The notes: generated from the sequence alone by a model not told the origin. Shown: positions 1-64,000, counted from the first letter of the stretch. The stretch: DNA of 64,000 bases from Promethearchaeota archaeon (GCA_016839555.1 JAEOUA010000001.1:80554-144553); one strand, 5' to 3'. A program made the numbers and translations.

Positions 1-203
1 TCAAATAATTCTCTAATCTTTGATTTTGGAGTTTTTTCTTTAAGTGTTATTGATAATTCCTTCACTAAACACACATCAATCTAATATTATAATTATAATT
101 CCTTATTATGATTGATACAATTTAAGCATTTCAAATAAAAAATAGTCAAAGAATTTGCATTAAAAATTAATTATTAGGAGCTTTTTTTAAAAGAGGAGAA
201 CTT

Positions 204-752
204 TTAGTCTATGGTTTCTCCATAATTTCTTAAAATTTGTCTCACAAGATTTTCAAACGCCTTCTCCACATTTTCCCCGTATTTTGCCGATGTTTCTACA
301 AAATCACAAGCCTTTATCTCTTCTGCTAATTTTTGCCCTTCTTCAGTTTTAACCATACGCTGTTCTTCTAAGTCTTTTTTATTCCCAATTAAGATATAAG
401 CCCCCTCCTTTTCCACATATTTCTTAAAGTCATTTAGCCATTTTTCTTTAATCGCCGCAAAAGTTTTTTCTCTGCTGATATCATACACTAAGAGGGCACC
501 AACACAACCCTGAAAGTACATGGAGCGAATTACATTGTACTTTTCTTGTCCCGCCAAGTCCCACATAATTAATCTGACCCTTGTGTCATTAATATTTACA
601 TCTTTTCGAATTATATTCGCTCCAAGAGTTGGTTTATAGTCCTCTTGGAAACTACTTTCTACATATTGACTAATCAAGCTTGTCTTGCCTACGGCTGCCT
701 CGCCGAGGATTGTGAGTTTAAAGACAAACTCTCTATTATCATTTGCTGACAT
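204..752 (-). CDS. Rab/Ras-like small GTPase
   Basis: All G-motifs are present in order: G1 GEAAVGKT, G3 WDLAGQE, G4 GNKKD, G5 ETSAK. About 180 aa with no C-terminal Cys prenylation motif. Last gene of a tightly spaced three-gene minus-strand unit. Confidence 0.85.
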   Translation of the reverse strand: MSANDNREFVFKLTILGEAAVGKTSLISQYVESSFQEDYKPTLGANIIRKDVNINDTRVRLIMWDLAGQEKYNVIRSMYFQGCVGALLVYDISREKTFAAIKEKWLNDFKKYVEKEGAYILIGNKKDLEEQRMVKTEEGQKLAEEIKACDFVETSAKYGENVEKAFENLVRQILRNYGETID

Positions 753-786
753 ATAGTTAAAATCCTTTTGTAATTAATACTATATT

Positions 787-1341
787 TTAAAACTTATTAT
801 TTTTTTTGATTTTTAATTTTAAGAAAAAACTCTTTTCTTCTGCTTTTGAGGCTTCATAATCGACTTTTTCTTGAGCTGATAAAGTTTTTTCAAGTGTGTG
901 AACTAAAAATCCAATAAATAAATCACATGAATTGTCAATTTCCGAGCAAAATATACAATTTTCAATCTCTAAATTTATTGAAACACTAGTTTTTTCTAAA
1001 ATTTTCACATTCCAATTTGTTTTAATTAATTGAGTGAGTTCTTCTATACTTTCTTGAAAATTCTTTCCAAATGGGAAGAGATAAAAGGAAAATTTCTTCC
1101 CAATAGTATATAATAGATCAAATGAATTGTATAATAGAACATCTTGAGCAAAAAGAATCTTTTTAAAGGGGGAAAGAATAATATATTCATTTGGATTAGT
1201 ATCTCTTCGGTCTTTAAATTCAAGCATACCTGCTTCTTTTAGAATCGATTTCATTCCATCATAATCGAGGATATCGAGGTATGCTTGAAGTAATGCCGTT
1301 ATAACTTTATTTTGCACGAGCCCATTGGTTTTTTCAGTCAT
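787..1341 (-). CDS. V4R (4-vinyl reductase / TRAPP Bet3-like) domain protein, putative
   Basis: The C-terminal segment LEIENCIFCSEIDNSCDLFIGFLVHTLEK fits the V4R core pattern C-x2-C...C-x-F-x-GF. About 180 aa is a typical size for archaeal V4R proteins. 34-nt gap to the GTPase gene. Motif-level call only. Confidence 0.5.
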   Translation of the reverse strand: MTEKTNGLVQNKVITALLQAYLDILDYDGMKSILKEAGMLEFKDRRDTNPNEYIILSPFKKILFAQDVLLYNSFDLLYTIGKKFSFYLFPFGKNFQESIEELTQLIKTNWNVKILEKTSVSINLEIENCIFCSEIDNSCDLFIGFLVHTLEKTLSAQEKVDYEASKAEEKSFFLKLKIKKNNKF

Positions 1342-1374
1342 TTATTCCCCTATATTAAAAGAAATTATTTATTT

Positions 1375-1800
1375 TTATAATTTTAGAAGCGAGAGATCGA
1401 ATCGTGGATCATGTTCTCTTTGAAGTTTTTCTTGTGTTTCATGAATAATTACTTCACCTGTTACTGAAATTATTCCACTATGGAAATGACCCCCTAGTAA
1501 GCTATAATCCTCTCGTCCTACAATACAATGGAGATGAATTATTGGTTCTCCATTTTTAAATGCAATATTCCCCATACAACTTACTAATTCTACATTTTCT
1601 TCAAAAGTTTTGAATTTATATACTTTATTTGTAAGGTCAAAAAATCCAATAGTATATTTTTTTAAAGCTCCAATAATAGAAACTGATCCAGATTGTATGT
1701 TATGTTTCTTTACAATCTGAGTTACAGCATTTATAACTTCTTCATCTGGGGAAAGCTTAGCTAATATTACTCGATTAGATTTAGTTTGGATGCTTTTCAT
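1375..1800 (-). CDS. PPC (DUF296) domain protein
   Basis: 141 aa. The pattern SGSVSIIGALKK ... GEPIIHLHCIVG ... GGHF..G.ISVTGEVII is typical of the PPC/DUF296 fold. 33-nt gap to the V4R gene. Confidence 0.6.
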   Translation of the reverse strand: MKSIQTKSNRVILAKLSPDEEVINAVTQIVKKHNIQSGSVSIIGALKKYTIGFFDLTNKVYKFKTFEENVELVSCMGNIAFKNGEPIIHLHCIVGREDYSLLGGHFHSGIISVTGEVIIHETQEKLQREHDPRFDLSLLKL

Positions 1801-1943
1801 TATATTGTTAATTTTTTATATTATATTAATAATTCTTAGTTCTTTTAAATTTAATATATAATTAAAAAATAATTCTAAAGAAATAATTAAATTATAGAAC
1901 CGATATTTAAAGATATTTTTATTTAATGTAAAAAAGGAGATGA

Positions 1944-4025
1944 TTGATAATAAATATAACAAGGAATAACATTTCAAACCTAAATTGGGAAGATTTTGAA
2001 AATCTAAAAGGAGATGAAATTGAAGAGACTGCCAAACAAATTTTATCTATTATGAGTTTAAAAGAAAAGGCTCGGAAGATGGCTGGAGATCAATCAATGC
2101 TTCATGCGATTGGGATGTTAATTCATTACAATAAAAATCCTATTTCTGCTGGCAGAATAGAGCAATTAAATATTCCAGGTATTCAATTCACTGACGGCCC
2201 TCGTGGTATAGTGCTTAATAATTCCACATGTTTTCCCGTTTCGATGGCAAGAGGGGCAACATGGGATATAGATCTAGAAGAGAGAATTGGCAATGCAATC
2301 GGAATTGAAGCAAAAGCTCAAGGAGCAAATTTCTTTGGAGGAATATGTATTAATCTTTTAAGACATCCAGCTTGGGGAAGGGCCCAAGAAACGTATGGTG
2401 AGGATCCGCACCTTCTTGGTGAAATGGGAAGTGCTTTGCTAAAAGGTGTACAAAGGCATATAATGGCGTGCGCCAAACATTATGCTTGTAATAGTGTTGA
2501 AAACACAAGATTTAAAATAAATGTAGACATAGATGAGAGAGTATTAAGAGAAGTATATCTACCTCATTTTAAAAAGTGCGTTAATAATGGAGTAGCTTCC
2601 ATAATGAGCGCATATAATAGAGTAAATGGAAAATATTGTGGACATAATGAGCATTTATTGCGTCAAATATTAAAAGAAGATTGGAATTTTCAAGGATTTT
2701 TGGTAACTGATTTTGTTTTTGGTATTAGAAATGGACTAAAAGCAATAAAAGCGGGTGTAGACATTGAAATGCCCTTTAAATGGAAAATGCACCCCAAGAA
2801 GATTGTTAAATGGGTAAACCAAGGAAAAATATCAGAAGAATTAATTAATGAATCAGTTCTACGTATTTTAAAACAAGAGATAAGGTTCGCAAAAAAAGAT
2901 AATCCTGAATTATATAATTTAGATAAAATCGCATCAGAAGAACATACTGAACTTGCCTTAGAAGCTGCAAGAAAAAGCATCGTTTTATTAAAAAATGTAG
3001 GCAATCTTTTACCTTTAAAAAAGGAGAGTATAAAAAAAATCGCTGTAGTAGGAAAACTTGCGGATATGGAGAATATAGGTGATAAAGGGAGTAGCAGATT
3101 ATATCCTCCTTATGTAATTACACCCCTCCAAGGGATTAAAAAAGCTCTGGGCGACTCTATTGAGGTAGTTTATAATGAAGGTAAATCTCTAACAAAAACA
3201 AAAGAAATAACTAAGGATGCTGATATAGTTGTTATTGTTGTAGGATTTACTTGGAAGCAAGAAGGAGAAAATATGACCTTTGCTGGTGGTGATCGAGATA
3301 CATTATCTTTATCAGAGGATGACGAAAATTTAATTCTTACTCTTTCAGAATCATGTGATAGGTGTATTGTTGTATTGGAAGGAGGAAGTGCAATCATTAC
3401 GGAAAGATGGAGGCAAAATGTCCCTGTAATTATAATGGCATGGTATCCGGGTATAGAAGGAGGAACGGCCATTGCGGATATCATTTTGGGAAATATAAAT
3501 CCTAGTGGAAAACTTCCCACTGTATTTCCTAAATCCTCTGAACAATTACCTTTTTTTGATTCATCAACTTTAGAAATCAAGTATGATTATTATCATGGAT
3601 ATAAATTAATGGATAAACGTGGATTTGAACCAGCATTTCCATTCGGATATGGGCTCAGTTATAATACTTATGAATATAAAAATCTGAGAATAAATAAATC
3701 AGAAATCAAAAAAGGAGAAAAAATAGAAATCTCATTCGATATTACTAATAAAGGAGATCTGAATGGTGATGAAATAGTTCAGCTGTATATCGGATATGAG
3801 AATTCTTCGGTGGATCGACCTAAAAAGGAATTAAAAGGATTTACCCGTGTTAATCTGGAATCACAAGAGACAAAAAAAGTATCTTTAAATCTTGATTCAA
3901 ACGATTTAGCTTATTATAATACAGAAACTAAACAATGGGTAGTAGAACAAATCAAGCATATCATCTATGTTGGACCTTCTTCTCGTGCAAGCGATCTGTT
4001 AGAGGCATCATTTCAAATTTCTTAA
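1944..4025 (+). CDS. Glycoside hydrolase family 3 (beta-glucosidase-like)
   Basis: GH3 hallmarks: FTDGPRG, KHYACNSVE, GFLVTDF (nucleophile Asp region), a C-terminal sandwich and an Fn3-like tail (VQLYIGY...ELKGF). 693 aa. Confidence 0.85.
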   Translation: MIINITRNNISNLNWEDFENLKGDEIEETAKQILSIMSLKEKARKMAGDQSMLHAIGMLIHYNKNPISAGRIEQLNIPGIQFTDGPRGIVLNNSTCFPVSMARGATWDIDLEERIGNAIGIEAKAQGANFFGGICINLLRHPAWGRAQETYGEDPHLLGEMGSALLKGVQRHIMACAKHYACNSVENTRFKINVDIDERVLREVYLPHFKKCVNNGVASIMSAYNRVNGKYCGHNEHLLRQILKEDWNFQGFLVTDFVFGIRNGLKAIKAGVDIEMPFKWKMHPKKIVKWVNQGKISEELINESVLRILKQEIRFAKKDNPELYNLDKIASEEHTELALEAARKSIVLLKNVGNLLPLKKESIKKIAVVGKLADMENIGDKGSSRLYPPYVITPLQGIKKALGDSIEVVYNEGKSLTKTKEITKDADIVVIVVGFTWKQEGENMTFAGGDRDTLSLSEDDENLILTLSESCDRCIVVLEGGSAIITERWRQNVPVIIMAWYPGIEGGTAIADIILGNINPSGKLPTVFPKSSEQLPFFDSSTLEIKYDYYHGYKLMDKRGFEPAFPFGYGLSYNTYEYKNLRINKSEIKKGEKIEISFDITNKGDLNGDEIVQLYIGYENSSVDRPKKELKGFTRVNLESQETKKVSLNLDSNDLAYYNTETKQWVVEQIKHIIYVGPSSRASDLLEASFQIS

Positions 4026-4140
4026 CATCATTTTGTTTTTTAAAAATAGACAATTTAAAACCGGTAAAAAGAATAAAGAGAATTATAAAAAATTTTTATA
4101 CAAAAACTTTTTACCTTAATTTCTTATAAATAACATAATA

Positions 4141-5070
4141 ATGCCGGAAAAAGTAGTAGAGATTTCTGGAGTGGAATTACAAATTACCGAGCCCGCTGAA
4201 ATTGATATGGAATGGGTTGGGAATGAAGATTTAATTAATCAAGTGAAAGCTGCGTGGTTAATAGTTGATAAAGAGGATCTTCCTCTGACGCCCCGCATCC
4301 TTGGCAAACCGGGAATTGGAAAAACGACACTTTGCTATGCGAGTGGAAAGAGGCTTAAAAAAGATGTCTACATGTTTCAATGTACTATGGATACAAGACC
4401 CGAGGATCTTCTTATCAGTCCAGTAATTTCCTCAGATAAATCCATTAAATATGTTGCCAGTTCATTAGTATCTGCGATGATAAAGGGGGGTGTATGTCTT
4501 TTAGATGAGGCAAATAGGATGAGCGAAAAAAGTTGGGCCTCCTTAGCACCTCTTATGGATAAAAGGCGTTATGTAGAAAGTATTATCGCTGGAATCCGTA
4601 TTTATGCACACCCAGAATTTCGACTTTGCGTGACTATGAATAGTGATGCTAGTACTTATGAAGTTCCCGAATATATTTTAAGCAGAATGATTAATATTTA
4701 TGTGGATTTTCCTAATCGTGCTGAAGAGTTACAAATATTAAAGTATAATTTACCTTTCGCTTCGGAAGAGATTCTAGAATATTGCAATGAATTTTTGCAA
4801 AATGCGCATATTCACGATCAACCAATTGTATCTCGAGATGGAATAAAATGTCTACGATATTATATCAAACTAAGGCAATTAAAAGGGAAGGATCCTAAAA
4901 AATTAAATAAACCGGAGTTTAAAGATTCAATTTTGCATATATTAGATAAGCAAGCGATTAAATATTGTCCAGACGAGTATGAAAATTATCTTAAGGAAAT
5001 TAAGAAAAAAGATGAGAACCAAAAAATATTGGGAACTTTCTTTCCATCAGAAAATCCTAATGATTTTTAA
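4141..5070 (+). CDS. AAA_5 / MoxR-class (CbbQ/NorQ/GvpN-like) ATPase
   Basis: Walker A GKPGIGKTT and Walker B CLLDEANR. HPEFRLCVTMN (sensor-1 region) is typical of the AAA_5 family. 309 aa. Confidence 0.8.
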   Translation: MPEKVVEISGVELQITEPAEIDMEWVGNEDLINQVKAAWLIVDKEDLPLTPRILGKPGIGKTTLCYASGKRLKKDVYMFQCTMDTRPEDLLISPVISSDKSIKYVASSLVSAMIKGGVCLLDEANRMSEKSWASLAPLMDKRRYVESIIAGIRIYAHPEFRLCVTMNSDASTYEVPEYILSRMINIYVDFPNRAEELQILKYNLPFASEEILEYCNEFLQNAHIHDQPIVSRDGIKCLRYYIKLRQLKGKDPKKLNKPEFKDSILHILDKQAIKYCPDEYENYLKEIKKKDENQKILGTFFPSENPNDF

Positions 5071-5086
5071 TTAAAAATAAAAGAGT

Positions 5087-7087
5087 ATGATCGAGAATAA
5101 TTTTCCATTTATCAAGTATGGTAATAATGTTTTTGTAATTCCTACGTTTCATAGCCGGATTGAGTTTGCAAAATTGGTTCAGAAAGCTTTTTTTACTGTA
5201 TATCCCGATTTAATAGCAGTTGAATTGCCAGCTACCGTGAAAAAGGAAGTTTTTGAAGGTATAGAGAGACTTCCTTTTCTTTCTTTAATCGCGTATGCAG
5301 ATAGTTTAAATCCTGACAAACTTAACTTTATTCCTATTGATCCTGGTGATTCTATCATCCATGCAATTCGAATAGGAAAACAACAGAATGTACCTATAGA
5401 ATTCATTGATTTATCAGTAAAAGAATATCAACCTGAAAACATAGAACTGCCAGATGATTATTCTTTAAACGCTATTGATTTACAAACATTTTATAATGAA
5501 ATTTCAGTTCATTTCCGAAAGACTCTTTATAAACAAAAAACCAAATTGCGAAATCAACTAGACTTCCAAGATCTAATAACCAACGAGGAGCAATTAGATG
5601 CGAGGTATGAAAATCTTGAAAAAGATGTTTTTAGAGAAATGTATATGGCCTCTAATCTTTTGAGAATGATGCCAGCTTATCATAGAATCTTATTTATTGT
5701 GGGGATGGCTCATTGGGAATCTATAAAATATTATTTAGAACATCCTTCATTGCTAAAAAATGTTAATATTGACCTAGAACCCCATAAATACCTTAAAATT
5801 TACAATGTGAAGGGGAATCATGCTCGTTATCTTCTCAGAGAATTACCATATCATGTATATCAGTGGGAACTTTTTAATCAACAATTTTTTAAGAAAATTT
5901 TGGAAAATATTCAAACTATAGAAGAATTAAATTCTCTTATTGATGAATTTGATAAAAATACTCATATCAAACAAATATATCTTTCTGCGAAGAATGAATA
6001 TGAAGAGGAATTCAAAGAATATATTAACCTTCAAAAATTGAAAAATCTTTTTCAGTATACACGTAATATCACCTTAACGGAAAAAAGACTCATACCTAAT
6101 TTATTTCATTTATTAATTTCTTCAAAAAACCTTATAGATGATGATTTCGCATGGAAAGTAATGGAGGAAGCAATTAAATACCCCTTTGATGATGATAGTG
6201 AAAAATATGAAACTATTAAGCTTGATATGGAAGGTGGATACGATCCAAATGGCCGTTATATTAAATTACAGAGACATCATCCCTCATATTATAAAAAACC
6301 TAAAGAGGTCCCATTGGAGAAGAGGCCAAAAGAAAAATATCCCGGTGAATGGCGAGACAAATGGGAGGGAGGGAAAAATCGGACAGTATCTTATCCGCCG
6401 GAAGATATAATTGAGGAAAATTATTTTGCATATATTCGTCAAAAAGCTATTAAAAATTTAAAAGAACGACGAATAAATATTGAAGAATTTCAATCAAGCA
6501 TCAAGGATGGTATAGCAATTAAAGAAACAATTAGAGATTGGGGTATCAATAAAAAAATTTATGTGAAGAATGAACAAAAAATTAAAGGAAGAGTCGATAC
6601 AATTGTTATTATTTTTGAGGAAGATGATGGAGAGATAGAAAAATATCCCTATAAGCTGACTTGGTGGGCAGAACATGATAAAGAAAGTAACCTTGCGTTT
6701 TATTCAACCAATCCGGGAGAATATCTTATTGGACCAGGAATCTCTCATGTAGAAATAGGGGGTTTGCTCAGTATTTTTCCTCCTATATTTATTGAACAAG
6801 TATTCAGTGCGTATATGGATTATAATTATAAAGATGCGGAAACTAAAGCGGAACGCCTCCTTAAAGCGGCAATTCTCTATTCTAGAGAAAAATATATTGT
6901 ATATATTGCCAAAAACCCGCCCCGAAAACACTTTTATTCTCTTGCGGGCGTAAAGCATAGAGAAATTATATATATTCCTCTCGATAATTATTCTCAAGAA
7001 TCTTTTAAGCCCGTAAGACATATTCATATTTTAGCTGGGAAAGATAAAAGAAAAATTGCACATAACTATATTTTCTTAAATAAATGA
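5087..7087 (+). CDS. TraB/PrgY/Tiki-like N-terminal domain protein with a large uncharacterised C-terminal region (DUF5682-like?)
   Basis: The first ~215 aa carry, in order, VIPTFHS, PDLIAVELP, FREMYMASNL and LFIVGMAHWESI. These match the GxxH / Glu / ERDxxMA / GxxH signature of the TraB/Tiki superfamily. 16-nt gap after the AAA_5 gene. The remaining ~450 aa are unrecognised. Confidence 0.5.
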   Translation: MIENNFPFIKYGNNVFVIPTFHSRIEFAKLVQKAFFTVYPDLIAVELPATVKKEVFEGIERLPFLSLIAYADSLNPDKLNFIPIDPGDSIIHAIRIGKQQNVPIEFIDLSVKEYQPENIELPDDYSLNAIDLQTFYNEISVHFRKTLYKQKTKLRNQLDFQDLITNEEQLDARYENLEKDVFREMYMASNLLRMMPAYHRILFIVGMAHWESIKYYLEHPSLLKNVNIDLEPHKYLKIYNVKGNHARYLLRELPYHVYQWELFNQQFFKKILENIQTIEELNSLIDEFDKNTHIKQIYLSAKNEYEEEFKEYINLQKLKNLFQYTRNITLTEKRLIPNLFHLLISSKNLIDDDFAWKVMEEAIKYPFDDDSEKYETIKLDMEGGYDPNGRYIKLQRHHPSYYKKPKEVPLEKRPKEKYPGEWRDKWEGGKNRTVSYPPEDIIEENYFAYIRQKAIKNLKERRINIEEFQSSIKDGIAIKETIRDWGINKKIYVKNEQKIKGRVDTIVIIFEEDDGEIEKYPYKLTWWAEHDKESNLAFYSTNPGEYLIGPGISHVEIGGLLSIFPPIFIEQVFSAYMDYNYKDAETKAERLLKAAILYSREKYIVYIAKNPPRKHFYSLAGVKHREIIYIPLDNYSQESFKPVRHIHILAGKDKRKIAHNYIFLNK

Positions 7088-7225
7088 ATAGAAATCAATA
7101 ACATGGGAAAATCAAAAGATTTTAGATATAACTATCATTACCAAAATAAAGTAAAATTTTTTTACCCTATATCCATATTTTAATTAATATATAAGAATAT
7201 ATTGATCATCTTTTAATTTGTACCT

Positions 7226-7750
7226 ATGTTTCAGACGTTACTTTTCAAAATCGTGATAGTGGGTGATGGCGGCGTTGGCAAGTCTACAATGCTACAAAGA
7301 TTAGTAACAAATGAATTTATTTCTTGCCAAGTCACTATTGGAACTGATTTTAGAATGTTTAATGTTGCAATAAATAACTGCCTTATAAAATTGCAAATTT
7401 GGGACCTAGCTGGAGAGGAACGGTTCCATTTTCTCTTAGGGAACTATTGTCAAGGTGCAACTGGAGTGCTGCTCTGCTATGATATCACGCGCTATACCAC
7501 TTTTAAAAATATCGAAAAATGGTATAATATCACTAAAAATAATGCTGATAATCCTATATTTATCTTAGTTGGGGAAAAAAAAGATTTAGAATATAGAAGA
7601 GTAGTTTCCAAAGAAATGGGCTATTATTTTAAAAAACGATTTCAATTGGATTATTTTTTTGAAACCTCTTCAAAATCAGGCATAAATAATAAAGTTATAT
7701 TTGAAACTCTTGCAGCTGCTATCGCAGAAAAGAGAAATCTTGATTTATAA
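7226..7750 (+). CDS. Divergent Rab/Ras-like small GTPase
   Basis: G1 GDGGVGKST is canonical. G3 is WDLAGEE (Glu where the catalytic Gln sits), G4 is GEKKD (Glu in place of Asn of NKxD), and G5 is ETSSK. Confidence 0.8.
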   Translation: MFQTLLFKIVIVGDGGVGKSTMLQRLVTNEFISCQVTIGTDFRMFNVAINNCLIKLQIWDLAGEERFHFLLGNYCQGATGVLLCYDITRYTTFKNIEKWYNITKNNADNPIFILVGEKKDLEYRRVVSKEMGYYFKKRFQLDYFFETSSKSGINNKVIFETLAAAIAEKRNLDL

Positions 7751-7831
7751 CCTTGTTTGATTCTTAATAAAGGTGTCTTTACGACTTTTGAATGATTTTT
7801 ATAAAAATTCACATGCTCTTTTTCTTTAAAT

Positions 7832-8035
7832 ATGTTCATTGGTTATTCTTTTTTAGACAATATCATGAAAAAAGTGAGTTTGTTGAGAACCAAAGGGAAA
7901 GAACGTGTGTGTAAAAATTGCCAGCATTATGATATAGAAAGGCATGTGTGTAGATATTTCCATAGAAAGCTCGCTCCTCATTTTTATTGCATTGTAGACG
8001 GAAATAAGGTGTATTTTCTAGAAAATTCTCATTAA
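7832..8035 (+). CDS. Small Cys-containing hypothetical protein (possible zinc-binding)
   Basis: The ORF contains CKNC ... C ... C. A more likely start is the internal MKK at about 7864. No family recognised. Confidence 0.25.
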   Translation: MFIGYSFLDNIMKKVSLLRTKGKERVCKNCQHYDIERHVCRYFHRKLAPHFYCIVDGNKVYFLENSH

Positions 8036-8231
8036 GTCCTATTTTTAATTTGTTTATAGCTCGTTATTAACACTGTTTTTAAATAAAAATGGAACATTTA
8101 CCACCTTCTAATTCTTTTACAAAACTAAGAATACCAAAACGAATTAAGTGCAAAATATCACAAATCTAATATAAAAAATAGAAAATAAAGAAATTATTAG
8201 GTTAAGTTTTCAAAAAAATAGGAGAAAAAAA

Positions 8232-9935
8232 TTAGTCTTCAACTGAATCTAAAATAGATTCAATTTTGCTTTGAATGACTTCTGGCTTCTCTGCCTCTTC
8301 GTCTTTTAGTGCCAACTTGCGCTCGTAATTCTCACGGTGAATGGTATTATATGCACAGAATGGAATCTCTAATACCTTGCTTCTGTCATCAGGGTCTATA
8401 ATCCCATAGTGAACCAAGCACCTCTGAACTCGCTCTAAATCGAAGTTATAAGCATCTTGGAAATGCATAGCCCCGATCATTAGGTTTTTCGTGTGTAAAA
8501 ATGTTCCAGCACTTTCTAAACTTGGGGCAAAAACTAATTTTGCAAAACTCTGATATGTTTTATTGGTAAGGATTTTTTGTGGATTTTTAATATATCTGGT
8601 TAATCCCGCAAAATAATATGCCTTCATTATTTGTCTATATCCTACATCAGAAAGCTCATCGACAAATTTACCAATAGTTTCCACGATAATTCCAAATTTT
8701 GATAAATTTAACCCTTTAAAAAATCCCGTTGGTTTTGGAACTTCTTTATTATAGACCATGTCATAGACCTTATTTGTCCATCTAATCAATCCTTCGACAT
8801 CGAAATAATTATCAATACCTTCCCATTCATCATTTTCGTTCACCACAACGATACTTGCAAAGCCGCAATCTTTATGTGAAAGCATGGCCCATTCAGGCTT
8901 ACTATCAAACCAAGCAAGTAGCTTAGTAAATTTACCGGTTGTTGCAAGCGGATAAAACTTCCCAAACTTTCCATTCATATGCTTATTAATAGCAACCTTT
9001 AAGTCTGAGGTGGTATATCGTAAATCCATAAGCTCTTCGAAACTAATACGCCCACAGAGGGAAACAGGTTGAAATACCACTCCCGAAACTACATCGGCAT
9101 TGTCTTTCGCAAAATCAAGAATATTGCCAACTTGATGGTCATTCACTCCTCTTGCTACGGTAGGAACGAGCATTACACCATATTGACCAACTTCACGACA
9201 ATGTTCAATTACTTTCTTTTTTAGAGGCCATAAATTCACACCTCTAATTTTCTTCCAGGTTTCAGGATCATCAGTGGCATCAAATTGTAAATAAATAGCA
9301 TCTACTCCCGCTTCCTGGAGTTTTCTAGTATATTCTAATGATTTTCCCATTCGGACTCCGTTAGTAGATACCATAGTTTCAATAAAGCCTAATTCCTTGG
9401 CTTTTTTTAATATCTCTGGTAAGTCTTCTCGTACGGTTGGTTCTCCTCCTGCTACTTGAAGCATTGGAGGAGCATAAGGTTTCATAGATCTAAAATGTCT
9501 CATTATTTGTACTATTTCATCGAATGTTGGTTCGACAACATATCCTTTTGCCGATGCGTTCGCAAAACATATAGGACACGTCAAATTACAACGATTTGTC
9601 ACATCAATAAGACAGATGCATGGCGCAGTTTTATGATTTTCGCAAATGCCGCAGTCATAAGGGCATCCATTTTTGGTGGGTTTAATACCAGAAGATATAA
9701 ATTCGGGTTTTGAGGTGTTATTTTTTTTGGACCCTATTTCCTCAGTAAATTCAGCAGCCCATTTATATTCATCTGGGTTAATAGATATCTTATCTTTAAA
9801 ATCTCCATGCGATTTACATGTTTTCCTCATCATTACCCAGCCAGTTTCGGAATCCACATAAAGCTCAGCTGGAATCTGTTGAAGACACTCCGGACATAAA
9901 CTTGTTGTCGTACGTATAATTTCCTCTTCAGTCAT
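8232..9935 (-). CDS. Radical SAM enzyme, MJ0619 / tetraether lipid synthase (Tes, GDGT-MAS)-like
   Basis: Radical SAM cluster motif CNLTCPIC (Cx3Cx2C). It is preceded by an auxiliary Cys cluster CPYDCGICENH...C and an N-terminal zinc-ribbon CPEC...CKSH. The 567-aa size and layout fit the MJ0619-type family. The specific Tes assignment is inference. Confidence 0.75.
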   Translation of the reverse strand: MTEEEIIRTTTSLCPECLQQIPAELYVDSETGWVMMRKTCKSHGDFKDKISINPDEYKWAAEFTEEIGSKKNNTSKPEFISSGIKPTKNGCPYDCGICENHKTAPCICLIDVTNRCNLTCPICFANASAKGYVVEPTFDEIVQIMRHFRSMKPYAPPMLQVAGGEPTVREDLPEILKKAKELGFIETMVSTNGVRMGKSLEYTRKLQEAGVDAIYLQFDATDDPETWKKIRGVNLWPLKKKVIEHCREVGQYGVMLVPTVARGVNDHQVGNILDFAKDNADVVSGVVFQPVSLCGRISFEELMDLRYTTSDLKVAINKHMNGKFGKFYPLATTGKFTKLLAWFDSKPEWAMLSHKDCGFASIVVVNENDEWEGIDNYFDVEGLIRWTNKVYDMVYNKEVPKPTGFFKGLNLSKFGIIVETIGKFVDELSDVGYRQIMKAYYFAGLTRYIKNPQKILTNKTYQSFAKLVFAPSLESAGTFLHTKNLMIGAMHFQDAYNFDLERVQRCLVHYGIIDPDDRSKVLEIPFCAYNTIHRENYERKLALKDEEAEKPEVIQSKIESILDSVED

Positions 9936-10113
9936 AATTACATTACCTAATTTCGTGTGTATTAAATTACATTAATTCAAAATTTATTTAATTAAATATT
10001 TCTTGAAATAAATTTAAAATAATGAAGAAGTTAAATAATAAAAAAGAAATTAAATTTTTAAAATTATTAAAAGTATTAAAAGGGTTTTTAATGGAATTTT
10101 AGAAATTGTTATT

Positions 10114-10521
10114 TTGATGTCAATGATTGAACAAAAACCAGGTAATGAAGAAGAAGAGGAGCTTAAACTAGACATAGGAACACTCATTTTTGTTATAGTA
10201 GGATTTGTGGTCTCGTGGATAAACATGATTATTATTTATCAAACCCAAACCAAGAGTACGAATGAATTGTTAAAAATTTTTACCTATTTATCCATAATTT
10301 TTACAACAGTAATTCCTTGTGTGGGGATAGGATTAAAAAATCGGTTGTGGGGGTATGGCTATATAATTGGATTTGCTATAGCAGGAGTTCCATTTCTATT
10401 TATTGTAGACCTTTTTATTGGAGCGTACACATCAGCAACAACTCTTTTTCTCTTTATAATTTTATGGCTTATCTTTTGGAAAACGTGGAGATCGCTCCAC
10501 AACATTAGATATTTCGATTAA
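10114..10521 (+). CDS. Small integral membrane protein (about 4 TM)
   Basis: Four hydrophobic stretches. No recognisable family. Confidence 0.55.
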   Translation: MMSMIEQKPGNEEEEELKLDIGTLIFVIVGFVVSWINMIIIYQTQTKSTNELLKIFTYLSIIFTTVIPCVGIGLKNRLWGYGYIIGFAIAGVPFLFIVDLFIGAYTSATTLFLFIILWLIFWKTWRSLHNIRYFD

Positions 10522-10607
10522 AATTAAAATTCTTTTTGTTATATGTGTTTTTTAATCAGTATCATAAATAAAATAACAAAAAAATAGGACTGCAAAAAAA
10601 GCTTCCA

Positions 10608-10808
10608 TTATGCCAAATGCACCATTAAACGCCCATATAAATCTGCCATAACAGCAGCAGACCCTTCATGTCTCGCTGTTATTACATTTATCCCTTTTTG
10701 ATGTATCGCATCCATTAGAAATTGTGTATAACCTCCCGGCAATCCGAATATATGATTGATACCCGTTTCTTTTAAAATGTCAGCCACTAAATCAATGACT
10801 CTAACCAT
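10608..10808 (-). pseudogene. 5' remnant of a thiamine-diphosphate enzyme (acetolactate synthase-like, TPP_enzyme_N)
   Basis: The 66-aa ORF ADILKETGINHIFGLPGG...ITARHEGSAAVMADLYGR matches only the first ~60 aa of the ~550-aa TPP enzymes. It then diverges and stops, with no continuation downstream. Confidence 0.6.
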
Positions 10809-11086
10809 CTCTACAAACTCTCTTTAATTTACGTTTTTGATTTTTATTATAAATATTATTTTATAAGATCACGATTAAGAATTTATAATTAATTCAAATA
10901 ACACTGATAAATTTTTTTTTAAATATATCAATATAAATTTAAAATTTCTTTAAATTAATAAAGGAAATTGAAATTCGAATATAAAGCAATAAGATTTTCT
11001 CATATATTTCATTTTTTTTATTTTGTATGAAATTATATATAGCTAAAATCATTATAAGAAATTAAAAAAATTTTTGTGAAAGAATT

Positions 11087-12037
11087 GTGGAACTTAAAGA
11101 GATAGCTAATAATATTTTTGCATGCTTGCAAGAAGATAAAGGATTTGGATGGAATAATACCGGATTCATTAATCTTGGTGGAGGCTTAATTATTGATACT
11201 TGTTATGATTTAAACTATACGAAAAATATGATAGAACTTATTAAAGGGATATATTCTGGACCAATTCGCCGAGTTGTAAATACCCATCATAACGGAGATC
11301 ATACATGGGGCAATCAACTTTTTAAAGATTCTGAAATTATAGCTCATCGTCTCTGTGCGGAAGAAATGGAAAAGGAAAAAGCGCGTAATTTACCTGGACT
11401 ACTTCAGACTGGTATAAAGAGACCACATAGGTTTCCATCTGATATGAAATGGTTTATTGATGATATCAGTGAATTTGATTATTCTGAGGTTGAAATCACA
11501 CTACCAAATCATTTAATCGAAAATAGGTTAGATCTAGAATTAGATAATCTCATTTGTCAAATTATTTATGTTAGTCCAGCACACACATCAAATGATTTAA
11601 TCGTCAATATTCCCGATGAAAAAATCGTCTTTTCTGGTGATATTGTTTTTCATAAAACAACCCCCTTAGGCTGGGAAGGTACCCACCAAAAATGGATAGA
11701 AGCTTTGGATTTAATTATTTCTATGAATCCCAAAATTATTGTTCCTGGGCATGGTCCTCTGTGTGATGTAGATGGTGTAAAAAAATTGCGTGAGTATTTT
11801 GAGTTTGTCTATTCTGAAGCTAAGCGTTTTTATGATGAGGGATTGGCTCCTTTGGAAGCATCAAAACGAATTGATCTAGGTCCTTATAAAGAGTGGACCG
11901 AACCAGAACGATTAATTTTCAACGTTAATAGAGCTTATCGCGAATTTAAAAAAGAGGAGCCATGGGATGCTCCATTCAACGAAATTGATCTTTTATCCAA
12001 AGGTGGCAAATTAAGAGCTTACTGGGAAAAGAATTAA
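11087..12037 (+). CDS. Metallo-beta-lactamase fold hydrolase
   Basis: NTHHNGDH (a variant of HxHxDH), followed by SPAHTSND, FSGDIVF and VPGHG in the usual MBL order. Confidence 0.8.
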   Translation: MELKEIANNIFACLQEDKGFGWNNTGFINLGGGLIIDTCYDLNYTKNMIELIKGIYSGPIRRVVNTHHNGDHTWGNQLFKDSEIIAHRLCAEEMEKEKARNLPGLLQTGIKRPHRFPSDMKWFIDDISEFDYSEVEITLPNHLIENRLDLELDNLICQIIYVSPAHTSNDLIVNIPDEKIVFSGDIVFHKTTPLGWEGTHQKWIEALDLIISMNPKIIVPGHGPLCDVDGVKKLREYFEFVYSEAKRFYDEGLAPLEASKRIDLGPYKEWTEPERLIFNVNRAYREFKKEEPWDAPFNEIDLLSKGGKLRAYWEKN

Positions 12038-12136
12038 AACAAATAAAATAAATTTGAGAGAAAATTATTTGAAATAAAATAGTGTAAAAATCAGAAATTA
12101 ATTTCAAGTGATTCCTAGACTCCTATAGATAAATAC

Positions 12137-12763
12137 TTAATCTTGGAAGCCTTTTTTATTATATTCCAAGGGGACTCCAAAAGTATTAAGAAACATAGCT
12201 AATGCGTTGTATTGCCCAACGAGAAAAATTAGATCCATGATCTGTTCTTCATTATACCTTTCATTCAATGCTTTCCAAGTTGGATCAGTTATAAAAGCAT
12301 CAGCATAGAGTTCATCCACAGTCAGGACTAATAACGCATCAAATGGGTCCCATCTTTCTGGGTCAGCCCCTTTTTTAATAAGATTTATTTCCTCCTCACT
12401 AAGTCCTGCATTCTTTCCCAATAAAACATGTTGACCCCATTCATATTCTGAATAACAGAGCCAAGCTGTGCGTAGGATTAATATCTCCCGATCTCTCTCA
12501 GGAAGGGATAGTTTTGAGCTTATTTGTCTTAAAGACATCATGAACCGCATTGTTATATCAGAGTTTCTCATCATGGTAGAATATACATTGAGGCCAAATA
12601 AAGCATGTGATACAGGATTTTCTATTAATAAATTAACCTTTTTTTCCCATTCTGATTTGTTTACGAGATCTTTATTTATTTTTCGAGCCTCTTTTATATC
12701 TAAAGGTGGGATCCTAGGTTCTGAAAGCCTTATACGATTAGGAACATTAATCTTACGACCCAA
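12137..12763 (-). CDS. Carboxymuconolactone decarboxylase (CMD/AhpD-like) family protein
   Basis: The pattern ERDREILILRTAWLCYSEYEWGQHVLLGKNAGLSEEEI is typical of CMD-family proteins. Confidence 0.7.
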   Translation of the reverse strand: MGRKINVPNRIRLSEPRIPPLDIKEARKINKDLVNKSEWEKKVNLLIENPVSHALFGLNVYSTMMRNSDITMRFMMSLRQISSKLSLPERDREILILRTAWLCYSEYEWGQHVLLGKNAGLSEEEINLIKKGADPERWDPFDALLVLTVDELYADAFITDPTWKALNERYNEEQIMDLIFLVGQYNALAMFLNTFGVPLEYNKKGFQD

Positions 12764-13048
12764 AGAAGCTTCATCATTTTTTTTTAATTTAGCTCACCTT
12801 TAAATTTATGTTTTTTTTTTAATTAATCCTTAAGATGTACTTTCATTTAAATTTTGTGTAAGTTACAAAACTTAAAATGGCTTTTTTTATTGGATGTCTC
12901 TCAGTTTAATCACATTATTTCTAAACTGTTTTTTATCTCCTCTTTACCTTTAATAATAAATAATATTTTCTAAAAAACCCGTATATTATTATTGTTTAAT
13001 ATTTTTTTATATCAAAAGATAAATGAAAAATTTTAATTAGTAAAATAG

Positions 13049-13981
13049 ATGACACATCAATTTGAATATAAAGATTATTGGTTTAATTATGTTCTCGATG
13101 AAGATCCCCGAAAAATTAAAGATTTGATTAGAGAGGAATATATAACATCGCAAGGAATTAAGATCCACTTAGATATTTATGATGATAAGAGTAAAAATTT
13201 AGAAAAAACAGTAATTTTTTCTCATGGAACTTCGGTCTATTCAAGATTCTATGCTGAATGGTTATATAATCTTTATCAAAATGGATTTAGAATCGTAGCT
13301 CCAGATTTGCCTGGACATGGTTTAAGTGGGGGTGAGAGGGGACACTTTACAATGGAAATGTTTACTCAAACGATGTATGATGTAAACAGTTGGGTAATTG
13401 ATAATTTTGGAGAAAAGAATGCCGTTATGGGCTCTAGTTTGGGAGGGATAAATGCTCTCTATTCAGCAGCTTACGATGATGACCGATTAAAGGGTGCCGT
13501 ATGCCATAATGCTGCAATTTTTAATGAAAAAGCTTATAAAAAAATTATAGATATGACTTTCCTGCTTAGAATGCTTCTACCATTGGTTCCAATAACTGCA
13601 AAAATAGCACCAAAATTACATTTTAGCGTATTTTTATACTTGGATTTTTATCGTTTGTGTAAAACAGAAAGATTATTAGAGCGTATCCCTCTTATTTTAG
13701 AAGATGAGATATTTGCAGATAAATACACTGCTATGGGATTAAGAACCCAGTTAAGAGCACCACTTGCAAAACCAGTTGAAGAGATCAAAACACCTATAAT
13801 GATTATTAATGGAGATGAGGATGCACTCTTTTCAGAAGATTATATGCGAGAAATCTATGAACGTTTAACATGCTCTAATAAGGAATTGCAAATTATAGAA
13901 AATGCTTCTCATCTAATATTTCAAGAAAATATCCCAGAAGCATTGGAACGTATTGTTCCATGGTTAAATAAGGTATTATAA
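13049..13981 (+). CDS. Alpha/beta hydrolase (lysophospholipase/monoacylglycerol lipase-like)
   Basis: HG oxyanion motif (FSHGT), nucleophile elbow GSSLGG, a C-terminal GDEDALF, and a His in ENASHL. Confidence 0.8.
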   Translation: MTHQFEYKDYWFNYVLDEDPRKIKDLIREEYITSQGIKIHLDIYDDKSKNLEKTVIFSHGTSVYSRFYAEWLYNLYQNGFRIVAPDLPGHGLSGGERGHFTMEMFTQTMYDVNSWVIDNFGEKNAVMGSSLGGINALYSAAYDDDRLKGAVCHNAAIFNEKAYKKIIDMTFLLRMLLPLVPITAKIAPKLHFSVFLYLDFYRLCKTERLLERIPLILEDEIFADKYTAMGLRTQLRAPLAKPVEEIKTPIMIINGDEDALFSEDYMREIYERLTCSNKELQIIENASHLIFQENIPEALERIVPWLNKVL

Positions 13982-14013
13982 AAAAGGAGTATTAAAGAAA
14001 TTTGAATAATAAT

Positions 14014-14469
14014 TTAAGATAATAATTTTACATCCTCGATTTTTACTTCAACAACTTTGTCAAGTACCATAAACTTTTTTTTAATTTTATCAAGGAGTTC
14101 TGAATTTAAAGAATCTGCTTTTACATAAGATTCATAATAGCAATCACCAAGATCGAAGCATAATCCTGTTGTATGAAGAATTTCTTTACTTAAATTTAAC
14201 TCCTTTAAGATACTCGATATACCTTTTACCAAATTCGGTGAAAAATCTTCAATTTTGATTAGCATCTTCTTAATCTGATTATTGGAAATAGGAAAGCAAT
14301 TAATTTTTATTACGTCTTTTCTTGGAATAAAAATTAGCAGATAGTAAGGCGATTTAATAACTTCCTTTTTAATTTCATCTGGGAATAAATTATTAGTTTT
14401 TAATTCTTCGTTATCTATAATCAGACCTATAGATATCTTATTTCTTTCCGCTTGATTATCACTACTCAT
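14014..14469 (-). CDS. Hypothetical protein (C-terminal ACT-like pattern?)
   Basis: Clean 151-aa ORF. No confident family. Confidence 0.45.
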   Translation of the reverse strand: MSSDNQAERNKISIGLIIDNEELKTNNLFPDEIKKEVIKSPYYLLIFIPRKDVIKINCFPISNNQIKKMLIKIEDFSPNLVKGISSILKELNLSKEILHTTGLCFDLGDCYYESYVKADSLNSELLDKIKKKFMVLDKVVEVKIEDVKLLS

Positions 14470-14708
14470 ACTTAATCCATTAAATAGATTCTTTAATTAT
14501 TAATATAAACTTTCTCATATAAAATTGACTTTCTTCTTATATTAGAATATGTATTTTTAGATAATATTTTATACATTATATCCTCGTATTATTTGAATCT
14601 TGCCTACATACTATATCAATTTTTAATTTAAACTCATTTTTTATATATTAAATTTAATTATATGAACTTTTAATTAGATTTCTTCAATAAATTAGGATAT
14701 CAAATAGT

Positions 14709-15200
14709 ATGGATCATTATTATTCATATGGATTTAAAGCTGATAGCTATGAAATACATAAAAATCTGTTTCATGCGATTTATTTTGTAGATTATATTAG
14801 TGGATCACTCTTATTGAGTACCAAATTTTCTGAGAATTCAAAGGTTTGTAGGACGAATGAAGATCTTATCAGTAGCTTTCTAAATGCTATTAATCTTTTC
14901 ATTAGAGAAATAAGTGAAAATAGAGACAATAGAGACGAAATTCAGGAGATAAATTTTAAAGATACGAGAATTTTATATGAACGCAGGGGTAGACTCATGA
15001 TCATAGCCATTTCGAAGAAAAATAATATTAAAATAGAAAGAGAGATTTTAAAAATAATTTCAGAGGATTTTTACAGTCGCTTTGAGCAAAAAATTAAAAA
15101 TTTCAGAGGATTTATTGATAATGATATATTAAATTATAAAAATATCCTAAATACTTTGGATTTTCACAAGTTTTTTAGTTTAGATAAAGAATTGTATTAA
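14709..15200 (+). CDS. Hypothetical protein, possible longin/roadblock-like (SNARE-like fold) domain
   Basis: The layout resembles AP-sigma/longin-type domains: FHAIYFVDYISGSLLLSTKF ... LISSFLNAINLFIREI ... ILYERRGRLMIIAISKKN ... ILKIISEDFYSRF. This is weak pattern-level recognition. Confidence 0.4.
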   Translation: MDHYYSYGFKADSYEIHKNLFHAIYFVDYISGSLLLSTKFSENSKVCRTNEDLISSFLNAINLFIREISENRDNRDEIQEINFKDTRILYERRGRLMIIAISKKNNIKIEREILKIISEDFYSRFEQKIKNFRGFIDNDILNYKNILNTLDFHKFFSLDKELY

Positions 15201-15240
15201 AAAAAAGTCTTATGTACAGGCTGATCTAATTAATATTTTT

Positions 15241-15999
15241 TCACTTAATACTTATAGGTTTTAATTCTTCTTCTGGCATGGAGGCCATTAATGAAATTAC
15301 CGTTAATTTCATCTTAAGCATTTCTAGCACTTCCTCCCATAATTTTTGACAATGCTCAGACTCACCAGAAAGCCCAAAACTGTTTATTAATTCATTAAAC
15401 TTAGATTCCAACCCTTTTTCTAATAATTCTTGGTTTTCTAAAGAAAGTTTTTGGGTTTCTAACCATTTATCAATTGATCTCTTTATTTGTATTTCCTCTT
15501 CTGAATTAAGTACATAGGTAACCTCTACCTCCTCATAATCTTCAATCTTTTCAACATACTCCTCATCCCCATATAAAGGTTTTATAAGGAGACTTAGATT
15601 GATAATTAAAGGTTCAAGTTTCAATCTTCCAAGGGATTCCGTTAAAACATTCAGCACGATATCTTGCTGGGAGATTTTAGAATAAGTTATATATTCTTGA
15701 ATAAAACGCATTATAATATTTTTAATTAGCAATTCTTCAAAATCTGCTAAGGATTTTACTTCAAACTCTAAGGTTTTTTTAAGAGTGATAAACACGGATT
15801 TCATAAATAGAGGGATTTCCTTAAAAATAACAAAATGTTGGATAAATTGGTACGTGTAATCCAATAAGTTTAGTTTAAACCCTTCGGTATAGTCTCTCTC
15901 TTCAAGAATTGCTTCGAGTTCCGTATGATCCTCTGGGATAGATAAAAATTGCTTTATTTTGTTACAGCTTTCTTGAATATAAGTTGAAACCATTCTCAA
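15241..15999 (-). CDS. Hypothetical all-alpha acidic protein
   Basis: 252-aa ORF with coding-like composition. No family recognised. Confidence 0.45.
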   Translation of the reverse strand: MRMVSTYIQESCNKIKQFLSIPEDHTELEAILEERDYTEGFKLNLLDYTYQFIQHFVIFKEIPLFMKSVFITLKKTLEFEVKSLADFEELLIKNIIMRFIQEYITYSKISQQDIVLNVLTESLGRLKLEPLIINLSLLIKPLYGDEEYVEKIEDYEEVEVTYVLNSEEEIQIKRSIDKWLETQKLSLENQELLEKGLESKFNELINSFGLSGESEHCQKLWEEVLEMLKMKLTVISLMASMPEEELKPISIK

Positions 16000-16285
16000 T
16001 AAATAAAATAATATAAATTCTTTTTAAATTTTTCTTTTCAATAGGAGTTTATTTATTTGTATTTCTAATTTTTATAGTATTTTAAAGCTCTGTTTTGAAA
16101 AAAGTGCTGGAGTTAATGCTTTTGAACCATTTAATTTGGATAATATTAATAGCTACGCTGCTTTAATCGATGAAATTGGTACCAAATCAAATGCAGATAA
16201 ATTCAATAGTTAATTTCAAATCCATCATTAAGATTTAATTTAAATATAAAGCAATCGAAATCAATTTAATCAATGCTTTCTATTA

Positions 16286-17617
16286 TTATAATGGCGTTAA
16301 TGCTGTAGAACCGTGCTTTTGAGCCGCATCAATGATTTCCATTATTTTTTCTTGTGGAATTGGAACTAAGTCAAATACAGTCATACCTGATAATTTCAAT
16401 TCTGCTTTTACTGTTTCAGCTAGATTATTGCAATCACCAGAGAAATGTACTTTCCTCTTACCGAATTCTTTCTTGAGTTTCTCGCCAACTTCATCTATAG
16501 CACAATAGCCTGCTACTAAGCCTTTAGTATATCCTTCTTCTTTTAATTGTTCTATAAGATTATTATTGTGACCTTTTCCCATTATAATGAACCATTTCTC
16601 AGGCTTAAATTTCTCAGGATAATCATAAGCTAACATTTGCAAAGTTGCTAACGGATTATTTTGACACCCTTCTCTACATAATAATTTCGTGCCTTTCACA
16701 ATTTTAACATTTTCAGGAAATTCTTGGAGTAAGTCCCACTCGTATTTTTCTTTGTAGTCCTCTAAATTTTTTCCGATAACATTGATCTTGCTTAAATCAC
16801 CTTCGCCTAATCCTCTCTCGTATGCTATTTTTAAATGAGGTATCTCGTCAATTGTTAACCCAAATACTCTTGCCCCTACTACATCGACGGCTAAAGTGTC
16901 CCTTCCTCCGATTAAAATATTAAATTGCTTAACAAGGCGATCTTCAAACGCAGTTGGTGGGTAATGCCCATGAATGGTACCCTCTGTTCCGTCAATAATA
17001 GTTATGTCTGGCTGGATATACTCATATACATCAACCAGCTTTGAATGTAAATTATAGTTATGATCTTTGCCCCGGTCTTCGTGTTGGGGAAATCCCCATT
17101 GATTCTTTATACCAAGCGTTACTCCTGCCATTGAATGAGTTTTCAGTTTCGGTAAATTTATATAGGTGATAGAATCCCTATTATTGATGATTTTTACGAT
17201 CGTTGCTGGCAACCTGAAAGTCTTTAAATTGTATCCTTTTGCATCTTCTTTAACGCTTTTTTTGCCCTTGAATTCAAAGGTTTCTGTATCATTTTCATCC
17301 AGATATATGATTTTTGCGCCTTTTTTTTCACACACTTCTCTATATCCTGTCATCTCGAAAACAATTCGAGTCATATTTCCTTGAGTCGAATTTTCCATTA
17401 CAATAACTTTCGCACCAATTCCTTGTAGATATTCTATTACCTTCTCTAATACTTCGGGAGAAGTATAACAATGTTTCCTGAAATCTATGCCATTAACTTT
17501 AATATAAACTTCCTTTGAGCTTTTTAAAATGGGTTCGGATTTTTCAAGATTTGAAAAAATTTCTTTAACAGCCGATTTTAACCCTTTTTTCGTATCAGAA
17601 ATGTATACATCTGTCAT
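16286..17617 (-). CDS. DUF362 domain protein
   Basis: The N-terminal pattern VYIKVNG...TSPEVLEKVIEYL...GAKVIVMEN and the central LPKLKTHSMAGVTLGIKN fit DUF362. Confidence 0.7.
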   Translation of the reverse strand: MTDVYISDTKKGLKSAVKEIFSNLEKSEPILKSSKEVYIKVNGIDFRKHCYTSPEVLEKVIEYLQGIGAKVIVMENSTQGNMTRIVFEMTGYREVCEKKGAKIIYLDENDTETFEFKGKKSVKEDAKGYNLKTFRLPATIVKIINNRDSITYINLPKLKTHSMAGVTLGIKNQWGFPQHEDRGKDHNYNLHSKLVDVYEYIQPDITIIDGTEGTIHGHYPPTAFEDRLVKQFNILIGGRDTLAVDVVGARVFGLTIDEIPHLKIAYERGLGEGDLSKINVIGKNLEDYKEKYEWDLLQEFPENVKIVKGTKLLCREGCQNNPLATLQMLAYDYPEKFKPEKWFIIMGKGHNNNLIEQLKEEGYTKGLVAGYCAIDEVGEKLKKEFGKRKVHFSGDCNNLAETVKAELKLSGMTVFDLVPIPQEKIMEIIDAAQKHGSTALTPL

Positions 17618-17741
17618 TATTTATTCATTTCCTATCATTTTATAATTAATATTAATTAGGGATGAAATAATATAAGATTTTTGATATAATTATGATAAAG
17701 AACAATAGAAATCACAAGAGAATCTTATTTATCTATAACGA

Positions 17742-17814
17742 ATATCGAAAAGGGTAAAACTTATATTATATAATAGAAATATTATTATTTTCGATATATT
17801 TTTATTCGATATAT
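17742..17814. promoter_or_regulatory. Candidate operator: three copies of TTCGATAT upstream of the padR-ABC operon
   Basis: TTCGATATAT occurs as a direct repeat at 17790-17799 and 17805-17814. An inverted copy, ATATCGAA, lies at 17742-17749. All are 68-140 nt upstream of the padR start at 17882. Confidence 0.35.
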
Positions 17815-17881
17815 ACCTATCAAATTATAGAAAAATTGAAATTTATATCAATTGAATTGAATTATTGCTTATTTTAAGCTT

Positions 17882-18463
17882 ATGACTCAGAGACTCAACA
17901 AAACAGCAGAAAAATTGGGAGAACAGATGAAAAAAGGGTTTATTAGTCATCTAATCCTCCTTGTTTTAAATAATAAACCTTTCCATGGCTATAAAATTAT
18001 TCAAGAAATCGATAATCGCACTTTGGGGATGTGGAATCCCTCTACTTCTACTATTTATCATATATTGGAATTATTAGAAAAGAAAGAATTGATAGAATGC
18101 ATTGAGAAGCAATCCGAAGGGAGACAAAAAAAGGTTTATGCGATTACGGAAAAAGGAAGAAGTGCTTTAAAATTGCTAATTAATATATATAAAAATATGC
18201 AAGAAACGATGAAACGGATGATTCTTTCAAGTATTAGCCTAACTGAAGAAATAGATGAAAAAAAAGTTGAATACTTTTTACCACATGATCTTCATTTATT
18301 AAATATCAAGGAACTGGGTCCTCTGGATGATCAATTGCGTTCGTTAAAAATGAAAAAAATAATGATCACAGAACGCTTAAAACAGCTTAAGAGAGCAATA
18401 AGGCAAATTGATATTGAAATTGATCGGTTATCGATTAAATTAAAGAATCAGGAGAATAAATAA
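17882..18463 (+). CDS. PadR-family transcriptional regulator with a coiled-coil C-terminus
   Basis: Winged-helix pattern LILLVLNNKPFHGYKIIQEI...STIYHILELLEKKELIE...KKVYAITEKGRSAL. Confidence 0.8.
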   Translation: MTQRLNKTAEKLGEQMKKGFISHLILLVLNNKPFHGYKIIQEIDNRTLGMWNPSTSTIYHILELLEKKELIECIEKQSEGRQKKVYAITEKGRSALKLLINIYKNMQETMKRMILSSISLTEEIDEKKVEYFLPHDLHLLNIKELGPLDDQLRSLKMKKIMITERLKQLKRAIRQIDIEIDRLSIKLKNQENK

Positions 18464-18466
18464 AAA

Positions 18467-19801
18467 ATGACTGAAAATATTATTGAAGTTAACAATTTAA
18501 CTAAAATCTATGATGAAGGAGACGTACTCGCAGTTGATGATATAAGTTTGAATCTCAAAAAAGGAGAGATTTTTGCACTGTTAGGTCCCAATGGTGCCGG
18601 AAAAACAACCACTATTTCTATGCTTGCAACATTATTAAAGCCAACAAAAGGAACAGCTATAGTGAATTCTTATAATATTGAAGAGGAACCTGATAAGGTC
18701 AGAAAAAGTATCGGTGTTGTTTTTCAAGAACCTTCTCTTGACGGCGACATGAAAGGGTGGGAGAATTTAGAACTTCATGCTATTTTGTATGGGATGTCTA
18801 AAAGTGAAAGAAGACAAAAAATAAAAGAAGTGTTAAAACTTGTTGATTTGGATGATAAGGCGGAAATGTATGCAAAGAATTATTCTGGTGGAATGAAACG
18901 TCGATTAGAGATTGCAAGGGGATTAATTCACAATCCTCAAGTCTTATTTTTAGATGAACCCACCTTAGGGTTAGATCCACAAACCAGGCGTAAAATCTGG
19001 GAAAAAATCAAGGAACTGAATGAAAGGCTTAATATGACGATCTTAATTACGACCCATTATATGGAGGAAGCTGATGTGCTTGCCGATAGAATATGTATTA
19101 TGGATCATGGCAAAATTATTGCCTTGGATACTTCGGAGAATTTGAAACATAAATTATCGGGAGATATCATAGAGATTGCTTTAGATGAAATTAAAGATTT
19201 TTCCATCATCCATCGGATGATTTCAGAATTGAAAAAAATTACTGGGATAAAAGATGTGAAATTTGGGGCTAAAGGCGAAGGAGGTATGGAAGACTTTGAC
19301 TTTAAAATGCCTCAAGGCATGAAAGGTGTTAACCCTCAAATGATACAGCTAAGAATGCAAGAAATAATGTCTGATCCTAAAAAATTTGTAAGAGCTACTA
19401 AGAAATTTCCTATGGCTAATAATTTCTTTTCGAGAGCACCACTTCATGCTAAAGAGCGCATTGCGAATCTTTTTAAAGACAATACGGAATTATTAAACGA
19501 ATTACCTAAGAATATGAAAGAAACGATTTTAAAAATACACTCAGGTGAATATAAAGAAGAACAGAAAATGGGAGAACCTCTTTTGACAATTTCATGTGAA
19601 AATGGAGGGGAACAGCTCCCTGAGATTATTCAAAAAACTATTGCTTTTAATAATATAAAAATTAAATCAGTAGAGATGCATAATCCCACTTTAGAAGATG
19701 TTTTCTTGTTTTACACTGGTAGAGAAATTCGGGAGGAATCTTCCAATAGAGTTAATGGAGTTAAAAAATTAATACAAATGAGACAGTTGAGGCGAGAATA
19801 G
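18467..19801 (+). CDS. ABC transporter ATP-binding protein (ABC-2/DrrA-like) with a ~100-aa insertion in the C-terminal domain
   Basis: Walker A GPNGAGKTT, signature YSGGMKRRLEIA, Walker B LFLDEPTLGLD, and a C-terminal PTLEDVFLFYTG. The TAG stop overlaps the GTG start of the permease gene. Confidence 0.9.
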   Translation: MTENIIEVNNLTKIYDEGDVLAVDDISLNLKKGEIFALLGPNGAGKTTTISMLATLLKPTKGTAIVNSYNIEEEPDKVRKSIGVVFQEPSLDGDMKGWENLELHAILYGMSKSERRQKIKEVLKLVDLDDKAEMYAKNYSGGMKRRLEIARGLIHNPQVLFLDEPTLGLDPQTRRKIWEKIKELNERLNMTILITTHYMEEADVLADRICIMDHGKIIALDTSENLKHKLSGDIIEIALDEIKDFSIIHRMISELKKITGIKDVKFGAKGEGGMEDFDFKMPQGMKGVNPQMIQLRMQEIMSDPKKFVRATKKFPMANNFFSRAPLHAKERIANLFKDNTELLNELPKNMKETILKIHSGEYKEEQKMGEPLLTISCENGGEQLPEIIQKTIAFNNIKIKSVEMHNPTLEDVFLFYTGREIREESSNRVNGVKKLIQMRQLRRE

Positions 19802-20613
19802 TGAGTAGAACAGTAAGTAGTTTTGTAAAAATTGAAGGAAAAATGAGATGGGAAGCCATTTGGATATTATCTAAACGAGAATTATTAGCGTTTGCAAGAA
19901 ATAAAACTAGAATTATTACATCCATCGCTCAAGGACTATTATTCTTATTTATATTTAGTGGGGGCTTTTTTTCATTGGATATTGAAATAGAAGGAGTGTC
20001 AATAACTCCAACAGCCTTTGTTGCAACTGGAATAATAGCGATGGCAATCTTATTTAGCGGAGTGTTCGGTGGATTAGGAATTATTCGAGATCGGATGTTT
20101 GGGTTTATGCGAGAACTTCTTGTGTCGCCTATAAGTCGGAGAACTCTGATGACGGGTAAAACTCTAGGTGTAGCTTTACAAAGCTTGGTACAATGTTTAG
20201 TAATGGCTGTTATTAGTATCTCAATGGGATTTTTTGGGTATGATCTCAGTTTAATTTGGAGAACACTTCTCTTAATGCCTGTCGCATTACTCTTTAGTAT
20301 GGGAGTTGTAGGTATTGGATTAACCATCAGCACTCGCTTAACAGATTTTCAGAGCTTTGGTCTAATTCAAACTTTTTTAATTATGCCTATGTTCTGGCTC
20401 TCAGGTGCGCTGTTTGCGTTTAATAATGTTCCAACAGTTATGCAGGTACTAATGATGATAAATCCCATTTCTTATGGAGTTGATATCTTTAGATTTATAA
20501 TTTTGGGAGTTTCATTCTTTCCGTTCTGGTTGGATTTATTAGTTCTTGTACTATTTGGTGCTATATTAATAGTAATCGGAGCCAAAAGTTTTTCAAAAAT
20601 GGAGATTTCATAA
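19801..20613 (+). CDS. ABC-2 type transporter permease
   Basis: Six hydrophobic segments. Translationally coupled to the ATPase gene. Confidence 0.8.
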   Translation: MSRTVSSFVKIEGKMRWEAIWILSKRELLAFARNKTRIITSIAQGLLFLFIFSGGFFSLDIEIEGVSITPTAFVATGIIAMAILFSGVFGGLGIIRDRMFGFMRELLVSPISRRTLMTGKTLGVALQSLVQCLVMAVISISMGFFGYDLSLIWRTLLLMPVALLFSMGVVGIGLTISTRLTDFQSFGLIQTFLIMPMFWLSGALFAFNNVPTVMQVLMMINPISYGVDIFRFIILGVSFFPFWLDLLVLVLFGAILIVIGAKSFSKMEIS

Positions 20614-20843
20614 GCTAACTTTAAGAATAAGTTAAAACTTTTTTTCATTTTCTTTATTTTGATAGCTCTTATCTTTATATAAATTTTTGAATTTTTTATT
20701 CTATTATAATATCATATAAGCCGAAATTAGTATATACCTTAGTACTATGTTATATGAATAAATTATGTGAATCTATTTCATTTTCTGGCTTTCAGATGAA
20801 GATTTTGAATTAATTTATTTAAATTCATTTATTTATATTATTA

Positions 20844-22811
20844 ATGGACTTAAGAAAGAATAGACCGATAATAATAGATTTTGAGCCAATATCTCGAAGA
20901 ATTACTCTCACATCTCTGAAAAAGACATTATATGAAATATTGACAGATCTTAATATTAAAATTAGATCCGAATGTGGGGGTAAAGGAACGTGCGGAAATT
21001 GTAGGATTAAGATACAAGAGGGTCAAAAATTTTTTCAAGCTCCCACATCTGCTGAAGAAACTTTATTAAATGAGAAGCAACTCAGAGATGGATGGCGTTT
21101 AGCCTGTCAAACAACTATAAATAACGCAATGGAAGAAAAACTTCTTCAGAACACCCCTCCTCAAATCAAAATATTTCTTCCTGAAGATACTTTAGTTGAG
21201 GATTTTAAAATTCTTACCTCTGGCGCAGCAAAAGAGGTAGAACTAAATCCCTCAGTAAAGAAAGTTTTTTTAAAGGTAAAAAAGCCAACATTAGAAAAGC
21301 CTGTTCCTGATGTAGAGAGGCTGATGGAGGAACTTTTCCAGATTAGAAACGATTTAACTTATCCAATCCAGATTGAATATGATTTATTAAAAGAATTACC
21401 TCATTTATTAAGGACAAATAATTCTGAAATAACTTTAACTATTTGGAACGACGAAAAGATCATAGATTTAGAGCCCAATAATAAGGTTTCAAATAATTTT
21501 GGAATTGCGTTTGATATAGGGACAACCACAATAGTTGGGTATTTGATTAATTTAAATAATCATAAAATCTATTCTGTCCATTCGAAATTAAACCCTCAAA
21601 CGGCCTATGGAGAAGATCTTATCACTAGAATCACGTATATAAAAACCCATAAAGATGGTCTTCAAAAACTTCAGAATTTAGTCTTAGAGGCTCTAAATGA
21701 AATAATTAAGAAAACATGTGATGAGTCGAAAATTGATTCTTCTCAATTATATGAAGCAACTATTGTGGGCAATTCTGTAATGCATCATATTTTTTTAGGA
21801 TTAGACCCTGTGAATATTGGGTTAAGTCCTTATGTACCTATTGTCCAACAAGGATTAAATATAGAGTCTAGAAATGTGAATTTAGATATTGCTAAGCATG
21901 GAAATATTTATACTCTTCCTTTAATCGCGGGATTTGTTGGTGCAGACACGATGGGTGTTATTCTCTCTTCTGAAATTTATAAAGAAGATAAATTATCATT
22001 GGCAATTGATATAGGCACTAATGGAGAAATTATTGTGGGCAATAAGGAATTATTAATTACAGGGAGTTGTGCGGCAGGTTCTGCTTTAGAAGGCGCTCAT
22101 ATAAAATATGGAATGAGAGCTGCTGGAGGCTCAATTGATTCTGTAAAAATTAATAAAAAAACTTTAAAACCAACTTATACTACAATTAAAAGAAAAAAGC
22201 CAATTGGTATATGTGGTTCAGGATTAATAGATGCTGTTGCTGAAATGTTGAGAGTAAAAATCTTAACCAGGAGTGGAAATTTCAATAAAGACCTTCTAGA
22301 CCATGAAAGAATCATCATAAAAGATAAAAATAAAGAATTCATTCTTGCGTTTGAAGATGAAACTTTTTTAGATACTCCAATCACTCTATCTCTTGATGAT
22401 ATACGTCAGATTCAAATGGCTAAAGCTGCTTTTTATTCTGGAATGCGTATAATTCTTGATCATCTCAAAACTTCATTTGATAGAGATTTTGATATTGAGC
22501 AAATATTTTTAGCCGGTGCGTTTGGAAATTATATCGATAAAGAAAATGCACGCTTCATAGGAATGATTCCAGATATTAAATCTGAAAAAATTTATCAAAT
22601 TGGAAATGCTGCTGGGATTGGAGCACAATATTGTTTACTTAATAAAGAATTTAGAAAAAAAGCGAAAGATCTTTTACGGGATATTCAATATGTGGAAATT
22701 GCGGTCAAAAAGAGATTTCATAGAGAATATGCTGAAGCACTATATTTCCCCCATATGAATCTTGATTTCTTTCCAAGCTTAAAAATTTATAAAGAAATAC
22801 CTAAACGGTAG
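20844..22811 (+). CDS. RACo/RamA-like corrinoid activation protein (2Fe-2S ferredoxin + ASKHA/DUF4445 ATPase)
   Basis: N-terminal plant-type ferredoxin motif CGGKGTCGNC...LACQT. ASKHA phosphate motifs AFDIGTTTIVGY and AIDIGTNGEIIVG. 655 aa. Confidence 0.8.
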   Translation: MDLRKNRPIIIDFEPISRRITLTSLKKTLYEILTDLNIKIRSECGGKGTCGNCRIKIQEGQKFFQAPTSAEETLLNEKQLRDGWRLACQTTINNAMEEKLLQNTPPQIKIFLPEDTLVEDFKILTSGAAKEVELNPSVKKVFLKVKKPTLEKPVPDVERLMEELFQIRNDLTYPIQIEYDLLKELPHLLRTNNSEITLTIWNDEKIIDLEPNNKVSNNFGIAFDIGTTTIVGYLINLNNHKIYSVHSKLNPQTAYGEDLITRITYIKTHKDGLQKLQNLVLEALNEIIKKTCDESKIDSSQLYEATIVGNSVMHHIFLGLDPVNIGLSPYVPIVQQGLNIESRNVNLDIAKHGNIYTLPLIAGFVGADTMGVILSSEIYKEDKLSLAIDIGTNGEIIVGNKELLITGSCAAGSALEGAHIKYGMRAAGGSIDSVKINKKTLKPTYTTIKRKKPIGICGSGLIDAVAEMLRVKILTRSGNFNKDLLDHERIIIKDKNKEFILAFEDETFLDTPITLSLDDIRQIQMAKAAFYSGMRIILDHLKTSFDRDFDIEQIFLAGAFGNYIDKENARFIGMIPDIKSEKIYQIGNAAGIGAQYCLLNKEFRKKAKDLLRDIQYVEIAVKKRFHREYAEALYFPHMNLDFFPSLKIYKEIPKR

Positions 22812-22880
22812 GTAAATAAAAAATTAATATATTTTTATCAATATTAGTATGAAAGTAAAATTTAGATTTAATAAAGTTCT

Positions 22881-23657
22881 ATGCCGTCCCTAAAATTTAA
22901 TAATAAAACAATTTATTATTTAATTAATAGACCAACCAATTTCAAAAAAGATGATAAAGCAGTTATTTTTATTCATGGATCGGGGGAGCATTCATTTATT
23001 TGGCAGCAACAAATTGAGGAAATAGATTTTAATATCCCATTAATCGCTTTAGATCTACCCTCACATGGAAAATCATCCAAATTTGAGCAGCTCTCTTTAG
23101 ATTTATATGTAGAATCAATTAAAGAATTACAAAAGGAATTAAATATAGAAAAAGTAATTCTATGTGGGCATTCCTTAGGTGGTGCGATTGCTCAAACCTA
23201 TTATTTTAAATACCCAGAAGATGTCATTGGTTTAATTCTCATGTCAACTGGAGCAAAACTTCGAGTATTAAATGAAATTTTAAATAATACTAAAAATAAT
23301 TTTAACCAATATTTAAAACAAATACCAATAGGATCTTTTCATCGAAAAACTTTAAAAAAAGTCATCTCAGAATATGTAAAAGAAATAGCGAAAATTAACC
23401 CAATAGTAGTTCATAGAGACTTTCAAATATGTCATAATTTTAATGTAATGGATAAACTAGATTCTATTGAAGTTCCTTGTCTCATTATAGTTGGAAAAGC
23501 TGATATATTAACTCCCGTTAAATATCATAAATATTTTAATAAACATATCAGATATTCAGAATTGCATATTATTGAAAATGCGGGTCATTCTGTAATGATT
23601 GAAAAACCAGTTGAAGTTAATAAATTCATTGAGGAATTTCTCCAAAGGTTTGACTAG
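22881..23657 (+). CDS. Alpha/beta hydrolase
   Basis: FIHGSG, nucleophile elbow GHSLGG, and a C-terminal ENAGHS. Confidence 0.8.
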   Translation: MPSLKFNNKTIYYLINRPTNFKKDDKAVIFIHGSGEHSFIWQQQIEEIDFNIPLIALDLPSHGKSSKFEQLSLDLYVESIKELQKELNIEKVILCGHSLGGAIAQTYYFKYPEDVIGLILMSTGAKLRVLNEILNNTKNNFNQYLKQIPIGSFHRKTLKKVISEYVKEIAKINPIVVHRDFQICHNFNVMDKLDSIEVPCLIIVGKADILTPVKYHKYFNKHIRYSELHIIENAGHSVMIEKPVEVNKFIEEFLQRFD

Positions 23658-23678
23658 AATGGAAAAGAAAACAAGAGA

Positions 23679-24482
23679 ATGATGAGAGAATATACTTATG
23701 GACCATTTCAATCAAGGAGATTAGGGCTCTCATTAGGTATAAATATTTTACCCGAACATGTTGTTTGTACATATAATTGTGTATATTGTGAAATCGGTCC
23801 AAAATCCAGGGATAGTTTAGTTTCTCCTGAACATAGAGTAAAATTGCCAGTAAAATCGCGTTTTAGAAAGGAATTAATCTCAGTTTCAAAATTTTTTCCA
23901 CATCTTGATAGTATGAGTTTTTCTGGATACTTTGGTGAACCAACCTTAAATATGTATTTATTAGATTTCTTTAATATTGCGAAAGATGTAAGAAATAATA
24001 GAGAATGGAATGCGAAAAAGCCCAAATTGACCATTTTTACCAATTCCAGCACGTTATATAAAAAGAAGATACGAGATATTGTTGGAAGATTTGATTTAAT
24101 CTTAGCAAAATTAGATGTAGCAAGCGATGAAGAGTTTATAAGAACAAATCGTCCACATAAAGATGTTCCCTCAATTAGTGAAATAATTACTTCAATTCAA
24201 GAGCTAAGGAATGAAATGAATAGTAATAATAAATTAGCTATACAATGCTTAATCTATCAATCAAATAGAGAAAAGTTTGAATCAAATGATAATCCGAAAA
24301 ATATAGAAAATTTAGCTAACGCAATAAAAAAAATAAAGCCTCATTACGTTCAATTATATTCTATAGCTCGAATTCCGGCTGAATATTATGTGTTTGCTAT
24401 AGATAATGCAAGAAAGCAGGAAATTATTAATAAATTTAAAGAAATTATTAATGATAATTCGATCAAAATAGATTATTATTAA
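23679..24482 (+). CDS. Radical SAM protein (COG0731-like)
   Basis: N-terminus YGPFQSRRLGLSLGINILP followed by CTYNCVYC (Cx3Cx2C). Confidence 0.8.
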   Translation: MMREYTYGPFQSRRLGLSLGINILPEHVVCTYNCVYCEIGPKSRDSLVSPEHRVKLPVKSRFRKELISVSKFFPHLDSMSFSGYFGEPTLNMYLLDFFNIAKDVRNNREWNAKKPKLTIFTNSSTLYKKKIRDIVGRFDLILAKLDVASDEEFIRTNRPHKDVPSISEIITSIQELRNEMNSNNKLAIQCLIYQSNREKFESNDNPKNIENLANAIKKIKPHYVQLYSIARIPAEYYVFAIDNARKQEIINKFKEIINDNSIKIDYY

Positions 24483-24577
24483 TCATTAATTCTGAGTTTT
24501 AATAATTTTAATTTTATAAAAGCTACTATTTAAATTAACTTAAAATTGAAAATTCATATATAGCTGAAATTTATATC

Positions 24578-25594
24578 ATGATAGAAAAATATATAGCAGG
24601 TTCAGATGTAGGAGGGACGTGGATTCGAGTAGCACTTAGTCCTTTAACCCTAGAAAAAGATTCCATTCAAATCAAACAGGTTAAAACTAAAAAAGAAAAT
24701 AAATATTCTATTAGTTCGCAAATATGTCAAATATTATCTGAATTAATAGATGAATCCAATATTAAAAGACACCAACTATTGGGGTTTGGTTTAGCATCTG
24801 CTGGACCGTTAGATCTTAAAAAAGGTACATCATTTAATAGTCCAAACTTAGGTTTCAAAGAAGTACCCTTAAAAGAACCCATAGAAAAAGAATTTCCTGA
24901 TATCCCCTTTTACTTAATAAATGATTGTAATGCTGCTGTATTGGGTATTCATTATTTTGAAGCAACAGAAGAAGAAAAGGATAATTTAGTATATATTACG
25001 ATGTCGACTGGAATTGGGGGAGGTGTAATTTGTAATGGATATTTGGTTTTGGGAAAGGATGGAAATGCCGCAGAAATTGGACATAGTAAAGTTGCCCCAA
25101 AAAGTAATTACAAATGTGGTTGTGGAGCATATGGCTGCTGGGAGTCAATTAGCTCGGGCACCGCTGTTAGAAAACGAACATTAGATGCTTTAAAAAATTC
25201 CGAATCTAATGCGGAAATATTATTGGAATTAATTAATAATGATAAATCAAAAATTGGAGCAAAAGAAGTTTTCGAAGCAGCGCGAAAAGGAGATATATTA
25301 TCCCGTGAAATCATTGATGAATGTGTGTTTTATAATAAAGTAGGAGTTGGTTTGATAAATGATCATTTTGATTGTAAAGCCATCTATTTTGGAGGAGCAA
25401 TGATGAATGACCAAGATCTCCTCTTTGTTCCGTTACAAAAACAATTCCAAACAGAATCCATCGAATTTACAATAAATAAACCTCCAGAATTGAAAATTAC
25501 TCAATATAGGAGCGAGATTGGAATTATGGGCGCCTTGGCATTGGTGAAATATAAAGTAGAAAATAACTCGGTAGTGAGTACTTATAATTTTTAA
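24578..25594 (+). CDS. ROK-family sugar kinase/regulator-like protein (probable glucokinase)
   Basis: N-terminal ATP motif GSDVGGTWIRVAL, DCNAAVLG, and the ROK zinc motif CGCGAYGCWES. Confidence 0.85.
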   Translation: MIEKYIAGSDVGGTWIRVALSPLTLEKDSIQIKQVKTKKENKYSISSQICQILSELIDESNIKRHQLLGFGLASAGPLDLKKGTSFNSPNLGFKEVPLKEPIEKEFPDIPFYLINDCNAAVLGIHYFEATEEEKDNLVYITMSTGIGGGVICNGYLVLGKDGNAAEIGHSKVAPKSNYKCGCGAYGCWESISSGTAVRKRTLDALKNSESNAEILLELINNDKSKIGAKEVFEAARKGDILSREIIDECVFYNKVGVGLINDHFDCKAIYFGGAMMNDQDLLFVPLQKQFQTESIEFTINKPPELKITQYRSEIGIMGALALVKYKVENNSVVSTYNF

Positions 25595-25800
25595 ATAAAT
25601 GATTGTTTATTTCCACATCACTATTAATTATCGTAATTTACCTTAAATAAAAACCTTTTAATTATTTAATTTAAAAAAATCTTAAAAAAATAATTTGTTA
25701 CTTTTATAAGGAATATCACTATATTCTTTTTTGAGTAGATTTTAAATTTTAATACCATAAAAATTTGATATTTAAGATATAATTATATAGTAGATCTGAT

Positions 25801-26043
25801 ATGACTGAGATTAAACTTAAAATACCAAAAAATTTGCTTAAAAAAATGAAAAAACACCCGGAGATTAAATGGGAAACAATTGCTCAATCAGCTTTAGAAC
25901 GTTATATTGAAAAAATTGAAATTACTGAGAATCTTACATCAAGTAGCAAATTGACTATAGATGATATTAATGAAATAAGTAACGAAATCACTAAAAGAAG
26001 TTGGCAACGACATAAAGAATATCTTGAAAAATTAAAACAATGA
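25801..26043 (+). CDS. Putative antitoxin (ribbon-helix-helix-like)
   Basis: 80 aa. An N-terminal beta-strand-like IKLKIPK is followed by helices. ATGA overlap with the downstream PIN gene. Confidence 0.5.
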   Translation: MTEIKLKIPKNLLKKMKKHPEIKWETIAQSALERYIEKIEITENLTSSSKLTIDDINEISNEITKRSWQRHKEYLEKLKQ

Positions 26044-26504
26044 AGCTTATTATTGATACAAATGTATTAATCTCCGGCTTATTGAAAGATTCAATAACTA
26101 GAGAACTGCTTCTTAATGAATCATTTGAATTTTATTTTCCTGAAATCGTCATGCTTGAAGTAAAAAAATACCTTCCTTATATTATTCAAAAATCAGGGCT
26201 AACTGAGAAAGATATAAAAAAACTTCTAAATATTTTATTTGAGAATTTAAATTTAGTTCCTATTAATGAATATGAAATAAACATAGATAAAGCTTAGAAG
26301 ATTATGGGTAAAATCGATGAGAAGGATACCCCTTTCATAGCTCTTGCTTTATCAATTGAAAACGATGGTATATGGTTTAATGATAAACATTTTGATATGC
26401 AAAAGAAAATTAAAGTCTATAAAACTATTGATATCATTAATCTTTTAGAGAATAAAACTGATAAAGCACTTAGAAATTCTGATAAAAATCATGAAAATTA
26501 TTAA
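26040..26504 (+). pseudogene. PIN-domain toxin interrupted by a single in-frame TAG (26295-26297)
   Basis: Track ORFs 26040..26297 and 26304..26504 are in the same frame. The first has the PIN N-terminus KLIIDTNVLISGL. The second has the PIN C-terminus DEKDTPFIALAL...IWFNDKHF. Only one amber codon separates them. Confidence 0.65.
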
Positions 26505-26767
26505 AGCAAGGGAAAGTTTGAGTGAGGGAAATGATTTTTCTTAACTCAAGATCCTCCTCATTCCGAGCATCGGTCGGTTGGGTCAGATTGATCATCAAAA
26601 TCAAAATTTCCCTCTAATATTATAAAATTCTGTTCTAAATTAACTTGACTATCATTATTTTTAATAATAATTTTTTATTGCAAATTCCTTTTCACTTTCG
26701 CGAGATTATAATCAATGGAGTTCATGTTTGAGTTAATAAATGAAAATCAAATGTTTCACTATGTAAT

Positions 26768-27079
26768 TTAGTTTCGTTTTATCCCTTCTTGAATAGTTTT
26801 CCATATTACTTCAAGATTAACACCAAAATAACCATGTATTAATTTATCTCTAATAGCCGCCATCTCTTGCCATGGAATAGACTTGTTTTTATTTTTTATA
26901 CGAGGTGGAATCTTTTTTGCTGCTTCACCGATAATTTCAAAACATCGAACTACAGCATAATTGGTCTTATCATCAGAAAAAAATTTGTCATAACTCATAC
27001 CTTTTGTAAACTTTTTTATTTTTGTAATAGAATCAAGAATATCGTTAAGAAAATCAATGAATTCACGTTTAGAACTCAA
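26768..27079 (-). CDS. hepT: HepT (DUF86, HEPN) toxin
   Basis: Rx4HxY motif in IRDKLIHGYFGV. 103 aa. Immediately downstream of the nucleotidyltransferase gene. Confidence 0.8.
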   Translation of the reverse strand: MSSKREFIDFLNDILDSITKIKKFTKGMSYDKFFSDDKTNYAVVRCFEIIGEAAKKIPPRIKNKNKSIPWQEMAAIRDKLIHGYFGVNLEVIWKTIQEGIKRN

Positions 27080-27105
27080 ATCTCTACAACCTCGCTTAAA
27101 ATATG

Positions 27106-27420
27106 CTAACTTATCTCAGGTCTTAATGCATCTTTCATCACTAAGTCTACTTTAAGATTAAGGACGTCACTAAGATATTTTTCAAGGCGAATAAATTGAA
27201 ATAATGTTGGGGTTTCATTAAAACTCACTAGAATATCTAAATCACTGCCCTGTTTTTCTTCGCCTTTAATATAAGAGCCGAAAATCCCAAAATATTGAAT
27301 GTGATACCTTTTCCTTAAAGAAGGTAATTCCTTTTCTAAAATTTCTATAATATTTTGAAGAGAAGGTGGTTTATTTAATTGCTCTTCCATCTTTTTAAGA
27401 GTTTGTTTATTAAATTCCAC
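27106..27420 (-). CDS. mntA: MntA-type minimal nucleotidyltransferase antitoxin
   Basis: GIFGSYIKGEEKQGSDLDILV matches the GSx10-DxD nucleotidyltransferase motif. 104 aa with a GTG start. Confidence 0.85.
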   Translation of the reverse strand: MEFNKQTLKKMEEQLNKPPSLQNIIEILEKELPSLRKRYHIQYFGIFGSYIKGEEKQGSDLDILVSFNETPTLFQFIRLEKYLSDVLNLKVDLVMKDALRPEIS

Positions 27421-27725
27421 TTGGGAGGATCTATACTATTAAAGAATAATTTTGCGTAATTTATAATATTTTAATGTTTAAATAAATTTTTAGGTAAATG
27501 GCAGCTAAGGTTTTAAGTATAGGAAAAATTAAGCAAATTAATTTTTAGTTTTTTCCCTTATCAAATTGTTTTTTCTCGATTAAAAGATTGAGAATTAATC
27601 AGATAATATTAGAATTATCAAAAATTTTATTTTGGATAATATATATTTTATAATATTAAAATATTAAGAGAAAAATATTATTTTAGTTATACATTCCTAA
27701 AACATCCAAATATACGGTATAAAAA

Positions 27726-27899
27726 ATGAAATGTGAATGTCCTGCCTGTTATTTTGTATTTGAAATGGATGATGACACAATAGTGGGAGAGGTAGTACCT
27801 TGTCCCGATTGTGGAGTCGATCTTGAAGTTATGGAAATTGAAAATGGAAAGGTAACAGCTCAAATAGCAGAAATTGCGGAAGAGGATTGGGGAGAATAA
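27726..27899 (+). CDS. lysW: LysW/ArgW amino-group carrier protein (57 aa; not in the supplied ORF track)
   Basis: My own translation is MKCECPACYFVFEMDDDTIVGEVVPCPDCGVDLEVMEIENGKVTAQIAEIAEEDWGE*. It has the CPxC...CPDC zinc ribbon and the diagnostic C-terminal EDWGE tail of LysW. Confidence 0.8.
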   Translation: MKCECPACYFVFEMDDDTIVGEVVPCPDCGVDLEVMEIENGKVTAQIAEIAEEDWGE

Positions 27900-28134
27900 C
27901 TTTCAAAACCTTAATTTTTAGATAAAAATATTCTAAGCTTGAAACTTTCCTAATTTCTTCTAAATTTTATTCTTTTTTGCAAGATAAATATAAATATTAT
28001 AATATTTGAATTTTCTAATTTTAAATTATTGAAAAAATTCTTTTAGATTTGAAATATAAAAAATTAGGTATTGAGTTTTTATGTAATTCTTTATTATTTT
28101 AAAAAGATAAAGATAACTAAAGGAAGAAACAAAA

Positions 28135-28710
28135 ATGGATCGAACAGAAAAACTTACAAGAGAAACAAAAGAAACAAAAGTAACTGTAGAATTAAATTTG
28201 GATGGTTCTGGCAAAAATGATATAGATATCGGCTATAAATTTATGAATCATATGCTTACATTATTTTCTCGACATGGAAATATCGATTTAAATATCAAAG
28301 CTTCAGGAGATTTAACTCATCATGTAATTGAAGACGTCGGAATTACTCTTGGACAATGTATTTTAAAAGCTTTAGGAGATAAAAAAGGGATAAATCGATA
28401 TGGATCGGCGCTCATCCCAATGGATGAATCCTTGGCTCGTTGTGCTATTGATTTCTGTGGGAGAAAAGCACTGATCCTCGATTTAAAACTGAATGAGGAG
28501 TGTAATATAGAAGATGTTGCGGTAGAAGATATAAAACATTTTTTTAATTCTTTTGCCGAGAACGCGAAGATGAATTTACATTTAGAAGTATTATATGGCT
28601 CAAATGATCATCATAAGACAGAAGCAGCTTTTAAAGCATTAGCAAGATCAATAAAGCAAGCAAAAACTATTGTGTCTGATGAGATTCCCTCCACCAAAGG
28701 TATATTATAA
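28135..28710 (+). CDS. hisB: Imidazoleglycerol-phosphate dehydratase
   Basis: RETKETKVTVELNLDGSG, HHVIEDVGITLG, IPMDESLA and DHHKTEAAFKALARS are classic HisB motifs. Confidence 0.9.
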   Translation: MDRTEKLTRETKETKVTVELNLDGSGKNDIDIGYKFMNHMLTLFSRHGNIDLNIKASGDLTHHVIEDVGITLGQCILKALGDKKGINRYGSALIPMDESLARCAIDFCGRKALILDLKLNEECNIEDVAVEDIKHFFNSFAENAKMNLHLEVLYGSNDHHKTEAAFKALARSIKQAKTIVSDEIPSTKGIL

Positions 28711-28787
28711 TTTTATTTTATTATTATTTTTCTATAGAACATATTTTTATTAAAAGATATATCAGACAATATGGTATTTCATAAAAA

Positions 28788-31700
28788 ATGAATATTAATA
28801 AGGACTTACAATTAACTTATATTTCTTCTATATATTGGAATAATGAAATAAGTGACTTTTCTTTAATTTCTAGTTCTAAAAAAATACCCTCAGATGCGAG
28901 CTTTTTTTTAATTTGGATTCCTTTTCAAGATTCCTTGGAGTATTTAGAAGAAAATATGAAAAAGAACTTTAAGGAGATACCCATAGATAAATTAATCTCT
29001 TGTTCTATTAATTTAGTCCTTCCAACTCTAAACGATTCTGGATTTGAAAATGTATTTCATATAAGGAAAGTTTATGGAAAAATATTACCTATCTTACCAG
29101 CTAGTAAATTTCTCAATAAACTAGAAATTTTTGAGAATGAAGACACTCCTGAATCTTCCAGATTTCTGAGTGATTCAATTATAACTTGGGCTTTATTAAC
29201 TAAACTTATCTTCGAATTAATAAGCAGAGGGAGCTTTGTACCTGATTTAGATAAATCATCAGAAAGATTTTATAACGGCCATTGGCGCATAATACTGGAA
29301 GATCAATATGATAATGAACGATTTCAAAAAATTTTACATAATTGTCCTTGGACAGCTCATAATCTTCCAGAAACACTAAAACTAAAAAATAATAATTCAT
29401 CACCACAACAAAAGTATATTGTTGAGGAATTATGGCATCCTTCATATATATTTTCTGAATATATGGATACTATTGGGGATTTATTAATAAGATCAATATT
29501 AATTAAAAATAATTTTCAAACCTTTAATGAATTCTATAATACTGAAATACTTAAGGAAAAGAATAGAGAAGTAAATTTGAACTGGGATTATAAATTTTTG
29601 AAATCTTTATTAAAAAAAGACACTCGCTTTCATATACAACAATTTCATGAAACAATTGTACCAAAATTAATTAAGAATTGGTTAAATATTTCAAGAATAT
29701 CCACCCTTCGATATGGAATTAAGATTGTTTTGCAATTAGAGTTACCCAACGACAACCAAGAAGAATGGCCGCTAAATCTTTATATTGCCTTTCAAAACTC
29801 ACAAAATCTTATTTTATTAAAAGACTTTTTAAAAGGAGAGAGCAACTTAGATTTAGAAGTTATGGACTTCTTTGAAACTAAGGAAGAATTAATGGAACTA
29901 ATCTTAAGAAGCTTAGGAAAAATTGTTAAGATATATCCTCCCATAAAAAAGGCTCTGGATGGTTCCTATCCGAAAGAATTGAAGCTATCATCTTCAGAAG
30001 TAATGAATTTTCTTTCTTATCCTAAAGATATATTAATCCAGAGTGGATTTAATGTGATTTTACCGGAAGTATTTAAAAAAGGAGGAAAACAAAGATTATC
30101 GGCAATAATGATTATTTATTCAGAAGAGGAATTAGAAGAGAAGAAAATATCAACATCTTCTATTGCTCCTATGTTTCAATTAAACGATATGTTGAATTTT
30201 CGATGGGAGGGAGAACTTGGTGATAAACAATTAGATAAAGAACAATTTGAAAAACTTATTGATGCCAATCAACCTCTCATTAATATAAAAGGAGAATGGG
30301 TCTTAGTGGATCAACAAGATCTTGAGAATATACACAAAATTTTTAATTCATCAGCAGAAGTTGGAAACTATACTAAACCTCAAGGAACTATTAAATATCT
30401 AGATGCTCTAAAATTAGGTTTATCTAAAGAAGTAGAAGTAGGTACCACCGGGATTAATTATAAAGTAATTATAAAGGGACATTTTGAAGAAATTATAAAT
30501 AAGATAAAAACAATAGAAAAATTTGAAGAAATTTCCATACCAGCTTCATTTAATGGAATATTAAGAGAATATCAAAAAGTAGGTTTAACATGGATGGCAA
30601 ATCTATGTGAATTAAATTTTGGAATGTGCCTTGCAGATGATATGGGTCTCGGAAAGACCATTCAAGTTATTGCCTTATTGCTGCATTTTAAACAAAAATA
30701 CCCCCAAAATTTAAATAGTGTTTTAATAATATGCCCTACTTCAGTTTTATATAATTGGAAAAAAGAAATAAACCGATTTGGACCAGATCTCGATGTGATT
30801 TTTCATCATGGACCAGAAAGAGTAAAAAAACTTTCAAAAATCTCTAAATATGTCAAATCTCATCGAATAATCCTGACCACTTTTGGTACAATAAGAAATG
30901 ATGTTGATTTATTAAAGACAATACAATTTACAGGAATTATCGTGGATGAATCGCAGAATATGAAAAACTATGAAGCTCAACAAACCCAAGCCATCTATAA
31001 ATTACAGAGTAACTATCGAATATGTTTGAGTGGAACACCAATAGAAAATCGATTAATGGAATTATGGACATTATTCGAGTTTTTAAACCCAGGGCTCTTA
31101 GGAGATCAAAAAAAATTCCGAGATAATTTTGTAATTCCCATAGAAAGATTCCATAATCAAGACGCGACAGAAAAACTTAAAAAAATCATATCACCCTTTA
31201 TTCTAAGAAGAGAAAAAAGCGATAAATCCATAATAAAGGATTTGCCGGAAAAAAATGAAATGAAAATTTATATTGAGTTAAGTGAAATGCAATATGAACT
31301 TTATAAAAAATTAGTTCAGGAGACTTTAAAACAATTCGAAAGTACGCATGCTGATAAAAAAAATAAAAGTATGTATATATTAACCCTGTTGACAAAACTG
31401 AAACAAATTTGCAATCATCCCTTCCAATTTTTACATAAATCAATTTCTATCGAAGAATTATCAGAAAATTTTGAAAACTTCGTCTCAATGTCTCCAAAAT
31501 TAGAAAGACTATTAGAAATGATCGATGAAGTTATCAGTAAAGGGGAAAAAGCGATCATTTTTACTCAATTTACTCAAATGGGAAATATCCTTAAAAAAGT
31601 TTTGAGTTATAAATATAATTTTCCCATACTTTATTTTCATGGAAGTGTTACTGCCGATAAGAGAAAAGAAATAGTGGATGAATTTCAATCTGAAAAACCA

Positions 31701-32018
31701 AATACTCCGCCCCTCTTAATTTTGTCTCTTCGAGCAGGAGGTTTAGGTCTTAATTTAACAGCAGCAACTACGGTATTTCATTACGATAGATGGTGGAATC
31801 CTGCTGTAGAAAAGCAAGCAACAGATAGAGCATACCGAATCGGTCAAACAGAAAGCGTAAATGTGTATAAATTCATTATGGCAGATACTATTGAGGAGAA
31901 AATAGATAAACTTATTGAAGAGAAAAAAGAGTTAGCTGATATGGTTATAGCTACTGGAGAGTCATGGATTTCAGAATTAAATGACGAAAAAATTAAGGAA
32001 TTAATTTCATTAGAATAA
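28788..32018 (+). CDS. SNF2-family helicase/translocase with a long N-terminal domain
   Basis: Motif I DDMGLGKT, motif II DESQNMKN, LSGTPIENRLMELW, and motif VI QATDRAYRIGQ. The ~560-aa N-terminal extension resembles the bacterial SNF2 N-terminal domain. Confidence 0.9.
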   Translation: MNINKDLQLTYISSIYWNNEISDFSLISSSKKIPSDASFFLIWIPFQDSLEYLEENMKKNFKEIPIDKLISCSINLVLPTLNDSGFENVFHIRKVYGKILPILPASKFLNKLEIFENEDTPESSRFLSDSIITWALLTKLIFELISRGSFVPDLDKSSERFYNGHWRIILEDQYDNERFQKILHNCPWTAHNLPETLKLKNNNSSPQQKYIVEELWHPSYIFSEYMDTIGDLLIRSILIKNNFQTFNEFYNTEILKEKNREVNLNWDYKFLKSLLKKDTRFHIQQFHETIVPKLIKNWLNISRISTLRYGIKIVLQLELPNDNQEEWPLNLYIAFQNSQNLILLKDFLKGESNLDLEVMDFFETKEELMELILRSLGKIVKIYPPIKKALDGSYPKELKLSSSEVMNFLSYPKDILIQSGFNVILPEVFKKGGKQRLSAIMIIYSEEELEEKKISTSSIAPMFQLNDMLNFRWEGELGDKQLDKEQFEKLIDANQPLINIKGEWVLVDQQDLENIHKIFNSSAEVGNYTKPQGTIKYLDALKLGLSKEVEVGTTGINYKVIIKGHFEEIINKIKTIEKFEEISIPASFNGILREYQKVGLTWMANLCELNFGMCLADDMGLGKTIQVIALLLHFKQKYPQNLNSVLIICPTSVLYNWKKEINRFGPDLDVIFHHGPERVKKLSKISKYVKSHRIILTTFGTIRNDVDLLKTIQFTGIIVDESQNMKNYEAQQTQAIYKLQSNYRICLSGTPIENRLMELWTLFEFLNPGLLGDQKKFRDNFVIPIERFHNQDATEKLKKIISPFILRREKSDKSIIKDLPEKNEMKIYIELSEMQYELYKKLVQETLKQFESTHADKKNKSMYILTLLTKLKQICNHPFQFLHKSISIEELSENFENFVSMSPKLERLLEMIDEVISKGEKAIIFTQFTQMGNILKKVLSYKYNFPILYFHGSVTADKRKEIVDEFQSEKPNTPPLLILSLRAGGLGLNLTAATTVFHYDRWWNPAVEKQATDRAYRIGQTESVNVYKFIMADTIEEKIDKLIEEKKELADMVIATGESWISELNDEKIKELISLE

Positions 32019-32047
32019 AAATTTCAAATTGTTAATAATTAGAAAAA

Positions 32048-32968
32048 ATGAACGAAAAAAGAGATTATAGAAAGCTATCAGATAGAAATTATTATCCTAA
32101 GATGGATAAACGAAAAAAACATGAAGAAGTAAAGCAAATTAAAGAAGATTTAATTAATTATGCGAAAACTTCTTGGGGAAAAAAGTGGATCCATTCCATC
32201 TTAAAAATAGGTCGTCCTTATAGGATGCGTCGAGCGATGAAATATGCAGAAGATGAAGAGAGAATTAGTAATTTAGTAATAAAAAAAGGAGAAATTTTTT
32301 CATTAGTTCAAGGGACAGCTCCCACCCCATATCGAGTAAGAATTTTCTTTAAACCAATTCCTGAGAAGGCATGGCAAGAAATTGAAAAGGAGATCTCCAA
32401 AAATCTACTTAATTTAATCCATTTGTTAGAAGGTAATTTATCCGACGAAATTATTGAAATTTTTGAGAAAAAAAATTATTCTCTATTTTATGATATTTCA
32501 GAAGGATTTAATGCGAGATGTTCTTGTCCAGATCAAGCTATACCTTGTAAACATATTGCTGCTACTATACTTTATGTTTCTAGAGTTGTGGACTATAATC
32601 CATTAATTCTCTTAAAACTTAAAGGAAAAAAGAAAAAAGAATTATTGTCAGAACTAAATATCGGCAGAAATATTGCGATAGAGCCAGCTGATAAGGCATC
32701 TAATAAGCAAATGATTAGCAAGAAAACCTCATATTACTCGTTTAATGTACCTAAAATATCAACAAAAGAGATTAAGATTCAAAAATCCTTAAGGGACGAT
32801 ATAAAAGATATTAATTTTCAATTTAGCAAACCAGGTAAGGTTATAGAAACATTAGAAAATTTAGGCTTGCCACCGAATTTAGAAAATCCCAGAGCTTTTG
32901 CTATTGTTCTTGATAAAATTTATAGAACTATAACAACTGAAGCATATAAAATATCACTCTCAAAATAG
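32048..32968 (+). CDS. SWIM zinc-finger protein
   Basis: CSCPDQAIPCKHIAA fits the SWIM pattern CxC-xn-CxH. 29 nt downstream of the SNF2 gene. Confidence 0.75.
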   Translation: MNEKRDYRKLSDRNYYPKMDKRKKHEEVKQIKEDLINYAKTSWGKKWIHSILKIGRPYRMRRAMKYAEDEERISNLVIKKGEIFSLVQGTAPTPYRVRIFFKPIPEKAWQEIEKEISKNLLNLIHLLEGNLSDEIIEIFEKKNYSLFYDISEGFNARCSCPDQAIPCKHIAATILYVSRVVDYNPLILLKLKGKKKKELLSELNIGRNIAIEPADKASNKQMISKKTSYYSFNVPKISTKEIKIQKSLRDDIKDINFQFSKPGKVIETLENLGLPPNLENPRAFAIVLDKIYRTITTEAYKISLSK

Positions 32969-32985
32969 AAAATTTCCCTAAAAAT

Positions 32986-33147
32986 TTAATAGTCTGGTCT
33001 ATCCTTCTTTCTTGATTGTAAATTCTGAAGTATTTTATCCCATTTATTTGCTAATTCCTTATTTCCAGCTTCTTTAACATATAAAATTGAGCGATTTAAG
33101 ATTTTCATAATTTTTTCTTCAGAGGGCGAAAAATTTCTTTCTTCCAT
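32986..33147 (-). CDS. Possible small helical protein (53 aa; not in the track)
   Basis: My own translation is MEERNFSPSEEKIMKILNRSILYVKEAGNKELANKWDKILQNLQSRKKDRPDY*. It has an ATG start but no recognised family and could be spurious. Confidence 0.2.
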   Translation of the reverse strand: MEERNFSPSEEKIMKILNRSILYVKEAGNKELANKWDKILQNLQSRKKDRPDY

Positions 33148-33294
33148 ATTATAGACTCTTCATTATCTTAAAAAAAAAGGAATATATTATTGAGATATTA
33201 GTGTTTGAATTATTTTCATATTATATATAAACTTAATAATTATGATAATTATATTTACAATAAAGACTAAAAACTGAATTCAAGTTAAACAAAA

Positions 33295-34251
33295 ATGGAA
33301 AACTTGCTGAATAATTTATTAGAAAACTACATGGAGATCATAGATGACATTTTAGCAGTAGCGATTGTTGATAAAAATGGATTAATAATCACTTCTAAGA
33401 AACGAGAGAGCTCAGAAAAAGGTTCAGACCAAGTGATAGGAGTGATCTCTGCGGTACTTGAAGGTTATATAGACCGCCTTAAAAAAGAATTTGATACTAA
33501 AAGCACCTTTTTTAATATTACAGAGACCGGTGACAAGAAGTTTACATTCTGTTCAAAAGGTCAAAATACCATTTTAGCAACTATTTCAGAATTGGAAACC
33601 TCTAATACAGAATTAAGGGTTCTCTCAGAATACGTAGCAGGTCAGATCGAATTATTAATTGAAGGGAAAGAAAACTTCACTATAAAAATACCTCATATTA
33701 TCCAAGTACTCTCAAAAACACGTAGCGGAAAGTTTCCTGAGGGAGAATATTCGGTAAAATTAATAATTACCGGTGATTCTAAAGTTGGAAAGACGAGTTT
33801 AGTAAGAAGGTTTGTAGAAAATAAGTTTAATGAGGAATATATAACAACCATGGGAGTTGATATTACAAAACATGTAGTAAACATTGATGATCGAGCAGAA
33901 ATCAATTTTATCATTTGGGACATTGGTGGACAAAATTTTACACCATATAGAACCAAATTTTATAACGGAGCTAATTGTGCGATGATTATTATTGATAGAA
34001 CCCGTCAAAAGACTTTAGAAACTATTGAAGGATGGTATAATGATATAAAAGAATCTGTAAAAAAAGAAATTCCCATTGTTATAGTTGCCAATAAAAGCGA
34101 TCTTGTTAATGAAATTGAATTAGAAGAAAAAGAGATAAAGCAACAAGCGGATAAATTTGGATTTAATTTTATCATCAGCTCAGCTAAGACGGGCGAAAAC
34201 GTATCTACAGCATTTTTATATATGGGCTATAAATTTTTGGAAAATTTATAA
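33295..34251 (+). CDS. Roadblock/LC7 domain fused to a Rab-like small GTPase
   Basis: The N-terminal ~125 aa are Roadblock-like: ILAVAIVDKNGLIITS...VIGVISAVLEG...FCSKGQNTILATIS. The C-terminal G domain has G1 GDSKVGKT, G3 WDIGGQ, G4 NKSD and G5 SSAKTG. Confidence 0.8.
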   Translation: MENLLNNLLENYMEIIDDILAVAIVDKNGLIITSKKRESSEKGSDQVIGVISAVLEGYIDRLKKEFDTKSTFFNITETGDKKFTFCSKGQNTILATISELETSNTELRVLSEYVAGQIELLIEGKENFTIKIPHIIQVLSKTRSGKFPEGEYSVKLIITGDSKVGKTSLVRRFVENKFNEEYITTMGVDITKHVVNIDDRAEINFIIWDIGGQNFTPYRTKFYNGANCAMIIIDRTRQKTLETIEGWYNDIKESVKKEIPIVIVANKSDLVNEIELEEKEIKQQADKFGFNFIISSAKTGENVSTAFLYMGYKFLENL

Positions 34252-34423
34252 TCATATACTTTTTGAATTATGTATTAAAACATGTTTATTGTATTTTTTT
34301 AAAAAAATTATTTTAAAAGCGAATAATTTATTATTATTAAAAATAAGGAGGTTTGAGTTAACAATAGTACTTAAAGTACAATTCAATGATGTATTAGCGA
34401 CTTGAGATGCACAAGGATACTTA

Positions 34424-35287
34424 ATGGGGTTCTCTATTAAAGAATTGACTTATAAAAATAAATATCTGTTGTTTCTTACAGAACAAGAATATGCAGGACC
34501 TTGGTTTAGTTTTAAACTATATGGAGAAAACGTGGGAACAATTCCTGTGATCCTTAAAAATATTGAACCGACTCCAATTTATAAATTGGTAAATAGCAAG
34601 AAAGGCACATTTGTAGATCGGATAACTCTTGATTTTGATATCAAAGAATATTTAAAAAAACTTATCAAGGATGGAAAAATTGATTCGATAGAATTTACTA
34701 GAGAAGAGCTCTATATCAGATTATTTATTGATGTATTTAATAAACCAAAAGTGCCTTACATAAACACGTTTTTTACCTTTAAAAATATATCGGATTATGA
34801 TTTAATAGATTTCAATATTTATTTTGTATTCGATTTTGATATAAATGGATTAGAAGGATTTGACAATGACTTATCAGGATATGATAAAGATAATGATATT
34901 TTATACCAATATGACAACACAAATCTACATGGTGGATTTTCTCCAATCTCTAAATCTACAAATTTCGAAACATGTCTTACAAAAGATTTTGAAATTAATG
35001 AAAATCATTTAAATTTATCAAATACTCTATATGAAGAGCCTGGAGAAATTTTATCAGCCTTACAGATTGAATTCAAGACATTACAACCAGAACAGACTTT
35101 TCAAACAGCATTAACTGTATCAGGAGGATTAAACAAACAAGAATTAATTGAAAATATTCGAGATGGAAAGTCAAATGCTATCAAATTTCTAAACCAAGTA
35201 AATAGAAATGTCAAATCAAAACAGAGAAATCTCCAAGAACTGGCATTTGTGTCATTAAATCTTCAAGAAGCAAAAGACTGCGATTAA
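34424..35287 (+). CDS. Hypothetical beta-rich protein
   Basis: 287-aa ORF with coding-like composition. No family recognised. Confidence 0.5.
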   Translation: MGFSIKELTYKNKYLLFLTEQEYAGPWFSFKLYGENVGTIPVILKNIEPTPIYKLVNSKKGTFVDRITLDFDIKEYLKKLIKDGKIDSIEFTREELYIRLFIDVFNKPKVPYINTFFTFKNISDYDLIDFNIYFVFDFDINGLEGFDNDLSGYDKDNDILYQYDNTNLHGGFSPISKSTNFETCLTKDFEINENHLNLSNTLYEEPGEILSALQIEFKTLQPEQTFQTALTVSGGLNKQELIENIRDGKSNAIKFLNQVNRNVKSKQRNLQELAFVSLNLQEAKDCD

Positions 35288-35492
35288 TAAAAATGATGAT
35301 TCAAATAAAAAAAGCCAGAGATGGGCATTTATTTGATGAATACCTTGCAAGAGGAAGTATTAATCAAATCGAATTTATCTACTTTTAATTATTTTAAGCA
35401 TATTTGTAAAAATTATCAAAAGTTTTATATTCTATTGAAGTTCTTAATTTTATATAAAAAACAATATAGAAGAAAAATATTATTTTGCTTTT

Positions 35493-36419
35493 ATGGAAAA
35501 TAGCGATTTAAAGGTCTTTAAACTTCTTTACTCTGGAGAAATAAAAGAACAAACGCTGGAAAGCGGAAACTTAGTAGATATTTTTTCTAATTTTAGCGTC
35601 TTAGCTTTTTATATCGGTAAAAATAAACGTTTATATACTTGGATAGGCGAAGATGCATCTAGAACCTTAAAAAATTATATTGTAAATATGCGACAAGCTT
35701 TTTCAGAAGAATATCCTTATATGAGAGTATTGAGATATATAACAGAGGATTCTATTGAATCTATGAGTGAGAATGATGAATTTTTCTCAGATATTGGGAT
35801 TTTAAAAGAAAATATCGTTAAACATTTAGAATTGGAAAAAAGTAAGTATGAAGAAGAACTTCAAACCAAAATAAATAATCTCAAAGAGGAAGCAGATTCG
35901 TTTTTTGAAAATGAAAACTTCGAAAAGGCTATTGAAATTTCAAAAACGATAATTGAGCTTGCAAAAGAAACACAAGATAAAAAATTGATAGAGGATCAGG
36001 AAGCATTTATATCTGAAGCAGAAGCAAGAATGAAAGCAAAATTTATATTAACAGAAATTAGAGAAGAAAGTAAAAAAATTAAAAAAAGATATTTAGAAGC
36101 AAAAAAGAATAATATACAGATTAAAGCATTATATAATTATGTTCAAACATTTAAGAAAAATTATGAGCAATATCTTACTTTGCCTGCCTTAGAAACTATA
36201 CAGAGATTAATTTTAAATGTGGAAGAACTATGGTCTGAATATTTTTCTAAAATAAAGAAACAAGACCAAATAGAAGAAGATATGGAAATAATCAATTCTC
36301 TTAGGGAAAAAGGTAAGGATAAATTGAATAAGGGATCTTTATCGGAAGCTCATAAATATTTTGAAAAAATAACGGTTAAAATTAATAAACTTTTAAAAAA
36401 GACTAGTGAGAATATATGA
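35493..36419 (+). CDS. Gelsolin-like N-terminal domain + coiled-coil protein, putative
   Basis: The first ~105 aa are KVFKLLYSG...LVDIFSNFSVLAFYIGKNKRLYTWIGEDASRTLKNYI...RVLRYITEDSES..EFFSDIG. This follows the gelsolin-repeat pattern (F/L-x-V ... LNS-D-x-F-I-L ... I-Y-x-W-x-G-x-x-S-S ... E-x-x-E-F). The rest is a helical coiled coil. ATGA overlap with the next gene. Confidence 0.5.
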   Translation: MENSDLKVFKLLYSGEIKEQTLESGNLVDIFSNFSVLAFYIGKNKRLYTWIGEDASRTLKNYIVNMRQAFSEEYPYMRVLRYITEDSIESMSENDEFFSDIGILKENIVKHLELEKSKYEEELQTKINNLKEEADSFFENENFEKAIEISKTIIELAKETQDKKLIEDQEAFISEAEARMKAKFILTEIREESKKIKKRYLEAKKNNIQIKALYNYVQTFKKNYEQYLTLPALETIQRLILNVEELWSEYFSKIKKQDQIEEDMEIINSLREKGKDKLNKGSLSEAHKYFEKITVKINKLLKKTSENI

Positions 36420-38896
36420 GTGAAAAATTGGATGATATTTTTAAGGAATTTGAAGATGTCTTTTTAGGTAGAGAAAATGAGATAAAAAAATTCCTCTTAA
36501 AATATAAAAAAGATGCCTTTATAAAGCAAGATGTTATCAATGTAGAAAGAATTGATGCCACGTATAGGCTTGAGACCTCAGGATATAGAAAGAATTTATC
36601 TATGTGGCAAAATTTTTATAAAAATCTTATTGTTAGCGTATGCATGGAAATTAAGCGCAAACAAAGACGTTTTGATTACAAATTCTTTTTTACTGAAGAA
36701 AAACTTGATTCAGAACTATTAGAAAAAGTAGAAGAGATTATTAAAGAAGTAAATAAATTAAAAGCTAGGGCAAAATTTTCAGAAGCGTTAGAGAAAATAG
36801 ATTTAATAGAAGAAATGGTAGCTGATACACAAGATAAATATTTTAATGCACAATTGAGGAATCTACGCCAAGAAATTAAAATTGCTGAAGAAGATTATAA
36901 TAAAAAATTACAAAGAATAAAAAACTTAGAGTCTGCATTAGAAGAAGAGAGGCAAAAGCAAAATTATGATAAGGCATTAGATATTTGTGAAGAAATTGTA
37001 ATCATTGCAGAATCAATCAATCAAAAACAAGTACAAAAAAAATATGAAGATCTAATTCAAGAATTAACTAGAGAAAAAATTAAAGGACAAATTAATAAAT
37101 TAAATGAAAAAGCTGAGGAAGCCAGAAAATCCAAAAAGTTCAAAATAGCAATAGATTTATATAATCAAATTATAAAGCTAGCAGAGTCTGCTGGATTAAC
37201 TGAAGAAAAGGAGAAATATACTAAAAAAATAGAAGAGACTAATCGTGAACTAATTAAAAAAGAAATTAATGAATTAGAACAAAAAGTTGATAAAAATAGA
37301 AAAGCAGGAAGACGTTTTGTTGCGATATCTAATTGTAATGAAATCATTGAGCTTGCAGAGTCAATCAATTTAACTGAGATTAAAGAAAAAACTCTTCAAA
37401 AAATCGATGAAATTAAAAAAGAAATGGATCAAGTAAGAAAAAGAGAAGAAATTGAAAATAAAATCGCTATGTTGGAGAAGGAATTTGCAGAGAGTAAAAA
37501 AAATGAAAATTATGAAGAATCTTTAGAAATTACTTTAGAAATTATTGAATTAGCTAGTTCCATTGATGATAAAGAAACTTGGAAAAAATATACCCAAATA
37601 AAAGATGAAATAATAACAAAATTAGAAGAAAAAGAGAAGTCAAAACAACAAGAAATTATTGAAGATAAAATAAGAGACTTAGAAGCACAAATAGAAGAAA
37701 ATCGAAAATCAAATAATCTTGAAAATATTATTATACTTTCAAATACAATAATAGAACTCAGTGATTCGATTGAAAGGGATGATATTAAAAAACAATATCA
37801 AGAATTGATAGAAAAAATCAAAAAAGAACTCGAGCAAAAGAGAAAGAAAGAACAAACTGAAGATATTAAACATAAAAAAATATCTGAGCTCCAAAAGATT
37901 ATTAATGAAAGAGTCCAAAAAAAGGAAAAGGAGCAAGAAGAATTATTTAATAATGCTAAAAAATTCGAGGATATGATTCAGCTAGAGGAAAATGTCATGC
38001 TTATCATTGAGGAATATTCCGTTGATGAGATTATAGGAGATATTTCTGATGATATAAATCAGATAATAGAAAAATTAAATATTTTACTTAATGAGCATAG
38101 AGTCGAAATAAAGGAAAATATTAAAAGTGAATCGGTTTTAATCAGCGCATCAGGAGAAATTATAGAGTTAGATGATGAAATTAAAGTGGAAAAAGTGGAA
38201 GAGGAAGAAGAAACAATATTTAATGTTACATCGGGGTTTGAAAATCCATTTGATGATATGATTGAAGAAGCAATTATTACGGATTTAATTCCATATAATT
38301 TCGCAATCAATAATGTAGAATTTAATGGAGAGGAAGTTAAAGAATTAAATAACACACTTTTATTAAAAGATGGGCTCGAAGTGAAATGGCAATTAAAAAA
38401 TATTAATAAAAATGAACGCGTTGATATTAAATATGATTTAAGAAAGAGAATATCACGAACAATTCTATTTTTACTCGAAGATCAAGTTAAAATTTTTAAA
38501 ACTCATTCAAAAATTAAAGAGTCTATACCAAAAGTAGAGGGTCTTTACGATGCTAAAATGCCTTTTAAGAATTCCTATGATAAAGCTTTAAATGGATTAG
38601 TAATAGAAGATATTATTCCACTTTATTATGTTCATACTATACGAGAACCCACTGTATATTTACCTCAAGAGAACGAAACAAATCAAGGAAGTATGGTAAA
38701 ATGGAATATCGGAAAATTAGAACCTACTAAAATTAAGTACCATTATAAATTATTAGAGTTGTATAAATTAGAAGAATTAAAAGCTTTAATATATAAATTA
38801 GATAAAGAAGGGTTTGCAGCTCTTAAAAAAGATGAAATAATTGAATCACTAAAAAAATATAATGAAATCACCAAGATATTGAAAGACTTTATCTAA
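36416..38896 (+). CDS. Large repeat protein: helical-hairpin/coiled-coil repeats + C-terminal beta-sandwich-like (DUF11/CARDB-like) repeats
   Basis: There are 5-6 units of 58-69 aa. Each contains x-Y/F-x-x-A-L/I...I-I-E-L-A-E-S-I, as IVIIAESINQ, IIKLAESAGL, IIELAESINL, IIELASSIDD and IIELSDSIER. The C-terminus has two segments of the form ITDLIPYNF...VKWQL and VIEDIIPLYY...VKWNIGKL. Confidence 0.7.
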   Translation: MSEKLDDIFKEFEDVFLGRENEIKKFLLKYKKDAFIKQDVINVERIDATYRLETSGYRKNLSMWQNFYKNLIVSVCMEIKRKQRRFDYKFFFTEEKLDSELLEKVEEIIKEVNKLKARAKFSEALEKIDLIEEMVADTQDKYFNAQLRNLRQEIKIAEEDYNKKLQRIKNLESALEEERQKQNYDKALDICEEIVIIAESINQKQVQKKYEDLIQELTREKIKGQINKLNEKAEEARKSKKFKIAIDLYNQIIKLAESAGLTEEKEKYTKKIEETNRELIKKEINELEQKVDKNRKAGRRFVAISNCNEIIELAESINLTEIKEKTLQKIDEIKKEMDQVRKREEIENKIAMLEKEFAESKKNENYEESLEITLEIIELASSIDDKETWKKYTQIKDEIITKLEEKEKSKQQEIIEDKIRDLEAQIEENRKSNNLENIIILSNTIIELSDSIERDDIKKQYQELIEKIKKELEQKRKKEQTEDIKHKKISELQKIINERVQKKEKEQEELFNNAKKFEDMIQLEENVMLIIEEYSVDEIIGDISDDINQIIEKLNILLNEHRVEIKENIKSESVLISASGEIIELDDEIKVEKVEEEEETIFNVTSGFENPFDDMIEEAIITDLIPYNFAINNVEFNGEEVKELNNTLLLKDGLEVKWQLKNINKNERVDIKYDLRKRISRTILFLLEDQVKIFKTHSKIKESIPKVEGLYDAKMPFKNSYDKALNGLVIEDIIPLYYVHTIREPTVYLPQENETNQGSMVKWNIGKLEPTKIKYHYKLLELYKLEELKALIYKLDKEGFAALKKDEIIESLKKYNEITKILKDFI

Positions 38897-38932
38897 GATA
38901 GAAACCTTGCTTTGTTTAAATATTCTCTATTT

Positions 38933-39409
38933 TTATCCTCTTAAAGTAGCTATGATTGTTTTTTCATCCAATAAAAAATCTATCGCATCATTAGGATTGG
39001 TAAAAATGACATCCGCATTCATTAAACTTTTCCCACTTGCTCCCTCACTTCCTATTATTAGAATTCCCAAAGCTGCATTTTTAAGCATTAACATGTCATT
39101 ATTGCCATTACCAATTGCTATTGTATTTTCTTTTCCCAATTTTAATAATTCTTTATTTTTTGCTTCTGCATCTGTTTGATTTCCTGTATTTATTCTAATA
39201 TATTTAGAATCTAATTTCTTAGCCAATTCATTTAAATTACCACGCGTATCTGATGATATCAGAAAAATATTATAGTGCCGTTTTAAAGCTCTAAATTTTT
39301 CTATTAATTTATTTGAGATTTTTCCATTAAATTGTAGGGTGCCATTGATATCAAAAATGATGTTGCTTATTTCAAGTAAACCAAAATGAGGAATATTAAC
39401 TTTCTTCAT
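38933..39409 (-). CDS. HAD-superfamily hydrolase (COG4087 soluble P-type ATPase-like / KdsC-like)
   Basis: Motif I-like IIFDINGTL and motif IV GNGNNDMLMLK. 158 aa. Confidence 0.7.
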   Translation of the reverse strand: MKKVNIPHFGLLEISNIIFDINGTLQFNGKISNKLIEKFRALKRHYNIFLISSDTRGNLNELAKKLDSKYIRINTGNQTDAEAKNKELLKLGKENTIAIGNGNNDMLMLKNAALGILIIGSEGASGKSLMNADVIFTNPNDAIDFLLDEKTIIATLRG

Positions 39410-39447
39410 ATATTTTCAAGTTTTCTATAATTAATTAAATTTTAATA

Positions 39448-40989
39448 TTGGTTATTTTTAATAACATTGTAATGTCTAAAAAACAAAAAATAAATCAAGT
39501 AATATTATTAATTATTGATGATGTAAAATCTTCACAATTCTTTGAATTATTAGATGGGGGAAAGCTTCCCAATTTTAAAGAATTAATAGAAAATGGATCT
39601 TTCTGCAAAGATTGCATAACTTCCTTTCCGAGTGTAACATTTCCTTGCTATCCTAATATCATTACTGGAGCATATTCGGGATATTATCTAAAAGAAGGAA
39701 GCGGAATTCCATCTTATCATTGGGTTGCCCGAACAGACCCTCCCTCTATAAAGAAAAAACTACCATTTATACGAAACTACTCAATCGGTACTCATATATT
39801 TAAAATAGGTTCCGATTTGGGGGATAATGTGAAGACTATTTTTGAACAGGCAGGCGAAGGAAACTTTCTCAGTTCTTTAAATATCGTATATCGCGGCTCT
39901 TATATTGTACCTCCCACAACATTTAATACGGAGAATGTTTTCAAAAATATCGAAAAGGCGTTTATCCAGCCCGAAAAATTTTTCGAAATAAGGGAAGTTC
40001 CCAAGATAACAGTAGGATATATTCCTAAAACGGACGAGTTATTGCATGATTTTGGATTTGATCATCCAGACTATATAAATGAGATATTGAAATGTGATAA
40101 ATATTTTGGTTCTCTCATTAATGTTTTAAAAAAAGGGGGATATTATGATTCAACCGCATTATGTATAATCTCTGATCATGGAAACTATAAAGTTAAAAAC
40201 CTCTATGATCTTGAACCTTTTTTCGAAAGAAAAGGACTTATTCCTTATAATCCTAAAAAAAAAAGGGGCGATTTTGATGCTAATTTTGGTTCTATAGGTC
40301 ATTTTAATTTTCCAGGTGATACATGGCATCATCATCCAACAATAAACCAAATGAAAAATTTTTCTCCAAGTGGGAAAAGTAATAAATTGAATTTATTTGA
40401 AACGCTTTGGGAGATTCCGGGAGTTAAATTAATGTATTATAGGGATGATGAAAATACGCCAGAACGAGGTAAAATTTATATCAAAGAAAAAAGTGAAAAA
40501 GATGGAAAATTAAGAGAAGGATTAATTGAGTATAGAGGATTCGGAAAGGAATTAGAGACTAAATATACTTTTTATGATGAACATGAAATATATGGTTATG
40601 AAAAAAGTGAAAAATCTGCAACATTACTTGATAATAATTTTCATAATATAGAGGATTGGCTTTCTGGGACGTATAATATTGATTTTCCAATGGTTAGTGA
40701 TCAAATTTCACGCTATTTTAAAAATCCTCGTTGTTGCGATATTTTAATATCCACTAAAGGAGAATATGGGTTTAATTATGAGCATGGGGAAACTAAAAAC
40801 GAACATGTCTATTCACATGATATTGGATTAAAGAAATCTATGACTGTACCGATGATAATAGGAGGGTCACAAAATATTCCTCAAACTGAATTGACCTACT
40901 GTAAAACAACTGATATTGTTCCTACTCTTTTAAATCTGTTAGGAATTACACCACATAAGAGCGTGATTGGAAAAAATCTCTTTAAATAA
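39448..40989 (+). CDS. Alkaline-phosphatase superfamily phosphodiesterase/nucleotide pyrophosphatase-like protein
   Basis: LLIIDDVKSSQF (metal Asp), FPSVTFPCYPNIITG (nucleophile Thr region) and ISDHG. The real start may be the internal MSKKQK. Confidence 0.75.
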   Translation: MVIFNNIVMSKKQKINQVILLIIDDVKSSQFFELLDGGKLPNFKELIENGSFCKDCITSFPSVTFPCYPNIITGAYSGYYLKEGSGIPSYHWVARTDPPSIKKKLPFIRNYSIGTHIFKIGSDLGDNVKTIFEQAGEGNFLSSLNIVYRGSYIVPPTTFNTENVFKNIEKAFIQPEKFFEIREVPKITVGYIPKTDELLHDFGFDHPDYINEILKCDKYFGSLINVLKKGGYYDSTALCIISDHGNYKVKNLYDLEPFFERKGLIPYNPKKKRGDFDANFGSIGHFNFPGDTWHHHPTINQMKNFSPSGKSNKLNLFETLWEIPGVKLMYYRDDENTPERGKIYIKEKSEKDGKLREGLIEYRGFGKELETKYTFYDEHEIYGYEKSEKSATLLDNNFHNIEDWLSGTYNIDFPMVSDQISRYFKNPRCCDILISTKGEYGFNYEHGETKNEHVYSHDIGLKKSMTVPMIIGGSQNIPQTELTYCKTTDIVPTLLNLLGITPHKSVIGKNLFK

Positions 40990-41063
40990 ATGGATAAAGC
41001 TTTATTCTAGATTTTTTAATAAAAACTATTTTAAATAACATTCATTTTACAAATTGAGAAAAA

Positions 41064-41522
41064 ATGGAAAAAGATCGTAGAAAAACTATATTTTCTGAAG
41101 AAGAAAAGAAATTAATCCAATCATTAAAACAAGAACTTAGGTTGATGGGAATACCCCGAAATGAATGGGCGAGTTATATTCAACAAGAGCTTACTTATCA
41201 TAGAAATAAGAAAAATCGAAAATCACCTTTGAAAAAGGAATTGGGAGTTTTAGGCTTCTTTAAAAAAATCTGGGATAAGATAATTAGCTTCTTTTTTAAA
41301 TCAGCAATAAAGAGATTTACAAAAGATGGAGATTTTATTGAACAATTTCAAAAATATCTTGAAGAACCCTACCAATTTTCTGAAGAAGAAAAAAAAATTG
41401 TGGAGATGTTAAATCCTCAAGTATATTTTAACAATGTTAGCGATTTAGGGAAAGGAAGAGGAACATTTAAGAAAAAAGGAGAAGAAACAATAGTAGACTT
41501 TGATGATGAGATGACTGATTGA
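41064..41522 (+). CDS. Hypothetical charged protein
   Basis: 152-aa ORF. No family recognised. Confidence 0.4.
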   Translation: MEKDRRKTIFSEEEKKLIQSLKQELRLMGIPRNEWASYIQQELTYHRNKKNRKSPLKKELGVLGFFKKIWDKIISFFFKSAIKRFTKDGDFIEQFQKYLEEPYQFSEEEKKIVEMLNPQVYFNNVSDLGKGRGTFKKKGEETIVDFDDEMTD

Positions 41523-41792
41523 ATTCTATTTTTTTTTTATTTAATTTTATCTAAACTTCATAAAGAAAAAATAATGAATTTTTAATAATTTTAATTGACA
41601 TCAAGTTTAACTTAAATTTCATAAAACATTTAAAATTTCTAAATTATATCTTTCTATTAATTATAATGATTAGATATACTTTTAATTTAAGAATTATAAA
41701 ATTATCAAAATCCAAAAAACTTTTTATGTGAAAACATTTTTTTTCCTAAAAATTTAATATATATCTAACATAATCAACTGAGCTAAAAGAAA

Positions 41793-43097
41793 ATGCAGAT
41801 TGATTCTTTAGTAGAGCAATCGAATAATAATATAAAGGTTATTAATAAAATAAAAACAAAAAATTACATATCTTGGATAGATATAATGAGGGGGATTGGT
41901 ATTATAATTATTATCTTCCATCATGTGGGATTAAATGTTTTTCTAGGGTCAGGGGCTTTATCATATGAGTTTTACGATAATATCCTTTATTATTCAGTAA
42001 TACCTGTTTTTATTTTTTTATCAGGATATACTATGTATATTAATTATAATGAAATTAGTAATTATAAAACATATTTCAAAAAAAAATTTAAATATATAAT
42101 TCCCAATTATCTTATATGGGGAATTCCCACCTGCTTTTTTTTCTTACTATTTACGTTATCTTCTAATTTAGATTTTATTTCCTTATTAATAACTACTGTT
42201 TTAAGTGTATTAACAGGAAATATATGGATAATTTATTTTATTTATGTTATAATTCAGCTCTATATTATCTATCCCTTGATATTAAAGATAATAAATAGAA
42301 TAAAAAAACCATTTATTTATTTTATAATTTATATCTTATTACTTTTAATTATCTTCATCATCTCGATCTATTTAATTGATGTGGCATCACTTTCGAAACT
42401 TGCTTTAAAGATTCCACTAAATCAACAGGCAAATTTGAATTTATATATTTTAAGATATACTCCAATATCAGTTACTTATCTAGAATATCTTTCAATTTTT
42501 ATTTTTGGTATATTATGCGCTAAATATAAAAGTAATATTTCAAATTTGAAGCACCATAAAGCAATAATAGTTTTATTGGTTCCCATCTTTATCTTGCTTT
42601 ACTTTACTGTGAGTGGATATCACGTAAATCCTGTAATGTGGACATCATCCTCCCAACCAGTAAAGATATACCCGAAATTCGAAGAATATTTTGGATGCTT
42701 CCTAAATATTATAGCACAACTCATCTACCTTTTTATGATATATTCATTTTTTTCCAAAATAAAATTCTCTAGTAATACGATTGAAAAAGAAAATATTGAA
42801 AGAAGAAAAGTTAATGAAAAAAGTATAAAATTGAAATTTAAGAGATTAAATAATAAAATAAAATTAATTCTATGGAAAGTAGGAATATATTCAGCAGGTA
42901 TCTATTATATGCATTTTTTTACTCTATACTTTTTCTTATCAATTCAAAATCTAATATTGTCCAAATTAATCCCAAATCTTTATATTCTATTTTTAATAAG
43001 ATTTTTCGGGTTATTGTTTCTTATAGCTATATCCTATCTATTAGTTAATTATTTAAGTAAAAATATAAAGAGGTCAAGATATATAATCGGTGTTTGA
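41793..43097 (+). CDS. Acyltransferase family 3-like polytopic membrane protein
   Basis: N-terminus WIDIMRGIGIIIIIFHH, followed by about 10 TM segments. This is typical of Acyl_transf_3. Confidence 0.6.
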   Translation: MQIDSLVEQSNNNIKVINKIKTKNYISWIDIMRGIGIIIIIFHHVGLNVFLGSGALSYEFYDNILYYSVIPVFIFLSGYTMYINYNEISNYKTYFKKKFKYIIPNYLIWGIPTCFFFLLFTLSSNLDFISLLITTVLSVLTGNIWIIYFIYVIIQLYIIYPLILKIINRIKKPFIYFIIYILLLLIIFIISIYLIDVASLSKLALKIPLNQQANLNLYILRYTPISVTYLEYLSIFIFGILCAKYKSNISNLKHHKAIIVLLVPIFILLYFTVSGYHVNPVMWTSSSQPVKIYPKFEEYFGCFLNIIAQLIYLFMIYSFFSKIKFSSNTIEKENIERRKVNEKSIKLKFKRLNNKIKLILWKVGIYSAGIYYMHFFTLYFFLSIQNLILSKLIPNLYILFLIRFFGLLFLIAISYLLVNYLSKNIKRSRYIIGV

Positions 43098-43177
43098 AAT
43101 AATCACTATAATTATTTATGAAAGATTCTATTTTATGAATTTTTTAAATTTAAATTAAAAAAAAACCATTTTTAATA

Positions 43178-45976
43178 ATGAAGTCTAATAAAATTGTTTT
43201 GGTTCCAGAAACTCATTGGGATAGAGAATGGTATCTTCCTTTTCAAGAATTTCGAGCAAGACTAGTTATTATGATGGATAAATTATTAAACATCTTAAAA
43301 AACGATCCTGATTATGCAAACTTTACTTTTGATGGACAAACGATACCTATTGAAGATTATTTAGAAGTTAGACCAGATAAAGAAGAAGAAATTAAAAATT
43401 ATGTCCAAGAAAATCGTCTTTCAATAGGTCCATTCTATGTCTTAGCAGATGAATTTCTGGTTAGTGGTGAATCTCTAATAAGAAATTTAATGATTGGACA
43501 TCAAATTGCAAGAGATTATGGTCGGGTGATGAAAGCTGGCTACATTCCGGATCCTTTTGGTCATTGCGCTCAATTACCTCAGATCTTGAAGGGTTTTGAA
43601 ATTCCTTCTGTATTATTCTGGAGAGGATTTGGTAATGAATTTGAGGAAAATAATTTGAATATGGAATTTAACTGGGAATCTCCTGGAAAGGCAGCTACTC
43701 TCTTGGCTATTCATCTAATTTCAAGCTATGGGTCTCTTGCTGATCTTAAAACCAAGAAAGTAAATGGAACTTATAAAAGGGCATTGCGTAGCATTAGACG
43801 AATAGTATCGCAATTAGAAAAGTATACTGCTACACCTATTATTCTACTTAATAATGGTTCTGATCATGATGAAGCACAACCAGAAATACCAGAGATTATC
43901 CAACAATGGAATAAAAAAAATCCTGATAAAAAAATAGTGCAACGGGATTTTGAATATTATATAGATAAGGTGCTTGAATATAATCCTAAATTAAATACAT
44001 ATCAGGGAGAACTAAGGGGTGGAAGATATGCTCATCTTCTTTCCGGTGTATTTTCAGCTAGGATGTGGATTAAACAAAGAAATACTAAAATCCAATATCT
44101 TTATGAGACGTATGCAGAGCCTTTAAGTGCCATAACATGGGTATTAGATAATAAAGGAGAATTTGATTATCCATCTGATTATATTCAAACGGGATTGAAA
44201 TGGTTAATCAAGAATCATCCTCATGATAGTATATGTGGATGTTCTATTGACCAAGTACATGAGGAAATGAAAACAAGATTTGATTGGGCAGAACAAATAG
44301 GCAAAGAAATTATTAAAAATTCTGTAGGTTATTTGAGTAGCTTAATTCAAACCTCAACTGACAATAAAGATTTAATACCATTAATTGTATATAATCCTTT
44401 ACCTTGGAAAAGAAAAGATGTGGTAATTTTTAATGCAATAACTCCATCAAAAAATAAAAGTCACTTTCCTACCAATTTTACTTTAATTGATTATAAAGGG
44501 AAGGAAATAAAATACCAAGGATATTTAATAGTAGAAGAGCCAAGATATGACCAAGAATCCAATATTAGTGGAACATTTACCTTTTTAGCAGAAGTTCCCG
44601 CTTGTGGATATAAAAGGTATTATATTAATCCAAATCAAAACCCATCCTATTTAAATGAAAAAGAAAATGAGTTGACCTCGAATTCAAATGAAAATTCTAT
44701 AGAAAATGAATTTTATAAGATAAAAATTAATAATGAAGGAAATATTAAAGTTTTAGATAAAGAGACAGGAACTTGGTATAATCAAATATGCTTTTTCGAA
44801 GATAAAGGTGATTGGGGAGATGAATATGATTTTTCCGGGCCAAATGATAATCAAATAGATATAGAATTTACATCTGATAACGCGATTATTTTAAAGGTTT
44901 CTAAATTACTTGATGGACCAATTTATAAGTCAATTACCCTAAAAAATAATTTAAAACTACCCATTTCTCTAACCGAAAATAGAGAAAGAAGAGAAGACAT
45001 TTTTATAGATAATAATATTGAAGTTAACATTTCTCTTTATCAAGGGATTAAAAGAATTGATTTTAAGATTAATGTTGAAAATAATAGCAAAGATCATAGA
45101 TTAAGGGTATTATTTCCTTCTAATATTAAAACTGATAAAATGTATGCTGATGGACATTTTTATATAATACCCAGGCAAATTGAATTGCCAAGTGGAAAAA
45201 ATTGGGTTCAGCAACCTCTTCCTACAAATCATCAAAAGGATTTTGTTTCCATTTCAGATAATAAGAGATGTTTTTCTGTTATTAACAAGGGGCTTCCCGA
45301 ATATGAAGCAATTAAAAATGGGGATGGCACTATTACATTGGCTATCACATTATTAAGGTGCGTTGAATGGCTTTCAAGAGATGATTTTAAAACTCGAAAT
45401 TCTCACGCAGGTCCTCAATTAAGAACTCCTGGAGCACAATGTTTAGGAAATCATACTTTCGAACTCTCCTTAGTAATAGAAGGAGCAAAAACCAATTGGT
45501 TGGATGCAAAAATTCATCTAAAAGGGAAAGAGTTTAATAATTCATTAATGCCAGTATTTCCATCCATGATTAATTCTGATCTGAGATTGATGGATAAAAT
45601 AGTTCTTAATCCAACAGGAATATTATCCTTATATCTGGAATCCAGCAAAATGGAAAGAAAACCTTTTTTGCCCCCAATATTAAGTTTTATTGAAATAGAT
45701 AATAAAGCGGTTTTAATAAGCGCCTTGAAAAAGGCGGAAAATAGTAATAGTTTGATCCTCAGAGTTTATAATATATCTGATAAAAAACAAGACACATCTC
45801 TAACGTTGTGTGACTCAATTAAGGTAAGTAATGTTTCAATAGTAAATTTCTTGGAAGAAACTCCTAAGCATCATATTAAAGCAAATGTAGAAAAAAAGAC
45901 CAATCACCAAATAAAGCTTAATCTAGGACCACACGTGATTGCAACATTAAAAATTGATTTCGAATTTATAACATGA
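43178..45976 (+). CDS. Glycoside hydrolase family 38 (alpha-mannosidase / mannosylglycerate hydrolase-like)
   Basis: N-terminus LVPETHWDREWY, IPDPFGH and HPHDSICGCS. 932 aa. Confidence 0.85.
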   Translation: MKSNKIVLVPETHWDREWYLPFQEFRARLVIMMDKLLNILKNDPDYANFTFDGQTIPIEDYLEVRPDKEEEIKNYVQENRLSIGPFYVLADEFLVSGESLIRNLMIGHQIARDYGRVMKAGYIPDPFGHCAQLPQILKGFEIPSVLFWRGFGNEFEENNLNMEFNWESPGKAATLLAIHLISSYGSLADLKTKKVNGTYKRALRSIRRIVSQLEKYTATPIILLNNGSDHDEAQPEIPEIIQQWNKKNPDKKIVQRDFEYYIDKVLEYNPKLNTYQGELRGGRYAHLLSGVFSARMWIKQRNTKIQYLYETYAEPLSAITWVLDNKGEFDYPSDYIQTGLKWLIKNHPHDSICGCSIDQVHEEMKTRFDWAEQIGKEIIKNSVGYLSSLIQTSTDNKDLIPLIVYNPLPWKRKDVVIFNAITPSKNKSHFPTNFTLIDYKGKEIKYQGYLIVEEPRYDQESNISGTFTFLAEVPACGYKRYYINPNQNPSYLNEKENELTSNSNENSIENEFYKIKINNEGNIKVLDKETGTWYNQICFFEDKGDWGDEYDFSGPNDNQIDIEFTSDNAIILKVSKLLDGPIYKSITLKNNLKLPISLTENRERREDIFIDNNIEVNISLYQGIKRIDFKINVENNSKDHRLRVLFPSNIKTDKMYADGHFYIIPRQIELPSGKNWVQQPLPTNHQKDFVSISDNKRCFSVINKGLPEYEAIKNGDGTITLAITLLRCVEWLSRDDFKTRNSHAGPQLRTPGAQCLGNHTFELSLVIEGAKTNWLDAKIHLKGKEFNNSLMPVFPSMINSDLRLMDKIVLNPTGILSLYLESSKMERKPFLPPILSFIEIDNKAVLISALKKAENSNSLILRVYNISDKKQDTSLTLCDSIKVSNVSIVNFLEETPKHHIKANVEKKTNHQIKLNLGPHVIATLKIDFEFIT

Positions 45977-46129
45977 TTCCCAATGATTAGAGTATTTAAT
46001 TTTCAATGTCATGAAAATGTCTAATAGACCTTAAATGTTTAATTAATCCATAAAGCGATTAGTTATCATGGTAAGGATCTTCAAATTTTAATTAAATGAT
46101 TGCTTTAATAATCTAAGGTGAATTAAAAT

Positions 46130-47200
46130 ATGAATTTCATGGAATACGGAAAATTATATATTTCAAAAATAAACGAAATGATAAAGGACTTCTTTGTAAG
46201 AAAAATTAACTCCATTCAAAATGCCTTTCTTAAGAATTATTATTCTGAATTAAAAGATTATTTTTTAGCTGGTGGGAAAAGAATACGTCCATTATTGTGT
46301 ATCGCCGCCTATAATGCCTTTACTAAGGAAAAAAGTGATATGATTTTAGTCCCTTCTGTAGGAACGGAATTTTTGCATAATGCGTCATTAGTACATGATG
46401 ATATTATAGATCGTGATCAATATAGAAGGGGTGAATTGGCATTTCATTATCGATATCAAGAATATTATAGTAGATATGACTTAAAAAAGATGTCTAAAGA
46501 GGAATTTGGCAATTCTATTGGAATAATAGGAGGAGATTCCGCATTTTTTATTGGATTGGAACCTTATTTGTATAATCAGTTTGATAATAAACTAAATCTT
46601 GAAGCTATCAGCCTTTATAAACAAGCTTTTATTGAAATTTCTAATGGTGTTTTAATAGAAACCGAAATGCAAACAAGCAAACGAGATATTTCTATGGATG
46701 AATATATAGAGATGGTATCTCTGAAAACAGGAGCACTCTTAGAAAAATCAATTTTAATAGGGGCTAGTTACGCCCAAGCAGAGGAACCTCATAAAAAATT
46801 ATTAAGTATTTATGGGATGAATTTAGGAATAATTTTTCAAATTAAGGATGACATTCTTGGGACATTTGGAGATGAAGAAAAGACTGGAAAACCTGCAGAC
46901 AGTGATATAAAAGAAGGGAAAAAAACATGCCTATTCATAGAAGCTTTAAACAAATTGGATAAAAACTCTAAACAAACTTTGTCCCAAATCATGGAAAAAG
47001 ATCATATTTCTGATGAAGATGTAAACATTGTAAAAGAATTATATTCTCAAGCAGACGTGGTTTCTTCTTGTAAAAAGTTGGCGAATTCATATTATCAAGA
47101 AGCAAAACAGTCATTAAATTCTTTAAAATCTATAATAAACGAAGAAGAAGCAGAATTATTTGATAGTCTGCTTACCTTTGTAGCAGAAAGAGAATTTTAA
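46130..47200 (+). CDS. Trans-polyprenyl diphosphate synthase (GGPP synthase or longer-chain)
   Basis: FARM LVHDDIID and SARM IKDDILG, plus GGKRIRP. Small residues (Ala, Ser) lie at positions -5 and -4 before the FARM. Confidence 0.85.
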   Translation: MNFMEYGKLYISKINEMIKDFFVRKINSIQNAFLKNYYSELKDYFLAGGKRIRPLLCIAAYNAFTKEKSDMILVPSVGTEFLHNASLVHDDIIDRDQYRRGELAFHYRYQEYYSRYDLKKMSKEEFGNSIGIIGGDSAFFIGLEPYLYNQFDNKLNLEAISLYKQAFIEISNGVLIETEMQTSKRDISMDEYIEMVSLKTGALLEKSILIGASYAQAEEPHKKLLSIYGMNLGIIFQIKDDILGTFGDEEKTGKPADSDIKEGKKTCLFIEALNKLDKNSKQTLSQIMEKDHISDEDVNIVKELYSQADVVSSCKKLANSYYQEAKQSLNSLKSIINEEEAELFDSLLTFVAEREF

Positions 47201-47224
47201 TCTCCATTTTTACTGAAATTTATT

Positions 47225-48019
47225 ATGAAAAAGCCAAATTTTGATTCAGATTCTATAAAGGGAGTTTTTTTTGATCTTTATGGAACCCTTTTTATTTATG
47301 ATAACATGGAAGCGGCATGGGAAGATTGGATAACCATATTTTACCAAAAGTTAAAAAATAATGGACTTAAAATGAATATGGAGCAGTTTCGCTCAAAAAC
47401 CGATGGATTTTTCTCACTTCCAGAACCAAAACAAAAAGAACAAGATCTCTCAATTTTTCAATGTCGAGTTAAACGATATACTAATGAATTAGGATTAGCA
47501 CTGACTAATAAAAAAATAAAAAAACTATCCGAAGCTTGTCTTAATGCATGGCAAAAATATGTATTAATAGACCCTAATGTGGCTCCATTACTTAAAGAGT
47601 TACAGAAATTCAAAAAATTAGCGTTAATTTCTAAATTTGATCACCCGCCTCATTTATACAATATTCTAAGAACAAATGAAATATTAGATTATTTTGATTA
47701 TATAGTTATTTCTGGAGAAGTAGGTATTAAAAAACCAAATCCAGAGATCTTTTCTTTCGCACTCAAAGAGTTAAACCTTTCTCCCTCTGAGGTTATTTAT
47801 ATTGGAGATGCCCCTGAAGACATTCACGCCGCTCAATCTGCCAATATAATTCCCATTATAATAAAAAGGAAAAATCTAGAACATTATTCACTCCAAACTG
47901 ATTTTAAAAATAATGGCTACTCTCCTAATTTAAATTTACCAAATTATCAGAATGCATTTCATATTAATGCTTTAACAGATCTTTATGAGATTTTTAAGCT
48001 CAATAGATATAAAAGTTAG
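47225..48019 (+). CDS. HAD-family hydrolase (subfamily IA, haloacid dehalogenase-like)
   Basis: Motif I FFDLYGTLF, ISGEVGIKKPNPEIF, and motif IV IGDAPEDIHAA. Confidence 0.8.
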   Translation: MKKPNFDSDSIKGVFFDLYGTLFIYDNMEAAWEDWITIFYQKLKNNGLKMNMEQFRSKTDGFFSLPEPKQKEQDLSIFQCRVKRYTNELGLALTNKKIKKLSEACLNAWQKYVLIDPNVAPLLKELQKFKKLALISKFDHPPHLYNILRTNEILDYFDYIVISGEVGIKKPNPEIFSFALKELNLSPSEVIYIGDAPEDIHAAQSANIIPIIIKRKNLEHYSLQTDFKNNGYSPNLNLPNYQNAFHINALTDLYEIFKLNRYKS

Positions 48020-48743
48020 GAAATGCAATCCTCATCGGAAATCCCTTCATATCAAATTCATAAGACTTGGGAAAGAAATTTAAAGCAGATTTTCCTTTAG
48101 AAGCAGAAACTGCCAAGACCCATGCATCTAAAACATCATCAATTGCCAAATCATTTCTCTTGAAATTATTTTTAGCAAAATCTAAAGGATTTTTTTTGAA
48201 ATTATTAAAAGAATTTAGAAGGGTGAATCTTTGTTCTATGCCTTTTTGAGTTTTTTTATAAAATCCCAATGGTTTCTTATTTTTTAAAGCAGTAAAACAA
48301 ACTTCAGGATGGCTTTCAATTATTATATCAGAAGCTTGATGATCTTTTTTAAGAAGTGTATCCACTTCTTTGATTTTAGACATAATATTATAAGTTTGCT
48401 TCGATAGTCCTTTTCCGGTTAATTCTCTGTTAATATTATTAGCTTCTTGGTATGAAGAAGCATCTAAAGCTTTCCTACAAGGAGTTGGAAATATTGAAGA
48501 GGATCTTTTTTTAGTTAAATATATACGAGCAGCCGTATCGCACAACCTTGCTTTAGCACCTTCAGATCTTAACCCAATTGGTATATCTATAAGGATTAAT
48601 TTAGAATCATAATATTTTTTCCATAAAGAGTTTATATTTCTAAAAATTTCTATATTCCATTGTTTCTGATTAAGGATAAAACTCACCCAACCATAAGAAC
48701 AAGAATCAATGCCTAAATAAGTATTATCCGTCATAATTTTCAT
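48000..48743 (-). CDS. DUF429 domain protein
   Basis: LGIDSCSYGWV ... LIDIPIGL ... RLCDTAARIYL ... SSIFPTPCR ... ESHPEVCF follows the DUF429 pattern. Confidence 0.65.
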   Translation of the reverse strand: MKIMTDNTYLGIDSCSYGWVSFILNQKQWNIEIFRNINSLWKKYYDSKLILIDIPIGLRSEGAKARLCDTAARIYLTKKRSSSIFPTPCRKALDASSYQEANNINRELTGKGLSKQTYNIMSKIKEVDTLLKKDHQASDIIIESHPEVCFTALKNKKPLGFYKKTQKGIEQRFTLLNSFNNFKKNPLDFAKNNFKRNDLAIDDVLDAWVLAVSASKGKSALNFFPKSYEFDMKGFPMRIAFPNFYIY

Positions 48744-48767
48744 ACAAAATAAAAGATATAAAGTGTT

Positions 48768-50225
48768 TTAATTTTGCTGTGAATGAACAGGTGCGGGGAT
48801 TCGCCCTCGCCTGTTAATAAATCTCTCACATGATACGTTTTTTACCGGCATGACTACAGATTCACCCAATAATCCACCAAACTTAACCTCTTCACCTACA
48901 TTCTTTCCAATGACAGGTATTATTCTTACTCCCATTGTTTTATTATTAATCATCCCAATTGCCATTGCGTCAGCAATAATTCCAGAAATGGCAGTGGGAA
49001 AGGTTGAACCTGGAATACAAATCATATCTAATCCTACAGAACAAACAGAAGTCATCGCTTCAAGTTTCTCTATTGTTAAAATCCCCTTACGAGCTGCATC
49101 TGTCATTATTTTGTCTTCACTAACAGGAATAAACGCCCCAGATAAACCTCCTACATAAGAGGATGCCATTAACCCTCCTTTTTTAACGGCGTCTGTTAAT
49201 AATGCTAATGCAGCGGTAGTTCCTGGACATCCGGTAGTTTCTAATCCCATGTCTTCTAAAATACCTGCCACGCTGTCAAATGGTCTAGTTGTTGGAGCTA
49301 ATGATAAATCTACTATACCAAAAGGTACATCCAACCTTTTTGAAGCTTCCTGAGCTACTAACTGCCCCATTCTTGTGATTTTAAATGCTGTTTTCTTTAT
49401 TCTTTCTGCTAATTGTTCAAAATCAGAATTTTCCTCATTTTTCACCACATTTCTAATAACTCCTGGTCCTGATACTCCCACATTGATACAAGATTCTGCT
49501 TCTCCGATTCCATGGAATCCTCCAGCCATAAATGGATTATCTTCGACTGCATTGGCAAATACAATTAATTTAGCGCATCCTATTGAATTTTTATTTTGAG
49601 TTTTTTTTGCTATTTTATGAATAATATCTCCCATCATTTTTACAGCATTCATATTCATCCCAGATCGAGTTGAAGCTACATTTACAGAACCGCACACTCT
49701 TTCTGTTGATGATAATACTGCTGGTAAACTTTTAATTACACAGAAATCCGCACGCGTAAACCCTTTATGAACCAATGCTGAATAACCTCCTAAATAATCT
49801 ATATTTACTTCTTTAGCGGCTTTATCAAGACTCTTAGCGATTTCTAAACAGCAATTAATAATATCTTCTGATAATTCGTATGTTGATAATTGATTTTTAT
49901 TATGTAAAGGGTTATTAAGAGCATTAATATATTCGAATGAAATTTCTTGTATAGATTTTAAATTTCCTAATATTAATGAAATTGGTGTAATCGTGATTCT
50001 CCTATTGATAATTGGAATACCAAAATCATCTTCAATAGAACTTGCCACCTTGGATAAATTTTTTGCAAATGAGATTATTTTGTTTTCAATATTCTCTTTT
50101 ATCTCATCCAAATTAGGAGAAGCACAATCTAATAAATTAATACCCATTGTGATAGTTCTAACATCAAGCCCTTGTTCTTTTATCATTAATCTAGTTTCTA
50201 GAACCTCTTCAGGTGTAAAAGACAT
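48768..50225 (-). CDS. UPF0210 (DUF711, PFL-like) family protein
   Basis: The N-terminus EEVLETRLMIKEQGLDVRTITMGINL is characteristic of UPF0210. It is paired with the upstream ACT gene, as is typical. Confidence 0.8.
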   Translation of the reverse strand: MSFTPEEVLETRLMIKEQGLDVRTITMGINLLDCASPNLDEIKENIENKIISFAKNLSKVASSIEDDFGIPIINRRITITPISLILGNLKSIQEISFEYINALNNPLHNKNQLSTYELSEDIINCCLEIAKSLDKAAKEVNIDYLGGYSALVHKGFTRADFCVIKSLPAVLSSTERVCGSVNVASTRSGMNMNAVKMMGDIIHKIAKKTQNKNSIGCAKLIVFANAVEDNPFMAGGFHGIGEAESCINVGVSGPGVIRNVVKNEENSDFEQLAERIKKTAFKITRMGQLVAQEASKRLDVPFGIVDLSLAPTTRPFDSVAGILEDMGLETTGCPGTTAALALLTDAVKKGGLMASSYVGGLSGAFIPVSEDKIMTDAARKGILTIEKLEAMTSVCSVGLDMICIPGSTFPTAISGIIADAMAIGMINNKTMGVRIIPVIGKNVGEEVKFGGLLGESVVMPVKNVSCERFINRRGRIPAPVHSQQN

Positions 50226-50239
50226 ATACGATCACTCCC

Positions 50240-50509
50240 TTAAATTCTATGCATTATACGAAAGACATCCTCATGTTGAATTGAAATGAAAACTCCAATT
50301 TCATCACCCGCCTTTTGAAGATCTTCATTAACTTCTTTTAAGATCGAATTGCTTGTTTCAAAATCTACAACCATTATCATAGTAAAGAATTCTTTCGCAT
50401 AAGATTGAGATATATCAGTTATATTAACATTATGTTGAGCTAGAATTGTTGAAACTGTTGCAACAATTCCGGGTTTATCCAATCCAATTACACTAACGAT
50501 TGCTTTCAT
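50240..50509 (-). CDS. ACT domain protein (UPF0237 family)
   Basis: MKAIVSVIGLDKPGIVATVSTILAQHNVNITDISQ. 89 aa. Confidence 0.8.
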   Translation of the reverse strand: MKAIVSVIGLDKPGIVATVSTILAQHNVNITDISQSYAKEFFTMIMVVDFETSNSILKEVNEDLQKAGDEIGVFISIQHEDVFRIMHRI

Positions 50510-50780
50510 TTTAATAACAACAAATTTTTATTAATATTATAAATTCATTCGAAGTTTATCAGCTTTATGGTCTAAAAAATAGTATTAGTTAGAATTAATT
50601 AGAAATTGAGATTAATTTCTTATATCATGTTATTTATTAAATTTTAAATATTGAATTTAGGGATTTCATAGAATAAAATGATAATTAGGAATGAATTTTA
50701 AATATTTTTGCCCTCCTTTAATAATTCTAATTCTTTTTCCGATAAAAAACCTTTAAACTTAATTATATCTTCTATTTTTG

Positions 50781-51329
50781 CTAAGAGTTCGGTGTTAGTT
50801 TTAGCATCTGATAATTTCTTTTAAGCTTATTAATTCTATTTTGAATTTCCATAATTTTATCTTTATTTGAAAATAACTCCTTTTTAACTTGGATATTATC
50901 ATCTATTTTCTGAGTTAAATCAACTCTTAATTGATCTAATTCCTTATTTCTATCATCTATTATTTTATTTATTTCTAACATTTTCTGTTGTAATTCAATA
51001 TCGGTTTTTTTGATGTTTTTTAATTTTTCTAATTTATTTCGAAGTTCTGTCAATTCTTTATTGGTTTCTTCATTTTCTTTGTCTAATAGATCAATTATTT
51101 TCCCTTTATTTGAAAGTTCTGCTAATAATTCCTTTAAAAAACTCTCGGAATTGGCTAATTTTATTTTGGTATCTATGATTATTGCTTCTTCATTTTCAAT
51201 GGTTCTCCTTAATTCCAGAACTCGTCGTTCAAGAACATTACTTTTAGCTTTTAGATCTAAAAGATAAGTTCCTTTTACCTTTTGTTTTGACTCAGGCTTC
51301 TCTTCTGCTTTATTCCAATCAATAGACAT
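50781..51329 (-). CDS. Coiled-coil protein
   Basis: 182 aa, heptad-rich and K/E/L/N biased. Confidence 0.5.
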   Translation of the reverse strand: MSIDWNKAEEKPESKQKVKGTYLLDLKAKSNVLERRVLELRRTIENEEAIIIDTKIKLANSESFLKELLAELSNKGKIIDLLDKENEETNKELTELRNKLEKLKNIKKTDIELQQKMLEINKIIDDRNKELDQLRVDLTQKIDDNIQVKKELFSNKDKIMEIQNRINKLKRNYQMLKLTPNS

Positions 51330-51511
51330 TTTTTATAATTCCAAGTTTATTAACTAAAAAATATTTAGGCAAATTAAATTAATTTAAAAAGATTTGAACA
51401 AATGCCTATAAATAAACTTATATCTAAGATATAATATATATAAGTTTAAAATCTTATTAAATTGTTTATTAAAATACATAATATGCTGTATATAATTAAA
51501 TGTGATGTACA

Positions 51512-52063
51512 TTGCTAATTGTTGCAATAACGGGTGCTTCTGGAATAGCAATTACCGTTAAAATGTTGGAAATCCTCAAATCTAAAAATATAGAAACCGA
51601 GTTAATTATATCAAAAGCCGCGACAAAAATTATAAAAGCAGAAACAAATTTTGATGTTTCCGAAATTTATGAGCTTGCCACAAGATATTTTGATATAAAT
51701 GATTTATCTGCTCCACCAGCAAGCGGATCCCACAAATTTGATAAAATGATAATAATCCCCTGTTCCATGAAAACACTTTCCGCAATTGCTCATGGATATG
51801 CTGATAATCTAATAACAAGAGCTGCTGATGTTGCAATGAAAGAAAAGAGAAAACTTATACTTGCAGTTAGAGAAAGTCCCTTTAATGCTATTCATTTAGA
51901 GAATATGCTCAAATTGGCGAAATTGGGGGTTATTATTGCACCTCCAATTCCTTCTTATTATATAAAACCTAAAAATGTTGATGAGTTAATAAATCAAACT
52001 GCCGGACGTTATCTAGACTTATTAGATATAGCATATGAAATTAAACGATGGGGAAATAAATAA
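51512..52063 (+). CDS. ubiX: UbiX-family flavin prenyltransferase
   Basis: IVAITGASGIAI, IIPCSMKTLSAIAHGYADNLITRAADV and LILAVRESP. TTG start. Confidence 0.85.
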   Translation: MLIVAITGASGIAITVKMLEILKSKNIETELIISKAATKIIKAETNFDVSEIYELATRYFDINDLSAPPASGSHKFDKMIIIPCSMKTLSAIAHGYADNLITRAADVAMKEKRKLILAVRESPFNAIHLENMLKLAKLGVIIAPPIPSYYIKPKNVDELINQTAGRYLDLLDIAYEIKRWGNK

Positions 52064-52149
52064 AAAAAAAATTGAAACTGCCTTCTTTAATTCATAGTTA
52101 AATTCTTTAAAGAGAGCAATTGTTATTAATTAATAGGAAGAATTTTTAA

Positions 52150-53421
52150 ATGGAGTGCATAACTGTGAGATCTTTTTTACAAAAACTTGAAGTAAATAAC
52201 TATGAAAAAACTATAGAAAGTGATCAATTAGCTAAAATTATTAAGGAAAATGGAGAAAGACCTACTAAATTTAAAATGAACTCCTTTAAATTTCCAATAG
52301 TGTCTGGATTAATCAATAATAGAGAAAAAATAGCTTTAGCTTTAGGAATTGATAAAACTAAAATTATCTCTTTTATGATAGAAAAGCTAAATAATCTAAA
52401 AAAATGCAATTTAACTAAAAATGCACCTTTTTTAGAGAATAAAATTAATCTTTCGCCAGAATTACATATAGATCAATTCTTACCAGTAATAGATTTCTAC
52501 ATGGGAAAAGGGTATACAACCTCAAGCATTGTTATCTGTGATTTCCCTGGAGAACAAAGGCAAAATGCATCTTTTCATAGAATGCTGTATCTTGGAGATA
52601 ATAAATTTTCTATTAGAATTGTGGCACAAAGACATTTAGATAAAGCCTATGTAAACGCTATCGAAAATAATAGAGATTTAAAAGTGGCAGTTATTTTTGG
52701 GGTGCATCCCGCGATTGAAATTGCGGCAGCTTCTTCAGCACCTAATATGGATGAGTTGGAATTAGCTTCCGCCATTTTAGATGGATTAGATGTGTGTCAA
52801 CTTTCTAATGGAATCAATGTTCCTAGTAATTCTGAGTTCGTGATTGAAGGAAGAATAACAAAAAATCTTGCCCCCGAAGGTCCTTTTGTCGATTTAACGG
52901 GAACTGCAGATAAAATTAGGCAGCAACCTATTTTAGAAGCGGATACGCTATATTTTAGAGATGATCCTATTTTTAGAACAATTTTACCGGGTGGAAAAGA
53001 ACATAGAATGTTAATGGGAGTTACTCAGGAGCCAAGAATCTATAAAGGAATTCAAAATACAATTCCCACTGTTAAAAACGTGATTTTAACACAAGGAGGC
53101 TGCTCTTGGCTCCATGCAGTTGTTCAAATCAAGAAACGAACTGAGGGAGATCCTAAAAATGCTATTATGGCAGCATTAGCTTCTCACCCAAGCTTGAAAC
53201 GCGTTATTATTGTAGATGATGATATAGATATTGATGACTCCGATGATATTGAATGGGCAATAGCCACAAGAGTTCAGCCAAATAAAGATATTATATTTAT
53301 TCCAAATGCAAAAGGGTCTTCTCTCGATCCATCATCTGATGATAGTATTACTTGTAAATGGGGCATAGATGCTACAAAGCCGCTTAAGAATAATGAATCA
53401 TTTAATAAGGTTGAATTTTAA
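52150..53421 (+). CDS. UbiD-family decarboxylase, probable anhydromevalonate-phosphate decarboxylase
   Basis: Overall UbiD pattern (NASFHRM, FVDLTG, a C-terminal acidic stretch). It lies between ubiX and the AcnX dehydratase genes. The pathway role is inferred from context. Confidence 0.75.
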   Translation: MECITVRSFLQKLEVNNYEKTIESDQLAKIIKENGERPTKFKMNSFKFPIVSGLINNREKIALALGIDKTKIISFMIEKLNNLKKCNLTKNAPFLENKINLSPELHIDQFLPVIDFYMGKGYTTSSIVICDFPGEQRQNASFHRMLYLGDNKFSIRIVAQRHLDKAYVNAIENNRDLKVAVIFGVHPAIEIAAASSAPNMDELELASAILDGLDVCQLSNGINVPSNSEFVIEGRITKNLAPEGPFVDLTGTADKIRQQPILEADTLYFRDDPIFRTILPGGKEHRMLMGVTQEPRIYKGIQNTIPTVKNVILTQGGCSWLHAVVQIKKRTEGDPKNAIMAALASHPSLKRVIIVDDDIDIDDSDDIEWAIATRVQPNKDIIFIPNAKGSSLDPSSDDSITCKWGIDATKPLKNNESFNKVEF

Positions 53422-54551
53422 TGTATCTCACTAAGGATGAAGAAGCGATTCTAAATGGAGAACTTGGCGAAATAAAAGCTAAAGCTATGAGAATTTTAGC
53501 AACTTTAGGTGATATTTTTGATGCAGATAAATTAATTCCCATTGAGTCAGCTCAAATTGCCGGAGTATCATATAAAACAATTGGAGATGCGGGTTTAGAG
53601 TTTCTCGAAGATTGGTCAAACACAAAGGTAATCATCGAAAGTAGAATGAACCCTGCGGGGATGGATTTGAAAAACTGGAGAGAAATGGGAATTAGTGAAA
53701 CTTTTGCTGAAAAACAATTAAGAATTATTAAAGCATTAACTTCCATGGGCGTAAAAGAAAGCTGTTCATGTACACCATATCATGCGGGATTAGTACCCAA
53801 AAAAGGCTCTCACATTGCTTGGTCTGAATCCTCTGCTGTAGTTTATGCTAATTCTGTTCTCGGAGCTATGACCAATCGAGAAGGTGGGCCTAGCGCGCTT
53901 TCTGCAGCTTTAATAGGTAAAACACCAAATTATGGACTTCATTTGAAAAAGAACCGAATTTCTGAAGTAGTTTTTGATATTAATTTCGAATTATCTGATT
54001 TAGATTATTCATTATTAGGGTATTATATTGGATCAATAGCAAAAAATAAAATTCCTGCAATTATTGGTATTAAACACGCATCCAATTTACAATTAAAAGC
54101 ACTTGGAGCTGGTGCGGCTGCTGGAGGAGGAGTTGCGATGTTTATGATTGAAAATCTTACACCTGAATATGAAATTATAAAAAATCCTGAAAAAATTACT
54201 GTGGAATATGATGAATTAGTAAAAATTCAAGAACAATTTTGCACTTGCGAGCATCCTGATATTATTACTTTTGGATGTCCTCATTGTTCCTATGAAGAGA
54301 TTATAGATATTTTTGATAAAGTAAAAACTGAGCAAGAAATATGGATTTGTACCTCCAGAGAAGTCAAGGAAAGATTTCAAAAAATACCAAATAACATAAA
54401 GCTTTTTTGTGATACATGTATGGTAGTGGCTCCTATTGAAGAAATCGGAATAACCTGTTTGGCAACAGACTCCACTAAATGTGCACATTATTCTCAAAAT
54501 TTATCCAATCTTAAAACCTTAATTAAATCCCGTGAGGAACTTATATCATGA
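53421..54551 (+). CDS. Aconitase X catalytic subunit (DUF521), probable phosphomevalonate dehydratase large subunit
   Basis: The N-terminus MYLTKDEEAILNGELGE is typical of DUF521/AcnX. Start and stop overlap the flanking genes. Confidence 0.8.
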   Translation: MYLTKDEEAILNGELGEIKAKAMRILATLGDIFDADKLIPIESAQIAGVSYKTIGDAGLEFLEDWSNTKVIIESRMNPAGMDLKNWREMGISETFAEKQLRIIKALTSMGVKESCSCTPYHAGLVPKKGSHIAWSESSAVVYANSVLGAMTNREGGPSALSAALIGKTPNYGLHLKKNRISEVVFDINFELSDLDYSLLGYYIGSIAKNKIPAIIGIKHASNLQLKALGAGAAAGGGVAMFMIENLTPEYEIIKNPEKITVEYDELVKIQEQFCTCEHPDIITFGCPHCSYEEIIDIFDKVKTEQEIWICTSREVKERFQKIPNNIKLFCDTCMVVAPIEEIGITCLATDSTKCAHYSQNLSNLKTLIKSREELIS

Positions 54552-54934
54552 GAATCAATGGTAATAAAATCGTTCCCGGGATTGTAAAAGCATTTTCTAT
54601 TGTCAGTGAAAAACCGATTTCTTTTCTTGGTGATATAGATCCAAAAAAAGGAGTTATTATTGATAAATACAATCCCTTAAAAGGCGAATCCATAGTAAAT
54701 AAATGTTTGATTTTTCCTTATGGAAAAGGCTCTACCGTTGGCTCCTATATTATTTATCAGTTATATAAAAATAATAAAGCTCCAGCTGCCATAATAAATA
54801 AAAAAGCAGAAGCAATTATCGCAGTCGGGGCTATTATCTCTGATATTCCTATGATAGATGGGATCCCCATTGAAAAAATCCCTAACAATACAGAAATCCT
54901 CGTGAATGCCAATGAAGGATATGTAGAATTTTAA
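54548..54934 (+). CDS. Aconitase X swivel subunit (DUF126), probable phosphomevalonate dehydratase small subunit
   Basis: 128 aa. Pattern ISFLGDIDPKKGVI...PYGKGSTVGSYIIY. ATGA overlap with the large subunit gene. Confidence 0.75.
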   Translation: MRINGNKIVPGIVKAFSIVSEKPISFLGDIDPKKGVIIDKYNPLKGESIVNKCLIFPYGKGSTVGSYIIYQLYKNNKAPAAIINKKAEAIIAVGAIISDIPMIDGIPIEKIPNNTEILVNANEGYVEF

Positions 54935-54958
54935 TAAAAAACAATCATTACATAAACT

Positions 54959-55576
54959 ATGGAAACATTATTAAAGCGATTTAACCAAATATCAGGTGGA
55001 GTATTTGGAATTATATCGCTCGTAATTATGAGTATCATGGGAATCCTTTCATATAAATATTATCCTTCCCAAGAGTTCAAGCTGTTTTTATATGTTGTTA
55101 GTGAATTAGGAGCGGGGCAAGGTGCTATCTTTTTCAATGGAGGGTTAATAATATCTGGTGTCTTTTTAATTCCTTTCTTTTTAAAGCTAAATACATATTT
55201 AGGTAAAGATCAGTCACAACGTTTACGTATAATATTGTTAATTTTAGGATTAATCTCTAGTTGTTCATATTTACTTTTAGGATTCTTTCCAATTAATATT
55301 ATAATTCACATGTTTTTAGTATTTAATATTTTCTTCATCGGAATGATAAATATAGTGATTTTAAATGTTCTTATTGCTAAAAACGATAAAATTCTTGATA
55401 AATTCTTGATAATATTTGGTTTAATATATGGAATCTCCGTCTTTTTATACTTCTTCACACTACTTTTTTATTATACAATCCATTCCATATTTGAATGGTT
55501 TATGATTATCTTTTTTTCATTATGGATATTTTCTCATTCAATCTATTTAATAATCCAAAATAGCAGGTTTAATTGA
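54959..55576 (+). CDS. Polytopic membrane protein (DUF998-like?)
   Basis: About 6 TM segments. No confident family. Confidence 0.5.
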   Translation: METLLKRFNQISGGVFGIISLVIMSIMGILSYKYYPSQEFKLFLYVVSELGAGQGAIFFNGGLIISGVFLIPFFLKLNTYLGKDQSQRLRIILLILGLISSCSYLLLGFFPINIIIHMFLVFNIFFIGMINIVILNVLIAKNDKILDKFLIIFGLIYGISVFLYFFTLLFYYTIHSIFEWFMIIFFSLWIFSHSIYLIIQNSRFN

Positions 55577-55665
55577 TTATATCTATATTGAATAATAAAA
55601 ATTAAGCAACAATCTCATCATATTTTCATTAAAACAAAATATTTTGAATATTTACTTCTATTAAA

Positions 55666-56049
55666 TCATTCATTTTTATTAGTTGAATCAATTGCTTGTT
55701 CAATAAAATAAAGCAATTCCACCATTTCAAAAGGTTTATTGATAAAAGCATAAGCACTCATAGATATTACTTCATATTTAACTATACAATCAGCACTTGC
55801 AAAAATAACTTTAGTTTTATTATTAATTTCCAAAATTTTTTTCATAGCATCTATTCCACTAATTCCGGGCATTCGATGGTCCATTATAATTATTGACGGT
55901 TTTTTAATGGAGCTTTTATATTTTAATATTGCATCTTGACCATTATAAGCAAGTTCAATCTCGTTTAATCCCTTTTGCTCCAAGAACATTTTATATAATG
56001 CTAAAAGGTCTTGATCATCATCAACAATAAGAATCTTTGGTTTAATCAT
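55666..56049 (-). CDS. Stand-alone response-regulator receiver (CheY-like) protein
   Basis: ILIVDDD, the phospho-acceptor in IIIMDHRMPGISG, and FINKP (conserved Lys). 127 aa. Confidence 0.85.
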   Translation of the reverse strand: MIKPKILIVDDDQDLLALYKMFLEQKGLNEIELAYNGQDAILKYKSSIKKPSIIIMDHRMPGISGIDAMKKILEINNKTKVIFASADCIVKYEVISMSAYAFINKPFEMVELLYFIEQAIDSTNKNE

Positions 56050-56332
56050 TAAAGCTATCTATACCTACTAATTAATGTAATTTTATATGCTATTTACCTA
56101 AACCTTAATTCCTTATTTATAATGTATTAACAATTTTTAAATATATTCATTATATTTCAAAGATCATTTAATTAAAAGCAATATATAGCATATTTATAAC
56201 TCTTAGAAAGGAAAATTATTCTATAATGAAAAAGAGTAATTTATTTTTATAATATTCTAAAAAAGAAAGCTTATAATTGAATTACGAAGAAAAAAATCAT
56301 TTTATTTGATTTTATTTCTATAAAATTTCTTT

Positions 56333-57151
56333 CTATGATGGAATTTTAATATTTGTACATTTCAACTTTTCATTGTTAAGCGCTTTAAAAATATTTCCTT
56401 CTACTAATCCATTTATAATTTGAACTGGAATATTTAAAGTGCAAATTGATTTAATATTGTCAAGCTTTCCTTTAATTCCACCTGTTACATCTATTTTTTT
56501 TCCCAAATTAGCTAAAGGAAGACTCCCTATGTCATTACAATTTATTTCTTCTACTACTTCTATTTTATCTTTAGATTTGTTATAGAGGTAAATACCATCC
56601 TCTTCAAACGCAAAAATAACTTTGTTTATATTAAATTCTTTCAAATTTTGACATAATAAAAGAATTATTTTATCCCCAGAAAGTATTGAGAAATTTCCAT
56701 CCAAACTGAAAATTATATCTCCATAAACTACTGGTAGAATACCTAATTTAAGACATTGCTTAATAGCATCTAGATTGCAAAAGACTTCTCCATTATTATT
56801 AATAAAAATTGAAGATGTTTGGATAGAAAGAGTGGGTATTTTCTGCTCTAAAAATTTCTGAATTATATAGGAATTTAATTGGACCATTACTTCATGAGTT
56901 TTAGACAATCCAAAAATTTGATTTTCAATAGAATTTTTTCTGCCTCTACTGATTTCATATTCTTGAGCGATAGGATGTCCAAATGACCCTCCTCCATGAA
57001 CTATTATTAGTTTTTTATTACTTCTAATTATTTCATTGATAGAATTCTGAATAATTTCTTTTCTTAATGAAAAGGGTTCATTTTTTGAAGTTATTAAACT
57101 TCCTCCTAGCTTTAATATCATAATATCTTCATTTTTTTTCACAAATAACAC
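56333..57151 (-). CDS. Isopentenyl phosphate kinase
   Basis: Amino-acid-kinase fold motifs ILKLGGSLIT and IVHGGGSFGH. Overlaps the mevalonate kinase gene by 23 nt. Confidence 0.8.
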   Translation of the reverse strand: MLFVKKNEDIMILKLGGSLITSKNEPFSLRKEIIQNSINEIIRSNKKLIIVHGGGSFGHPIAQEYEISRGRKNSIENQIFGLSKTHEVMVQLNSYIIQKFLEQKIPTLSIQTSSIFINNNGEVFCNLDAIKQCLKLGILPVVYGDIIFSLDGNFSILSGDKIILLLCQNLKEFNINKVIFAFEEDGIYLYNKSKDKIEVVEEINCNDIGSLPLANLGKKIDVTGGIKGKLDNIKSICTLNIPVQIINGLVEGNIFKALNNEKLKCTNIKIPS

Positions 57152-58100
57152 CTAGTTTATCATTTTTCGCTATAAAACTTTTATATCCTTTAGCTTTAAG
57201 TATAGAAGAAATTTTCTCTAAGTCTTTTCTCTTTCCTAATGTGATTACACATCCACCTAGTCCCGCACCTGTTAATTTAGAACCAAATGCACCATTTTTC
57301 AAGGATATATTAATAATTTCAGAGATTTGTTCGTTAGAAACTTGGAGATTTGATAAATATTTTTGATTAAGATTCATTAATTTTCCGATTTCTTGGATAT
57401 TATTTCTAGTTAATTCAACTTTTGCTTTTTTAGTAATTTTTCCAATTTGTTTTAAGAATTGTTCCGTTTGTTTAGAATTTATTTCTTTTAAATGTCTTAT
57501 TCGGTTGATGGCTTCTTTTGTATTATGCTCAATGTTGGTATAGGTAATTAAAAATAAAAATTCTTGTGGTATCTTAACATAATCAAATTTTCCATTTTCA
57601 AAATATATAGCATTTCCAAACGTACAAATAGTATTATCTATGCCACTTGGGCTTCCGTGAACTATTTTTTCCAGCTCATACGCTAAGGAATTAATTTCTT
57701 CTTTTTTTAAATTTAATTCATAATAACAATTTAAAGCATTGATTAATGAAACAGCGATCGAAGCGGAAGAACCTAAGCCCGCACTTGGGAAAAGATTGCT
57801 TATTATTTTTATTTCAACGTTTTCTATCTGCACACCATAATCTTTCTGGAAATTGTAAAAACATTCTGATATTTGGTTATATTTGGAGGAAAATTTTTGG
57901 CTTAAAGTTTTAATATTATTTGCTTCGAAAACTTGATCATAATTATATAAAATAATCTTAATTTTGTTTTCTTCGATTTCATTAATTCGACATTCTGAAT
58001 TTACTGATATAGCCATTGCTATAGCAGGAAATCCATAAACAACAGCATGCTCACCAAATAAAATACTTTTCCCAGGTGCAATTGAAATAACAGATCTCAC
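57129..58100 (-). CDS. mvk: Mevalonate kinase
   Basis: GHMP kinase motifs APGKSILFGEHAVVYG, PSAGLGSSASIAVS and KLTGAGLGGC. GTG start. Confidence 0.85.
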   Translation of the reverse strand: MRSVISIAPGKSILFGEHAVVYGFPAIAMAISVNSECRINEIEENKIKIILYNYDQVFEANNIKTLSQKFSSKYNQISECFYNFQKDYGVQIENVEIKIISNLFPSAGLGSSASIAVSLINALNCYYELNLKKEEINSLAYELEKIVHGSPSGIDNTICTFGNAIYFENGKFDYVKIPQEFLFLITYTNIEHNTKEAINRIRHLKEINSKQTEQFLKQIGKITKKAKVELTRNNIQEIGKLMNLNQKYLSNLQVSNEQISEIINISLKNGAFGSKLTGAGLGGCVITLGKRKDLEKISSILKAKGYKSFIAKNDKLGVICEKK

Positions 58101-58294
58101 TTATTACTTTCACTTTTTATTTTCTAATTCATCCAATATTTCTTTATCTATATTAATGAAATAATTTAAATAAAAAGAGATAATTGATGTATTCTAAAAA
58201 AAATTAATGAAAGATATTATTTAGAAACTAAAGAATTGTTAACCAAGTTAATAGAGATCTTAACTAAGGAAGCTAATTCTTACCTTAACTTGAG

Positions 58295-59920
58295 TTAAGA
58301 TAAGGGAGCAATGGTCTTTATATAATATGGAGACCAATTAAGTAATCCTTTTTCCGCAAGGTCATCATCGCTAATCTTCACTCTTCTAATACAATATTCT
58401 AATGTATTATCCTTTAGCACATTATTCTCTACTCTTACTAATCCCTTATTTAAATAACGTAAATCATATGAGCTAAGATGAATTGGATTAGATATCAATC
58501 GTGCATATAACGGGAAAAATCTTTCATGAAATCCAGAATGTCCTTGTGGACAATGATCTAAACCATCAATGTCAGGGATAATACAGCCCTCATCGCAAAA
58601 ATTCAATATAAATCCTCTATTTTCATTTAATTCATGCGGTGTGATTTTCCCAATAGCAAAATCAGGTATAGATTTACCCTCTTTTATTAATTCATATTCT
58701 TGTATACTTTTTTTCTGCTTATAAGTGATATATTCACTGATTTTTGGACTTTTTTCAACAATTTTACGGAATCCACTTTTTAATTTAAGTAATCCAGCAA
58801 TTGCTGTAGCGCCAGAACCATAGGATCCAAAGTAAATGGTATCATTTTCATTAGCATAATCCTCGATAATAAATTGTATTTGAGACCACAATGCAGCATT
58901 ATACATATTTCCAAAATGCATAGGAACAGAAAGGTGTGGTAGTATCTTTGCTTTTATGTTAGACATTACCCAATTCGAAAGATTTTCCAATTTTTGTGAG
59001 GATAATCCCCTCTCCTTAAGATTAAAATAGATATATTCTGGAACGACGATAATATCTTGCAAAAATATATCTAGTTTTTTAAAAATAGAATCTGTTAAGG
59101 ATTTCTGCTTTGTTTTTAATAAATTACTTATATTGTTAATCCATCGTTTTTGGATAATTTGTCTCATACATTTTATCGGTAATTTAGAGAATGGAGCATG
59201 GAATGCATAGTAGTCTGCGTAAAATTCTCCAATATTTTCTATTAGATTATCATAAGCGTCTAATTGTAATTTTAAATAACTATCGACTGAATAATGGCCA
59301 AAAACCTGGGCATTTTCTTCATTTGCAGGTCTCCAAAAATCATTTACGTTTCCAGAAACTATACCAAATTTCTTACTAAATCTTGCAATTCTAGGATTTC
59401 TTGAAATGACTAAGGCTACAGCACCAGAACCTTGTGTTGGCTCACTAGGACTCCACAATGGATAAGATGAAATGTCGGCGCTAATCACTAAAGCCTTATT
59501 AATTACATCTTTTTCTATTAACCCAATCGCATTTAAGGTAGCTAATGTGCCTCCCGCACAGGCATTATAAATATCTTGTGTTAAGCAATTAGGCGAAACA
59601 TTAAGTAATTGAGCAAATATATTCGAAACGGATTTCACAGCATAAGTTATTGTTTCAGTTCCTACAAATATTGCATCGATCTCTTTCGGGTTAATATCAC
59701 CTCTAATTAACGCATTGTATCCGGCTTTAAGCCCAATCGAAATAATATCCTCATCCGCCTCAGGCAGACGCATCTCCTTTAATAGTAATCCTTTTCTATA
59801 TTTATCAGGATCCACATTTCTCTTTTTGGCTAATTCCTCTAAATTTACATAATATCTTGGAGCATGAAATCCTATACTATCTATGCCGATGTCTGTAAAT
59901 AAGAAGTCGTTGCTTATCAT
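58295..59920 (-). CDS. HMG-CoA synthase with a ~125-aa C-terminal extension
   Basis: Catalytic Cys in YNACAGGT, His in AFHAPFSKL, and GNMYNAALW and GSYGSGATA, all within aa 1-415. Residues ~416-541 are extra and contain C-x3-C-x10-C-x3-H. Confidence 0.85.
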   Translation of the reverse strand: MISNDFLFTDIGIDSIGFHAPRYYVNLEELAKKRNVDPDKYRKGLLLKEMRLPEADEDIISIGLKAGYNALIRGDINPKEIDAIFVGTETITYAVKSVSNIFAQLLNVSPNCLTQDIYNACAGGTLATLNAIGLIEKDVINKALVISADISSYPLWSPSEPTQGSGAVALVISRNPRIARFSKKFGIVSGNVNDFWRPANEENAQVFGHYSVDSYLKLQLDAYDNLIENIGEFYADYYAFHAPFSKLPIKCMRQIIQKRWINNISNLLKTKQKSLTDSIFKKLDIFLQDIIVVPEYIYFNLKERGLSSQKLENLSNWVMSNIKAKILPHLSVPMHFGNMYNAALWSQIQFIIEDYANENDTIYFGSYGSGATAIAGLLKLKSGFRKIVEKSPKISEYITYKQKKSIQEYELIKEGKSIPDFAIGKITPHELNENRGFILNFCDEGCIIPDIDGLDHCPQGHSGFHERFFPLYARLISNPIHLSSYDLRYLNKGLVRVENNVLKDNTLEYCIRRVKISDDDLAEKGLLNWSPYYIKTIAPLS

Positions 59921-59942
59921 ATTATATCAGCTCTCTTCTGTA

Positions 59943-60008
59943 CAAATGTTTGATTTTACAAATTTTAAAGAATAATTAAGATTCTTTTTTTTTACTTAAT
60001 CAAACATT
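59943..60008. repeat. Perfect 12-bp inverted repeat in the HMGS/uppS divergent intergenic region
   Basis: AAATGTTTGATT at 59943-59954 and its exact reverse complement AATCAAACATTT at 59997-60008, with a 42-nt spacer. It begins 23 nt upstream of the HMGS start codon. Confidence 0.6.
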
Positions 60009-60412
60009 TTATTAAAAGTTAATCTATTGAATCTAGCTTCATATTTAACTCTTTGCTTGAAGAAGAGCTTTATGACGATTCATAATGTTATAATTAGTGA
60101 TTCTTTCATATTGTTAAAGATCTGTAAAATAAAACTTTATACTTTTTATTTTAATTTTTATATATAATGGCTTTTATATGAAAACCAAAAAATAACACAG
60201 AAAAGTATGAAAAAGTAAAAATAAAAGTTCTAAAAACAAATATTTTATTAATTAAATTAGGATAATAACTCTGTAGGAAAGCAGTATTTATTTTTCTTCT
60301 AATAGTATATCTTTAAATTCCTTAATTAATTTGTTTTAATAATATTAAAATTATTATTAGTATTTTCCTTTTTAAAATTAATATTTATTTATCTAGATAA
60401 AATGTTGAATAA

Positions 60413-61150
60413 ATGTTGAACAAATTACAAGAACTCAAAAATACTGTAAGTGACAAATTACCAAAACATGTGGGGATAATCCCCGATGGAAATCGACGAT
60501 GGGCAAGGAATCATAACATAGATATTAAAATAGGCCATATCACCGGATATAAAACTTTAAAAGATATATTATATAGCTTCTTCGATGCAGGCATAAAATA
60601 TTTAACCGTATATGCACTCTCTTTGGAAAATGCCATGAAAAGAAGTAAAGAGGAGCTAGCCTATATCTATAAAATCATTATAAAAGCGATTGAGACGATA
60701 ATGAGTGAAGAAATCGTAGTTAAAGAAGAAGTGCGATTTCGAATTTTAGGACGATTAGAATTATTACCTCCTGAAGTAAAAGCGAAAGTCGACGAGATGC
60801 ATGAATTCACAAAAAATTTTAATAAAAACTTTGTGAATATATTGATTATGTATGATGGGCAAGCGGAAATAGCAGATGGAATAAAAGAAATCATCAGAAA
60901 TGGTGTAAAACCAGAGGAAGTTAATCGGAAACTAATTAAAAATTATCTTTATACGAAAAATACCCCAGAAGTAGATTTTATCATACGCACAGGGATGGAA
61001 GATGGTGCTCGAATAAGTGGGTTTATGCTATGGGATGCCTCATACGCAGAATTTAAATTTCGAAATGAATATTGGCCTGAATATTCAGCAGATCTGCTGG
61101 TTCAAGATTTAAAGGAATATATTAGTCGCAATAGAAGAAAGGGAAAATAA
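60413..61150 (+). CDS. uppS: Cis-prenyltransferase (undecaprenyl/dehydrodolichyl diphosphate synthase family)
   Basis: HVGIIPDGNRRWA, LTVYALSLEN, and IIRTGME.RISGFMLWD..YAEF. Confidence 0.9.
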   Translation: MLNKLQELKNTVSDKLPKHVGIIPDGNRRWARNHNIDIKIGHITGYKTLKDILYSFFDAGIKYLTVYALSLENAMKRSKEELAYIYKIIIKAIETIMSEEIVVKEEVRFRILGRLELLPPEVKAKVDEMHEFTKNFNKNFVNILIMYDGQAEIADGIKEIIRNGVKPEEVNRKLIKNYLYTKNTPEVDFIIRTGMEDGARISGFMLWDASYAEFKFRNEYWPEYSADLLVQDLKEYISRNRRKGK

Positions 61151-61471
61151 TAATTAGTAGATATCTTAATTTCTCATTAATTTTACTTATTATAAAGGAT
61201 TTCACTTTAGATTTTCTGCAAAGTGAAGAAAATATTATCGTAAAATTTTTTAATCTTAATTTAATTCTCTACTCTTAACTAATCAAATATATTTTGATTA
61301 TCCAATAAATTCTAGATTTAAGTTTTTTTTAGAGATCTTAGAATAAAATTTAAATAAAGACTTAATTTTGTCTGTTTGATTGATTAAAATGACGCAGGAA
61401 AAAGAAAAAATCTTCACGAGAAACATAACAATAGAAATAATATACTAGAAAAAAAAACCGATGGAATTGAG

Positions 61472-62296
61472 GTGAATAATATGGGAAAACAAATACCAGA
61501 AGGAGAACCTCTGGAAGAAGATCAATTACCAGAAAAAATTCAAGAATTGCAAAACGAATTAAAAGAAAAATCAGAAACCATTACAGATTTACAGAATCAA
61601 CTAGATACTATTATATCTTCTAATTATGAATTAAAAAAAACTATAAATAAGCTTAAGGAAGAAATAGAAGAAAAAGATTCAAAATTTTCAGAATTTGAGG
61701 AGGTAATTGAGGAAAAAAATTCCCAACTCTCTGAATTCAAGGAAGAAATTGAGCAGAAAGATTTAAAACTGAAGGAGGCGGAAAAAGCACTTGAGGAGCG
61801 AAAGTCTAAACTTTCTGAATTTGAAGGAATAATTGATGGAAAGAACTCCCAACTCTCTGAAATTCAAAAACAGTTAGAACAAAAGGACTTACAATTAACC
61901 GAATTGAAGAATGAGAAAGAGCAAAGTATTATAAACCTCTCTGAATTGCAAGATGCTCTAGATAATAAAAAATTAAAATTATCAGAATTAGATGAAGAAA
62001 TAGTGCGAAAAAATGCAAAATTAATAACTCTCGAGGAACTTCTTAATCAAAAAACCCAGGAAAATAAGGATTTAACTAAAAAGATGCAAGAATTAAAAAA
62101 ATATAACGAGATCTATTTAGATACTATAGCAGAACTAAAAATTTCAATAAAAAAGCTTAACCAAAAATCTCAGGCTGAAATTGAATCTCAAAAAGAAAAC
62201 CAGAATCAAATTATAGAACTTAAAAAGGAATTAAAAGTTATAAGAAGAGAAAGAGACCATTATAAGGAAATTATTAAAGAAAAAGATTTGCTTTAA
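61472..62296 (+). CDS. Coiled-coil protein with 14-aa periodic / 42-aa tandem repeats
   Basis: SxLSEF-type 14-residue periodicity. A more likely start is the ATG at 61481. Confidence 0.6.
   Translation: MNNMGKQIPEGEPLEEDQLPEKIQELQNELKEKSETITDLQNQLDTIISSNYELKKTINKLKEEIEEKDSKFSEFEEVIEEKNSQLSEFKEEIEQKDLKLKEAEKALEERKSKLSEFEGIIDGKNSQLSEIQKQLEQKDLQLTELKNEKEQSIINLSELQDALDNKKLKLSELDEEIVRKNAKLITLEELLNQKTQENKDLTKKMQELKKYNEIYLDTIAELKISIKKLNQKSQAEIESQKENQNQIIELKKELKVIRRERDHYKEIIKEKDLL
61667..61918 (+). repeat. Tandem 126-bp (42-aa) duplication inside the coiled-coil gene
   Basis: Unit 1 is EEKDSKFSEFEEVIEEKNSQLSEFKEEIEQKDLKLKEAEKAL. Unit 2 is EERKSKLSEFEGIIDGKNSQLSEIQKQLEQKDLQLTELKNEK. The DNA string TCCCAACTCTCTGAA recurs about 126 nt apart. 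Confidence 0.75.
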
Positions 62297-62350
62297 AGTA
62301 ATAAGAAAAAATATTACTTATAAATTTACTTTATTTTTGAAGATAAGATA

Positions 62351-63073
62351 TTATTGCTTTATAAATTTATTTTGAATCAATTTAGGCATTAAAAATCCGA
62401 TATAAAAACAAATCGCACTGGTGATAAGGATGCTTTTCGTTATGAGTATAGTAATTGGGGTAACCTGCATGATAACTTCCACTACGGACCCCGCTCCATA
62501 AAATATAAAGGCAACAAGAAGAAATCTTCCCATTAATTTGACCCTAGGGACTTCTGATTTCATGGCTTTTCGTGAAAATAAAATCCCTGTTATTATAGCA
62601 TATATTACAGCGCAAAAGAGATATATAACCATGAATGGACCAAATCTTAATTGAAATGGGGCAACTTGATATCCGAGCATATCGATGTTCGTGAAGAGGA
62701 ATGCAATTAGAAGGGTTTCAGCAAGTACTAATGTAATTAAAACTATTAAAATTAGCCATTTTCTGTTCTCTGTCATTAAAAAGTCTGCAACAGCAATGGT
62801 CCAGCACATGATGAAAAATGGAATCGGAACGTAACCAATAAAAAATGTTTGGATCAAGGACAATTTCTCACCTATAATCAGTACCATAAAAAACGTGATA
62901 GAATCCGGAATCCATGGATTAACAAGCCCAATCCAACTTAATCCTACAAGTAGTAATTGTTTTTTCTTATAGTTGAAGTAATTGGAGAGGATTTTCAATG
63001 CCACGATGAATGAAATAACTATTAATATCGTACTCATTAGTCCTTGAAATAATTCAACAGGTTCGAAAATCAT
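62351..63073 (-). CDS. Polytopic membrane protein (about 7 TM)
   Basis: Seven hydrophobic segments. No family recognised. Confidence 0.55.
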   Translation of the reverse strand: MIFEPVELFQGLMSTILIVISFIVALKILSNYFNYKKKQLLLVGLSWIGLVNPWIPDSITFFMVLIIGEKLSLIQTFFIGYVPIPFFIMCWTIAVADFLMTENRKWLILIVLITLVLAETLLIAFLFTNIDMLGYQVAPFQLRFGPFMVIYLFCAVIYAIITGILFSRKAMKSEVPRVKLMGRFLLVAFIFYGAGSVVEVIMQVTPITILITKSILITSAICFYIGFLMPKLIQNKFIKQ

Positions 63074-63725
63074 TTATTATTCACTCTAATTATATTAAAT
63101 CTTTAAATAATTCTTATACTAGATTATTATTCTCTTTAAAAAAACCCTCTGTTTTCTAAATTCTTCCAATTTTTAGTTTAAGACAAAAATAGGAAAAGAG
63201 CTTATTTAAATTTATCCTTTTTTCTAACTTTCTTATCACTCATAGAAACCAAATAAAACCTTGAAATAATACAAAATAAAAAGAAATATTCTTCTTTTAA
63301 AACTTTAGATTCCCCACCAAGTTGACATCATATCTGTCTGCAATGTTTTTTTTCGAAATTTTACGAGAACTTACCAGTTTTTTATTAGTAAGATATTTAA
63401 TAACATCTTTATTAATTTAAAATATTTTTTTTTAATTAAACCAGAATTATAAAAAAAAATGGCAAAAATAATGTTTTCTATAAAAACCTATTTTTAATAA
63501 GAAATTTAAATAAAATCTAAGATTCTATTTTCCCATTTCTCCTACGGAATTTAGGAATTTCAAAAAGAATAATTTATATAGATAAAATGATATTTTAATA
63601 TAGAAGGAGTTATATTTGAAATAAATATCTTTTAAGTATTATTAATTATTATTAAATTAAAATTAAAATAATTAAATGAGTAGTGAATAAAAATTTCGAT
63701 TGATACTAAAAGTTTCGATAGAATA

Positions 63726-64000
63726 TTGAGTAAGATAATAAAATCGGAAAGCGGTATTAAGAAAGTAATTTTAGTTGACAGAACAGGATTAACGATCGCA
63801 AGCGTATCAAAGTTTTCATATTTCCCTGCCGATGTTGACGGCATTGGAGCCATAGCCAGTGCTGTGTTTTGTGCCTCGGAAGAACAGGGTAAAAATCTAG
63901 AGCTGGGCGCATTAGATATTGTAACCTCTGAATTTTTGGGTGGAAAAATTTTTGCAGCAAGCTGCGGCCCAAAAGGAGTATTATGTTTAATTTCTGATCC
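63726..64000 (+). CDS. Roadblock/LC7 (MglB-like) domain protein, 3'-truncated by the window end (not in the track)
   Basis: My own translation of the + frame is ...FDRILSKIIKSESGIKKVILVDRTGLTIASVSKFSYFPADVDGIGAIASAVFCASEEQGKNLELGALDIVTSEFLGGKIFAASCGPKGVLCLISD. The frame is open from 63687. The only canonical start is the TTG at 63726, so the start is uncertain. Confidence 0.65.
   Translation, partial: MSKIIKSESGIKKVILVDRTGLTIASVSKFSYFPADVDGIGAIASAVFCASEEQGKNLELGALDIVTSEFLGGKIFAASCGPKGVLCLISD

Follow-up and report, generated by a model that had tools for sequence, protein, structure and literature searches.

The four plus-strand genes analysed here are two unrelated gene pairs, genes 1–2 and genes 3–4, which are conserved independently of each other and abut only in one narrow Lokiarchaeal lineage. 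The joint explanation that we consider best, with a probability of about 0.65, is that the block consists of these two pairs, that gene 2 encodes a candidate selenoprotein recoded through a SECIS-like element, and that genes 3 and 4 are a coupled gelsolin/scaffold unit. The features are located as follows in the window, i.e., the whole 64-kb stretch of DNA that was analysed.

33295..34251, + strand: gene 1, Roadblock/LC7 domain (about aa 1–140) fused to a complete Rab-like G domain (aa 150–318)
34345..34352, + strand: Shine-Dalgarno-like box AAGGAGGT before the extended gene-2 frame, at least 90% conserved in 75 loci
34364..35287, + strand: gene 2, revised frame of 307 codons, with a putative AUA start at 34364, an in-frame UGA and the annotated 287-aa body from the ATG at 34424
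34403..34405, + strand: in-frame TGA, candidate selenocysteine codon, 7 codons ahead of the annotated ATG of gene 2
35285..35362, + strand: lokiSECIS-like element starting at the gene-2 stop codon (features compared with PMC4989117)
35493..36419, + strand: gene 3, gelsolin-homology domain (aa 1–105, 35493–35807), then a helical region with a gene-4-type repeat; 1DGelX-like
36416..38896, + strand: gene 4, N-terminal head (aa 1–112), about six three-helix repeats (aa 113–490) and C-terminal module (aa 492–815)

Gene order in the window and in related genomes

The four plus-strand ORFs of the first-pass annotation (33295–34251, 34424–35287, 35493–36419 and 36416–38896) were confirmed, together with its gaps of 172 nt between genes 1 and 2 and 205 nt between genes 2 and 3, as was the ATGA overlap of genes 3 and 4. 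Both gaps are only partly intergenic: gene 2 has a coding extension that takes up 60 nt of the first, so that it lies ~110 nt downstream of gene 1, and its SECIS-like element occupies 78 nt of the second.

In 74 of 77 informative species-level GTDB loci gene 2 was immediately preceded by gene 1, with a median gap of ~167 nt, and the two genes were arranged likewise in 56 of 62 metagenome contigs. Genes 3–4 came after genes 1–2 in only two of the 80 species-level loci that were located via gene 2, both of them close relatives of the window, and in one of 22 metagenome contigs. It had been proposed that all four genes are a single GTPase-regulated cytoskeletal or membrane module, in which gene 1 toggles an actin-binding gelsolin scaffold. 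The four genes are indeed adjacent on one strand in the window and in the related loci L002, L004, L005 and L006, and every part has a eukaryotic analogue. However, the shared order is limited to close relatives, whose flanking HAD, phosphodiesterase and GH38 genes are likewise syntenic; in 78 of the 80 species-level loci, and in all but one of the 22 contigs, genes 1–2 are found without genes 3–4 beside them; locus L001 carries genes 3–4 without genes 1–2, flanked by unrelated metabolic genes; and in L002 an opposite-strand gene is interposed between genes 1 and 2. The single-module reading is largely refuted by this synteny, and we consider it very improbable. The four-gene order was not conserved beyond close relatives, whereas each pair taken separately was.

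Gene 1 encodes a Roadblock-Rab-like GTPase

The description of gene 1 as a Roadblock domain joined to a complete Rab-like G domain was borne out. The G motifs can be read in the sequence (G1 GDSKVGKT, G3 WDIGGQ, G4 NKSD and G5 SAK), residues 155–310 match Pfam Ras at 2e-38, and the best solved relatives are the Thorarchaeota Rab 7ezb (2.5e-30) and Rab1. The Roadblock domain was weak in the window protein alone (E 0.016), but Robl_LC7 was matched by all 35 gene-1 orthologues (best 2.7e-8), and the Roadblock profile matched PDB 7f8m, a Robl_LC7 protein, with an E of 0.0044.

The same order of Roadblock and GTPase in one chain is known from the RB-GTPases of MK-D1 (Tran 2024, PMC10933270). Rag GTPases and MglA/MglB likewise combine a Roadblock platform with a Ras-superfamily G domain, but the Roadblock domain is C-terminal in Rag and N-terminal in gene 1, whose G domain is by sequence nearer to Rab (Thor-Rab, Rab1) than to Rag. 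Unlike eukaryotic Rab proper, which carries a C-terminal prenylation Cys, the gene-1 protein ends in ...MGYKFLENL, and no prenylation Cys motif was present at its C-terminus. Furthermore, the conserved partner of gene 1 is a candidate selenoprotein, and not a further Roadblock or longin protein.

The reading frame of gene 2 is longer than annotated and contains a UGA codon

The annotated start of gene 2 is wrong, and coding-type conservation starts 60 nt further upstream. The entropies at the three codon positions were 0.72/0.32/1.39 in the extension before the TGA, 0.92/0.40/1.28 between the TGA and the ATG, and 0.54/0.34/1.24 in the body of the gene, as compared with 1.47/1.44/1.31 in the non-coding sequence upstream. 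A GGAGG-type box was present upstream in 171 of 171 distinct sequences, and the putative start, a near-cognate AUA, lies ~10 nt behind it. Some relatives have ATG, TTG or GTG at the position homologous to this AUA, which is ATA or ATT in 161 of the 171 sequences. In some loci, stop codons stand immediately before the first conserved codon of the extension. All public annotations encountered start gene 2 at the internal AUG, as a hypothetical protein.

The TGA was invariant in 75 of 75 canonical loci. In the metagenome collection the position was TGA in 69 of 72 sequences, the other three being hairpin-insertion variants; no sense codon occurred there, insertion variants aside, and the Cys (TGY) version of the pattern gave no match. 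The UGA and the AUG are spaced by 18 nt in an identical frame in 75 of 80 loci, and the six codons between them follow the pattern G-Y-[LVI] with free third positions. A frame-breaking hairpin of 28–32 nt stands straight after the UGA in five GTDB loci and in three sequences from metagenomes, all of which still keep the upstream peptide and the SECIS-like element. A canonical archaeal bulge-helix-bulge intron, in which a 4-bp helix is flanked by one 3-nt bulge on either strand, was not recognised in this insertion: the folds consist of a 4-bp CUUG:CAAG helix, one AAU bulge and a hairpin.

A SECIS-like element follows the stop codon of gene 2

The element directly 3' of gene 2 has the following parts.

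35285–35289 paired with 35358–35362, + strand: helix I
35296–35299, + strand: AUGA core
35301–35308 paired with 35329–35336, + strand: helix II
35338–35339, + strand: GA
35343–35354, + strand: extra GCAA-capped hairpin

These features were read in an alignment of 79 UTRs, and the apical loop has an A-run at its opening as well as a ministem. The cells of the alignment were paired at 94.4%, versus 26–52% when the structure was slid, and the structure covaries, with 12 of the 19 pairs changing on both sides. None of 500 shuffles attained the observed values. A strict lokiSECIS pattern matched once in the window and 75 times in 1.35 Mb of loci, all 75 immediately after the gene-2 stop.

The element shows every published hallmark of lokiSECIS (Mariotti 2016, PMC4989117). 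The closest counterparts are the eukaryote-like lokiSECIS elements of Lokiarchaeal selenoprotein genes, especially type II of SelD/SPS, where an in-frame UGA is likewise combined with an element directly 3' of the stop (Mariotti 2016, PMC4989117; Huang 2024, PMC11227280). Type II and the gene-2 element have in common an AUGA before a 9-position stem, an apical A-run at the opening and a G at the closing, a GA after the stem and an apical ministem, whereas the extra conserved hairpin between the core and helix I is found only in the gene-2 element.

Gene 2 as a candidate selenoprotein

These sequence features make gene 2, with its modelled beta-supersandwich fold, a candidate for a new selenoprotein of Asgard archaea. 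As the most likely mechanism, the SECIS-like element would recode the UGA as selenocysteine. Initiation at the AUA behind the GGAGG box would then give a product of ~307 aa with Sec near its N-terminus, and a near-invariant Cys, two residues from the C-terminus, may be its redox partner. Translation from the internal AUG would yield a form that lacks Sec. Gene 2 is carried, among others, by the Loki's Castle LAZR contigs and by MAG bin41, and Sec use is documented for both; a search for tRNA within the 64-kb window found none. The family is absent from published Asgard selenoproteome lists, and gene 2 belongs to none of the seven listed Asgard selenoprotein families. It differs from the lokiSECIS selenoproteins in having no Cys homologues and no thioredoxin-like fold, in the position of the putative Sec ~14 residues from a non-AUG start, and in the hairpin inserted straight after the UGA in some lineages.

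Several observations count against Sec insertion. No Cys homologue, a usual supporting criterion, is aligned to the UGA; most members of the family need a non-AUG start; the frame-breaking 28–32 nt hairpin follows the UGA in eight sequences; and an Rfam search of the 3' element returned no SECIS family, nor did the minimum-energy fold of a single sequence have the SECIS shape. An alternative is that the upstream stretch is a separate 14-codon leader ORF ending at the UGA, that gene 2 is translated by re-initiation at the annotated AUG, and that the 3' stem-loop, rather than being a SECIS, is a regulatory or terminator element of the kink-turn or L7Ae type. The missing Cys homologue, the non-AUG start of the extension and the Rfam result all favour it, and so does the hairpin, since its length is not a multiple of 3 and the two frames need not be continuous. 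On the other hand, the six codons between UGA and AUG are conserved in the manner of a protein (G-Y-[LVI], 0.92/0.40/1.28), and 75 of 80 loci agree in the frame and in the 18-nt spacing. The 3' element shows all of the lokiSECIS hallmarks at the usual lokiSECIS location and is retained in the loci that bear the insertion. We regard the leader ORF as improbable and prefer the selenoprotein reading.

Distribution and fold of the gene 2 protein

Gene 2 had been described as a 287-aa beta-rich orphan. The protein is indeed beta-rich, but it is not an orphan, with homologues in 402 database clusters and 94 species-level genomes, and the 287-aa ORF lacks the 5' part of the frame. Among the four genes gene 2 is the best conserved, and it gave no match in Pfam, NCBIfam or PDB sequences. 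The AF2 model covers the body downstream of the N-terminal extension and has a pLDDT of 85.6 and a pTM of 0.84; the body is modelled as a beta-supersandwich with C-terminal helices. Foldseek matched this model to galactose-mutarotase-like supersandwiches, namely mutarotase, the N-domains of GH94 cellobiose phosphorylase, GH116 and GH15, and YidC P1 (E from 1.6e-8, probability 1.00, TMq ~0.4–0.56). However, the identity to galactose-mutarotase-like domains is just 10–16% and no catalytic residues are matched, and unlike the GH N-domains, the domain of gene 2 stands alone and is followed by C-terminal helices.

Relationship between genes 1 and 2

A link between the GTPase of gene 1 and the candidate selenoprotein of gene 2 is suggested by their persistent adjacency only. 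Adjacency alone is weak evidence for a common function, because the neighbouring housekeeping genes are also fairly syntenic. The two genes may be neighbours merely by inherited order and functionally unlinked, and gene 2 may instead go with the glycan-related genes that follow it (phosphodiesterase, HAD and GH38). Almost the same degree of synteny is seen for a methyltransferase ahead of gene 1 (64 of 77 loci). Of the 80 loci, ~45 have the phosphodiesterase within 1.3–5 kb past gene 2, and 35 have GH38. Gene 2 is also preceded by an SD box of its own and by ~110 nt of AT-rich sequence, its supersandwich fold resembles domains of carbohydrate enzymes, and in MK-D1 GTPases do not as a rule share an operon with their regulators (PMC10933270). 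Against inherited order alone, the adjacency of genes 1 and 2 is the most persistent in the region (96% and 90% in the two samples), their spacing is strikingly constant at ~160–180 nt, and gene 2 is separated from the phosphodiesterase by varying genes. We judge inherited order to be a serious competitor, at somewhat less than even odds.

Gene 3 encodes a gelsolin-homology domain protein

The gelsolin-like N-terminus assigned to gene 3 was confirmed with a profile of 56 sequences, which matched villin (4e-9), the Thor ProGel 7c2f_B (9.4e-8), adseverin (2e-6) and Loki 2DGel (7.8e-4). The alignment with ProGel spans the whole domain (profile 6–100 versus chain 4–93). The AF2 model of residues 1–100 has a pLDDT of just 29–65, and Foldseek with this low-confidence head listed ProGel (probability 0.99, E 0.13) and gelsolin G2. 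Residues 105–304 were modelled as helices with a pLDDT of 80–95, in agreement with the helical/coiled-coil part described earlier.

Thorarchaeota 1DGelX/ProGel has one N-terminal gelsolin/cofilin-type domain followed by a helical/coiled-coil domain X (Akil 2020, PMC7444086; PDB 7c2f), as does gene 3, and both are Asgard-specific; this likeness to the tested Thor protein is one of architecture and profile. In contrast to Thor 1DGelX, domain X of gene 3 recognisably consists of the repeat of the adjacent 826-aa gene 4, in one or two copies, gene 3 is translationally coupled to gene 4, and in its relatives the head is joined to long arrays of repeats and to the gene-4 tail.

The gelsolin head of gene 3 probably binds actin, as its Thor homologues do. 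Its nearest solved relatives, villin, ProGel in an actin complex, adseverin and Loki 2DGel, bind actin, and Thor 1DGelX, with the same architecture, binds actin with a Kd of 7.7 uM and severs filaments (Akil 2020, PMC7444086). These points argue against the alternative that the head is a protein-interaction module not acting on actin, and that genes 3–4 are part of a scaffold family outside the cytoskeleton. A precedent would be Sec23, whose gelsolin-like domain is not known to bind actin (Akil 2020, PMC7444086). Also in favour of the alternative, the gene-3 head swaps with an unrelated head (g4N) within the same repeat family, the tails vary (beta-propeller, membrane span or none), and the sequence identity of the head to ProGel is low. 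On balance, we consider this alternative rather unlikely.

Genes 3 and 4 are one unit

The repeats of gene 4 (..NYxxAL..IIELAESI..KY..) and the motif common to gene 3 are real. The repeats showed sub-threshold Pfam TPR matches and weak Foldseek matches to LGN and other TPR proteins (E at least 0.017), and their period of 65–70 aa suits three-helix units better than TPR. The two C-terminal segments of gene 4, described earlier as beta-sandwich-like, are homologous to each other (hhalign probability 95.6%) and form, with terminal helices, the C-terminal module. A strongly conserved, family-specific head of ~110 aa had been missed in the first-pass annotation.

Its view of genes 3–4 as one unit held up. 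The genes are adjacent in six independent loci, usually overlapping and otherwise nearly abutting, they share the repeats, and a gelsolin head and a gene-4 tail occur in one polypeptide in 16–17 other cluster representatives from other lineages. Through the ATGA overlap, gene 3 is translationally coupled to gene 4, a long scaffold of the same three-helix repeats, and the shared repeats may join the two proteins in a complex. The putative actin-binding head would thus be tethered to the gene-4 tail, as is done by a single polypeptide in other lineages.

Discussion

The attractive, but unsupported, GTPase-actin module is corrected by this analysis, and replaced by a testable one. The 1DGelX-type gelsolin head and the long scaffold of repeats are members of a modular family with a head-repeat-tail plan, which includes single-chain versions and beta-propeller-tailed paralogues.

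Gene 2 might even be the founder of an unrecognised Asgard-specific selenoprotein family, with a supersandwich fold, obligate Sec without Cys forms and a non-AUG start, which acts together with its neighbour, the Roadblock-Rab-like GTPase, as an effector or regulator that responds to redox state or selenium; the ~30-nt hairpin after the UGA would be removed or bypassed in some lineages by mRNA splicing or ribosome hopping. We offer this full scenario as a speculation of low probability.

If gene 2 is a selenoprotein, it would represent a new family that is widespread in the archaea closest to eukaryotes, with no fewer than 171 distinct gene sequences and more than 400 database clusters. Such a family would have been overlooked by both homology-based and type-I-SECIS-based screens, and would exemplify Sec in a fold other than the customary thioredoxin-like redox folds. 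In that case, both the size of the Asgard selenoproteome and the variety of eukaryote-like SECIS elements would have been underestimated so far.

Organization of the four genes

Re-reading of the ORFs confirmed four consecutive plus-strand genes at the positions of the first-pass annotation, with an ATGA overlap between genes 3 and 4, in a window of about 28% G+C. The close homologues whose source is named are labelled Promethearchaeota, i.e., Lokiarchaeal Asgard archaea.

33295-34251, plus strand: gene 1, Roadblock-Rab-like GTPase, 318 aa
34364-34366: apparent ATA start codon of the extended gene 2; near-cognate, ATA/ATT in about 94% of 171 sequences
34424-35287, plus strand: gene 2, annotated ORF, 287 aa
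35493-36419, plus strand: gene 3, gelsolin-headed helical protein, 308 aa
36416-38896, plus strand: gene 4, repeat protein, 826 aa; ATGA overlap with gene 3

The first-pass annotation had proposed a single module in which a GTPase is coupled to an actin scaffold, and had suggested looking for the same gene order in other Asgard genomes. A species-level scan with gene 2, using one genome per species, had matches in 94 genomes, from which 80 loci were kept. Of 77 informative loci, 74 have a full-length gene 1 immediately before gene 2, at a strikingly constant distance (median about 167 nt). Genes 3-4 followed in only 2 of the 80 loci; these belong to close relatives of the window and also share its downstream HAD, phosphodiesterase and GH38 genes. 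In an independent metagenome sample, genes 1 and 2 were adjacent in 56 of 62 cases, and genes 3-4 followed in 1 of 22. In locus L001 from another genome, genes 3-4 are flanked by a pyridine-nucleotide oxidoreductase gene on one side and pyruvate:ferredoxin oxidoreductase genes on the other, and genes 1-2 are not nearby. From the synteny counts and L001, the block therefore consists of two units. Gene 2 is preceded by a ribosome-binding box of its own, and a separate upstream region lies before genes 3-4. The initial observation was largely right, but the four-gene order is confined to close relatives (2/80 and 1/22), and the unifying interpretation is not supported by the comparison.

In other loci, the neighbours of genes 1-2 are two DNA methyltransferases, an EF-Tu-domain-2 protein, the phosphodiesterase and GH38. 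Because a methyltransferase also adjoins gene 1 in 64 of 77 loci, adjacency alone is only moderate evidence for a functional link between genes 1 and 2. The position upstream of gene 1 is occupied in most other genomes by a 636-aa Eco57I-type N6 methyltransferase, and in a subset, including the window (28788-32968) and L014, L015, L062, L075, L076 and L083, by a conserved pair of an SNF2 helicase (DUF3670) and a SWIM zinc-finger protein. Downstream of gene 2, an HAD hydrolase (minus strand), a type I phosphodiesterase/sulfatase-family protein and a 152-aa protein recur (window 38933-41522; L008-L087), as does a GH38 alpha-mannosidase in the loci. These downstream neighbours hint at a glycan or phosphoester context for the gene 2 protein. 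In 27 loci a 366-aa protein matching EF-Tu domains 2 and 4 is encoded about 2.3 kb downstream of gene 2 (e.g., L059, 12297-13397, minus strand); no standard P-loop was seen in it on sequence reading. The Lokiarchaeal gene 1-gene 2 pair, with gene 2 70% identical, is also present on contig DATKTW010000123.1 (L050), which is filed as 'Candidatus Nanopelagicaceae bacterium' and is probably mis-binned. Gene 2 also occurs at 65-74% identity in records labelled Odin-, Thor-, Hermod-, Hod- and Heimdallarchaeota, and because of this identity the labels may be unreliable.

Gene 1 encodes a predicted Roadblock-GTPase fusion

Residues 155-310 of gene 1 match Pfam Ras (2e-38) and Roc, and the closest solved relatives are the Thorarchaeota Rab 7ezb (2.5e-30) and Rab1. 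Every G motif is present (GDSKVGKT, the switch I T, WDIGGQ, NKSD and SAK), and the C-terminus reads without Cys. The N-terminal Roadblock match is weak in the window protein taken singly (E 0.016). Robl_LC7 was matched by 35 of 35 orthologous N-termini (best 2.7e-8) and the LAMTOR3/MP1 model by 32, and the N-terminal profile retrieves the solved Robl_LC7 protein 7f8m. Judged by these profiles, the predicted Roadblock domain is a solid assignment at the family level. RB-GTPase fusions are known from Lokiarchaeon MK-D1 (PMC10933270). Two more small-GTPase paralogues of the G domain are found in the window, at 225-731 (minus strand, 36% identity) and 7247-7588 (plus strand, 33%).

A conserved frame with an in-frame UGA precedes gene 2

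Conservation is highest in gene 2, with 79-83% identity where genes 3 and 4 show 45-58%. The protein had been taken for an orphan, which is contradicted by 402 database clusters and the 94 genomes; among the matches listed, the proteins are 285-292 aa long, have no Pfam domain and, where named, are called hypothetical. Its AF2 model (pLDDT 85.6, pTM 0.84) is a beta-supersandwich. In Foldseek, with E from 1.6e-8 and TMq of 0.4-0.56, it resembles the N-domains of GH94, GH116 and GH15 enzymes, as well as galactose mutarotase and YidC P1. Residues 136-154 form an invariant acidic stretch, FDFDINGLxGFDNDLxGYD, with DxDxNG-type calcium-loop-like motifs.

When the spacers between genes 1 and 2 were aligned, about 75 nt ahead of the annotated ATG proved to be conserved. 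The upstream frame reads (K)-I-V-L-K-V-x-F/W-N/H-D/E-V/I-L-A-T-[TGA]-N/D-x-x-G-Y-L/V-M-G-F-S, and its TGA is invariant in all 75 canonical loci, i.e., those without a hairpin insertion after the UGA. On either side of the TGA the third-position entropy is about four times that of the second position, as in the body of gene 2, and the spacer further upstream has no periodicity. RNA structure at the UGA, considered instead of coding conservation, was rejected as the 75 canonical loci yielded no consensus structure.

In some loci, in-frame stops lie directly before the first conserved codon of the extension. A GGAGG-type box precedes this codon in all 171 distinct sequences, and the first in-frame start-like codon, mostly 9-11 nt past the box, is ATA in 144, ATT in 17, TTG in 6, ATC in 2, and ATG and GTG in 1 each. 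L100 has GGAGGT-N9-ATG at this place, and L165 and L095 have TTG. As read from these sequences, the family as a whole appears to have a near-cognate start codon that follows a perfect GGAGG box. Gene 2 coding sequence takes up 60 nt of the 172-nt spacer between genes 1 and 2.

A SECIS-like element follows gene 2

An element of about 80 nt directly follows the gene 2 stop codon in nearly every locus, with the layout AAAUCC..(A/U)AAUGA-[UCAAAUAA]-AAAAAA-ministem-AAAG-[UUAUUUGA]-UGAA-small hairpin-GGAUUU; in the window it fills 78 nt of the 205-nt gap that separates genes 2 and 3. Pairing was found in 94.4% of cells (79 sequences), as compared with 26-52% for slid partners. Both sides change in 12 of 19 pairs, and none of 500 shuffles reached the observed values. 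All published hallmarks of the lokiSECIS are present, i.e., AUGA before a 9-position stem, an A-rich loop start, a loop-closing G, GA after the stem and an adjoining stop codon (PMC4989117), and the apical ministem resembles the SelD/SPS type II form (PMC4989117; PMC11227280). The strict lokiSECIS pattern matched once in the 64-kb window (35296-35339), as compared with twice in total over 20 window shuffles, and 75 times in 1.35 Mb of loci, always right after gene 2. Neither the window nor the fetched loci contained a known selenoprotein gene as a positive control for the pattern.

An Rfam scan of 34200-35520 with E up to 10 did not match any SECIS family and returned only sRNA and snoRNA hits attributable to chance. 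This is expected, because Mariotti 2016 likewise found existing SECIS models unmatched (PMC4989117). When the window 3' UTR was folded by itself, the minimum-energy structure lacked the SECIS shape (z = -1.66); the SECIS-like structure was established by comparison alone.

Selenocysteine as the predicted reading of the UGA

We consider that the UGA would be recoded as Sec, with a probability of about 0.8. TGA stands at the candidate Sec position in 69 of 72 metagenome gene 2 sequences; no Cys homologue aligned to the UGA was found, and a TGY pattern had 0 matches in the metagenome collection. A near-invariant Cys at residue 286, two residues from the C-terminus, is a possible partner of the N-terminal Sec. 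Alternatively, the upstream codons could form a uORF ending at the UGA, followed by re-initiation at the gene 2 AUG, which we regard as unlikely. As a caveat to the Sec reading, a 28-32-nt hairpin is present directly after the TGA, just upstream of the gene 2 ATG, in five loci from GTDB and three sequences from metagenomes (L036, L039, L042, L063 and L086; also L091, L098 and L124). The inserted sequence, AUCUUCA...UGAAGCAAGA, shows compensatory changes and has a length not divisible by 3, so that the frame is broken; these sequences nevertheless keep the upstream peptide, the NxxGYV codons and also the SECIS. A canonical BHB intron was rejected for the insertion since the fold does not fit, and gene-60-type hopping was rejected since the matching take-off and landing codons that it requires are present only in L036.

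Published lists of the Asgard selenoproteome hold seven families found by homology (SelD, FrhA, HdrA, FrhD, Prx-like, AhpF-N-like and DsbA-like). The SECIS screen of Mariotti, which used the type I pattern and Cys homologues, named no further candidates (PMC4989117), though Loki's Castle LAZR contigs carry gene 2 with the TGA and the 3' element. We found no published description of the gene 2 family in the literature. No tRNA gene was found in the window, where tRNA-Sec was sought.

Genes 3 and 4 form a unit with a gelsolin head

A word-indexed search with gene 3 gave only 8 close homologues. An exhaustive HMM search with its first 109 residues gave 79 cluster representatives, all with this gelsolin domain at the N-terminus of proteins of 81-1417 aa. 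The head profile from 56 sequences matched villin (4e-9), Thorarchaeota ProGel over the whole domain (7c2f_B, 9.4e-8), adseverin (2e-6) and Loki 2DGel (7.8e-4), and the gelsolin-like N-terminus was thus borne out; the Pfam Gelsolin model matched neither gene 3 nor its close homologues. In the AF2 model from 7 sequences, helices 105-304 were good and residues 1-100 poor (pLDDT 29-65). Because this N-terminal domain is too uncertain for a fold claim, the gelsolin claim is based on sequence profiles. A Foldseek search with this model, poor as it is over residues 1-100, nevertheless listed ProGel and gelsolin G2; its other matches were TPR-like. A single gelsolin domain and a helical part make gene 3 similar to 1DGelX, defined as one gelsolin domain plus a helical "domain X", a Thor member of which binds actin (Kd 7.7 uM) and severs filaments in the absence of calcium (Akil et al. 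2020, PMC7444086). The predicted architecture is thus of an already known type.

The 21 homologues of gene 4 align as a modular family. A head of about 110 aa is strongly conserved in all members (invariant D47, R51, G56, W64, N66, Y68, N70, C76, R85 and DYKF), followed by a variable number of 65-70-aa repeats with the motif ..NYxxAL..IIELAESI..KY... The ends are interchangeable: the gene 4 tail, a beta-propeller (P0022-27), a membrane-spanning end (P0029) or none. The propeller paralogues keep head and repeats (P0022-P0027; L088, 3199-5964; L089, 5001-8066), and the tails of P0022-P0027 match the Pfam models BBS7, BBS2, PTHB1, Itfg2 and FG-GAP. L001 has a separate 548-aa propeller gene (501-2147) about 6 kb from genes 3-4. 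L007 has a tandem of three family genes (2801-10783; 732, 524 and 1260 aa), two of them with the gene 4 head and tail, and no gelsolin gene nearby. A profile of the gene 4 tail (aa 492-815) found nothing significant in PDB and Pfam. The two C-terminal segments noted earlier are mutually homologous (hhalign 95.6%, E 1.2e-8); their beta-sandwich fold stays a prediction of the first-pass annotation. The tail is unrelated to gene 2.

That genes 3 and 4 form one unit, as originally proposed, was upheld. They adjoin in six independent loci (window, L002/L003, L004, L005, L006 and L001), usually with an overlap of 4-8 nt, and the helical part of gene 3 resembles the gene 4 repeats (blastp 5e-4; HMM matches throughout the gelsolin family). 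In addition, 16-17 proteins of 643-1417 aa carry the gelsolin head and the gene 4 tail in one chain (E 1e-71 to 1e-135); the gene 4 head was found in none of these. Such chains are a Rosetta-stone link between gelsolin head and gene 4 tail. No gelsolin gene was found upstream of the beta-propeller paralogues, and the pairing is therefore specific to the gene 3-gene 4 orthologous pair. The most interesting content of this region is the candidate selenoprotein gene 2, followed by the modular family of gelsolin heads and scaffolds.
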